A stretch of 56,736 bases of DNA, filler included, from Dimargaris cristalligena (lineage: Eukaryota): the NCBI GenBank assembly GCA_003614675.1. It is 4 parts of 4 records of this genome, joined end to end, with 100 filler letters (N's around TTAATTAATTAA, not from the genome) between each part and the next. Parts side by side here need not be neighbours in the genome. Positions count along the whole stretch, not along the records: positions 28,434 to 42,540 come from ML002965.1; 3 more parts are not named here. One strand, written 5' to 3'. Numbering within the stretch: position 1 is the first letter of the stretch; every line of letters begins with the position of its first letter. Under the pieces are notes generated by a model. That model searched no databases and was not told the DNA's origin. It was given only the letters and a program-made list of their open reading frames with translations. Made by a program: the position numbers and the translations under genes. Shown here piece by piece: positions 1 to 56,736 of this stretch.

Positions 1-63
1 ATTAATAAAGAAATACTGCGGTTAACTAACTAGTCTCAGTACCTGTCACAACAAAAATAACTA

Positions 64-135
64 TCCGATATGGTCCAATGGTTAGGATTTCGCGCTTTCA
101 CCGCGACGGCCGGGGTTCGATTCCCCGTATCGGAG
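64..135 (+). tRNA. tRNA-Glu (anticodon TTC), intronless
   Basis: Acceptor stem TCCGATA/TATCGGA plus discriminator G. Anticodon stem TCGCG/CGCGA with loop CT-TTC-AC (TTC at 97-99). T-loop GGTTCGATTCC. 72 nt long. Confidence 0.97.
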
Positions 136-139
136 TTAA

Positions 140-150
140 TTTTTTGTTTT
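140..150 (+). terminator. RNA polymerase III oligo-T terminator of the tRNA
   Basis: T6 run followed by GTTTT, starting 5 nt after the tRNA 3' end. Confidence 0.75.
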
Positions 151-366
151 ACTCCCGCTCGGGTTCTATGTCCGATGGATATTTATTCCCCTACATTACT
201 CTTATCCAACGCATTATATTTTGCCAGTGGACAATTAAATCAATTCAGTTCTAAATATGTTTGGGATGTTTATTCTTAACGAAAGGAGAGGAGGAGGATG
301 AGAATGCCTTGGCCACTTATAGAGTTGGATATTAGAGTGAAAGTATATATATATACTTATATATCA

Positions 367-2328
367 TCAACCGACTGAATTATGTACTAAATGAGTTTTG
401 GTCATGGCTGGTGATGACCGCATAGCTAGTTTGGGCGCTTTGTGGGAAATGATTTTTGGGGCCAGGGGAGTAGGACCAAGCGAGGAAGAAGGAGGTGGTG
501 GTGGTGAAGATGTGTCATGATCGAGTAACCGATTTGGCGGCCGGGGGTGAATCCGCTGGTGCAGGGCCTGGTGAGAACTCGGGAAGTCCCCGCCCCCATT
601 CAGCGACATCGACGACCCGGATGACCGGTGTTTACGAGGAGAGCGATAATCACTTGCAGCGGCAGTAGTAGTAGTTAGGGTTTTCGGGTGCCGATGACCG
701 CCGGAACTGCTGGAATGCCGCGACCGACTATTACCGATGGGAGCCACTGATTCGCTGTCACTTTCACTTTCGTAAACGGGTAGAGCAGCGAGTCGTTCGA
801 CACTGAGGGGAATTTCGGTTAACACGTGGGGGGAAATGTCGAGGGAGAATAAAATGTCGGAGAGGCGTAGGGTAGTTTGGGTGGGGTGAAGCATTCCCGG
901 TACCGCGGTCCGTGGGACTGGGGAAGTGGTGGTGGTGGTAATGGTGGAGGTGGTGGCATTAGAAGTGGTGGTGGTGGTGGTAGGAGTAGCCACAGGGTCC
1001 AAATGAGCGGCGGTGAGGGGCGATGCATTAGAGGCTGGGACGGGCACGGAGGGTGACGAGGTGGCGACTGTGGTAGTCGGTGCTAAAAGCCCGGCGGTTA
1101 AACCATTCAGGGCCGTGACCCCGGTACCATTGGTCATTATTGGCGGACGGTGAACATGCTGCGGTTCTAAACCAAGGGCCAAGCCCGGGGATGTGGATGC
1201 AATGATTGGGGTAGTAGCAGCAGCACTGGGTTTCGGAGCGCCAACCCCGCTTCCAGCCACTGAAGTAAGGTCAGGCGACAAAGAAGCCGCAGAGGATGGG
1301 GCAGTTTCCGTACGAATCCCAAATGTACGATTCGATCGGATTTTGGTAATACAATTGGATACCACATTACGCAGATGAGCGTCGAGCCCCAATAAAATAA
1401 TTTCGATACATTCGTTCGTCACTCCGTCAACCAACCCGTGTTCCAAACTAATGGCAGTCAATCGGTCCCGCAGGGCATCAACGGGGGGGATACCCATATG
1501 GTCCGAACAAAGCGGGGCCTGGACGCCACGGGCATAGTCGGCCACGGTGGTGGGCAGTAACTGGTCCATCGGGATGGGTAGAATAGGCCGCCGACCGGCT
1601 TGGCAAGTTTCGGGGGGAAGCAGTAAAGGGGGAGGCGGGGGTAATAAGGAACCGGCCCTCATGAGCGTAGAGTCCCCCCCGACCCCATCGGATTTATGAT
1701 ACAGCTGGCGAAGCATGCGCCGGTCCGTTTTACTCATGGACTTGAGGAGGTTCTTTAGTTTCTGTCGACGATTTGCCTGTTGCTGGGCGATATTAATGAC
1801 CTGGTCGTCCCCTGCTGCTGCTTCTGCCGCTGTCGTTCCTAGGGGTTGGTTCGGGTCAGTAGTGTTACCTGACAAAAGGGCCAGGGTAGCCGACAAAGGA
1901 CCACCACCCCCTTCGGCTCCCGCCACCGCGGCATGGGGGTGAAGGTACCTCCGCCCTTCCCCCCCTCCACCGCCGCCCGGCCAACCGTTAATCCCTCCTA
2001 GCAACGGGTCATCGTGGCGGCGCTTACGGGACCATTCCACGGGACGGTGGGTCGCGTCCAAAGGTGGGGGTACGTCGTCCCGGTGAGCGTTATGAATAGT
2101 GGCTAGGATGAAGGCATTGTGGAGATAGACGTGGGCGGCCGGAATGTAGAGATGGGCGTAGAAATCGAATTCCTGCCGGTTGAGTTTGCCCGTGACGAAT
2201 TCGGTCAGGGCCTTCCAGTAGAGGGGACCATTGTCGCCTAGCGCGTCGGCTAACTGTTGCTTGATGGTGACGAGGTCTTTGCGACGGGAGGCTTCCGGGG
2301 CAGCCGTGGTGGTGGTGTTGAGTGGCAT
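367..2328 (-). CDS. HFI1: SAGA complex subunit Ada1/Hfi1 (SAGA-Tad1 family), about 653 aa
   Basis: N-terminal 'IKQQLADALGDNGPLYWKALTEFVTGKLNRQEFD...LHNAFILA' and a histone-fold-like segment 'LRDRLTAISLEHGL..GVT.ECIEIILLGLDAHLRNVV' are typical of Ada1. Start placed at MPLNTT (2328); the upstream 72 codons of the ORF are pyrimidine-rich UTR-like sequence. Confidence 0.85.
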   Translation of the reverse strand: MPLNTTTTAAPEASRRKDLVTIKQQLADALGDNGPLYWKALTEFVTGKLNRQEFDFYAHLYIPAAHVYLHNAFILATIHNAHRDDVPPPLDATHRPVEWSRKRRHDDPLLGGINGWPGGGGGGEGRRYLHPHAAVAGAEGGGGPLSATLALLSGNTTDPNQPLGTTAAEAAAGDDQVINIAQQQANRRQKLKNLLKSMSKTDRRMLRQLYHKSDGVGGDSTLMRAGSLLPPPPPLLLPPETCQAGRRPILPIPMDQLLPTTVADYARGVQAPLCSDHMGIPPVDALRDRLTAISLEHGLVDGVTNECIEIILLGLDAHLRNVVSNCITKIRSNRTFGIRTETAPSSAASLSPDLTSVAGSGVGAPKPSAAATTPIIASTSPGLALGLEPQHVHRPPIMTNGTGVTALNGLTAGLLAPTTTVATSSPSVPVPASNASPLTAAHLDPVATPTTTTTTSNATTSTITTTTTSPVPRTAVPGMLHPTQTTLRLSDILFSLDISPHVLTEIPLSVERLAALPVYESESDSESVAPIGNSRSRHSSSSGGHRHPKTLTTTTAAASDYRSPRKHRSSGSSMSLNGGGDFPSSHQALHQRIHPRPPNRLLDHDTSSPPPPPSSSLGPTPLAPKIISHKAPKLAMRSSPAMTKTHLVHNSVG

Positions 2329-3286
2329 GGAGGCCGACGGAGGGAGGGGGAGGGCGGTAATGTACAGGGCAGTGGAAAAAGCAAAGTAGAATAATAAAAA
2401 TAAACCTATATAATGTAATATAAAAAGGAGGGGAGACGAATAAGAGAATAGATAATAGAGTTGGGGAAAATTCAATAAAAGTAAGGAAAAGAAAGGGTAA
2501 ACAGGAGAATAGGGGGGGAAATCACCTCCCAAAGAACAGAACATTAATAGGCTCGGAACAGGGAAACAAAGGATTGGACAAATAGTAGTATGACCCTCCG
2601 TTTGCCTACTATGGCTATAGCTTTCCTAACAGGTATTGGAATTGACGAAGCCTTGTTGTTTGTGAGTTCGTGTGGGTGAGTAGTAGTGAGGGTGTGTTTC
2701 TTCCCTCTAGCCCCACTATAGCCAAAAGAAGAGAGATTTCCTATACTCCTTGAATTAGACGGAGATTCTCTAGAATATAAAGGTTCTTAAAGCGGCGTGC
2801 TTAACAAAGCGCAATGTCAACCCGAATATAAAGGAAAGGAAGTATTATATATTCGGGTAAGTTTGAAACTGCCTAGTGAAAACCACTACGGCGTTCCTTC
2901 AGTATGGGCGGCCCTCAAGCTGGGAGGGAGCAACTCGAACGTTCTATACTGTACGTCACTTGTGCTTGGCTCAGCGCGTTCCGCTTGCCTTTTACCGCCC
3001 CCCCTCCTTCCCCGCCATACGTTCTCACCTGCTTTATATTACGCCTAATTGACCAACAGAGTCTCGCTTTAACACATTTATATATCCTTGACCTGTTTAG
3101 GCCCTTGCTTATACTACTTCCTTTCCATCATCCCCGTCTTTTGGCTGTACTCTCCTATTGACACTTCTCCCATTCCTTATTGTGAGGCACTCTGTTCATA
3201 GCAGCCATCACACACCCTTCTTGGCCCCCCTTCCCTCCTCCAACTCTCTCACATAATACTTCCATTTATATATATACTCACACACC

Positions 3287-4477
3287 ATGCCTGAGATTAC
3301 TATTTCCATCAAGAGTTCCAACGAGTCCGCTTTTCCCGTCACTTTTGACCCGGAAACCACCACCGTTGAGCAACTCAAAGCCAAAGTGGCCGAGTCGTCA
3401 GATACCCCGCCCGACCGCCAACGTCTCATTTACTCGGGCCGCGTTCTGAAGGACCATGAACTCATGTCCAGCTATAAAATCGCCGATAGTCACACCATCC
3501 ACCTGGTGAAAGGCAGTAGTAGGGCGGCGCCCCCTTCCGCATCGGTTTCGGCGGGTCGTGGCGATAGCGCCGCTTCGACCGCAGCACCCCTCGGTGGTGG
3601 TGCTTCGGCCGCCCAGGAAAATCCTCTGGAAGCTTATATGCGTAGTATGGCCATGAACCCTCCCCCGTCTATGGGTGGGGCCGGCGGTGGCGGTCTCCCC
3701 CCATTCGGCGGAGGGTTTGGCGCCGGTGCGGGTGCCGGAGCTGGTGGTTTACCCCCGTTTATGGGGGCCGGCGGAGGCGCGCCCAGCATGGAACAGATGA
3801 ATGCTATCATGTCCGACCCCCACTACCGCCAAATGATGGAACAGGTATTCAGCAATCCCCAGATTATGGAGAGTATGCTCAATTCACCCCAAATGGCCGG
3901 TATGATGACCCCCGCGATGCGCCAGATGATGTCGGACCCCGAGTTCATGCGATCCATCATGGACCCGGGCTTTATGCGGGGTATGATGGCCCTGCAGGGT
4001 CTCCAAGGCATGGGTGGGGGGGCCAACCCTAACCCCTTCGGTGGGGCCGGGGCAGGCGGTAACTTATATAACCCCTGGGCGTCGACTGCGGCCTCCACTT
4101 CCCCCCCGACTTCGAACACGTCCGGGCACGATAATAACAACAGCAGTCCGAATTCGAACTTCAGCGGAACCTCCCCTAACCCCGCGTCACCCAACCACCG
4201 GGGCAACGACCCTTCGGCGGCCCTCGCTAATAACCCCTTCCTGGCCCTTCTGAACCCCGCCCTGGCCGCGGGATTCAACCCCGGGAGTGGTGCAGCCATG
4301 GGCACATCCCCCAACCCCGCCGCGACCCAGGAACCCCCCGAAGTGCGGTTTCAGGTGCAGCTGCAGCAGCTCAACGAAATGGGATTCTACGACGCTTCCC
4401 AGAATATCCGGGCCCTGCTCGCATCAGGTGGGGATGTCAATGCCGCTTTGGAATATCTGTTCGCGCAGCACCCATAA
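3287..4477 (+). CDS. DSK2: Ubiquilin/Dsk2 (UBL, Met-rich STI1 region, UBA)
   Basis: N-terminal UBL (QRLIYSGRVLKD...TIHLVK), Met-rich STI1-like repeats, C-terminal UBA (PPEVRFQVQLQQLNEMGFYD...ALLASGGDVNAALEYL). Confidence 0.95.
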   Translation: MPEITISIKSSNESAFPVTFDPETTTVEQLKAKVAESSDTPPDRQRLIYSGRVLKDHELMSSYKIADSHTIHLVKGSSRAAPPSASVSAGRGDSAASTAAPLGGGASAAQENPLEAYMRSMAMNPPPSMGGAGGGGLPPFGGGFGAGAGAGAGGLPPFMGAGGGAPSMEQMNAIMSDPHYRQMMEQVFSNPQIMESMLNSPQMAGMMTPAMRQMMSDPEFMRSIMDPGFMRGMMALQGLQGMGGGANPNPFGGAGAGGNLYNPWASTAASTSPPTSNTSGHDNNNSSPNSNFSGTSPNPASPNHRGNDPSAALANNPFLALLNPALAAGFNPGSGAAMGTSPNPAATQEPPEVRFQVQLQQLNEMGFYDASQNIRALLASGGDVNAALEYLFAQHP

Positions 4478-5062
4478 TTGTACCACTGCACTTTCTCCCG
4501 TTCTCTCCCCCCAACGCTCGACCGAGCTAATTACCAAACTTGATTAGAGCAAGTAAGGCCTAGAAAAGGAAGCGCGGGGTAAGCAATCTGACCTTCACAT
4601 GTCGTCCCAATGGTATTGCGGTAGTTTTAGGTTGCTGTATCCAGCGAGCCCATTCGCCCATACACCTTCTCCTCGTTACTCGCACAGGTTCCCTTCCTCG
4701 ATGGGGAACTACTAAACATACTGTCTGCCCTACGCGGATTACAATATTCGATTTTTTTTACCATCATCGCCATACTGACTTATCCGATCCAACTGTAATT
4801 GTGTTGTTGTTTTTTTCCACATATCCACTATATTATTATTATTATTTGCTTTGATTGACCTCGCCTCGTTTAATAAATGATTAAAGTTTATATACACCCA
4901 TCTATAAATACGTATGGCTGATTAACTATAGTCGGCCGAGCCCGGGGTTTTATGGGACTGGGTCGACGGTTCGGCTAGCCATCCGATAAGCCGAAGTTTG
5001 CCCTCCAGACTCAAACCCGAATATTGCGGGAAAAGCAAATGATTAAAATAGATGATGGGTGG

Positions 5063-5872
5063 TTAAGCAAACTCGGACATCAAAATACCCCGAATGCACC
5101 GGTTCGTGGCCAGATGCGGGTTAATTTGCAGCAACATGATCTGCCGGTCCTCCGGCAACATCTCCAATAAAGACGTTACGGAGTACTGGTAAATGGCCAA
5201 AGGTTCGGCGTGGAACCGGGCCAGGGCGGGCACGGACTCCCGGTAAACGACCCATAATTCAAACTGGTTCAATAAAGCGGAATCCACATTGCGAACCAGA
5301 TTCCACCGGCGATTACGAAGGTAATATTGATCAGTGGGTAGCTGTTTAGAACCAGCCGAAGGGACAATGGAGGCGGGAAGGTTGGATTCGAAATAGTGCG
5401 TGACGTCGTCGGTGGACAAGGGAGGACAGTTGGGCGGCCCTTGATGATGGGGTGACTCGCCCTGGTCGTGATCATGGCCGTGGTCGTTACCGTCGGCCTC
5501 GTCCTGATCGCTACCATCGCTCGTGCTAGTATCGTCACTGGAGTCTTCCACCCCGCTGTCACCTTCACTCTCATTATCTCCGAATTCCGCTTCACTGTCC
5601 GTATCATCATCATCGTTGTTGCCGATATTATCATAGGAATAGGCTTGTTTATGGTAAGTAACGAAGGACACCATCCCCTGGAGCGGGTCGAGAGTCGAGA
5701 CCGGGCCCGGTTTATAGAGGGGTTGGTGCGTATGACCCGGGAGAGCCGGGAAAGAACGGTGACTGATATCATCCATTTGGGCTAAACTCGACGGAGTGAA
5801 CACCGGGCCGGCGTAGGTAGTATTGGCCATTACGGCCAATAGAAATAAATGACGGGTACTGAACTGGACCAT
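5063..5872 (-). CDS. Putative secreted protein of unknown function, 269 aa, with an acidic and His-rich tract
   Basis: ATG-initiated ORF with a signal-peptide-like N-terminus (MVQFSTRHLFLLAVMANTTYA-GP). TATA-like TATAAAAG on the minus strand about 130 nt upstream. No family recognised. Confidence 0.7.
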   Translation of the reverse strand: MVQFSTRHLFLLAVMANTTYAGPVFTPSSLAQMDDISHRSFPALPGHTHQPLYKPGPVSTLDPLQGMVSFVTYHKQAYSYDNIGNNDDDDTDSEAEFGDNESEGDSGVEDSSDDTSTSDGSDQDEADGNDHGHDHDQGESPHHQGPPNCPPLSTDDVTHYFESNLPASIVPSAGSKQLPTDQYYLRNRRWNLVRNVDSALLNQFELWVVYRESVPALARFHAEPLAIYQYSVTSLLEMLPEDRQIMLLQINPHLATNRCIRGILMSEFA

Positions 5873-8800
5873 GTTGAAATTTGATAAATGGTACTCGATA
5901 AGAGAATAATCGGGTGGGTGAGTTAAGGGTGTTGGATAGGAGCGTAGGAACTACAGAATGACTGGGGTTTAAAGTCGGTAGGGGTTAACCGAAGGGTGCC
6001 CTTTTATATCTTTGGGATATAATGGGTAAGAAGGCTTGGCCTTTAGCATGTGTTAATAAATAAATTTTTTAAAAAAAACGACCTTATGCAATGCCAAACT
6101 ACCTACAACGAAGGGAAGCGGGAGTGTATTCCTACATCGCCCACCATCAACACCACTTCTAATAGAACCCCGATGGCCCCATTTGGGGAGTATCGGGACA
6201 CTCTCTCAGCCACTCCCAAACCACAGGTCCTCTCCCCTCTCTCCTCTGCGAAGACAATTAAGCAAATGTGACAATGACCCTCTATCAAGGAACAGCCAAG
6301 TCACAATGTAGGACAATTCGGCGTTTTTCGGCAGTGGCTTTGACTGGCACACCCTTCAACTTCTCGACCCATTCACTCAGACAGTCACAGCGCAAACTAA
6401 AAAGGCAGTCCTCCAATATATTAGTACCACCCCCATCACCACCGCTTTTAAATATGTCATTATAGGCGGGAGTCGACTGGGTACAGGCAACATTCCATTT
6501 ACCCAGCTGTTTCTCTCTCTCCCTTGCAATGTCAGAAACTTAACGGCACCTCATTGAAAAGGTTTCCATGGTGTGCAACCATTTTATGGTGACGAGTGTA
6601 TGAATGAGGAACATCTCCACACTCGAAGAGTCGCCGACATCAACGGGGTAGACGAAGAACGGGGAGGAGGAGAGGGTGGGGAGCAGCGACTCTCTTGTTT
6701 AAAAAAAGCAGTCGAGGGAGCCTGGTTGTACGGCGAATAGAAGCTCTATTTTGTCACCCGACATTAAGCCATTTCTAACCAGACGACCGTCGTCTCATCT
6801 GTATTACCATCTGTCACTACTTGTTCCACCCTGCGTTTGGGAAAATGCACCACTTCCCTCGCCTCGCCCACCTTTCATGAAGTGCGGGAAGGGGAGGGGT
6901 GGGTTAAGGTCGCCCTAACTGAGATGAGCGACTATATTTTTAAACCGGTGAAAGTGGTGCCACCGTTTCGAGTAGGTGAATCAGAGTGGTATGGCCATAT
7001 AAGGCAAACTGCCCCAGAGACTCGAATGCCACTGAGACGGCGGCCAAAAAATAAATAAATAAAAAACAACCGACCATTTGCCTGCCTGGTTCAAACTAGG
7101 AAATGGTGGAGGAGGTGCGGGCTTGAATCTTTAACCAATGTGACTTACCTTAATTCCCTTTTCCGGTATTATCACCCGATTAGGTGTGGGGGCGATGGTA
7201 GCTCCACTTCCACCGCGAGGCCGCTATACTTAACATTGGGCATCCTCCACCTATGGTGTGTTTATTATTAAGTTACACGTTATAATCGATGACGGTAATA
7301 AAAATGGGGAGGAGGGGGTCAAGTGCAACTTATTACAACGTCACCAAAAAGGAAGAGTAATCTACCAATTTTGGCAATGCCCCGCTCCTTAATAGGAATA
7401 GCACATGCCTCGTGTATATCGCTTCTACCCAGGTTTCTGGTTTATTAGGGTCACATGACTACTTGCCACCATTTGTAAGAAATTTGTCAGTGGTTGATGA
7501 GGACGGGGCAATAGCTGGTATAGTAGTAGTGGGTAGGGGGAATTCCTATTTTCCGAAGAGGGCGAAAAAAAAACCTCGCACACACACTAGTGGTGGGCTG
7601 GCTAATTGTAAAAATTTTATCAAGCGTTTCTGGGGGAGAAAGGCCACCCCTTCCCCTCTTTATCTATGCCCCTGATCCACTAGCAAGAGTGGTATAAATT
7701 TGCTTACAATGATAGCCTCATCTTTCTAACCGCTATGTTTGATTATTATTTTTTGTAAATTTAGTTCTGTATAGTTTACCATCCAAGAATATTGGTCTCC
7801 CAAAAAGGTAAGCAGCACTCTCCCCTTACCCTCTGTGCACTATTGATTTAAAATGAATGGCCTTCCGCTGATGATACCGATTTTTATACATGCATGGCTT
7901 TCGTACGGGCGTGAAACACCCTTATGGCGAGATGTATCATATACTGAGGATTCCATATAAACCTTTGTCGGTTGAGCGATCGAGTTTTAATAACCATTGA
8001 ACTAATCCAACCCTCTACGTTGTTTTTTCATCCATAATGGTTGACTTATCCCAGAGCGATAGAGGACTGCGCGCCCCGGAAATATTGTACTGTCCGCTTA
8101 GGAAATTGGACGGACGCCCTATTATTGAGATGGTTTATGTATTATTAAATAAATGCAGTGATTAACCTATTCTGCTTGGTATATGTCTCTTTATGGGGGA
8201 GGCTGGTGCTCAGTGGGTCATTGGGATAAGTAAAACTGGCGAGGGGGATAACGGAGGACCGGTGGTCGTTCAAGTATTACCAGTGGGGTGGGGCGAGGGG
8301 GCATGTGAGGGGCTAGAGATGAGGCGGTTAGTGGAACAATCACCCCGGCCCCCCTTTAACTAGCCCGTTGTTGTTGGGGGTGATACACAGACAAGCCTGC
8401 CAATTACATTATTGGTGAGTGGCTCCTCGGTACATGGTCCGCTGATTTTGTTAGTGTCTAGAAGGGCTGGTGAAACTAAAAAATATTATTATTATGCTAA
8501 GCCACATCCTCCGTTCAAACTACGGTACGCGAACTCTATAGGAGATTATCCAATTGTGAACAAGCGGTAGGACGGGAATGGATCAGGGAATGTACCTCCT
8601 GAGCCTCGTATACTTTTAAGGTGAAACATCTGGACGGCGGAGTCCACATCCCCCCTTCCTAACTTGCGAAGAAGAAACAGGGGAGGGACAAGGCGGTGTG
8701 TGTGGTCGTATATCCCAGTTAGATGTGCAGCAACAAGGGGGTTTATTAAGTATAGGGGGGGCACAATGTATTATATGTAGGTAAATTATGTAAGTGGTGG

Positions 8801-9141
8801 TATGATAAAATGCCAGAGCAAAAACAGAAGAGGGTGGTTGGGGGGGGACTTAGAACGCGGGTTACTAAGGGAAACGTAGAGAAACAGCGGTCGAGTTAAT
8901 AGGACTCGACTTCAAATACAGGTGGAGAAAGAGAGATCAATAACAAACTGAAATAGATGTATCAAAAATAAAGGAGGGGGATGAAACGGTCTATCCACTG
9001 ATTGGATGGTGAGAAAGAATTATTGCATTTAGAGGTGGAAAGGAGTAGGTGAATGAAGACATGGAGGGATGCACCCAAACGGTATTTCATACACACACAG
9101 GAACATGCGTCTAGGCAACACGGGAGGGATGGTAGATAAAC

Positions 9142-9741
9142 TTAGAACTGGTGGATGCACATGAGCAGACTGGCCAGCACGGCCACGAAGGCCACGTTAA
9201 CGGTGGTGGAGAAGGCGGCATTGTCAAAGACATCGACGGTGGAGTCCGAGTCGGAGGTATCTTCGTCGATGGTGGTGGGGACTTCCTGGGTAACGTTTCC
9301 GGCGAAGGGATCGTTGATGGCGGAGCAGTCCTTCTGACAGTTCTGCTGGCAGATGGTATCGCCGTTCTTGCAGGTCTTCTGCTGGCAATCCTGAACGCTC
9401 TGGATACACGAGTAGTAGACGACGGGGAAGGTGTAGGTGTTGCTGTCGGGCTGCTGGTTGTTCTTGCACAGGCACTCGTAGGTGAGGGACTTGTAGTCGC
9501 AGGTGGCGGTCTTGGCGGACGAGGTCATATTCAAGCACACGTTGGTACAGAACTGGTTGTTTTGGTTGCACCACGACTTCTTCACGGCGTCACTAACGGT
9601 GGTGGTGGCGGAGGCCTTGGGGGCAGCGGCGCTGGTCTTGGTGGCGGCAACGTGAGTGCTGGACGAGGCGTCCTGGGCCAGGGCGGCGGTGGGGAGGAGC
9701 AGGGCACAGACGGCCGAGAGGATGAGGAGATGGAGCTTCAT
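9142..9741 (-). CDS. Cys-rich GPI-anchored cell-surface protein, 199 aa (resembles the fungal DUF7707-type WC..C..C..C..CxC domain)
   Basis: Signal peptide MKLHLLILSAVCALLLPTAALA, Ser/Thr/Ala linker, 12-Cys domain, then a candidate omega site (NAA) and a hydrophobic C-terminus. Strong C-ending codon bias. The family name is from memory, not a search. Confidence 0.85.
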   Translation of the reverse strand: MKLHLLILSAVCALLLPTAALAQDASSSTHVAATKTSAAAPKASATTTVSDAVKKSWCNQNNQFCTNVCLNMTSSAKTATCDYKSLTYECLCKNNQQPDSNTYTFPVVYYSCIQSVQDCQQKTCKNGDTICQQNCQKDCSAINDPFAGNVTQEVPTTIDEDTSDSDSTVDVFDNAAFSTTVNVAFVAVLASLLMCIHQF

Positions 9742-10942
9742 GGCTGTGATTGTGGAGGGGAGGGTAACAGAATAGAGTGATACTATGTAAACAGGGCAAT
9801 TCCAACAAGTAGAGATATGCACAGTAGCAAAGACAGACAATCACAAACGAACAGAGACAGAAAGACAGACAGACACACACACACACACACACGGAGTTAA
9901 AGTGAAGAAAGGGGCGGGGAAAGAAACAAGCGCAGGCAAGGGGAAGGACGGGCCCGGGGGTTGTTATATAAGAGGCTGGCCCGGGTGTGGATGTCCTCTA
10001 CAAACCACTACACCCCCCCCCCTTCCTTCCTATATGCGCATACACACAAGGTGAAGCACACTGACGGCCGCTGATTGGTCCCACACCTTTATTAAAAATC
10101 CTATGAGAAAAGAAGATTCAATAATATCCCGCGCATACATTACATTCCCCACAAGCAGTTGTTCCAATGAGCAGCAACCATTGAGAGTATCATTTGATTC
10201 TTCAGAGCCATTTTTTCTCTCCCTTACCGCCTGCCAACCCCAGCAATCAATCTGACTGGTGATTATTGTGATTAAACTGGCTGTTACAGGCCAAGCTAGT
10301 TCTTACTCCCCAGGGTTCTCTTGGTCAATCTGGCGCGACGCAGGCTGGCTGAACTTGAGTCAGCTTTCTCAAAACCTTCAGTGGGAGGGCATATACGTGA
10401 GTGTGTGAGGTGCGGCCGAGCTAACGAGCAACGGCGAGGGGGGATGCACACTTCAAACTGTCCCATTCGGACCAGATCGGCCGCTGCCGGACAATCCTCT
10501 CTGTCTTCTACTTATCCCCCATCCTCACTGGCCGGATTGGCAAGTGAATGGCACATAATTATATAATTAGATAGATAAATAATGGGAGGCGCGAATACAA
10601 CGTATATGCCCCTTGTTCGCATTATAAGCGCACCGCTGACGGTGTACCCAACCCCGACTGCGTTCCATGCAACAACACTCACTTCCGCATACCCACACAC
10701 CCGCTTTTATTTTATTTTTCAAAATGGGAATCCCGTTCTTCCTAACTTAACCTGCCTCCCCCATCGAACCAAGGTGTGGGAGCAACGGGGGTCTGTGGTG
10801 TGTACTGCCGAGTTTACACGGCCACTGTCGCATGGGGGAGAAGATATGGGGTGGTTCGCAAGGTACGTAGGTGGGCAGGGCCCCTATACCAGGCGATGGC
10901 CCATGTGCAGTCGCCAATTTTGGCAGTCGGCGGTCGGTCAAA

Positions 10943-11086
10943 ATATGGGTGAAGTTCAGCTTGGTTGTATAAGGCTTTAACTGTTATGCGTATGGGAAAA
11001 TCGGTGGGATATTTATTTTCAACCAGTAGTATTTGCCTCATCAAATGGATTTTTCGTTATACAGCCTTGTTGAACTACTCCCATAT
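10943..11086 (+). mobile_element. MITE family A, copy 1 (144 bp, about 30-bp imperfect TIRs)
   Basis: ATATGGGTGAAGTTCAGCTTGGTTGTATAA ... TTATACAGCCTTGTTGAACTACTCCCATAT. Internal sequence is shared with the other three copies. Confidence 0.85.
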
Positions 11087-11705
11087 CCAAATAAAAAGAT
11101 CAGATCCGTGCCTTCAATTCATCTATAAACTAAAGCCGCGTCATCGCCGTCTCCGGCCCGTCCATCCATAGGAGAACCCCTCAAGGCAAATAATCACCAC
11201 ATTCCCCGACCCTTAGTATACCCTCATTTCACCCCAGGTTTACATTTACATATCCACCCTTAGTAATGCATATTTAGTCAGGGTCACCGGCAGGAGGCCC
11301 TCCCCCTTCTTTTGAACATACCTGCTGGGGTAGGCAGTCCACCGCCCAATTGACCAAGGGGGGCTACATATGGGTAAACTATAGTCGGATGGCCCAAAGC
11401 GCAGAAACCTTCCCGTCTCTTCCCATCTCTTAGTACCTACTTTGCACAGTTTCCAATCCAAAATTCGATTACTATAATACAATATACCCCCTCGTATATA
11501 TATATATATACATATATAGATAGATAGATATGCCTATATTTGCTACGGGCCGCCACGCCCCTTGGGAAATAGGTGAATGCTGTCCGCTATTATTAGCCAG
11601 CTCATGTGCAAGGGCCCCAAAGTAAAGGTGATTGTTCGATATTTTTAGGACATGAGAAATGTCACCATTTCCCGGAAGCCTTGATTGGATGGCGCCGCCA
11701 TCGCC

Positions 11706-11849
11706 GCATGGGAGTAGTTCATCCAAGCTGTATAACGAAAAACCCATTAGATTCGGCTAATATTACTAGTTAAAAATAAATTTCCCATATATTCTCCCAT
11801 ACACATATAATGCAAACCCTTATATAGCTGGGCTGAATTTCACCCACAT
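11706..11849 (-). mobile_element. MITE family A, copy 2 (opposite orientation)
   Basis: ATGGGAGTAGTTCATCCAAGCTGTATAACGAAAAACCCATT ... TATATAGCTGGGCTGAATTTCACCCACAT. Reverse-complement match to copy 1, same length. Confidence 0.85.
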
Positions 11850-14117
11850 TATATAGTATACATATCAGTGAGCCAACCACTCGAGTAGGCGGAATATTCA
11901 CCCCTTGCGTATGAATGGCCCTTCCGTGGCCACTAGACCAGAAGAGGTACCATTATTAATCACCCCTCGGTTCTTTTGGGGGTCTTCTGAAAATCATCTA
12001 CCCTCTTGACTGACAAACTAACTCTACTTGATAGCGCACACCCCCTCCCTATACCGGCCACCTATAGGTTAAGCGTACCAGGCTAATGGTTGAATTCGGG
12101 ACCACCGCTTTCTTTGGCTGTGAATCATTGGTATAGTTTTACTGCTTTGTACCTCGTCGCGACCCCTGGGCCACTCGGCGTTCCCAGAAAACCTCGCCAA
12201 CTGGTGCTCCTACCACACACACACACACACACGCACACATATCCTTTCGGAAACTCCACTAACCCCACTCCGTTAAGGGATATTATTTTACTTTTTTAGC
12301 TCACTTCATTTGCTCCTTGTTTTAGTCTGGCTCACACCCGTCGTACCCAATCCAATCAACTTAGCACATCCCCCACTCCCAAATTCCCCCCATCCTCCCA
12401 ACAGTACGACTGAATGGAGTGTGGGTGCAGTGGTGATGGTGGTGTATGTGAGTACGTACGTATGTTCTTTTCACGGGGTTGTAACTAAATTTTCCCGTTC
12501 AGCGCGAGTCTATTGGCGGGGGTTATTTTTCGGGATGTCTAAACATCTATTTGGATAGAGAGAGAGAGAAGTCCAATTAATTCGCGATTAGGCGGAAATC
12601 CTCCTCTCTGAACGACTACATTTGATGGAAACATAATCAACAAATCAAAGGACAAATCGGTCGGTCGGATTTCAAGAAAATACCACCGCCCATCAATCCT
12701 CTCAAAGCACGCCCATCTCCAGCTCATCGTCAGAGTAAAAAGAGGGGGTGGGTCTCTGGATAGCAATAGAGCTGTGGTTATTTAATTGATTGATCGATTT
12801 ATAAATGATTCCCGGGAGTACCACCCGAAGGTCATGATTATTGGATTCCTCCCGCTTGGGCCATCCTTTCCAGCCACTACTGCTGCCACCGCAATAACAA
12901 CAACAACATTAAATATTCGACGATTGAGGTTTCACCGGGCCAGTTTTCTGAGTTGGACCATATGTCCACAGCAACCTTAACTACCCGTCTGCCCCTGTGG
13001 CCAACGGGATACGCCATGGCACGAGGATTAGAAGGGAAAAAGATGAAGGGCGGGAGATTACCAAATCCTTAATTCACTCCATCTCTTCATTTAACCCTTT
13101 TTAAATCACCTTATTATGCAGGATTGGATTCCTTTTATTCCCCTCGTTTATCTTTCTATAGTTCGTTCTTTCGCGCCTCCCATACACACACACTAAAAAT
13201 AAAAGGAGGTCTCAATGCTCTCCTGTTGCACCGACCAGGGTATACATCACAGTCAACCTGAAATAATTCCATCAGCAGCCCTGCTTAATCACTGGCCTAG
13301 ACCACCATCTCCCCCTCCTTACTCCCTCTTATCCTGCTATCCACCAACTGGCTGGCAGCTGTCAGCATTGCTTGCATCCAGAGAAACTGCCCCATTCTAA
13401 CGCTACACCTAACCGAATTCCACCCTGGAAGACCCTGTGCCTCTACGTCATTCAATCCACCCCCTCTCCTTATACCCTACCTTGCCGACTGTCCCGAGTG
13501 CTAAATGTAGAATGCGCGTATTGGGGCCCAAATAGATGCACTGCTGTGTATATCCGTAAATTATATCGATTTATTTAATATCATTATGAATGCGTGTGCC
13601 TAAGAAATGTGAAAAGGGGCTACTGCATCCACCAAAACATAAAACAATAGGGTGGGATGGGTAGAGGAGGGAGAGAGAAAGTGGGGTATATCATACACAA
13701 TCGATGAATCGTTGAACGAACTCCAAAATATAGCTCCTATTAACGTAATTTCGGGGAATGGGTCCAGGGTCTATTAATGTGAAAAAATGCTTATTTTCCG
13801 TGACATTGCCAAGGCCGAGCGTATACTAAATTACAAAAAATAATAATAATATGCTTCCAACATATGAGGAATATGCATAGAATGATTGGTATTGAGTTAC
13901 CATGCCTTAGCCAATTGTAACATAGTATGAAGGCCATTGGCAGGGGGTGTAAGGGGCGTCAGTCCAGTTCGGCGTAATTTAGGCGAGGGGAGAGCGGGAG
14001 GGGGAAACGTGACCGGGTCACATCAACGAATTTAATGTGGACCCCTTAGTATGTCCCAATTGGTGCTAGTCACTCTCCAACCATTCCAAAGAATCACGTC
14101 GCCCGTAACAGTAAAAA

Positions 14118-14217
14118 NNNNNNNNNNNNNNNNNNNNNNNNNNNNNNNNNNNNNNNNNNNNTTAATTAATTAANNNNNNNNNNNNNNNNNNNNNNNNNNN
14201 NNNNNNNNNNNNNNNNN
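14118..14217. other. Artificial contig spacer
   Basis: 44 N + TTAATTAATTAA (stops in all six frames) + 44 N. Confidence 0.99.
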
Positions 14218-14404
14218 CCCTACGTCCTACTCGGCTCCCCTAAATACTAGTCCACCACGACCAAACGTAACAGAAGCTCCAGCTCTAGTTTATTAATGAT
14301 AATTACATAAATGTACTGTACACTAATGAACACTATTCAACTTTGCAGCCTATCAGTTACACACTGACCTCCACTAAACTGTGCATCAAGCCTAGTCTAT
14401 AAGC

Positions 14405-14548
14405 ATATGGGAGAGGTTCTACTTGGCTATATAACAAAAAATCCGTTGGATGAGGCAAACAGTACCAGTTAAAAGTAAATATCCCACTGATTCTCACATA
14501 TATGTATCATTTAAAGCCATATATAACTGGACCAAATTTCCCCCATAT
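14405..14548 (-). mobile_element. MITE family A, copy 3 (more decayed)
   Basis: ATATGGGAGAGGTTCTACTTGGCTATATAACAAAAAATCCGTTGGATGAGGC ... ATATAACTGGACCAAATTTCCCCCATAT. 144 bp. Confidence 0.8.
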
Positions 14549-15118
14549 CATACACATACAAGTACTAAAACATAGTTCAAGACTACCAATAAGTTAACAG
14601 ACAAACACACATTTATATATAATTAAATAAACCATCATTAGAAAAAACACAGATGAAAGTATTGTTACAGGTAGGTGAGCAAAAATGGATATTTAGTGGA
14701 AGAGAGCACATCTGTGGAGGTGAAACAGAATAGCAATCAAAAGGCCAAGACCATATAATTAAAAAGGGGACGTTTGACTAGGAAATGAGAGAGGAATGGG
14801 CCTCATCAAAGCATAGAAAAGAAAATGACTGGTATAAATAGTGAATGATTTAGCCAACAGGGCGACTGGTTTGCGGTTCACCCAACCGAAATAGGAGGGA
14901 AATTATTACCGGCATTACATGTATATGATTGTTTCCTATTATGCGCGGACTGGCGCTGGGGTTAATATGCGATGAGATATTTAAAAGCATGCAATCTTCC
15001 TGTGGAACGCTGCCAAATTCAAAGGTAGGCAGAGGATTGGGTGTATGTATGTATGTATGTATGTGCGTATGCGTTGGTCAAATGGGATTGAGACAACACA
15101 ATCACATGACGAGGACCA

Positions 15119-18100
15119 TTATCTACTGGTCGGTGACTGGGGAGTGTACGTAGTCATATTAGATAAGGGACTGGGCACAGTGCTGCGCGAAGAACGCCGG
15201 TTGGAATCCATAATAGATCGCATGACGACTGCACGGCTGGGTGTTGACGATAAATTCGGATTGGTGGTAGTGGAATTGCCCCCAGTAGATGAGGCCACCG
15301 CGTGAGTGCCGGTTAATGATACTCCAGACTCGGTGGCTGTGGAGGACGCCGAGGAGGAGATGAGGGGCAAAGTTCCTGGCGGTGAGTAGGCCGGGGGTGG
15401 TTCACTGGGTGCAGAGGCAGCTGCTACCACTGCTGCGTCGTTAGTCGGCGTACCCCTACCGACCGAGGACGTGGCCATAGTGCCGGTGAAAATATCCATA
15501 TCGGGCGCATCCATGGATAAAATGGCGGAACTACGGTTAGATGAGCCATGGGGCCCAGAAGAATATTGGGCAAACGCGGATGCTAACACTGTCGTGGAAC
15601 TATGCTGACTAGTGCCGTAAATAGATGAGCCGGGTCGACCAATTTCGGGCATTGCCGTGCCGCCGGCGGCCGCCAGGGCAATTTCATGAGGATGGGAGGC
15701 GAAGGGGACACTCGAGGAGGTAGTGGACATACCGGTCGCGGAGTGGATAGAAGCGGACCGAGTTTCACCTACGACATGGGTTGACATGCCGTCGGAGTGG
15801 GAAGGTATGGTGTCATGAGACGAGACAACGCCAGGAGCTTGCGAATACATGGCCATGGAATCCCGCCGCCGGCCTTGAAGGGAGGTGGTGGTAGCAGCGG
15901 GGGGCAAAGGAGTCAGGGTATTGGCGGAGGTCGCGGATTCCGCCAACGCAGCCGCGGTTTGGCCGTGGTGGCCAGAGAACCCTTCTCTGGTGGGGGAGCT
16001 GAAACCCATAACAATCTGAAGTGAGTTGGCCTGGGAGGCTACATCGGAGGGGGTGGTAGATCTGGTGGAAGCCGAAGACGACCGTTGGGTAAAACGCTGC
16101 ACGCGGCGAGCAATGGCCCCAAGCGGGCGCCGAGCGAAACTACCTAAGGAGTGGCGCTGGGGGTTAGAGCTCAGATCGGCCGACTGGCGCAATCGGGCGC
16201 TGCGTCGCCGAGCCGAGCGGGACGACCGGACGGATTCATAACTGCCCCGGGGTTGGGTGAAGGTCTCGGATATTCCCAGGGGATTATTATCATGTCGATT
16301 GGCCCGGCGAGTCTCCGACGGATGATGGCCAAGGCCAGTAGTAGACGGGGAAAAGGGGTCGTTCGCCAGAGGATCTATAGGATTAGCCTCATCAGTCAAA
16401 GTCTCGGGCCCGGTGGATGACTCGGCTGTAAGTTCAGGGATTATCTCACCGTTTTGTTGTCGTTTTTCATTGACGGCCCGATTGAACTCGATATAGTCCC
16501 AGCTGATTTCGAGAGGTCGGGAAGCAGCAGGGGCCGAAGTTGATTCCAAGGCGACCTCGATACCCTCGTCAGTCACGTGGGCCGGTCGGTAGGGTTCGAC
16601 ACGGTAAGGGTTAACGGGGATAACCATTTCATGGTAGGACTGGGCACTGAGCGGCCGCTCAATCAGGGCCGCGGCAGGAGGACTTGAGGAGTTGGTCCCG
16701 ATATCAACGGGAGCCGAGGACCCGGGCTCTTTATCACTTTCAATAGTGGGGCCATTCACAGGCATCGAATCCGTGGTGTTTAATACCTGGCCAAGGGTTA
16801 GACTGGGGGCCACCGTACCTGCCGGGGGGGACCGGGATAGGGCTAGCGACTGCAAATCCATGGAACCCCGCGGCGTAATATCACCCGAAAGTAATTGGCG
16901 AAGAGTGGCATTGAGCTGAGCGGCCATTGTCCCGGGGGAGGGCCGTGATTCCGGACCAGTAACCTCGGTGGGAGTCGGGCTTCCAGCGGTAGCGGTTGGG
17001 TCATCAATACCCGGCGGAGCGGCCATTTCGACAACGAAGGTGTCCTGGTCTTGGCCGTAAGCGGGCGGTGGGGGCCGGGTATCTTCGGGGTTGGCGAACC
17101 CCCAGTGCCGCACATTGGCGTGGGGAAGCAAGAACTCTGACGAGCCAAAATTGGCCTGGAGCACACAAGGACCAGTATTGGAGATGGTCGGGTACACCGT
17201 ATAAAACATGCGGGCATTCAGGATACCCATTAGCTCGCCGTTCCGGGTGAAGAAGACTTTGCCCGATCGATGACGGAAACCACAGCCGATTACATCGCCC
17301 TCGCTGTATTCGTCGATACTGGCCAACGGAGTAAAGGGTTGGTTGCGGTAAATCAGGCCTTGGTTGGAGTGGTACCCAATGGAGTAGCGGCTGTAACCAG
17401 ACATGCGCCACCAAGGATAGGGACGGGTAGCCCAACCCACAGCCACGGTGGTACCAGGGTCCATCTTGACCACCTTAACCTCATAATAGTACACCAGTTT
17501 GGCCTTGGGTACGGGTAAGTTGGTTTGGATACACGACTCCCCACCGGTAAACTGGACCACGGTAGGTTCTAGGACTTGAACGCTGGCCTGGGGGTGGGAT
17601 TCAAAGCGCCAGGCGGAGACGCCTTGGGCGATTATCCAGGCGCGGTCCTCGGGACTCAATGAAACGGGGCTATTTTGGTAGGGATTGGTGCGCTCGAAGG
17701 CCATGGCCAAGTCGTAGCCCTCCCGGGAACCGGCGTGGGAGTCGAAATAGCGCTCAGCATCCTCCTCGCTGACACCGTGCGGTAGTTGCCGGATTTGGGG
17801 GGTGGTGGCGCCATGGGAACCCGGCAGTTCAGCCATGGACGAATTGAACCCCGGGTTGGCGGACCAAGTGGGCGACGGTGGCCGGTCCCCATTTGATTCT
17901 TCGGTGGTGCCGGGGAAGAGGGGCCGTTGGGAGGAGGGGCTTTGGTGGATGTCGTCATCGTAGTCACCTTCGTTGCCGGGATCAATGAGAACCACGCCGT
18001 CTTCGCGCCGCACAATCAACCGTTTCTTGATTTTAGATGTCCGCCGCATCCAGAAATAAACCGTAGCCAGAGCTACAATAATAAAAACGCCAAGAATAGT

Positions 18101-18214
18101 GAAGGTGCCGATTTTAGTGGCGGTATTTGAGTCCACAGCGACAACGGATCGCGCGAACAGCAGTAGGCAGCCCGCTATCGCGGACTGCACTCGTAATATA
18201 GGTATCCGGTGCAT
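15119..18214 (-). CDS. Single-pass membrane SPRY-domain protein, Ssh4/Ear1-like Rsp5 adaptor, 1031 aa
   Basis: Signal peptide, TM helix (IGTFTILGVFIIVALATVYFW), SPRY domain (QTNLPVP..VYYYEVK..VAVGWATRPYP..YSIGYHS..GDVIGCG..VFFTRNG..YPTI..ANFG), two PPAY motifs and a long disordered tail. Confidence 0.9.
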   Translation of the reverse strand: MHRIPILRVQSAIAGCLLLFARSVVAVDSNTATKIGTFTILGVFIIVALATVYFWMRRTSKIKKRLIVRREDGVVLIDPGNEGDYDDDIHQSPSSQRPLFPGTTEESNGDRPPSPTWSANPGFNSSMAELPGSHGATTPQIRQLPHGVSEEDAERYFDSHAGSREGYDLAMAFERTNPYQNSPVSLSPEDRAWIIAQGVSAWRFESHPQASVQVLEPTVVQFTGGESCIQTNLPVPKAKLVYYYEVKVVKMDPGTTVAVGWATRPYPWWRMSGYSRYSIGYHSNQGLIYRNQPFTPLASIDEYSEGDVIGCGFRHRSGKVFFTRNGELMGILNARMFYTVYPTISNTGPCVLQANFGSSEFLLPHANVRHWGFANPEDTRPPPPAYGQDQDTFVVEMAAPPGIDDPTATAGSPTPTEVTGPESRPSPGTMAAQLNATLRQLLSGDITPRGSMDLQSLALSRSPPAGTVAPSLTLGQVLNTTDSMPVNGPTIESDKEPGSSAPVDIGTNSSSPPAAALIERPLSAQSYHEMVIPVNPYRVEPYRPAHVTDEGIEVALESTSAPAASRPLEISWDYIEFNRAVNEKRQQNGEIIPELTAESSTGPETLTDEANPIDPLANDPFSPSTTGLGHHPSETRRANRHDNNPLGISETFTQPRGSYESVRSSRSARRRSARLRQSADLSSNPQRHSLGSFARRPLGAIARRVQRFTQRSSSASTRSTTPSDVASQANSLQIVMGFSSPTREGFSGHHGQTAAALAESATSANTLTPLPPAATTTSLQGRRRDSMAMYSQAPGVVSSHDTIPSHSDGMSTHVVGETRSASIHSATGMSTTSSSVPFASHPHEIALAAAGGTAMPEIGRPGSSIYGTSQHSSTTVLASAFAQYSSGPHGSSNRSSAILSMDAPDMDIFTGTMATSSVGRGTPTNDAAVVAAASAPSEPPPAYSPPGTLPLISSSASSTATESGVSLTGTHAVASSTGGNSTTTNPNLSSTPSRAVVMRSIMDSNRRSSRSTVPSPLSNMTTYTPQSPTSR

Positions 18215-20759
18215 AGTGTATGGTCTATTATAATGGGCCCCGGATTGAGCCGAGAAGTTCTATTTAGACTACTCGGGTGGGGGTGGAAACAAACCGGTAT
18301 GACCGCAGAAAGTTCAGTACACGGAGATGCACAATGAGTGAGCCGACTTGGGTGGATAGATAGATAAATATATATATAACAAAATGTTGGAGAGAGAAGT
18401 TCGGCTGACGGCGATAGCGACAGGCAGCTGTTTGGTGGTAATGCCGTGGATGGGTCGTAATAAAATAGGGATGGTTGACAATGGGCGGAATTTGGGTGTC
18501 GAGCGGCTATGATTGTATTGTAATGGACTATAGTTAGAAGAAAAAAAGATAGGGGACAATGTAGTGTGAGAAAATACACCCAAACAATGATGGATTAGTG
18601 ACGCCGCTGGACAATAAGCAGAACATGTGGCTCCCCTGGGCGGTACTCGTAAGCCCGAGATAAATGGACCACCGAGTGCGTGCACGAGTGAGAAGAAATA
18701 GCAGGGAGGAGGGCTCCAGGCGTGGGTAACCAGTAGGAGGAGAAATCGAGATGGGCCCGACAAAGGGGGCTGAAGGTGATAGTATGGTTAGGAATTAGCC
18801 GACAGAATCATTGATAATAATAAAAAAGAGCCAGATCAGGGGCCCCGCGCAACACAGAGGACAGGGGTGGGTTATATACCAAGCGGAGAAATAGGCCACC
18901 GAGGTACCCCTTACCTCGCGCACCACCTGCCTTGACATATGCGCACCAGGCAGAATAGATGCAACCACTACTAACTAGTCAGTTACCCCACCCGTGCACC
19001 GCAACGGGGCCGACCGAGTCCGAAACAACCCTTTTACTGATATGAGAGGCGATAAACCCATGACAACCGTCCTACAAAATAATACGGGTGACAAGAAGTA
19101 AAGGAAGAAGAAGAAGGATAATAATGCGACAACCTGACCGACACTCCCCAATAGGCTTTATCGCGACCATCGAAAATGGAAATGCATATATCCCCCGCCT
19201 TCACCAATGCCCCCCACCCAAAACGGGAAACCAGTATCCACCCATATAGAGAAAGAGAAGTAGTAGTAGTAGTAAACAGCAGGGAAGGGATACTTTGCCA
19301 CTGCTACTTCCCCCTTTTTGACTCATACACGCAGTATAGAGTGAGAAGGTTTAGTCAGAAATAGGCCAGTGTCACCCACAAGTGGTCGCACAAGAAGGGG
19401 AAGGAATGAGAAAACTGACAGGTGGTGTAAAGTGGCTATGTACTAAAAAGGAAAATGGAGTGGCATATTTTATGTACCTACCTACGGGGCCGAGGGATGT
19501 GGCGGATGCAAAACGTCGGGGACAGTCGTGTCGACGACCTGGGCAGTTATAGCCGGAGGGATAGGCGGATATAGAGAAGAGGGGCAGAGATGCTACCAAC
19601 CCATTCGAAATAGTGGAATATGTAGAAAATAATAGCGAGTAAAAGAAGAGAGAGAAAAAGAGAGCGAGAGACAAGGCTGGAAGAAGGAATGGACAGTGAA
19701 CCGTCGAGAAACAATGGCAGCATATACTCACTCCAGTGGATAAGAAGAATAGAGAGGGAGAGAGAGAGAGAAGTATGGGAGGGGAGTCCGAAAGTTTCGG
19801 CTGTGAAAAAGGAGAGTGGGGAGGAAAAGAGGGCCAAGGGAGACCCCGGTCGGTGGTGGATGGGTCGTTAGTCGGGGCAGAAGTAGTAGTGGTGGTTGGC
19901 CGGGGAAATAGCCTCCTGGTCTAGAAATGGGGTGAACTTACTCACTCACTCGCCCACCTATTATTTCTCGCTTTCTGGTCTACAACCTGGCCACAAATGG
20001 ACTTGACTTGGCTTGGACAAAGCAGTCGTCGAGTCGGGTAGTTAGTTGACCGTATACTGGAACCGAATGACTAGAGAGGAAACTGGAATACACAAATAAA
20101 GCAACCGAATACAGGAAAAACTGGTCATTAAATGAAAACCTTTGGAGGAGACAGGAGGGGGTATAAGCTACTATACTATCCTGGCTAACTAGCCCTCCCA
20201 ACGAACCTGGAAACATCTTGGACTGTGAACAATCGTCACTTGAGTGCTTAGAGCAATCTCAGGCTGCATTACCCAATAAACTTGTTCAGTGAGTGTGAGT
20301 GACTCGGCACCGCTTATAGCAGCAGTGCCCTTTACATTATGTCTTTGCCAGCGAGCATTACATTAAAACCCCTCCGTGTTACATTCTAGTATGCTTTAAT
20401 AATAATGTAGGCTTTGGGCTTATCAGGTACCGTTCATAAAACTGGTTAATACTGAGGGTGGTTGAAGCTATTAACCACCATTACTTATACTATCCACAAT
20501 ATATATACTACCATATAATATAAGGCGGGACGGTGATGAGCAGCTGCCATCGTCTGTTCATCAAGTCCCGAAGATTAGCCGTTAGTCACTCCATTAATTG
20601 GCCACAAGATCCTCCGCCGTTTATTCCTACTAATGACCACCATAATTTGCCTAAGATCATATTATACCTTCTCCTTTCCCTCTAGCATACTATCTATCCA
20701 GCCGAATCATTTAATCCTACCAAATAATCGCGATTCCCCCTTTCTCCTTTCTAACCAGA

Positions 20760-20762
<3 letters not shown>

Positions 20763-20800
<38 letters not shown>
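20763..20800. repeat. (CT)n microsatellite
   Basis: About 19 consecutive TC units. Confidence 0.95.
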
Positions 20801-20802
<2 letters not shown>

Positions 20803-21770
20803 CCCTATATTATCCCCACCATTAACCACCTAGTACACGTATGCCTTAGCACCGCCATGTAGGAGAGGTTGCCCCAACCCAATGCCCATAGGTTCCCTGT
20901 CAATTCAGATCGGCCAGGGTAACCAATACCGGCATTCTTATAAATCCCCCCAATTTGTCTACGTCAGCTCGGCTCCGGAAACTTCCCTACCCAAAAGGCA
21001 TACTAGTGGATTCTGACGGATACTAATTATCTCGCAAATGGGAAAATGGCTGAGGCATTAGTTTATAATCAGTAGGATCGGGTGGCCTAGTCAAAATGTA
21101 TTTTTGACTCGGCAGTTGGGTTGGACAGATTTTAAATACAACTATAAATGTAAATATTTTATACAGTTCGATGGGGCATCACGATTTCCATTGGCAAAGT
21201 AATCCCATAGGCGATCAACGTCGGCTATTATATTCCTCAGAAGGACAGTTATCCCTATCGGTTCAGTTTATTCATGGGTTTTTCGTCTGAGCTACGCTGC
21301 CTCGCTGACAGCTGGGCTATTTATATATTCGCTACTAGCTAGCTGTGCATCCCCTTCTCCTGGTGGGTTCCCTATGCCACTCCAACCCTAGTCATTCATA
21401 CTGCCAAGTATACTTGCAAGGTGTCCTACTAGGGGGGTGAGAGTTGGGGAATAAGTATCGCTGTGCATGGCTGCTGTGGGGCTCTATGTCCATTCTCTGA
21501 AAATATCGGCCCCTCCTCTCCCCCCTTTGGTCGGATATCGACGGTATTAAAAAATAATCACGTGACCAGCCCCCATCCTCAGCCTGTGCGCAAGAATAGA
21601 TAAATTGAATTAAGTGGGTTGTCCATGGTTGGTGGACAATCGTTCCTACTGACTGTATTACGGAAACGCCTGGAGTCTCGTCGGGTAAAGTAAACAATCC
21701 ACCTGTGGGATATATTATGATATGCTGCCTCCATATGTAAAGGAGGTGTGTGTTTACACTTCCGGAAGCG

Positions 21771-21903
21771 TTCGCGTTGGTTGGTTGATTGACCTGATAG
21801 ACGCGTCCTCTCGACACGTACACAAACAGGTATGTTTTGGGTGCACACGACGTAACGCGTACCATACTGCCCGCTTACTCCACAGCGCGTTGCTCGTATA
21901 AAT
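21771..21903 (+). promoter_or_regulatory. Cluster of MCB-like elements and a TATA box upstream of dUTPase
   Basis: ACGCGT at 21801-21806 and 21855-21860, near matches TCGCGT (about 21772) and GCGCGT (21885-21890), TATAAAT at about 21897. Confidence 0.6.
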
Positions 21904-22056
21904 AAGAGCACTTAGGCACTCCTCCCTAGACACTTATTATCAACCCCGACATATCATACGTCTTTCTACTGCTTGCCTCCCCTCCCTAATCCCGCCTCAC
22001 TTCAATTCCACCAACCCCTTCTAAACTCCCTCACCCCAATATTTACATCCACCACA

Positions 22057-22683
22057 ATGGTCAAGAGCAACGGCCCCTCCCCCATGCCCTCCCCTCGTCC
22101 CCTGGTCAACACCCTCAAGCGGGCGGCGTCCATGACCATGTCCCCTTCCTTCGACGCCAACAAGCGCCTCATGTCCCCCGCTACCATCATTCCACTCACC
22201 CCCGAGCTGGCCATGCCACCCCCGCCTATCGCAGCTCCCTTGCTAGTCGTCCGTAAACACGCCCACGCCCAGCTGCCCAAGCGGGGCTCCGCCGGAGCGG
22301 CCGGCTACGATCTCTACAGCTGCGAGGACGCCGTGATCCCACCCCAGTCCCGAGGGCTGGTCGATACCGGCTTAAGCATCAAAGTACCCTCCGGCACCTA
22401 CGGTCGCGTGGCTCCCCGCAGTGGGCTAGCCGTTAAACACTTCATCGATACCGGCGCCGGCGTCGTGGACGAAGACTACCGAGGCATCGTCAAGGTGGTC
22501 CTGTTCAACTTCGGCGATAAGCCGTTCGCAATCAAAATCGGGGACCGCATCGCCCAGTTGGTTTTGGAGCGGATCGTGACTCCGGCGGTGGCGGAAGTCG
22601 CGGATTTGGACGACACCGACCGGGGAGAGGGTGGGTTCGGGTCCACCGGCGGATTCTGTTCCAGCTTGGGCCTGCAGATGTAA
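22057..22683 (+). CDS. DUT1: dUTPase (trimeric) with a Pro/Ser-rich N-terminal extension, 208 aa
   Basis: All five motifs present: [42 protein letters not shown]. Start placed at the ATG in acaATGG (22057). Confidence 0.97.
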
Positions 22684-23188
22684 TGTCCTTGGACTACCTT
22701 TAGTCGTCGTCGAAATCTGCTCACCATTTTATTTTATTTCCCATAATTTATCTACATGTACATTGCAGTCGAATGAGGGGTTATTACTGGCCTATTTACC
22801 GCTCGTATACCCTTACCGATCGAATCCTTAGCATCATATGATTTCAGCCTATTCCCAGCCCATGAGGGAGGGACATCATCACCCACCCACCTGTATAAGT
22901 ATAATTAATAAAACCTAATATTCCATAAAAGGTACTGTTGTAATTTAGTTTTGAGACGGAGGGAGAGGGCCATGGAGGTATCCCTCACTAATGAACTAAT
23001 AGGGCAATATGTGATATATCTGGAACGCAGTCGTCTAGTTGCCCTTTAATGAGGGGAAGATAGGGATTGGAAGAGCCGACCAGGGCCGCCTGTGGTGAAT
23101 GTGATACGCCTAACCCTAAAGTGCTCCAATTGGCCGGTTTTCCTTTACCCAACCCTTGATGTGTGTGACACATCGCATCTTCTGTAAG

Positions 23189-23269
23189 TGAGTCAGTGCA
23201 GCATATGGTATGGGTCATTTTATTAGCAACTACCCCACAGTCCCACTCACACACATTTTTAATTAGTCA
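23189..23269 (+). promoter_or_regulatory. Gcn4/CpcA-type response elements upstream of DAHP synthase
   Basis: Perfect TGAGTCA at 23189-23195 and one-mismatch TTAGTCA at 23263-23269, about 500-580 nt upstream of the ATG. Confidence 0.45.
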
Positions 23270-23771
23270 CTTAGTAGTGGAAGGACCCGCAATGGAGAGA
23301 TATGGTCACGGAGCTGAGCCACGCCACACCGGCTGTCATTGGTTGTGCGTACATCTTTCCACCCATTGATTAGCCGGCCCAAACCCTAAATACCAGCCAT
23401 AGCCACTGATGCCCCAATTTCGGCTGGCGGAGGCGTAGAACTGGCGAATAGAAAAAAATATAGCAATTGCCTAGGCTATCTACACAACCTAGATCAACAA
23501 AGGATAGAGTAGAATACCCAGCATATATAATCAGCCCCGCATCCGCTCGATCGGGGCGTATCCTATCTACTATCTTCGTCCTGTGGTGCACATTGTACAG
23601 CTGTTCTACCCCACTTCCTTTTAATCCCGCCTCCTTTGTAAAGTCACACCAGCCCTGCCGAAAATACCGCCCGCTCAATCCTCCTTCCAGTCTCTCCCTA
23701 AGCGCGCTACTCATAGCATATATCATCCCTCTTGCCCCATTCCCACTCACCTCCCCCAATTCCCTTTCACC

Positions 23772-24884
23772 ATGTCTCACAACGACCAGAACTGCCACTT
23801 GTCGCACGCTCTGAATGAGCTCGACGATGCCAATATCATGGGCATTAAACCCCTCATTCCTCCCCAGATTCTCATGGAGGATATTCCCCTGAATGAAGCC
23901 GCCGTTGCCACCATCGTCGAGGGCCGCCGCGGCACCGAGCGGGTGATCGCCGGTGAGGACGATCGTCTGGTTGTCGTCGTGGGCCCCTGCTCCATCCACG
24001 ACGTCCAAGCCGCCTTGGAATACGCCGCCAAACTCAAGGTCTACGCCGTTACCGCCCAGGCCGACCTGTGCATCATCATGCGGGTCTACTTCGAAAAGCC
24101 CCGCACGACGGTGGGCTGGAAGGGTCTCATCAACGATCCGTTCTTGAACAGCAGTTTCTCCATCAACAAGGGCCTGCGGGTGGGCCGTCAATTGCTACTG
24201 GATATCAACACCCTGGGCCTACCGGCGGGAGTCGAGTTCTTGGATACCATCACTCCCCAATACATTGGTGATTTGGTCACTTGGGGCGCCATCGGGGCCC
24301 GTACAACTGAATCCCAGGTCCACCGGGAACTGGCTTCTGGTATTTCCGTGCCCGTCGGTTTCAAAAACGGTACCGACGGTGGCTGCAAAATCGCTTTCGA
24401 TGCTATCAAATCCGCCTCGACTAGCCACCATTTCCTGTCGGTGACCAAACAGGGTCTTAGCGCGATTGTGCAAACCAAAGGTAACCGCTTCTGTCACGTC
24501 ATTCTGCGCGGCGGTAACGACGGCCCCAACTACGATGCCGACCACGTCGAACGGGTGGCCCAGCAGCTCCAGGCCGCCGGCTTGCCTAAGCGCATCATGA
24601 TCGATTGCAGTCACGGGAACAGCAGCAAGAAATTCGAGCGCCAGATCATGGTTGCCGAAGACATCAAAAATCAGCTCACGAGTGCCCGGACTGGCGACAG
24701 CATCATTGGTGTTATGATCGAAAGCCACCTGGTCGAAGGCCGTCAGGATATCCCCGCCGAAGGTCCCGCGGGCCTGCGCTACGGTCAGAGTATCACCGAC
24801 GCTTGCATCAACTGGGACGATACCGTGCGTGTGCTTGATATGCTGCGCGAAGGTGTTCAGGCCCGTCGTCAACGTAATGCTTAG
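23772..24884 (+). CDS. ARO3: DAHP synthase (class I-alpha), probably the Phe-inhibited Aro3 type
   Basis: Motifs GPCSIHD, MRVYFEKPRTTVGWKGLINDP, GAIGARTTESQVHRELASG, GFKNGTDG, IDCSHGNS, YGQSITDACI. HHFLSVTK has Ser at the specificity position. Confidence 0.96.
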   Translation: MSHNDQNCHLSHALNELDDANIMGIKPLIPPQILMEDIPLNEAAVATIVEGRRGTERVIAGEDDRLVVVVGPCSIHDVQAALEYAAKLKVYAVTAQADLCIIMRVYFEKPRTTVGWKGLINDPFLNSSFSINKGLRVGRQLLLDINTLGLPAGVEFLDTITPQYIGDLVTWGAIGARTTESQVHRELASGISVPVGFKNGTDGGCKIAFDAIKSASTSHHFLSVTKQGLSAIVQTKGNRFCHVILRGGNDGPNYDADHVERVAQQLQAAGLPKRIMIDCSHGNSSKKFERQIMVAEDIKNQLTSARTGDSIIGVMIESHLVEGRQDIPAEGPAGLRYGQSITDACINWDDTVRVLDMLREGVQARRQRNA

Positions 24885-26549
24885 TGTGCTTAATCATCCC
24901 ATTCATTTATAAGAGTGAACCAAGAGGAAATACCCCGCTGGTCCTCAAAGAAAGAACCAAAAAACCACACTGGTCACCTCTCCCTCTTTTCCGCGGTGCC
25001 CCCCCACTGTCTTTACCAAAGAATATTTCGAGGCACACCAAGAGACTTCCTTCTACCCTTTCGTTGAGGTACACTTCGAGGTCAAGGATACCGCTGAGCA
25101 TTATCACATTCCCCTTTTATTGAGTCGGCATTCCTACACGACCTACCGCGGATCGTAAACGATTCACAGGAGATTAAACCAATGGCCCACGAACACTGAG
25201 GTTAGAGGGGCTTCGAATTAATTGGAGCGAAGCAGTCCACGCCTCTTACCCTAAATTGGCAAATAAATAGATCTACAGACCAAGTATTTTTAATTTATAT
25301 TTCAATGGTGAGGCTATCCGTAGCAATAGTGGCGGAAATAGCCCATAGTGAGCGTGGAAATCAGAGAGGGTCGATATAGGCGACCTTGTTTTAAACAGTG
25401 GAAATGTGGGGGGGGGGTTATGCATACGAAACTCATAAATAGATAAAAGGCAGTCGGAGTCTAAAGGCAGTATATATATTATGAGGGGAAGCATTGGTCG
25501 GCAAACAACCGAGCCCTTTTACCCACTTATGGGCAGGTTTTCTTTGCCCTGCTCTTTTTTTCAGATAATAATCTTTACAGCCAAGGAAATGCCAGCCGGG
25601 TCAATATAGTTGTAGTGTATCCGTCGTCCCCGCTTCGTGTACATGTTTAGAGAAAGTTGTCTTCCTCGCATTGGCCGCATCCCACATTCCCTCACTCTCT
25701 ACGCCACTTACTCTTGGGCGACGCATTCGTAAGTATGAACGGCGGGGCCATCCGCCACAGGCCGTTCAGTAGTTGGTCGGAGTAGTTGCACAGCAATGCC
25801 CTGGGCAGGCCGGCCTCGGTGGGCATCAAGTACATGCGAGGTAATTGGGCTACGAGAAGCCATTCGTTGGACGAGGTGGGAGGTATAAAATGACGGTGAA
25901 TGGGGGAATGTAAAAAAACCAAAAGGGAAGCGGGTGTCTCAAAGGTTGAGGTCACGCATGGGTGTGGGATGGCCACACCTGGCCAAGACCAGTGTGACTT
26001 ATTTCTCCTATACCTTTCGTACTACTCCACTCCCACTGGGCCAGCCTTTACGTATTAAAGGGGTGCAGGTCCCAGGTTTAATTGGGGAACCGGAAAAGAC
26101 AGCTCTCTTCCACACCTGTTAAGAGAACTACAGCCCACCTTTTCAATGGTCTACGGCCTAGGGGCTATGGGGAAAGCCCAACGCAGTAGCCAAACGAAGC
26201 ATCCCCTTACTGAGCGAGGGGGGGTATTCCTAGGTAATCAGCCCACTTTTCTAAAGCTATGCGCAGCGGGATTGTGCTTCTCAAGTTTTTTCCTTGGTTA
26301 TTTGATTATTAAAAATGCCGACTAATGATTTACTACAGACATGGGCAGCTAAAATCACCATAATAAATCAGCCTATAGATTGATTCCAATAATATCAATC
26401 GATGGACAACCACGCTGGATAAGGAGTTTCGGCATCACTGAGCAGGTTTTGGAAAGAAAATAATCATCATGGAATTGGCCGTCATGGTGGTTAGCCCACT
26501 TTACTACTGTATTGGCATCCATAAGTGTAGACTCCCAAAGAACTCAGCA

Positions 26550-28333
26550 CTAGTAGTCGACTTGACCAGTAGTTATTGGCAGGGAGCAACAGGGGGGAGA
26601 TGATACTGAATATAAGGATATTCCTAGGTGGAGGGTACTAATGGACTGAGAGTAATTTGACTAGTATTTATTAGGGCCATGTAGATATATGATGAATATA
26701 ACCCTGCTGTAACCCTTATTAGTGTTTTTATACATAGGGAAGATACAGGAACATCCCCCCAAAATATAAATAGTGCAACTGTAAGGTATAGGCTGACAAC
26801 AGGAAAAATCATCAAGTCCATAGGAAAAGCACAGTACAGGAGTCCTTGGTGTGTTGGATTGGGTTGGGGGGGGGGTAGTTGGACATTATTGTAACATGTA
26901 TTGTCAAAGAAAAGCCACCACTATATAATAGGACCTCCTTTTAGCAGTCTGAGGCAAGGGTCTGATTGTAAAAGCATAGACTATCCTGTGCAAGAGCCAG
27001 TAGAGCCCATTCCATTAAATGTGTGTTAGATTACCCAGTGGGACTGAACCATTGTCATCTAAATTTATATGATGTGTCCTCAACTATCAGTATATTGCCT
27101 GATATCCATGGCCCCTTTCACTTAATCTACCTGGTGCTTCAGTCACAGATGCATTAAAATTTAGAATGTTACTCCCATTTATAGACAAAGAAATCCTTGT
27201 GGCCAATGAAGTTAAGTTAGAGATATCTAGAGGTATATGGATAATGTAAGATTATTATTTCATTAGACACTGTCTTTATTGGAGGAGAATGAGTAAATAA
27301 AGTGGAGTGCCTTGGCAAAATAAATAAAGTGGCATCAAATACAAGTTCAAGAACCACTGGGTAAAATAAATAGTGTAAACACCCAAATCAAACGTAATAG
27401 AATTTCAGTTGGGATATTTGATCAGTGAAGACTAGGCAATCTCTCCACTCCTGTGTTGTGGTCATACTGATTACCATAAGGTAATATAATCTGATAACCT
27501 TATCAGAGCTGACTGGAGCAGTCATGGTCTGGTGGAAAAACTAACTAACTAAGGAAACTATGCACTTGGCAGGGACAATTCTTATCTAATCTTCAGATAG
27601 GGACAACTGGGGCAACCAGGGATCACACAGGGATCCTTCTAGTGTACAGCAGATAAGGCATAATGAATGGGCTTGGGCTAAATGGATGACAGGGATAGAG
27701 CAAGACCAGTGGATTGAAATAACTAACTGGTAAACTATACTTAATGTAAAAACTGCCTATTTATTAGGAGAATACCCAATGGGTATTTATATAAAATAAA
27801 ATAAAGAAGTCCACCAATGTTGGCAGCTTTGAAGGTACTAAGTCTCGGGATATGCCCCAGACTTCTATAACTACAAGATCCTAGAGTTATGAATAAAAAC
27901 TATGAATATTGAATATTGAATATAGAATATGGAAAACTGGAAAAACGGCCTAGCCATCAAATGGCTTATAAATGGGTGGGGAAAGATGAAGACTGACCTT
28001 TAGTAATACTCTTTATCTTTTCTAAATTAAAAATAGTTTGGCTGGGATATACTATTAGAGATTAAGCAGGCCCAGCTACAACACCTGATAAAATTTCCAG
28101 TTCCCCAAGTTTGACCTTAGTATCAGGATCAAACCTTGAAATATCCACCAGGATACTAATTTAGGGGATTTCACTACTATCTATGAGCTGTAAATATTTG
28201 AAGAGGTGATGATCTAATCCTGCAGGTGTTATATTGTCTAGTGATAGCTAATTAACCCTGGTGTAAAGAACTGAAATTAAATCCTTGAAAACTGAACTTT
28301 ATTTGAAAAGATAGATAATAAAAGGGAAAGGTG
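26550..28333. repeat. CpG-depleted, AT-rich decayed sequence (probable transposon or pseudogene relic), family unidentified
   Basis: Very few CG dinucleotides over about 1.8 kb, stop-interrupted frames, several short hairpins and a TGAATAT tandem near 27900. Confidence 0.5.
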
Positions 28334-28433
28334 NNNNNNNNNNNNNNNNNNNNNNNNNNNNNNNNNNNNNNNNNNNNTTAATTAATTAANNNNNNNNNNN
28401 NNNNNNNNNNNNNNNNNNNNNNNNNNNNNNNNN
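28334..28433. other. Artificial contig spacer
   Basis: 44N-TTAATTAATTAA-44N. Confidence 0.99.
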
Positions 28434-29838
28434 AATTTACCATTAATATGGTCGCCTCTTCAGCATGATTTTAAATAAACCCATACCACATATCCCTGCA
28501 CTTTTACGAGCTTGTAATTTATCTATTTAACCCATGAGCCATTCGCGGATGACCTCATCAAGAGGTTTATTTATCAGTGACTTGATTTATCTACTATTCA
28601 AGGATGTTGGCCCTATTAGATACCACGTTTAGGTATATAACGGAAACATATCTAAAGATGCTGGTATAGTATTTTTATTCAAAAGGGTATTTATAGTCAT
28701 TGCTTATTCCCATTTAGCAGGGGTGTATTGTCGTCATCTTCCTGAGAATTTTGTAAATCTATGTGCATTCCTTAACTTGGGTTTGTCCTGGGCGGGATTG
28801 TGTATTGACATGAATGTGGCATTCGGCTAATGGACATTCTGGCACGAGAGGAAGATGTGGCGTCCCTTTCAGCACTATTTAATGTCGACTGGGTCAGTTC
28901 CCTATTTGCCGAAGATAGGACATTCGCCAGGGTTGACCGAGGCGATTTCAGAATTGGATATGGTAATTCTTTTGTACCGGTGGGGACGCTTAAACGGGTA
29001 ATATAGAACGTTATTAAAACTATAAAAGTTGGCTAATTGTAATAAAATGATTCCGTAGTGACTGCCAAAAATCACGAGAGCAAAGCAAAATAAAAAAAAT
29101 CACAATCAACACAAAGTTTTAAAGTATTGACGACTCATAGTGAGGTGACACATTGATATTTATTATAATAAGTTGCGATTGTACTACCTGGGCTGTGTTG
29201 CCTTCGGCCTAAAATCCAAAAAATGCGACAATGACGGTCAAGATATCTGTGCTGCAATATTCACAAATCTCAAATGCAAGAGTTCTATGGTGCTATTCCT
29301 TATCCAGAGCTGATCTTTAATGTATAAGTTTCTGAGTTCCATACATACGTAGCAATATACTAGACGAGTGTGTGTAGGGATAGGGATGCCATTTAATGGA
29401 GGATCTTTCATGCCAGACACTGGAAGTAGCAGCCACCCACAGTTAGTATAGTCCTGCACTAGTAAGCGGCGCCAAGCATATCTTAGCGGTGACTATGCCC
29501 GTTTCCGCTTGAAATATACTAGTTTTGAACTATTAGGCATCTTGTCGAATGACAATCTATATAGAATAGTGCAGATGTATTGGGGGTTTTTCTTTTGGTA
29601 TTTTATTAAATTGATAAGGAGTTTAATAAATTTTGGGATCAAAGGAAAGCGATATAGTGATGCTTCATACAAATGCCACCTTGTTCTGAAAACAAAAAAA
29701 AATCAAAGTAAAAGTAAAATAAGTAGTAAAAACGTCCCCAACCTAGTCGTGGATAATACTACGGGGTGCCATTTAGTAAAGAACTTTACCAAATATAAAA
29801 GTCAGAAGTAATTCAGTCCAACACCAAATTATAGACCC

Positions 29839-32800
29839 TTAGTTTTTGGGTTTTTTGGTCTTCCGTTTTTTGCTTGATGTAGCTTTTGACTCGCCGTTGG
29901 CTGCTGGGGTAGGTGCAGCGGTAGTGGTAGGAGTAGTAGTAGTAGTAGTGGTGGTAGCAGTAGGAGGTGTAGTAGTGGCAGTGTCGTCACTTTTACTGTC
30001 GACCGCCCCCTGTGGCTGCACGCTAAGTCCGGGAATGAACGGCGTCACCAATCGCATTTGCATCTTCTCCCGCAAGGTAGGCTCGTCATTCTTAACGGCC
30101 GGTTCCTTATTCTTGACGGTCGCATTGGCATCCCGTTTGGATCCCGCCCCTTCGCCTTCCTTGAGTCCGTTGAGTCCCTCCTGTTCCACCGTAATTCGCA
30201 CATGGACGGGGGCGAAGGTCGTGATCGTGATACCCGTTTCAGGGTTATTGAGGGTATTGGTCGAGGGATCGTACACCAAAATCTCGGTAGAAGCGGCCAC
30301 CTTCTTTTCGGCGGCGTAGACAAACCCTTCAATACCGTATTTGGGGACCAACACCGAGAAGCCGTTCTGTAGGACTCGGGTCACGTAACCGGGTTCGTAG
30401 ACCTCCTTGTTGCGGAAGAAGAGATGTGTGTACAACTCGACGGAGCTACGGGCGGCCTGTTGGGCCATCCGGTTCCGGTAGTTGAGGGTGTCCGACTGGT
30501 CCTTCATGCGACTCTTGTCCAGAATCATGGGGATATACGGGGCTTGGGGATTGATACTCGCCTCCAATAGACGATGGACCAGCACGTCCGCGTACCGCCG
30601 AATGGGGGAGGTAAAGTGGGTGTAGATGGGGGTGGCCAACCCGTAATGGTGGTAATCCTCGGGCGGCAGGGTACCGGAGCAGAAGTAGACGGCCTGCATC
30701 ATACTACGGGTAGCCATAATGCGGACCAGCTTATTGAAATACGGGTCATTGGCCTTGACCGCCTTATCCAAACTGTCCGAGAGGGTCTTGGACGAATCGG
30801 AGTTAAGTTCAAACCCATTTTCACGCAGACTCTGGCTCAGCCATTCGAAATTGGAGGGCGGGGGAGTGGGATGACGCCGGAGCATAGAGGTATCGGGGTA
30901 GGACTCGTATATCCGCTTGGCGACGGAAATATTGGCCAACAACATGAACTCTTCGACCAAAGCATTGGTGTCCTTGAGTTCTTTCATTTCCACGTCCACC
31001 GGGTCTTGGGAATCGTTTTCCAGGTTGAACCGCACTTCGGGGCTGGAGAGGGTCAGGGCACCCTGGTCCATACGGCGCTGGCGGAGTTTCTTGGCCAGTT
31101 GGTTGAGGGACCGGACGCCCAACGTGACGGGATCGTTCAAGGTCTGGTCGTCGATGCGGGCCTGGGCCTCGTCGTACGTGAAGGAGTTGCGGGACCGGAT
31201 CACCGACTTGCTGAAGGACACCTGGACAATATTGGCCTCGGGGTCCAATTCCCACACGCAGGAGAAGGCCAGGCGTTCCACGTTGCAGTGCAGGGAGCAC
31301 AGGTTAGTACCGAGCAGGGCGGGCAACATGTCAATACGGCGGTCGACAAGGTACACGGTGGTACAGCGTACCGCGGCTTCCTTGTCCATGTGCATGTCGG
31401 GTTTGACGAAATGGGTCACATCGGCAATGTGTACCCCCACTTGGTAGTTGCCGTTGGGCAGTTTGACGCAATGCAGGGCATCGTCGATATCGGTACAACC
31501 CGGGGGATCGATACTGCACACGTCCAACCCACGGTAATCGACCCGACCCTCCAAGTGGTGGTCCTGAACCACCCACGATTCGCCCTCCACGGGCAAATCG
31601 GACAATACTTGCTTGGAGAATTCCTGGTAGGGCACGTCATGCTCCATCAGCAGAACCTCGGTTTCGGTCGCCCGGTCACCGGCCGAACCCAACGCGCGCA
31701 CAAAATGTCCGAGCGGGTATTTCGAGTCCCGGGGCCAGCTGTCGATGTTAACCACGATGCGTTGCCCCAGGAGTTGGTGGGCCTGGCGAGTACGAACCTT
31801 AATCTTAGGGATGCGTTTGTCCATGGCTGCAAACATGACGCTTTGGCTCCCCGCGGCCTGGGTGTGACTCCGGACGGATCGGGATTCCAAATGACCGCAG
31901 TAGGGGCGCCAGTTACGCCGGACGATTCCCACTACTTTACCCGTGGGTTTCGCCTCGCCTACTTCCGCTGCCTCTTCGGCCTTCTTCGCTGGGGTCCCTT
32001 TAGAAGTCTGCTTGGTCTTACCAGCGGTGCCTTCCACCGGCGTGTCGTCCTCGACCTCGTCTTCGTCCTCTTCAATCAAAATCGCCGTGGGAGTGCGTTG
32101 CCATTCGGAACGGGGCAGCAGTTCTACCGCGATGACATCGCCATGGACCGCCCGGTTCATATGGCTACGGCCAATAATGACAATGGCCCGGGTTTCCCCG
32201 TCCACGGAGCCTAGAATCGAACCTTCTAGGAAATTATGTGTACTGATACCGAGCGTGCCTTGGACGTATTTGCCCGATTTAAGACCGCTCTGGACCTGCA
32301 GTTTGGTAAGGTGTTCGTCGTAACACACCCGCTGATCGCCCTTGTCGTTACCCACGCTGGCCTGGGATACCATATCGATAAGTTCGGGGTACTCCACGTA
32401 GTCTTGGAGGTAGTCCATCACGGAGGCGTTGGGAATACCGTCCGCGGTGGCTTTGCGCCGATTATCGGCGTCGTCGCTGAGCATCATGGCCTTGATTTGA
32501 CGCGGGTACCGGTTCGTCTGACTCAAATGCTGGTTGTACCACTGTACCGCCCGGCGGATGGCCCGGTCATTGCGATCGTTGGGAGTCTCCTCCTTGAGCC
32601 GTTCGATAAACGTTTCCCGGTGGTTCTCGTTGGAAAACACGTAAAAGTGACGGTCCGGATCACTGATGATATTGCGCAGCCGATGGTAGGTGGGCATGCT
32701 GAGGTTCTTCAACTCAGAGAGACAGGTCTGTAGAATGACCACGTTGGTCAGGGCGGGATGCTCAAGGATATCAATCTGATGGTAGAGCACATTGGTGTCG

Positions 32801-33033
32801 GGAACGACCAGGGTGGGCACGGGGAACGATTCGGTCTGGCGGGGCGTGCTGGATAACACGGGGTGGGGTACGGTGAATTTGCTATCCCCCTGGGCTTCCT
32901 GCAATGTAGCCCAGTCACAATTGGGGCACTTTTCCACTGAGCAGACAATGTCGTCGCGTAAGTAATGTTCAGTCACCACACGGACAACGTTGCCCTTGCG
33001 GGTCTTTTTCATGTACGACTTGGAGCGCAACAT
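29839..33033 (-). CDS. DIS3: Exosome catalytic subunit Dis3/Rrp44 (CR3, PIN, CSD, RNB, S1), intronless
   Basis: EHYLRDDIVC..C..C, PIN motifs VPDTN and NDRNDRAIR, RNB motifs SIDPPGCTDIDDALH and YTHFTSPIRRYAD, basic C-terminal NLS-like tail. Confidence 0.97.
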   Translation of the reverse strand: MLRSKSYMKKTRKGNVVRVVTEHYLRDDIVCSVEKCPNCDWATLQEAQGDSKFTVPHPVLSSTPRQTESFPVPTLVVPDTNVLYHQIDILEHPALTNVVILQTCLSELKNLSMPTYHRLRNIISDPDRHFYVFSNENHRETFIERLKEETPNDRNDRAIRRAVQWYNQHLSQTNRYPRQIKAMMLSDDADNRRKATADGIPNASVMDYLQDYVEYPELIDMVSQASVGNDKGDQRVCYDEHLTKLQVQSGLKSGKYVQGTLGISTHNFLEGSILGSVDGETRAIVIIGRSHMNRAVHGDVIAVELLPRSEWQRTPTAILIEEDEDEVEDDTPVEGTAGKTKQTSKGTPAKKAEEAAEVGEAKPTGKVVGIVRRNWRPYCGHLESRSVRSHTQAAGSQSVMFAAMDKRIPKIKVRTRQAHQLLGQRIVVNIDSWPRDSKYPLGHFVRALGSAGDRATETEVLLMEHDVPYQEFSKQVLSDLPVEGESWVVQDHHLEGRVDYRGLDVCSIDPPGCTDIDDALHCVKLPNGNYQVGVHIADVTHFVKPDMHMDKEAAVRCTTVYLVDRRIDMLPALLGTNLCSLHCNVERLAFSCVWELDPEANIVQVSFSKSVIRSRNSFTYDEAQARIDDQTLNDPVTLGVRSLNQLAKKLRQRRMDQGALTLSSPEVRFNLENDSQDPVDVEMKELKDTNALVEEFMLLANISVAKRIYESYPDTSMLRRHPTPPPSNFEWLSQSLRENGFELNSDSSKTLSDSLDKAVKANDPYFNKLVRIMATRSMMQAVYFCSGTLPPEDYHHYGLATPIYTHFTSPIRRYADVLVHRLLEASINPQAPYIPMILDKSRMKDQSDTLNYRNRMAQQAARSSVELYTHLFFRNKEVYEPGYVTRVLQNGFSVLVPKYGIEGFVYAAEKKVAASTEILVYDPSTNTLNNPETGITITTFAPVHVRITVEQEGLNGLKEGEGAGSKRDANATVKNKEPAVKNDEPTLREKMQMRLVTPFIPGLSVQPQGAVDSKSDDTATTTPPTATTTTTTTTPTTTAAPTPAANGESKATSSKKRKTKKPKN

Positions 33034-33502
33034 GTTGGACTGATGTAGGGAATCCGCAAACGAGCTGGCGGGTGGGCAAAATTAGTACAGAGAATATGGT
33101 GGCAAATAGTGTGAAGCTGCACTAGATAAACAACCGGATACCTCACGTAGTAAGATTCCTAGGATAGGGAAATAGGTATAAGAAATGTAGGTAAAACTAA
33201 GGCCCAATGCTGAATGTAAATAACGGCAATGCATGCATTACAACTAGCAGTTGAATAAGCGCAATCTCCCGAGACTATTTTAGTAACAACCGATGTCCTT
33301 TTTTTTCGCCCGTTCATTAGTGCGACTTTCAATGATTGATTTTCTACCTATATTTTTTTTCGACTTGACTCTCAAGACGTATTCTCTTGGCCATCTATAG
33401 GAGGGCCATAGCATAAGCTCCATTCATTCAACTTATAATAGGGATGCGATAACGGATCACGTGATGGATATACTTCCAGCCGAGTAATAGAAGCACAGAC
33501 AG

Positions 33503-33646
33503 ATATGGGTGAAATTCAAACCAGCTGTATAGGGTTTTACATAGTACATGTATGGGTGAATATGTGGGAGAATAGCTTTTAACCAGCAATATTGGCCTCA
33601 TCCAATGGATTTTTCGTTATACAGCCTGAATGAACTTCTCCCATAT
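33503..33646 (+). mobile_element. MITE family A, copy 4
   Basis: ATATGGGTGAAATTCAAACCAGCTGTATA ... CCTCATCCAATGGATTTTTCGTTATACAGCCTGAATGAACTTCTCCCATAT. 144 bp. Confidence 0.85.
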
Positions 33647-34267
33647 ATCATCCATCATCCAAAGGGCAACAGTTGGGTCAACCTATAACAAGTTCGCATT
33701 ATCTTAAACCAATCTACCTGATTCAGGAGATTACCCAAAGAATAGTGAATTTTCCTGTCCATGAGACACTAACCCGGTTGCTGGGCCTCTTGTGCTTTCG
33801 GCACTTGAAAGCCCTGGGTCTCCAGTTTAGGTGCTACTGCCCTATTGGCCCACCGGCCATTGCCCAGATATTAATCGATTATTTTTATTACACAGATAGG
33901 TGGGGGTTGATGGTCAATTTAAGACGGATTCAAACGAGCGCCAAGGGCTATATTATAAGCATGGTCCAGGCGAACCATGGTGGGTGGGATAGATGGTAAG
34001 GATATTGGTCGGGGTAAAAATTACTACGTAAGTGACCCCCATTCGTTACCAATGGAACTCAGAGATTGCCTATTAAAGACCCGCGGAAATTGATGCTATA
34101 AAACAAATGGATTATGGGGGGGGGGTCTTGAAAAATACTAAAAAAAATAAAAAGGAATTGAGTGGACAAATTTGATGGCTATAAAAAATAAAGGTCGCTA
34201 TAATGTGAGGTTAATTGGGGAAAGATGCTCCGAATGGTTTCAATCCAAGGAAGAACTCATCCGCGAA

Positions 34268-35658
34268 TTAGCTTAGCCGTTCCCGTTTACGGGTGTTTCC
34301 TCCCATTACCCGGGTTCGCTTACCCGGTAACCGGCTACTCAAAGGCGACGCCGGCAACGGCCGTTTCCGGTCATTCATAACCGCCACTTTAGTTACCGTA
34401 CCCTGGCGTGCCGTCAACAACAGCTGGTCGATCCGTTGCTTGAGGGTACTCTGATCACTAATCCGACGATTATTCGGCACCGCCAAGTCCGTCTGATTAA
34501 AAATGGCCGGTCGGACCTGGGTGAGGGGCGCGATGGTACGGGCTATTTTAGTGGATCGGTAGGGGGTACATAGGTTAGAATGGTTCTCCTGACCCGTAAA
34601 GACCCCGATTTTGGCCCGAACTGAACCAGGTGTCACATTGTTGGAAGTAACTGGACCCCCCATCTTCATTAACTGGTGACCCGAAATCCCAACAGCCTGG
34701 TAGGCTTCAAGATCACGTTCCAAGTGACTAATGCGGAGGCGAAAGGAATCCCGCTGCTTTTCGAGGGCCTGGAGATCCCGTTTAAGGTGCGAATTCTCTT
34801 CCTTGAGGTGAGTAATATGTTTGATCTTCTGTTTGAGAGACGGGTGGCCAGTATTTAGGGTGGACTGGGTACCCTGGGTTAGGTAAAGCTCATCGTAGAT
34901 GGGTCGGTGGTTCTTCTGCAGGAATTGGTTTTGGCTCTCCAGCTGGTGGATGGCCTGCTCGTGACCGGTTTCCGCGTCTAGTAGTTGTGAACGAAGCCTG
35001 GGTATCCCGGTGAAAAAAAATGACAGCATGGGCGTGTAGCATAAATAAACAAAGAGTGGGTATCATATATATCATTGATGAGTATCTTGTAATACCAGAT
35101 AAAAAATAGATGTAGCCTGATCTCAAAAAGGGATAATCGAAGATTGATTACCTCAGGCTTTACGGCGATCCAATAATTTCTTAAGATACCCCTATTCTTC
35201 AATAAAAAATACCGGAACTTACGTTTCAACCACCACCGAAAGGGTTTCGAATTGGTGCTTATAGTCCTCCGTCGCATCATTCACTTTCCGTTTCTCGCGC
35301 TGCAGGGACATGTACTCCTCGTTGGCTTTAGTTCGCACCTCTTTTAATTCCTGCTCGTACTGCAAGACGTGCTGTTCCAGCTGGTAAATCCGGTTATGGA
35401 ACCGTTTGGCCTCGGGGGGAGCGAGCGTCCCGGCTTTTTTGTCCTGCAGCTGACGCTGCAAATCAGTTATAAGGGTCTCCTTTTCGCCCAGCGTCTGCTC
35501 CAACTTTTGTAAATGGGCGTGTTGTTCGGCCAGGGCCTTTTCATCGGCCAGTCGCCGCTTGTCGTCCAGCTGGGCCTGCTGCGCGGCCTTATTGGATACT
35601 TGGGTAAGTTCGTGAGTCGTATCGGCCAGTCGCGTCTGCAACTCTGCCGGAATTAAGA
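34268..35658 (-). CDS. 3' half of an HMMR/RHAMM-like coiled-coil protein (exons about 35658-35223 and 34997-34268); no start of its own
   Basis: Coiled coil, then an in-phase GT-AG intron at 35222-34998 (AC|gtaagt...cag|G). Contains GHPSLKQKIKHITHLKEENSHLK, matching the HMMR C-terminal basic-zipper motif (GHQNxKQKIKHVVKLKDEN). Confidence 0.8.
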
Positions 35659-35675
35659 CCTGCTCACCCAACAGG

Positions 35676-38600
35676 ATGGTAAGCTCCGTTTTCTGTGACC
35701 CCAACAGCCCCCCACATGCCGCATCTTGCCCCAAACCCACACCTACCGGTACTCAAAGCCCTATCTTTATCACCCTTCTGCCCTTTCCCCAAAAATAGTC
35801 TTCCCAGTCCGCCTCCGCCCAACCCCTCGATGAAGGGCTTTACTCCCGCCAGCTGTAAGCTCCCAGTCCCCTATATATATACCCCATGCCAATCTACTCT
35901 CGTGACCGAGCCACCGTTACCTTTGCATTTCACTTTCGAGACAGACTACTGGCTCTTCATTAACCCCATTCCGTACTTTCCTAACCTCCGGCGCCGGGTT
36001 TTTATTGATGTACTCTTCGCTTCGCGAACCCCGTCCATGTGCATTAGCTATGTGCTGGGCCGGGAGGCTATGCAAAAAATGAGCGAGTCCAACGTCTTGA
36101 TTGTGGGCCTGAAGGGCCTCGGTGTGGAAACGGCCAAGAACGTCGTCCTGGCCGGTGTCAAGAGCGTATCTCTCTACGACCCTGAACCCACCGCCATTGC
36201 TGATCTGTCTAACCAATTTTTCCTCACCGAGGCCGATGTCGGCAAGCCCCGTGCCGTTGCCACCGCCCCCCGCTTAGCGGAACTTAACCAATACGTGCCC
36301 GTTCATGTTTTGACCGAGGAGCTGACCCCCGAGGTCATTAGCCGCTTCAAGGTAAGTGCTTGCTTGTCACTTCTCTGGTGGATTCCAATTTCGTGGAGTA
36401 CGGCGTTGCTGGTTGAGGTGAATCGAAGGTCCCTCCACTGGCCTATTACTGATCCAACTCTGCTGTGTTCTTTTACCATACTCTGATTAGGTGGTGGTTG
36501 TCACCGAAACCTCCCTCAGCAAACAGCTGGAAATCAACAAGATTACCCACACCGGTGGACAGTGCTTCATTGCTGCCGATATCCGCGGCTTATTCGGGTA
36601 AGTCAGTGTTAACATGGCTTCCCAGCATTTTTCCACCTACTCATATACATGTGTATACTTATTAAAGGTCTTCCCTGGCCCCAGGTGGCTTTATCGCTTG
36701 ATCTAATCCGACTATGTGACTGCTAATGTATACTGCATTTTCCCTATTCTTATCGTGTTTTTCATTCAGCCACATTTTCTGCGACTTCGGCCCTGGGTTC
36801 GTTGTCACTGACACTAATGGCGAGGAGCCCATTAGTGGCATGGTGGCCGCCATCTCCAAGGTAACGTCTACTCCAGATTATACGCGTTGAACCAATTCAC
36901 TACAATGCCCCCCCTACATTCCTACCTTGCCTCCTGGTCAGCTAATTCACCCATACTTAACTATTGTTGACCAGGCCATGCATTAACAACCCTTTGGCAT
37001 TATTATCGCTTAAAATTGCCGCATCGCCAAACATTATAATCCATAGGAAAAGGAAGCCGTCGTGACTTGCCTTGACGAAACTCGCCACGGCCTGGAAGAC
37101 GGTGACTTTGTGACGTTTTCCGAAATCAAAGGCATGTCCGAACTCAACGGCGCTGAGCCCCGCCCCATCAAAGTCATTGGTCCCTACACCTTCAGCATCG
37201 GCGACACTAGTGGTTTCTCCGATTATGTCCGAGGTGGTATTTTCCAGCAGGTCAAGATGCCCAAGATTTACAACTTCGTAAGCACCTACACCGACCCAAC
37301 TACCCTTCACTTATCTAACCCATTTTATTCGGCTATGTCCACTCCCCACTACCTCAGTCTCATATCGACCTATTTTAACTGCCACCTTAATCCTTCCCGC
37401 CCCGTGTAGAAATCCTTGGAAGAATCTCTCAAAGTCCCTGAATTGGTGACTTCCGACTTTGCCAAGTTTGACCGGCCGCAGCAACTCCACCTTGGTTTTC
37501 AGGGACTCGATGCCTTTGTGCAAGCTAACAATGGCAAGCTACCCCGGCCTCACAACAAGACTGATGCCGACGCTGTTCTGGCCAAAACCCAGGAGATCAA
37601 CCGGGCCGGTGATAATATTGAACTCTCTGACGACCTGATCCGCCAACTCGCCTACGGGGCCATCGGACAGCTAGCCCCCATGTCCGCCTTCTTCGGCGGT
37701 ATCGTTGGCCAGGAAGTGCTCAAAGCCTGTAGTGGTAAATTCGGACCCATTATGCAGGACTTTTACTTTGATTCCCTCGAGTCCCTGCCCGAGACTGAAC
37801 TGACCGAGGCCGATTGCCAGCCCCTGAACTCCCGCTATGATGGACAAATCGCTGTCTTTGGCCGCGCGTTCCAGGAGAAGATCGCCAACAACCGCCAGTT
37901 CCTTGTGGGCGCGGGTGCTATCGGCTGCGAAATGCTCAAAAATTGGGCCATGATGGGCTTGGGCACCGGCGAACAGGGCGAGGTCCACGTCACCGATATG
38001 GACACCATCGAAAAGAGTAACCTGAACCGCCAGTTCCTGTTCCGCCCCAGCGATGTGGGACAACTGAAGTCGGATACCGCCATCAAGGCCGTCGCGGCCA
38101 TGAACCCGGCCACTGTGGGTAAAATTATTGCCCACCAGGACCGGGTGGGGCCGGAGACGGAAAACGTTTATAACGATACCTTCTTTGAGGCTCTGGACGG
38201 CGTCACCAACGCCCTGGACAACGTGGAGGCCCGCAAGTACATGGACCGGCGCTGCGTCTACTATCGCAAGCCCCTTTTGGAGTCCGGCACCCTTGGCACC
38301 AAGGGTAACACCCAGGTGGTTCTGCCGTTCCTGACGGAATCATACTCCTCGTCGCAGGACCCCCCCGAAAAGACCATTCCCGTATGCACTCTACACAATT
38401 TCCCCAACGCGATTGCCCATACTATCCAATGGGCCCGGGACCGTTTCGAAGGGCTCTTTAAGCAGGCCCCTGAGAACGTTAACCTCTACCTGACTCAACC
38501 GGGTTTCTTGGACAGCCTGGCCAAGCAGAACGCCAACCAGAAGGATGTGTTGCAAAGCCTGGTGGAACTCCTGGTTGAGGAAAAGCCACAGTACTTCGAA

Positions 38601-39659
38601 CAGTGTGTGCAGTGGGCCCGGCTTAAGTTTGAGAAATACTTTAGCAACGACATTAAGCAGCTGCTCTTCAATTTCCCGCCCGACTCCCAGACTTCGTCGG
38701 GCCAGATGTTCTGGTCCGGACCCAAACGGGCGCCTACTCCCATCCAGTTCGACTCTCAGAACCCCCTGCACCTGGACTTCATCGTCGCGGCGGCCAACCT
38801 GTTCGCCGCTGTGTATGGCCTGAAGGCCGAGACTGACCGGGAGGTGGTTCGGTCGTTGGCGGATAAATGCACCGTGCCCGAATTCCAGCCCAAGCAGGGC
38901 GTGCGCATCCAGGTCCAGGAGAATGAACCGGTGGGCGGGGACAGTTCCGCCGACGGCAATAGCGAGCAGACGGATATCCGTAACATGACCTCAAGCTTAC
39001 CGGCGCCCTCGACGATGCCCGGCTACCGCGTCCACCCGGCGGAGTTCGAAAAGGACGACGACACCAACTTCCACATTGATTTCATCACGGCCACGTCCAA
39101 CCTGCGCGCCACCAACTACAGCATCGCCCCGGCCGACCGCCTCAAGACTAAGTTCATCGCGGGTAAGATCATCCCCGCCATCGCCACCACTACGGCGTTG
39201 GTAACCGGTCTGGTGTGCCTGGAGTTGCTCAAGATCATTGGGGGCCACAGTAAACTGGAGGACTACAAGAATGGATTCATCAATCTAGCCCTACCCTTCT
39301 TTGGGTTTTCGGAACCGATCCCCATGCCCACCATGGAATACCACGACGTGACCTTTAGCCTGTGGGACCGGTTCGACGTCCAGGGGGATATCACCCTGCA
39401 GGAATTCCTGGATTATTTCCAGCGTGAACATGGACTGGAAATCACCATGTTGTCCTCGGGAGTGACCATGCTTTACTCGTTCTTTATGGCCAAGAAGAAG
39501 CTGGAGGAGCGTCGACCCATGAAAATGTCCCAGTTGGTCGAGGCGGTGTCCAAGAAACCCATCCCCCCGCACGTGAAATCGATTGTCCTGGAAATGTGTG
39601 TCAATGACCGTGACGGCGAAGATGTTGAAGTGCCCTATGTGCGTTTGACCATTCGTTAG
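35676..39659 (+). CDS. UBA1: Ubiquitin-activating enzyme E1, 7 exons, 1013 aa
   Basis: Exons 35676-35678 (ATG only), 35799-35854 ([10 protein letters not shown]), 36048-36351, 36491-36597, 36770-36860, 37047-37277, 37410-39659. All introns are GT-AG and in phase (3042 nt in total). Motifs [18 protein letters not shown] and catalytic [10 protein letters not shown]. Confidence 0.95.
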
Positions 39660-40783
39660 AAGTATCTGAACCTTCCACCCTTCTCCCATTTTTCGTTTTC
39701 CCTTTTTATTATGCTACTCCACTTCGTCCGCCGTCGAAGTGCTGTTGGGGTTTGTTTACTGATATTACACCAAGTATCTTACATGCGAGTTCCTTGCTGA
39801 CCGTACACTCCCCCTATGAATTCGTCATATTTCAGTATTCCTTAACCTTATTTTATCGAATTCGCAAACCCTATTAAACTTTCGTGTGGCTTGACTATGG
39901 TAATTAGCGAAACAGGAAATGCCATAGATTTAGGGAAACAATAGGCCGATTTCGATGGATTACTCACAGTGCCCTTTTATATTGGGATCATCCCGACTGC
40001 TGGTAATCAACTTCGTACCCTTTGACTAGCCCTCTAACCTTCCATTAGTCCTATATATACCTCCCAGATAATCCCACGATGGTCCCTCCTTTGGCTTGCA
40101 CCAGTTTGAAGGATTGGTAGGCAACACAGCACACTGAGAGTCAAAGGTAAACAAAGATGGAACCTATCACGTCGCAAGATACTAGGAAAGTAAGCGAGAC
40201 CACCTGTTCGGGGCCAGAAGGAAGGCGAGTAATATTTTAAATTAAGGTTAAAGGGAGGAAGGGGGCATTGTGCTGGGGTTGGTCTATCAAGCGGTAAAAC
40301 GCTCAAACGGGCTTGGAATACAGGGGAAAGGGCAGTTGAACGGAACGTGCAAATAGCGGGTAAACGACCGCAACTGCCCCTTAACCATACTCGTTGCCTA
40401 ATATCAGTTTTACGTTCCGTTGCGTTCAACTGCGTTTTTTTTATATTATATATTAAAATGGTGTAGATTTCCTTTGTGTACTCTTCCATATTTCCCTCCT
40501 GCTTTCCATTTGTAGTTGCCACGACTTACATTGTCTCTTATTTTTAACAGGGACCCATACCCTACGCTCCTTTAACCCAGTCTAGTCCAGTCCAGACCTA
40601 ACAGCCGCTGAATTGCTGGAGACCTGTTGCCTCCTAATCGCTCAGCCCAGCCCGTGTATTAGCCCAAGCCCAAGCCTCCGACATCCATTGGACCACGAAA
40701 GGGCCAACCAGCTGATATATCGGAGTTTCAAATAACGGCAGCTTCCTTTTCTTATAGATTACCGAAACACAGCCCCATACTCG

Positions 40784-42540
40784 ATGAGCCGTAGACGCGA
40801 TCTATTTCATTACGGTAAGTTCGGCGCGCCCTAAATGCCTCGCTCGTACATTTCACTCTACTCTGACACCCCATTCAAAATCGATTTCAATCGGGTATCC
40901 AGCGGGCTAGCATGGTGCGCATACAGGCTCTTGTAGCGAAGCAACCTAATTAAAGGGAGCTTTTCCAATTCAACGTTAGGTCGGTACTAATTAGTATCCA
41001 ATACTTATTTCCTAATTGTTACATGGTTATCTACCCCACGGACTACTTAACACAGACAAAGATATCCCTGGCCCCGGTACCTACAATCCCATTTCGCCGC
41101 AGAATCGGTACCGTCGCTACGGATTTATATCGCAATCGGACCGGTTCACCAAACCCAAACCCCCGGGACCTGGGGGACTGAGTACGCCGGCCATGGTCAC
41201 ACGTAACACCCCCCATGGCGAGCGACTCCTCCGCCGTAAGCGGGTGGGCCTCCCCTCTAACCAGATACCTTCGGCCGAGGTCCGCGTTCAACACGCTGAG
41301 GCGGAATTGGCTAAACTCCAGCGGGCCAATACGACCCTCCAAGCCCAAATAAGCCAAGCCCAGCAGTTTCAAGGGACTTCCCAGGCGGATTTGCAGGCCA
41401 CTATGGCTCAGTATAAACGGCTGCAGCACCAGCACCAAACGGAAACCTCGCGACTCCAAGACGAAATCCGTAATTCCCGCAACGAACTTCAGCTGCGCCG
41501 GTTTTTAAACCAGGAAACGGAGACCAACTTACTGTATCGGCAAAAGAGCCTCCAAAACCAAGTTAGCCAGCTTGAAAAGCAGCTCTACCAACACCAAAGG
41601 GCGGCTGCCCACCAAACCACCGAACTGCGGCAGGATGCCGAGGAATTCCGGGATACCATTAACCAGCTGAACCGCCAATTGGTTCAGCGCAACCAGGACT
41701 TGATTCAGGCCAACGCGCTGAAGGACCAAATCCGGGCCGAGGGGCAGCAGGAGGCCATGTCCCTCCAGAGTAAAATCCGAGGCTTGGAGGGGCAGTTGGT
41801 GGCCCTGCGCCAAACGGGGGTGCAGCACCAAGCCGAAATCGCCGACCTAAAAGACCAGCTACGGCGGCAAGATCACCGCCATGTCGACGCGGACCAGCGC
41901 CACGCGGAAACGGTCCAAACCCTCGAGGAGCACCTCGGCGAGGCGCGGGAAGAGGCGGCAGCCATCCTAGGCCGCCATGCGGAGCTCGAAGGCCAAGTAG
42001 AGTATCTGACGGCTCAAATCATCGACTTGGAGCGCGAGTACGAAGAGAGTGCAGTATCTCACCGGACCGAACTGAAACAGACCCAACGCCAGGCCACGGA
42101 GTTCCGCGAGGCGCTCGAACGGGCTTTAGCTGAAAACAGCCAGATTGCCGACGAACTCAAAACGGTGCAGCAGACCGCAGAGACGCAAGAACACCAGGCT
42201 ATTGAAACCCAGCGGCACCTCCAGAGTCGAACCAAGGCCCTGGAAGCCCTGTTAGGTGAAGCGACCGGCCGCACCACCCGGCTCCGGGACCAATTACAAA
42301 GTTTGGAGGGTCAGCACGCCCAACTCACCGAACGGACCCACGCCCGGGAGGCCGCCCTGCAACAGGACGTGGTAAAAGCTCAGGAACGGCTCGAAACGGT
42401 GCGCCAGCAACTCGAGCAGGACTACACCGCCCAGGTGGAACGCCTGGTGTCCCAGCACGACGATGTAGTCCGGACCCTCCGCCACCAAATGGACCAGCAG
42501 CATAAAACCAGCCAAGTGCTGGCTGAGCAGCGGTCGGAGG
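40784..42540 (+). CDS. 5' half of the HMMR/RHAMM-like coiled-coil protein (exons 40784-40814 and 41056-42540), running off the contig end
   Basis: The spliced start reads MSRRRDLFHY-D-KDIPGPGTYNP...YGFISQSDRF, with the PGPGxY motif of HMMR N-termini. Intron 40815-41055 is GT-AG and in phase. A long coiled coil follows with no stop before the spacer. Confidence 0.8.
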
Positions 42541-42640
42541 NNNNNNNNNNNNNNNNNNNNNNNNNNNNNNNNNNNNNNNNNNNNTTAATTAATTAANNNN
42601 NNNNNNNNNNNNNNNNNNNNNNNNNNNNNNNNNNNNNNNN
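42541..42640. other. Artificial contig spacer
   Basis: 44N-TTAATTAATTAA-44N. Confidence 0.99.
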
Positions 42641-42901
42641 GCCCAGGCGATGTTGTCCGGCCACAACTCGAGTACCTATTGCAAGTAGGCTGTCTTAGCC
42701 ATACTTTAGTATTATTCTTTCTTGGGTCGGGTCCTATGATCGGGTTAGAAAACCCCTGTAATAAAAAGACGCGACTTTGTTGATAATAAGCTAGCAGAGT
42801 GAGTTTTGAGAAGTTACATATAGCACTAGCTAAAAAAACACCCACGAAAACCTTTCTTCTTTTTAAAAGCCATCATACCGACTATTTAACAACCCGAATT
42901 C

Positions 42902-44507
42902 TTAAGCGGGAGGAAGATCGGTGAGGAAGAAGAGACGCACCATGAGCCGTCCCGAGTCACCGAGAAACACCGCTGAATATTCGAAGAGTAACTCTCGGCA
43001 ATACCGGGTAGGCTCGGCCTCCACTTTCCAATGCGCCTGCAGCCAAGAGAAGGCCGGCTGCCAACCAGTCTGTTCAATACAATACCTGATTTTAGGGAAA
43101 GCCCTGTTCTCCCTCTTTAGGTACTCCAAGTACCCGAGGGCCAGCTGGGGTCTCCCGTACTGAACCGTCGTCAACAGCCCCATGAGCACCTCTGGGTAGG
43201 CCAAATCGGATTTTTCGGTCAACATCTCATGTACCTCCCGGATCCAGGGCAGGGAATGGCTTCGGGCCAGGGGGAGGACAATATAGTTGACCAGCGTGCG
43301 CGGGAATTCATGCATCATGTACCGTTTCCAGGCCCTTTCAATATCAGGGCCATTAGACTCGAAGGGCACGTACGTTTTTCGGTCCGAGGTTTCCATCAGG
43401 TGCATCACGCCGTTAGCCAGGTCCAAGTAAGGAGCGGGCAAGAAGAGATGGCGATGCCGGTACAGGGCATCTGAAAAACGTTCGCTCCGGAAATACCGAC
43501 CGGTACGGATGAGTGGACCGGAATTCCCCTTTTGGGCGTGGTACAACAAGGGATAAAATGCCTCAAGCATCGCATCGTCCAGGTCGTCCATTGGCATGAG
43601 GAAACGGGTTTTACTCAGGGTGGCTAACATGGGCTTCAGGGTATTTAAAAATTTGACGCGCTCGGGGGACTGAACGCATACCCGTTGGGGGTCGAAGTCG
43701 GGGATAGTGGATTGATCAACTTTGGGTTCGCCGAGCACGCTTAGGGCGAGGTAGTTCAGCGGTAGTCGGATTATTCCGTTGGCAAAGGCGGATTTGATGT
43801 AGCCTTCCACTAAAGGATAGAGTCGCATAAACAATTCATCCTCCTGGGAAGTCGTAAGACCCCGCTGTAGGGCATGGTCGGCGTGGTCCAAGAACCAGAG
43901 GACCTAGAATGATGCAGATAGGGGTGGATGGGTCGTGTGTTTGAGGCGGAATGAGTGTAATACGATTCAATGGGCAACTTTTGACCGATTAGTTTACCAA
44001 AGGCAGGAGTTCCGATTTACGATATTCCATTGGCAAGCAGTATCTGAGGATACAAGATTCAACTGTCAGTGAGCGTGGTCAATAAGCGCCGCCCCTCCCT
44101 TATTTTTATAGCAATACTTTGGGTCAGGACACTGAAAGAAAAATGAAACAATACAGGTAGTCCCCCTACCCTAATAATAATAATAATTGCGGGATGAGGA
44201 CGCGATAGTTTAGTTCACTTACATTTCGATTGTAGTCAATGCGTTTTTGGGTGATGCTGGCCTTCTGGTCTTTATTAAAATACGCAATATGTATTTCGTG
44301 CTCAAACAGCCAAGGGTGGGGTAGCATCGAGTCCTCAAAGGAAGGCTCCGATGACAATCGGGCCTTCAGTCGCCGAATGTTATTTTCCGTAGCGTAATGG
44401 TTCGTCGCGATAGAAGCCGGGGTAATGGCGGTGGCCACGACGACGACGGCAGGGATGACGATGGCGGCGGCGAATACCCCTATAATTAAATTGCTAAAAA
44501 CACGCAT
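42902..44507 (-). CDS. Putative secreted, multi-exon, lineage-specific protein (internal exon structure uncertain)
   Basis: The first exon starts with a signal peptide (MRVFSNLIIGVFAAAIVIPAVVVVATA). The last exon, 43903-42902, follows ttctag and is in phase with a CCTTTG|gtaaac donor near 43996. TATATAAAG lies about 125 nt upstream. No family recognised. Confidence 0.6.
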
Positions 44508-46447
44508 TATGGATAGGCCAATGAAAGTAATTTAAAAAAATTAAAACTATTAAGCAACGAAAAAAATGAAATATAGAATAATTTTGATTGACTAATCCGC
44601 CATGGCCCTTAATCACTCTGGCGGAACTCTTTATATAGTAAATCCGACTAACTCCCTTTCATAACCTACGGACAACTCGATCCTCCCCACCTCCCCACCC
44701 ACCGCCTTCCCGATTCCATGGTACACGAATAGAACCGGAAGTTCGGATGGCTTTGGGGAAGGGGGGTGGTTAGTTGACACTTGACGAAGGGGTCGGCTAA
44801 ACGACTTAAATACCCCTACTTCGTTACACGAGTTCTACTTGACCCAGGCTTCCCGTTTAAAATCCGGTAAAAGGAAAGAAAATTGTGGGGTGGGGGTGAG
44901 AGGAGCAGATAATCCCATGGAACTTTGGCTAATTCTTGCCCAACACGTCACCCTTTTTAACAACGCCATACTGAAAAGGATGGTTTTTAGGAGGATGAGG
45001 AGTTGTTATTTGCCTTCTTTTTATGTATGATCGAGCTTGTCCCCGACTGTGCCTCTCGTACTCTCGCCAATGGGAGGTTGTTCAAAGTCCTGGCATTCAT
45101 CGGGAAGATTGCCCTCAAGGAATAAAATGATACGTTTCAGCCATCCCTCCCCCGCCCCCCATCACACATTTCCAATGGTTTTGCATCCCCTTGATGGAGC
45201 TAAAGAGGCGTAGTCAGTTCACCAAGCCAGTTGACAAATTATATGTGCTGAATATTTCCATGATGTCAAAAAAATCTCTTCCAAATAGCGCACCGCGGGA
45301 ATGAGTATCAGGCTCGGGGGTTTACTTTTATGTCTTTAGAAAAAAGAAAAGAAAGAAGATATATATGTATATTTATGGAGACCCAGTCGTTGGGAAATGG
45401 TGACCAGCTAGAGAAATAAGGCCACCGATAGGAATATCCGAATCCGGACGAACCGCCGATTAAGTTTTCGGGGGGCGAGAGCCCTGTGACAGGGAACCGT
45501 TGTTCAACGTTGGCGTTATTCTGTACCCTATCTTGTGTAATTGAATAAAACTCCCATAACTACACATACCCGCCCGCCTCGTTCAATCGTAGGTCTGTCC
45601 AGGTTGGTGAGTTGGGGGGAAGTTAATCGTAGTCATTTAGCCAAATTCGTATTGTCCATCTCGTCTAAGGCATTTACAATTCAGGCCTATGGAACTAAAT
45701 ACATAGCAATATCCCCCGTCCACTAAAAATACAATCACTACTGCCACTTACATCAGTAGCCTCTTTCTAATTCAAGACAACTACAGTAGATGGTTATCTA
45801 AATATTTCCAACTCTCTATACGTCTAGAAATCGACTTATTTTTTTGAAGCAGGATACAAGTGGAAGATTTCGGATAGTCCCACGACACATTGTTTAATAA
45901 TTTATTCATAGGCGGGGGAAAATGCCAAACCCCCCCCCCCAGACCCTCCCATTTAACGGGGTTATATTAAAATAGTTTATATATATATATATAAATATGA
46001 AAACAGGAAAACTAAGGGATCAAAAAGGGTGGATTAGACAAACCCACATGTGACTGCGGGGGGTTACCAAAGTGACGTAGGGGGACGGAAGCAGGGATTA
46101 TAGGCAGGCGTATTACCGGATATTAAAAGGTAATAAATAGGGGTAGGTATTCAATATATGAAAGGACGTGGAGGACACAACAAACAAGGTATGTATAATG
46201 GTGGGGTGGATGAGCAAGATCACAATGTACGCTATTAGGAGATCTAAACAAAATACTGTTAAAGACAAAGGGGAAACCCCCTGTTATAAACGGCCGGACA
46301 AGAGGTATCAATGAGAGGAGGTGGTGATGGTGGTGAGAAACAAAAAGAGAGGGGGAGAAGGGTGATGGGGTGGACGATATTGAGGGCCCACATCCCAGTA
46401 TAATAATATCAAGGGGAACACACGACCAAGCTGGTCCGCTTAAAATC

Positions 46448-49400
46448 CTAATTTTCCGGGCCATACATGCGATTCTCGGCTGCTAGGCGAGCCAGGCTAG
46501 AGTTACTATTATTGGCGCTGCTATTAGCGCTACCGCCTCCACTTCCACTTCCATTCGCACTTCCACCACTACCGGTGTTGTTTGATTGATAGTGGACCAG
46601 GCCCGCTCCCAAATTGGCCGATATAGCCGATGGGTCCACCGACAGAGATGATGATCTATTCCGGGGTACCACCCGGTCGGAGTGGGGGGTAAATGTTGTC
46701 GAGTCAACCGATTTCTTTCGGAGACTGGGTCCGGATGATCGGGGCGGCAAGGACGACGACAAAGATATCGATGCCGACGCCGACGACGCAGTGGCCTGGG
46801 GCGGTGCCGCTGAGGTCAACGATGAACTCGATAATTGTAAGGCCGGCGGCGGGGGTTTGCCGTTTAAGGAAGCATTAGAGGGTGACCGCCTGGCGGATGG
46901 TCCCAGTGGTGATGGAGGGTATGCCAACATGGCCGAGGCCAGGGTCGAATTGGTGGATATTCCGCTGCGTTTGGCTCGCATACTGGATGAGCTACGATTC
47001 CGGTTGCCTGTGGTTCCGGCTGTGGAACTACCACTAGCTTGGGCGTCTCGAGAATCGGCGGTGGTGGTGGTAGTGGCTGGGGAGGCCTCACCGTCTTCAC
47101 TACCATCACTTTCCTTAATCTTCTGGAGCATTTCGAGGGCCTTGGTACCCAGCGAGGTTCGCCGTAAGGACCGGCGCAGTTCACTGCGTCGCCGGGACAT
47201 GAGGTCCCGCTTTTTACGGCGGGACAATGTATCGAAATCGTTGCCCGTGATGAGGGACTGCAGTAGGTTGTCCATGACCCCCTTCTCAGTGCCCGACTCA
47301 CCGCCCGCCCCATCGCCCGGACGACCACCACTGCTACCCATTTGCTGCTGCTGCTGCTGCTGTTGAAGCTGCAAAAGTCGGCGCTCCTTTTCCTTCTGCT
47401 GCTCCTTGCGTTTTGAATCGCGCTCCAAAATCCGCTGTCGCCGCTTTTCGTTAACCGCTTTACGTTCCTTCTCTGCTTCATTATCCTTGAGGGCCTTTTC
47501 AAACGAACTCGAGAACGTACGGAAAATACCAAAGAACTCTTCGGGGGGCATCCGCTTGGAGTCTTCACCGTATAGATCGGCTACCTCACTGTAGCGACTC
47601 TGCATGTCGGTGTACATTTGCTCGATACCCTGGAAGCGGTCTTTGGCAATATCGTGGAAGCTTGTCATGACGAGGAGGAAGCGATCTTCGTTGCCCGCAA
47701 TGGACGCCTCTGCCGTCTCGGTCGAAGCTGAGGCCAACGTAGAGGTGGAGGAGGAGCCTGGACTGGTACCATCGTCACCTGACGCCAGTTTGTTTTCCTG
47801 GGCCTCAGTAAGCTTACGCTTGAACACATCTAATTCCGTACCCAATTCCGCGAGTTGTCCCTTCATATCATTAACGTCTTTTTTTAGTTCATTAGACGAA
47901 ACGCGGCAGGCATCTTCGATGCCCTTGAACTCCTGGAGGAACTGCAAACTATCCGGTAAGGTACCCTGCAGGACTTCGGCGAGGAAGTGCAATAAGGTCG
48001 TTTTGTTATCGGAGGCCTTGGTATCCACCAATTTATTCAGCGAGTTGATCTTGAAACCAAACGCACCTCCTCGGAAACCGGAACCGTTCATGAAATTACC
48101 CATCATGAGGATAGTTTCTAGCACTTGAGGGAAGTGTTCACTGTTGGGCAGCGCCTCGCAGGCCCGCAGAAGACCGGCCACGTCCTGGCGCAGGTAACCG
48201 AATTTCTCTTCGAACGTAGTCCAGAATAGGAGCATCTTAAGACGTTGCTCGTACCGGTCCACCTTCATCATTTCGGCGAAGAAGGCGTCCGCATTGGCCA
48301 GACTTTCGGTGTCATCCTTATAGGCCGACAGAAGCCCCCGCTCGGAGGCGGTCGGAATGTAGGTGAGAAGTTGGTTCAGCAAGTTTTCGGTTAGGATTTG
48401 GTTGTCGCAGCGAAGCACGGCACGTCGGAGATCCGCGAAGGAATATTGCTTCAAGCGACCCAACATAAGGTTGATGTTATGGGCACGTTTGGGATCCAGC
48501 ACCGAAATGGTCTCCTTGACCAGGGGCTCGTCGTCGTTGCCAACAGCGGCACCACCAGGACTGGCACTGTTGCCGTCCTTCCCGGGCCGCCGGGCCCCTA
48601 CGGTGCGCTTACTGAGATCAATGGCAGCCGCCTTGGCGCTGAACATGGATTCCATCTGGGTCAAGACACCCTTATCGAACATAATCTCTTCCAGCTTATC
48701 GGAGGTGAGGATCTCACCGGCCTCATTACGGCCCCACACACTGGAGCTGACTTTGAATTCGTCCAGTTTATCCCACTGCAACTGCTTCAGCTTGACTTTG
48801 GGTACGAATCGGATCTCCTTGCGACGGGCTACGCTGAGGCCACCAGAGGAAGGGGGCGGCGGCGGAGGGGAACCAAACATGGAGCTGGGTGAACTGGCAC
48901 CCGACATATTCGCCCGCTCGGCTAACCGGGCCGCAAGGCTGTGCGGAGTACTGGCCGCCGACGAACCTGGTGGTGGTGGCGGTGGAGGGGGAGGTGGGGG
49001 CGGTGAGAAGCCCATCATACCTGGTGGTGGAGGAGGGGGGGGTGGTGGAGGCGGTGAAATACCCCCCATACCCGGCGCTGGTGGTGCTGGCGGCGGCGGT
49101 GGTGGAGGAGGTGGGGGTGGAGGAGGCGGTGGGGATAATCCACTCATATTAACTAGACCCAAAGAGCCGGGTACTGGACTGAAATTCGCCGGCGGCGGCG
49201 GCGGAGGTGGTGGTGGTGGGGGCGGTGGTGGTGGAGGCGGGGCAGCCATGGGTAGGGATGTGGAAGCTACCGATGAGGGTCGGGAGCCCATACTGGGTCG
49301 TCGCAGAGATCCCGACTTGGAGGCGCCATCGTCGGAAGCACCGGAGTTATCAATCAGTCGGTTCTGGCGGGCCAATTCATCACCGGCCTCCTCGAACAGC

Positions 49401-51970
49401 ATCTCCAATTTGGCCTTGGCGGCGGCCATCTTATTGCGCGAGGAGATGGTATGGGATGCGTTGATGATATCGTCCACGGAACCAAGGGGTCCCAAACGAC
49501 CGGCTCCGGTGGTTCCTGGGGCAGAGAATTCGAATCCCGTACCCGCCCGAGAAGCTCCGGCGAACAAATTGGATTGCCGGGAAATAGACTGGCGGATTAT
49601 GGAGTGCCGGGGTTGGAGGGTGATGGGAGCTGACGCGCCCAGTCGCTGCATTTCGCGGTGCAGTTTCTGGGGATTGACCACCAGACGCCGAACCGGAGGG
49701 GCACTGGGCTCAGCGACGGGTTCTTCGACTATATCCATGACTTCACCGGTGCGCAGGGCCTGGTTTTCGATTTCCAGGTGGGCGTGGGACTCGTGTAACT
49801 CGGTTTGCTCTTCGGTTTGGTTCTCCAGGGTCTTGACCATTTGCTTTAACTGGGTGTCCTGGGTCATGAGTTTACCCTGGAACTGCTCCCGCAGTTCCTT
49901 GATTTGGTTCTGCAGGGCCATGATGGTGTGCCGGGACATGCGCAAAAGGTCTTCCAGGGTCATAATCTTGGCCTTCAGGGCCTGCACCAACCCATCGGCC
50001 TTCATGGATACCTCGAGCTCGAGCTCGTTCTTGCCCCGACGCACCTGCTCCAACTGTTCCTTTGTTTCCCGTAGTTCACTCAGGGCCTCGACCAGCTGCT
50101 CTTCGTCGGCGAATTTGGCCGTGAGCGTGGCCACGGAAACACCGAACGCGGATGAGAAATCCGAGTCCACTCCCCGGCGATCCAGCACCACCTGTGAGAT
50201 CAGATGATCGATCAGCTGCATATACCGGCCTTTGGTTTCAGCGTCCTCCCGGATGAGCAGCAGGTGCTGCAGGATCGAAATGAAGGACTCCGTCGACCGA
50301 CCCTCGAGGGAGGAAAGTAGGGCTTCGAATACTTCGTGGGGATCACTCATATCCTGGAGGGCCTGGAAATGGTGGAATTCCATCACTTCATTATTATCGT
50401 GCTCGGCCTCCCGCTCGTACTTGTCGATTTGGTGCTGGATATGCTCGTGGTTAAACTCGAGTAATTTCTCTTGAATCCGGTGAATGCCACACTTGGCCAA
50501 CTCTTGGCGTAAATGAACCCGGACTTCGACTTCGTCGCAGACTTCGATGATGGCGTTCATGAGGAGCACGTTGCACAGTCCATAGTGAACCAGGTCGTTC
50601 TCCAACATACCGGCCTGACGGATTTCCTGACTGGCCCCCACCATGGATCCCATCCGGCCCCGGCCATCGACGGTGCGCTCTAGGGTATTTAACCAGGGTT
50701 CAAACCGGTACTCCATCGAGCGGAACCGCTGGAAGGCCTCCATACCCTGGAGAACCATGGCATGACCCCGGGGGATTTCAGAGTAACACAGGAAAGTAAG
50801 TAACTCTGCGGCTAGTTTACGGATGAGGAGATGGGGGGAGTCCAGGGAGTGGCAAATGTTGGCTACGCATCGGGGGTAGTTGAGCACCTCGTTGGCACCC
50901 CAGCTCAGATTTAGCACGGTTTTCAGGGCGCGCATGATTTCCAATTCCTGGTCCAGGTCCTGTTCCCGGCGCTGGGGCCGGTGATTGAGTTTGCCCAGGC
51001 ACTCGGCCAACATGACCAACCCCTTCTCGTCGATAAACTCGCGGATCCAGGAGATGGGGTGGGTCATGATGGAGACCCGCAGGCCGGTGAAAATTTGAAC
51101 CGGGACGTAGCGCAGATCTACGCCCGAGATTTTGTCAATAAAGTAAGTGGGGTTGGCCTGACTTTGAACGCTGTCCGATTCCTTCTTGGTCTGCTGCTGC
51201 TTAGCGCGGAGCATGGTCCGTTTAGAGTCCACCGGAATGGACCGCATATAGTTACGTTTCGATTCGGGGATACCCATGGAGTCAATCAACTCCTCGAACA
51301 TGCTGTGGACTTCGTTATCGCTGGCCAGATCGATGGCCTGGGTCAGGTAGCTGGGGACAGACCGCGGCAGGGACATGCTGCCGCTCCCCCGGACGGACGA
51401 CACCCGGTCACTGAGGCTGGGAACGTCGCTGTATGCGGTGTAAGTGGAGTTGGTGGACATAAGGGACAGCTGGTCGGTGGACTGGCGGGGGTGGTGGGTA
51501 GTGGACGACGGTCCCGGGACGGGGGCCGGGGTGGAGGGAGTGGGCGGAACCGAGTGGGTGCTTTGGGCGTACGATGGGGAAACGGCGTTGCTGCCCTGGG
51601 TACTGACGGTCGAGGTGGAATTAGTCTTGGAGGTGCGACGCACGTTGTTTAGGCCCGAGAGGTTGTATTGGGAACTGGACCCCTGGGCGTAGGAAGTGGA
51701 AGCAGACGATGAGCGATCGGGCAAGCCGGCGGTGGGGTTACTGGGGGTGGTGGGGGGCTGGGACCAAGATGCGGTGGAATTCAGGGGCGGCGGGGGCTTA
51801 CTGGTGGTGGGTGACGTGAAGCGCTCGGGGGCGTCCGGGGGAGGACTAATGGACGAGGTGGGGTAGATGTAGGTGGATTCAGCGACTCCGACGGGGCCCG
51901 ATATGGTGAAGGGGGGTGGCGAAGATGGACCCTTGGACCGCTTTTTCCTATTCGTTTTGAATAGGTCCAT
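46448..51970 (-). CDS. Diaphanous-related formin (Bni1/SepA-like: GBD/FH3, coiled coil, FH1, FH2, DAD), 1840 aa, intronless
   Basis: GBD/FH3 (WIREFID..G, RFEPWL..LE..VDGRGRMGSMVGAS), polyproline FH1, FH2 (KLKQLQWDK, GNFMNG..GGAFGFKINSLNKLVDTK, PEEFFGIF), DAD (GVMDNLLQSL followed by RRKKR). Confidence 0.96.
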   Translation of the reverse strand: MDLFKTNRKKRSKGPSSPPPFTISGPVGVAESTYIYPTSSISPPPDAPERFTSPTTSKPPPPLNSTASWSQPPTTPSNPTAGLPDRSSSASTSYAQGSSSQYNLSGLNNVRRTSKTNSTSTVSTQGSNAVSPSYAQSTHSVPPTPSTPAPVPGPSSTTHHPRQSTDQLSLMSTNSTYTAYSDVPSLSDRVSSVRGSGSMSLPRSVPSYLTQAIDLASDNEVHSMFEELIDSMGIPESKRNYMRSIPVDSKRTMLRAKQQQTKKESDSVQSQANPTYFIDKISGVDLRYVPVQIFTGLRVSIMTHPISWIREFIDEKGLVMLAECLGKLNHRPQRREQDLDQELEIMRALKTVLNLSWGANEVLNYPRCVANICHSLDSPHLLIRKLAAELLTFLCYSEIPRGHAMVLQGMEAFQRFRSMEYRFEPWLNTLERTVDGRGRMGSMVGASQEIRQAGMLENDLVHYGLCNVLLMNAIIEVCDEVEVRVHLRQELAKCGIHRIQEKLLEFNHEHIQHQIDKYEREAEHDNNEVMEFHHFQALQDMSDPHEVFEALLSSLEGRSTESFISILQHLLLIREDAETKGRYMQLIDHLISQVVLDRRGVDSDFSSAFGVSVATLTAKFADEEQLVEALSELRETKEQLEQVRRGKNELELEVSMKADGLVQALKAKIMTLEDLLRMSRHTIMALQNQIKELREQFQGKLMTQDTQLKQMVKTLENQTEEQTELHESHAHLEIENQALRTGEVMDIVEEPVAEPSAPPVRRLVVNPQKLHREMQRLGASAPITLQPRHSIIRQSISRQSNLFAGASRAGTGFEFSAPGTTGAGRLGPLGSVDDIINASHTISSRNKMAAAKAKLEMLFEEAGDELARQNRLIDNSGASDDGASKSGSLRRPSMGSRPSSVASTSLPMAAPPPPPPPPPPPPPPPPPANFSPVPGSLGLVNMSGLSPPPPPPPPPPPPPPPAPPAPGMGGISPPPPPPPPPPPGMMGFSPPPPPPPPPPPPGSSAASTPHSLAARLAERANMSGASSPSSMFGSPPPPPPSSGGLSVARRKEIRFVPKVKLKQLQWDKLDEFKVSSSVWGRNEAGEILTSDKLEEIMFDKGVLTQMESMFSAKAAAIDLSKRTVGARRPGKDGNSASPGGAAVGNDDEPLVKETISVLDPKRAHNINLMLGRLKQYSFADLRRAVLRCDNQILTENLLNQLLTYIPTASERGLLSAYKDDTESLANADAFFAEMMKVDRYEQRLKMLLFWTTFEEKFGYLRQDVAGLLRACEALPNSEHFPQVLETILMMGNFMNGSGFRGGAFGFKINSLNKLVDTKASDNKTTLLHFLAEVLQGTLPDSLQFLQEFKGIEDACRVSSNELKKDVNDMKGQLAELGTELDVFKRKLTEAQENKLASGDDGTSPGSSSTSTLASASTETAEASIAGNEDRFLLVMTSFHDIAKDRFQGIEQMYTDMQSRYSEVADLYGEDSKRMPPEEFFGIFRTFSSSFEKALKDNEAEKERKAVNEKRRQRILERDSKRKEQQKEKERRLLQLQQQQQQQQMGSSGGRPGDGAGGESGTEKGVMDNLLQSLITGNDFDTLSRRKKRDLMSRRRSELRRSLRRTSLGTKALEMLQKIKESDGSEDGEASPATTTTTADSRDAQASGSSTAGTTGNRNRSSSSMRAKRSGISTNSTLASAMLAYPPSPLGPSARRSPSNASLNGKPPPPALQLSSSSLTSAAPPQATASSASASISLSSSLPPRSSGPSLRKKSVDSTTFTPHSDRVVPRNRSSSLSVDPSAISANLGAGLVHYQSNNTGSGGSANGSGSGGGSANSSANNSNSSLARLAAENRMYGPEN

Positions 51971-53923
51971 CGCGGTTGCAGGGGAGGAAGGGGAAGTAGT
52001 GGCCGATAGAGCGATAGATTGGTGGTGGCTTCAATGAGGATAAGGGGCAGGACGGACAATTGGCCTTTCGGTCCTGGGGATAGATGAGTTATAAAGCAAT
52101 GGTAAAAAAGGCGAAAAGGGACAAACAATAGATGGGGATAGTAGTAGGGCTTGGTTAAGAAGACATACACTGAGCGTTGAAAAGTGGAGTGAGTAGAGGG
52201 AACAGAGCGGCTTGTATATTTGTGCAGTACGGGTCAAGGGAGAATACTCTCATTCAAGCCGACCCAATAGAATGGGCGCCGCTTGAAAAAGACAATATGT
52301 GTAGAAAAAGTGGAGATGAAGACTTGACTGGGCTGGGTTTGGGTGCGGGTTCAGAACCTCAAATAGAAGGAGGAGCACACTGGGAGCAGATGACCTAAGC
52401 AGCTGCCTCTGCCAGAAATGCGTAGCCTGGAATCCCCCACAAAAAAATTAAGAGCAGGGGAGGAGGGGAGGCCCGTGGGGGGAAAGCTATGGCAACTTGC
52501 TTCCACCTTGAGCCTTCTCTTTCAAAGACCATGCTTGGCCTTATTATTACTATCCAGGGAAAGTAATAGTGGCGGCTGACCTAATTACAAATCACCATTA
52601 TAATAGGCGCGCTGGGATGATCTTCCACAATCTGCGGGGCAATACTGAACCCCACACATGGGATGCGTGGCCCATTGGCCGCTGGCGGTCAATATTAGTA
52701 GATTATGATGATGCTGATTATTACCACTACTATATTTTGTTGTTGTTGTTGTTGTTGCTAAAGTTATGGGTATCTGAACTATTTATAATTATATTTAGAC
52801 CGCAAATCCACGGGGGTACTGCCCAGGTATATATAAAACAACATACCCCCCTTTGCCAGGGGCGGGTGAGTAAAACACGTCGCGTTGCCTATTTCCAGCG
52901 ATCCTTCACGTTGAGGTAATGGGGGTCGCTACTTTGGGGAGCGGTGGGTTGATGGGGGAAGGGGATATACTCCGTCTCGTCACGGGTGTCGCCATGTCCA
53001 AAAAGTGTAACAAAGGGGGGAACGGGTCATGGGTTTTTGATGGGCACGGGCACAGTGCGACTCCCACGCTCCCTCGTAACGACCACCACTCATATCCCCC
53101 CCTGATACGCACGACGTCCACAAATGAAGACATCTGAATAGCAGCTGTCGGGTACTGGCGCTGATGTATATGTATTTTCATTTGCCCCGATTCGGAATGA
53201 ATGGGAGAGATGAATTATATAGGGATCTGGACTATGAAGCAGTACATGAAAAGTAGGGAGACTGCTGGTCGCGTATTATACAGCCCGGTGCGTAGACAAC
53301 GTTCAGGACTGGGGGAGAACTACCAGCCAGGCAGCCCTCGTGTACGAAGCTATGCTGCTGCTAAGCCATGCAAGTGTGACGTGTCATTTTTTCTCTCCTG
53401 AACAGCCCATATTACTCCGCTTTGGCCTCGAACCAACCGGGGTCAGCGATCCGCCTCCTTTCGCATGCAGCCAACCCAGCCGAATCCACTACGACCCCCG
53501 CTTGGGACGACCCTGGAACCTGCAATGGCTCGCATGCCCAAGTGAATTCGGCGATGACTTCATTTACCTTTCTCACCTCCCCCGCCTAGGGTCGAGGTTC
53601 CCCCGCGGCAGCAAAGTAAAAATCGTCTATTATGCCGCCGGCCCCGGGGAAGGGACTGTCTTTAGCCAATGTCGTAGGATATGGGCGCCCTTTATACGCG
53701 CCCAACTGGTTCCGTGGCATTGTCAGGCCAAAGTACATAAACCTAGCTACTGCCTGCCTCCGTGGTCTGGGTGAATGTGTGGATTATTTACCGGCCTGTT
53801 CCTCATCCCTCCTGCCCACCCCCCTTCGTTTGCCTCTTGGCGATATTCCCCCGTATCTTCCCTTACTCGTATCTCTCCTCCCCTTCCCCCCCCCTCATAC
53901 CACCCCCCCCTTCACCCGTCCTG

Positions 53924-54757
53924 ATGGATCGTTCCCACGAGGACTCCCCCCTCCTCCCGGGCGCCCACGATACCGCGCATCGCTGTCGCGGCTGGGTCGA
54001 AGCCCGTGTCCCCAACTCGCGTGCCTATCTCGCCGAATTTATGGGCACCTTCCTCTTCGTCTTTCTCGGTCTGTCCGTGAACGTGGCCCTTAAGACCAAC
54101 CCCGCCAGCGCCGCCTTCGCTCCCGTCCTGGGTGCCTTGGGTTGGGGCCTGTCCCTGGCTCTGGGCATTTCCGTAGCCGCCTCTTCCTCCGGGGGGCACG
54201 TCAACCCCGCCGTCACCCTGGCCCTGGTCGCCCAGCGTCGTTTCCCCTGCATCCAGGCCCTGGGTTACATTGTGTTCCAGGTCCTGGGCGCTTTTGCGGC
54301 CGCCTTGGTCGTTCACCTGATTCAGATCCAGACCATCTCGGCTTACGCTGACCATAAATACACCGTCATTGGTGACCGGAGTACCGCGGACCTGTTCGCC
54401 TGTTACCCCAGTGCCGAAACGAGCAACTGGACCGCGTTTTTCGTCGAATTGGTCGGTACCGCCGTTTTGGTCATCAGCATCCTCAATAACTGCCGTGAAA
54501 CTACCACCAATGCCGGTAAGGCCTGGCTTCCCTTCGCCGCTGGGTTCACCCTGGTGGTGCTGGCGGTGAGTTTTGGGGCCCAGACGGGCGGTGCCTTCAA
54601 CCCCGCCCGCGACTACGGCCCACGTCTGTACACCTTTGTCAGTCGCTGGGGTTGGCAGGTCTTCTCGGCCTACCATTTCTACTCCTGGATTCCTGTGGTC
54701 GCCCCTGTCCTCGGCGCACAAGTGGGTACTTTGCTGTTTGATATCTTCCTAGCCTAA
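53924..54757 (+). CDS. Aquaglyceroporin (MIP family, GlpF-like), 277 aa
   Basis: AEFMGT, SGGHVNPAVT, FACYP, ELVGTA, NPARDYGPR (the Asp after NPAR is the glyceroporin signature), WIPVVAPVLGA. Start placed at MDRSHE (53924). Confidence 0.95.
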   Translation: MDRSHEDSPLLPGAHDTAHRCRGWVEARVPNSRAYLAEFMGTFLFVFLGLSVNVALKTNPASAAFAPVLGALGWGLSLALGISVAASSSGGHVNPAVTLALVAQRRFPCIQALGYIVFQVLGAFAAALVVHLIQIQTISAYADHKYTVIGDRSTADLFACYPSAETSNWTAFFVELVGTAVLVISILNNCRETTTNAGKAWLPFAAGFTLVVLAVSFGAQTGGAFNPARDYGPRLYTFVSRWGWQVFSAYHFYSWIPVVAPVLGAQVGTLLFDIFLA

Positions 54758-55521
54758 ACCAGTTGCCTTTGTTACTATCCATGTTGGGTCCCTACATCCG
54801 ACCATTCATTCATTTTAAATCTCTTTAACTAGCTGTGTGATAAGTGCTTTGGTACCAGTCTATTTGTTTTGTTCCTTCTGCCTCATTTAATAAATCCGGT
54901 AACCAACCCGTAACAGTGATCATCGCCTCGCGCGGCGGGGGTTGTACATTTACCCAATTACTTCTAGCATTACGCGCCTGGATCAATAAGTATCCGATTG
55001 ACCGCTACAGTAGGCTCAGATAGCAGTACATTTCCACGAAAAGCCGCTGCCCTCATTCAACCTGATGCCTCTGACCTGTGTGGCCTTTGGTTAATTTCAC
55101 AACTGATTGATGTGTCTAATTTCCCCAGTTAACTTAGTTAAATATCCCTGCATATAGTCATTGATTATATCCCCATTTTGATACACTACAAACCCGGGGT
55201 GCATAATTGATTTCACAACTTTGATGCAACTGCGACTGCAATTGTCTTCCCAGTTTCCCAGATGGGATCCTCAACCCGCTTGGCTGTGCACTTGGTAACC
55301 TCCCCCCCAATTTTTTTCGCTGAAATACGAGGCGTGTCGATAACTATAGGGGGGGAATACCACCACCTTCCCTATTTTCCTACAGCCCCAACAGGACCGC
55401 TTATACACTCACTGAAGTGCCAAGCAATAAATCACCTCTAGAAAAATTGCCCCGGCCTATTTAGTGGTCAAAAAAAAAAACGGCCAGCTGAGTCACATTA
55501 ATTTTTCGTAATGTGTGATTA

Positions 55522-56360
55522 TACATAGTCTGACCCAAAAGTTTTGTCACTAGTGCTCTAAAATGAAAATGGTTTAAGATATTTACATATTTTTTTCTGT
55601 TTATTCAAAATAAGATCCTTTCTCATCAATATACTACTGGAATCACCTAAATAATGAGTGGAAGCAGCTTAGAAACACATCCTTTAAGATACCCTTTAGG
55701 ATATTGGTCACAGTGTCTTCAATGTCCTGTATAGAGCTGTAATACTCCCCTTTCATAGACAGATTAAGTTTTGGAAATAGCCAGAAATCAGCTGGGGCTA
55801 GATCAGGTGAATATGGAGGGTGGTCAAGTATTACTACACCTCTTTTAGCTAAATATACCTAGATAATTTTTGCACTTGTGGATAGGTATATTATTATGGA
55901 GGACACTCCAGGATCCTTGCTTCTTTTACTCTGGCCTTACATGTTTAATTGTTGCCAGTAGGTGCCAAGACTCCCAGGTAGTAATTACTAGTAACTGTTT
56001 GGCCTTGGGGAGTGAACTCCTGGTAGATAACACCCTTTGAGTCAAAGAAAACAGTGAGTAAAGCCTTAATTTGGCTCAGTTGAAGGTATGATTTCTTTGG
56101 TCTTGGATCATCAGCACCTACCCACTTAAAGCTATTACATTTTGTTGATGACTCATATTGGAAGCACTAAGTCTCATTACCAGTAACAATACTTCAGGTA
56201 ATGTGTGGTTATTTTTGCCCATTTTCTGTATATCCAAGCTGTAGTCTACTCTGGACATCATTTGGTTAATAGTTAGCTGGTGGGGGACAAACCAGGTGCA
56301 GATCTTTTTCAGATATAAATCCTCAACCAGAATCCTGTTAATAGTAGACCTAGTGTGGTG
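55522..56360 (-). mobile_element. Decayed, 5'-truncated mariner (D34D) DNA transposon; transposase pseudogene at 55601-56360
   Basis: Manual minus-strand translation gives STINRILVEDLYLKKICTWFVPHQLT, IVTGNET*CFQYE, KALLTVFFDSKGVIYQEFTPQGQTV, WSVLHNNIP, LDHPPYSPDLAPADFWLFPKL and EKGSYFE*. A candidate 3' TIR (TA-CATAGTCTGACCCAAAAGTTTTGTCACT) sits at about 55522-55551. Confidence 0.9.
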
Positions 56361-56736
56361 AGCTTACCACATTTTTACCTACTTTTATTTTTTAACTGTT
56401 TTTTACACTTATCAGAAGTATGCCCCTGACAAGTGAATGAGCCCCTGCCCCTGATGAGTATAGTCATTTTTACTCCATTTTCATTAGTATAGTATTTTTT
56501 CCATTAGTATATTTTTATACCCTTGACTAAGCTACACCTCTGCCCCTGACTGGACTGCACCCCTGTTTAAAGTACAGTTAAAAATAGCTTTCTCCCTTTT
56601 CCTTTTACCCTTCTATTGCTTTACATTGAATTTATTGGTTACCTAAGTATTACCTATCCTTTGTGATGACTAATATTATTATCTGGGAACTCCCCTCCCT
56701 TTCCCTCTGCTTAGCCATCTAATGTTCTGGGACCTT
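56361..56736. repeat. CpG-free sequence that replaces the mariner 5' end (probable second repeat)
   Basis: Transposase similarity stops near 56360. The remainder has no CG and repeats GCCCCTG and short TTCATTAGTAT-like units. Confidence 0.4.

Follow-up and report, generated by a model that had tools for sequence, protein, structure and literature searches.

Results

The window, i.e. the whole stretch of 56,736 nt of Dimargaris cristalligena DNA analysed here, consists according to its spacer map of four contigs of 14117, 14116, 14107 and 14096 nt with N/TTAATTAATTAA spacers between them, so that position 42540 is a contig end. Contig 3 (Table 1) holds the 5′ half of a gene for an HMMR-like coiled-coil protein on the plus strand and its 3′ half on the minus strand, with a complete UBA1 gene in between. 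A preliminary description of this DNA had placed the 5′ half on the plus strand as running off the contig end and the 3′ half on the minus strand, and its coordinates were confirmed from the sequence. The neighbouring Dis3/Rrp44-like gene encodes the Pfam domains PIN_4, Rrp44_CSD1, OB_Dis3, RNB (E 1.2e-104) and Rrp44_S1.

Table 1. Coordinates of genes, exons and junction features on contig 3, counted along the window.
Feature	Position	Strand	Basis
Contig 3, unit with the presumed misjoin	28434..42540	.	N-spacer map
Dis3/Rrp44-like exoribonuclease gene, complete, downstream neighbour of the 3′ end of the coiled-coil gene	29842..33081	-	Pfam
HMMR-like coiled-coil gene, last exon, 730 nt with stop	34268..34997	-	P0001 743-983, E 1e-37; Pfam HMMR_C
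Coiled-coil gene, intron, 225 nt, GTAAGT...CCCAG	34998..35222	-	exon phases agree with orthologue alignment
Coiled-coil gene, exon 3, 5′ side truncated by the junction	35223..35659	-	P0001 610-741, E 1e-23; tblastn
Inverted junction interval, from the last homology-supported coiled-coil codons to the UBA1 ATG	35645..35675	.	alignments and inspection by eye
Imperfect 11-nt inverted repeat, left arm	35660..35670	.	judged weak
UBA1 start codon, exon of ATG alone, then GTAAGCTCC	35676..35678	+	donor GTAAGCTCC also opens UBA1 intron 2
UBA1 intron 1, 120 nt, 3′ end AATAG	35679..35798	+	splice sites read
UBA1 exon 2, 19 residues	35799..35855	+	translation
UBA1 exon, start of first adenylation domain	36049..36354	+	solved Uba1 chains, E 2.5e-42
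UBA1 large 3′ exon, 749 codons and stop	37410..39659	+	Pfam E1_4HB, ThiF, UBA_E1_SCCH (E 3.3e-100), E1_UFD
Coiled-coil gene, exon 1, 31 nt, ATG.../GTAAGT	40784..40814	+	public model P0002 begins MSRRRDLFHYDKD
Coiled-coil gene, intron, 241 nt	40815..41055	+	splice sites read
Coiled-coil gene, exon 2, 1485 nt, open to contig end	41056..42540	+	P0001 13-505, E 5e-61
Imperfect 11-nt inverted repeat, right arm	42520..42530	.	judged weak

UBA1 is essential in eukaryotes. In the window its start codon at 35676-35678 is followed by a GTAAGC donor, a 120-nt intron and an exon of 19 residues, and the ThiF adenylation fold, the E1 four-helix bundle, the SCCH domain and the C-terminal ubiquitin-fold domain all score above the Pfam cut-offs. 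Because the exon at 36049-36354 aligns to solved Uba1 chains from their residues 13-24, an additional coding exon farther upstream is not expected. The gene is complete, yet of its 5′ flank no more than 16 nt remain, in agreement with the earlier reading that its ATG (35676) lies only 16 nt from the break.

Both halves of the coiled-coil gene show open frames and canonical splice sites. On the minus strand, the 3′ half reads from 35658/9 to 35223 (436 nt, donor GTAAGT) and continues from 34997 to 34268 (730 nt); an in-frame ATG is absent upstream of the 35659-35223 exon, whose tblastn homology to P0004 extends as far as 35644, while exon 2 on the plus strand is collinear with P0001 up to 3 residues short of the contig end. 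When the pieces are joined, their 31 + 1485 + 436 + 730 = 2682 nt give 893 codons and one terminal stop, as previously calculated.

All three full-length orthologues found, from Dimargaritales fungi and 981-1083 aa long (P0001, 1083 aa; P0003, 982 aa; P0004, 981 aa), hold both halves in order in one protein. The two pieces are thus shown, at the level of sequence, to be the halves of a single predicted gene, and the earlier view of an HMMR-like gene split in two stands, the N half corresponding to P0001 13-505 and exons 3 and 4 to 610-741 and 743-983. On every orthologue the halves are complementary and do not overlap (13-505 versus 610-983 on P0001), and of the 164 invariant columns in which the window has a residue, 132 agree with the orthologues. 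When 1.84 billion representatives were scanned by HMMER for the N half, four matches emerged, the three orthologues and the window's own P0002, and no second copy from the same organism. A profile search for closer relatives with the three orthologues gave P0003 and the chytrid P0005 only, its word filter having missed P0001 and P0004.

With HMMR/RHAMM, coiled-coil proteins of spindle and centrosome, the window protein shares a C-terminal stretch, KQKIKHITHLKEEN...HLERDLEAYQ, which matches HMMR_C (PF15908), a long central coiled coil and a short conserved N-terminal PGPGxY motif. It differs in that HMMR_C on the last exon is just under the cut-off (27.5 bits, E 4.3e-6, gathering cut-off 28.6) and that HMMR_N (PF15905) was not detected, no Pfam family being found on the 494-aa N half or on P0002. 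Among the three Dimargaritales orthologues only P0004 passes for HMMR_C (30.2), with no match for P0001 and P0003; in the chytrid relative P0005, HMMR_C lies above its cut-off (34.6 bits) and HMMR_N below (26.4 against 30.1).

The public gene model P0002 is truncated to 419 aa, the last 10 of which derive from an invented splice; its presence in the public protein set only shows that the deposited assembly carries the same break.

Flipping the UBA1 segment had been proposed to restore the coiled-coil gene. The frame of the join is indeed open, but a stretch of 62-73 residues (about 64) common to all three orthologues is absent from the joined reading exactly at the join, including DRxAQLEALxIARxKIQ, which ranks fifth by conservation among the 25-column blocks of the family. 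In the alignment with the three orthologues this is the sole large gap of the window outside the C-terminal tail, and of the 21 invariant columns at which the window has no residue, 16 fall within it; elsewhere before the tail, no gap of at least 5 residues is found against all three. Spacing between conserved anchors is 114 aa in the joined window versus 178, 178 and 202 aa in the orthologues, which also contradicts the proposal that the contig ends exactly where it would re-enter its own left arm. Judged by these alignments, the 893-aa reading frame is not the predicted native protein, of which it falls some 64 residues short at the join. The size of the missing stretch is estimated from three sequences of just 31-50% identity, and a lineage-specific deletion may account for the gap instead.

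The in-frame transition QRSE-VLIPAELQ, formerly taken as support, carries no weight: with the minus frame open throughout 35219-35752, every third join position is in frame. Since 42540 and 35659 are both first codon positions, a gap of 200 nt would be in frame as well, and a gap of exactly this length gives an anchor spacing of 181 versus 178. Searched by tblastn with the mid-segments of the three orthologues, the missing central block was not found elsewhere in the window, the best match (E 0.34) being the collinear contig end itself; a search for a short predicted protein with the block (query P0003 455-575, shorter lengths of a set of 5.8 billion proteins) yielded 187 candidates, none at E ≤ 0.1. 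The CAG at 35660-35662 (minus strand) was considered as a native intron acceptor explaining a missing exon and set aside as improbable, since the junction would need to lie within the last 16 nt or fewer of the intron.

As regards the sequence at the break points, the imperfect inverted repeat reported to flank the segment was found to match at 10 of 11 positions in inverted orientation, but as evidence for the join it is weak: contig 3 has 363 inverted pairs of at least 11 nt, of which this is one, and a 10/11 match also occurs in 9 of 144 overlapping exon 2 windows, at three distinct sites. Between two 46-nt windows such a match was obtained in 6 of 600 random pairs (about 1%). Our model treats the repeat beside both break points as a coincidence or a recurring coiled-coil codon motif. 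Where an MDA-type junction is expected to show a short complementary overlap of 2-21 nt, a direct join has only 3 nt, AGG/CCT; the true partner sequences, namely the missing stretch of about 200 nt and the upstream flank of UBA1, lie outside the window. This shared AGG was judged not significant as support. Neither the junction nor the contig end shares a 12- or 14-mer with any of the four contigs in direct or inverted orientation, which leaves no k-mer overlap at the end of the contig; tandem repeats near the break were likewise not found.

Discussion

The contig probably represents two true genome neighbours that were misjoined in the wrong relative orientation by an error of amplification or assembly rather than by a biological process. 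This explanation is favoured because both gene halves are undecayed, the essential UBA1 would be left without a promoter, the geometry resembles that of MDA chimeras and no inversion machinery was seen. An artefactual inverted chimera had already been considered the likeliest cause and, with neighbours inverted about 7 kb apart, apparently still is.

In the native order, UBA1, a coiled-coil gene of about 960 aa and Dis3 would follow each other on one strand. The segment 28434-35659, which spans Dis3 and the coiled-coil gene from its middle onwards, would have been attached reverse-complemented at most 16 nt upstream of the UBA1 ATG; the other part, 35660-42540, covers UBA1 and the coiled-coil 5′ half and ends with the contig. 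Such a join most likely arose as an inverted template-switch chimera during whole-genome amplification, or an equivalent chimeric read path, which the assembler then followed. About 190-200 nt of coding sequence (some 64-67 codons, including the DRxAQLEALxIARxKIQ block) would be absent between 42540 and the native partner of 35659; the native gene is predicted to continue past 42540 with these 190-200 nt and then GTCTTAATTCC, and the native 5′ flank of UBA1 should overlap CTGCTCACCCAACAGGATGG.

For MDA chimeras, Lasken and Stockwell (2007) count 406 of 475 as inverted, 337 of them with join points less than 10 kb apart (PMC1855051), and hotspots of inverted chimeras are described in a review as reverse-complementary pairs with overlaps of about 5-13 nt (PMC9984789). 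Like such chimeras, contig 3 joins nearby genome neighbours in opposite orientation: the joined points 35660 and 42540 are 6,881 nt apart, to which the estimated gap of about 200 nt is added, thus about 7 kb and below 10 kb. The junction is also devoid of a biological signature and the contig would fold back on itself, but unlike in those chimeras its end lies about 200 nt before the fold-back point. A candidate reason for this shortfall is that 200 bp were routinely cut from the ends of contigs once they had been assembled; before such trimming, the contig would have stopped on re-entering its own left arm. Trimming of this length is documented for one pipeline of single-cell SPAdes assembly (PMC7507113); the shortfall of about 64-67 codons (about 192-201 nt) and the in-frame 200-nt gap agree with it, whereas, had a k-mer overlap been kept, a gap of about 36-54 codons would be predicted, shorter than the estimated 64. 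We infer all three, the artefactual nature of the join, its origin in amplification and the trimming of the end.

A chimera joined exactly at the contig end, with the 893-aa reading frame (890 aa if formed via the 11-nt repeat) as the native protein and the central block truly lost, is unlikely. It would be consistent with the open joined frame of 893 codons with its single terminal stop, the 3-nt AGG overlap at the direct junction, the rarity among random pairs (6/600) of a 10/11 inverted repeat that adjoins both points, and the overlaps of about 5-13 nt at hotspots of inverted MDA chimeras (PMC9984789). On the other hand, a deletion of about 64 residues with the fifth most conserved block must coincide exactly with the break in a protein that, before its C-terminal tail, has no other gap of at least 5 residues against all three orthologues, an in-frame join comes automatically, and the repeat motif recurs at three exon 2 sites. 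A chimera born from the repeat would moreover give the junction of the contig only if the contig's final 10 nt were foreign.

We regard as quite unlikely a real inversion in the organism, be it fixed, polymorphic or heterokaryotic, that turned round the segment of about 7 kb with UBA1 and the coiled-coil 5′ half and removed about 200 bp at a breakpoint. Small deletions at the breakpoint are common in end-joining inversions, the assembly does show such an arrangement and a short inverted repeat lies near both points. Yet the inversion would have inactivated the coiled-coil gene and stripped UBA1 of its promoter, while both halves are undecayed, and had the inversion been fixed, nothing would explain why the contig breaks off within some 200 nt of the second breakpoint. 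Long inverted repeats are lacking, and among the 11 pieces of contig 3 scanned, i.e. its larger ORFs, no recombinase or transposase domain and no mobile-element gene was found.

Very unlikely is the more specific proposition of a polymorphic or heterokaryotic 7-kb inversion toggling between an intact HMMR-like spindle gene with a normally promoted UBA1 and the disruption of both, in which the sequenced material would contain both orientations side by side and the contig would for that reason end near the second breakpoint. As in the site-specific invertible switches of the Hin/Gin/Fim type, the orientation of a segment would decide on the intactness of genes; in contrast to these, the organism is a eukaryote, the flanking repeat, a match of 10 of 11 nt, is not substantial, the scanned pieces of contig 3 contain no recombinase gene, and one orientation would disable an essential gene. 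Scarcely credible, finally, are two separate loci, as halves of different paralogues or pseudogene fragments with counterparts elsewhere, an objection foreseen in the preliminary description: neither half is complete on contig 3, but the halves are exactly complementary on every orthologue, all of which hold both, and the exhaustive N-half scan, with its four matches in total, gave no second copy from the organism.

A real inversion would be an unusual structural polymorphism striking an essential gene, but the evidence makes it unlikely. With the inverted misjoin as the preferred reading, the value of the finding lies chiefly in quality control, as the misjoin has already yielded the truncated public model P0002 and deprives the 3′ half of the coiled-coil gene of its start and UBA1 of its 5′ flank. 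A join that 'repairs' a suspected misjoin in frame may seem correct and yet be wrong, the about 64 missing residues having been exposed here by the orthologues. The error would carry over into gene counts, synteny and presence/absence calls for this lineage.

Results

Both halves of the divided coiled-coil gene of contig 3 are present, in order, in three of three full-length orthologues, which confirms the preliminary description of a single gene that has been split; the source organism is related to the Dimargaritales. The gene models of that description (pieces of 31, 1485, 436 and 730 nt) also hold. A search with the final exon retrieved P0001, a Tieghemiomyces parasiticus protein of 1,083 aa, on which pairwise BLASTP placed the 5' half at 13-505 (E 5e-61), exon 3 at 610-741 (E 1e-23) and the final exon at 743-983 (E 1e-37). 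An HMMER scan with the 5' half of 1.84 billion cluster representatives retrieved four proteins in total, P0001, the orthologues P0003 (982 aa, Dispira simplex) and P0004 (981 aa), and P0002, a 419-aa public model of the window's own 5' half with its first 409 residues identical to the window. The ending of P0002, where a GTTAGG...CAG 'intron' (region 42251-42471) leads to a stop at 42469-42471, is an invented splice, a gene-caller artefact of the truncated contig. In the Pfam scan HMMR_C reached 27.5 bits in the window (cut-off 28.6) and 30.2 bits in P0004, and was not found in P0001 and P0003, and HMMR_N was not detected; the name "HMMR-like" is fair but borderline.

Features of the window. 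Features are not to be read across the spacers.
Feature	Position	Strand	Remarks
Contig 1			14,117 nt
Contig 2			14,116 nt
Contig 3	28434-42540		14,107 nt
Contig 4			14,096 nt
Spacers	14118-14217, 28334-28433, 42541-42640		N44-TTAATTAATTAA-N44; spacer map
SAGA-Tad1	370-2625	-	Pfam
Ubiquilin-like protein	3257-4474	+	Pfam
SPRY protein	15122-18259	-	Pfam
dUTPase	21916-22680	+	Pfam
DAHP synthase	23625-24881	+	Pfam
Dis3	29842-33081		neighbour of coiled-coil gene's 3' end
Coiled-coil gene, last exon	34997 to stop at 34268	-	730 nt
Intron in 3' half	between 35223 and 34997	-	225 nt
Exon 3 (3' half)	~35659 to 35223	-	436 nt, then GTAAGT donor; coiled-coil frame
UBA1 start codon	35676-35678	+	directly followed by GTAAGCTCC
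Exon 1	ATG at 40784	+	31 nt, ends before GTAAGT; sequence reading
Intron after exon 1		+	241 nt, ends ACACAG
Exon 2	41056-42540	+	1,485 nt; frame still open at contig end
Formin, GBD/FH3/FH2	46451-52030	-	Pfam
Aquaporin	53747-54754	+	Pfam

That flipping the segment restores the gene holds formally, the joined pieces giving 893 codons with one stop only, at the end, but fails in biological terms. The three orthologues agree at 185 columns of a four-way alignment in which X marked the break; of these columns the window matches 132, differs at 32 and is gapped at 21. Sixteen of the 21 gapped columns lie within a single run of 62-73 orthologue residues exactly at the join of 42540 to 35659; up to the C-terminal tail, no other gap of at least five residues separates the window from all three orthologues. 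The absent stretch includes A(N/D)xDRxAQLEALxIARxKIQ, which ranks fifth in conservation among the family's 25-column blocks; ten of the 12 best conserved blocks are retained. From anchor VRTLRHQMDQ to anchor IYQLEQH the window has 114 residues, compared with 178 each in P0003 and P0004 and 202 in P0001. As the 5' half is collinear with P0001 until three residues from the contig end and the 3' half can be aligned with P0004 as far as 35644, the deficit lies at the break and is not spread around it. The missing block was not found encoded elsewhere in the window, and a search of predicted proteins found no short protein carrying it. The 893-aa repair is incomplete.

The in-frame join, offered as support, is uninformative, since no stop interrupts the frame on the minus strand between 35219 and 35752 and every join at the proper phase would remain open. 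The inverted repeat of 11 nt said to flank the segment is real (10/11), but contig 3 contains 363 inverted pairs of this length or longer, of which it is one. Because a 10/11 match arose between two 46-nt windows in 6/600 random pairs, and an equally good one in 5/606 windows tiled against the junction (35659|35660) and 9/144 overlapping exon 2 windows (three distinct sites), its placement is only mildly unusual; its Leu-x-Glu-Gln codon motif recurs in the coiled-coil gene. Junction and contig end share no 12-mer, direct or inverted, with the rest of the window. The longest inverted repeat of contig 3 (37037-37069 versus 40729-40761; 33 nt, 82% complementary), of which one arm falls within UBA1 and its partner 23 nt before the coiled-coil ATG, is probably due to chance.

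UBA1, an essential gene, was correctly placed close to the break; it is complete, but no more than 16 nt of native 5' flank precede it. The first exon is the ATG alone, followed by a 120-nt intron (to 35798) ending AATAG and a 19-residue exon; intron 2 opens with the same GTAAGCTCC as intron 1. As the third exon aligns to solved Uba1 chains from residues 13-24 (E 2.5e-42), only about 20 upstream residues are expected, supplied by the start-codon exon. The large 3' exon carries the E1_4HB, ThiF, SCCH and UFD domains. Just upstream of the coiled-coil 3' half, a minus-strand CAG/GTC at 35660-35662 resembles a splice acceptor, and about 20 nt before it lies CTTAC, which reads as the UBA1 donor on the opposite strand; this CAG could be a coincidence or the final bases of a native intron.

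The sizes of the four contigs that make up the 56,736-base window descend as in a size-sorted assembly, and 42540 is therefore a real contig end. An AT-rich stretch (27000-30000, GC 0.34-0.38), in which no Pfam-matching ORF was found, straddles the boundary between contigs 2 and 3. A GTA-rich tandem repeat (29921-29978) lies within the 3' end of the Dis3 ORF, and a ten-G run (34117-34126) between Dis3 and the 3' end of the coiled-coil gene. The other genes, on contigs 1, 2 and 4, match their Pfam models over most or the whole of their length and give no sign of breaks like that of contig 3.

Discussion

The split arrangement, real in the assembly, is most probably an assembly or amplification artefact. 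The native order would be UBA1, coiled-coil gene and Dis3 on one strand; in the contig the distal part of this order is attached in reverse complement at most 16 nt upstream of the UBA1 ATG, which is how an inverted amplification chimera is built, and the joined points lie about 7 kb apart. In a study of single-cell multiple displacement amplification (MDA), inverted chimeras accounted for 406 of 475; 337 of the inverted ones, as here, had joined points <10 kb apart, and 93.5% of these 337 had at least 2 bp of junction complementarity (PMC1855051). Typical overlaps, according to a review, are 5-8 nt (PMC9984789).

The contig was described as ending exactly where it would re-enter its own left arm; as stated this fails by about 200 nt, and it stands only in modified form, if contig ends were trimmed. 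Since 42540 and 35659 are both first codon positions, the missing length is 2 modulo 3, which a gap of 200 nt fits, adding 67 codons and giving an anchor spacing of 181, against the 178 of the two nearest orthologues. Trimming of 200 bp off SPAdes single-cell contig ends is a documented pipeline step (PMC7507113), and had this assembly been so trimmed, the untrimmed contig would have stopped at the fold-back point. Such trimming is a candidate cause of the shortfall; with retained k-mer overlap the model predicts a shorter gap of about 36-54 codons. A lineage-specific deletion coinciding by chance with the break is possible, but much less likely than missing sequence.

An inversion real in the organism is opposed by the undecayed state of both halves, the essential UBA1 that would be left without a promoter, the lack of substantial inverted repeats and of any recombinase or transposase domain among the ORFs scanned, and, if fixed, would leave unexplained why the contig stops some 200 nt or less from the second breakpoint. 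The arrangement is ordinary except as a quality-control flag.
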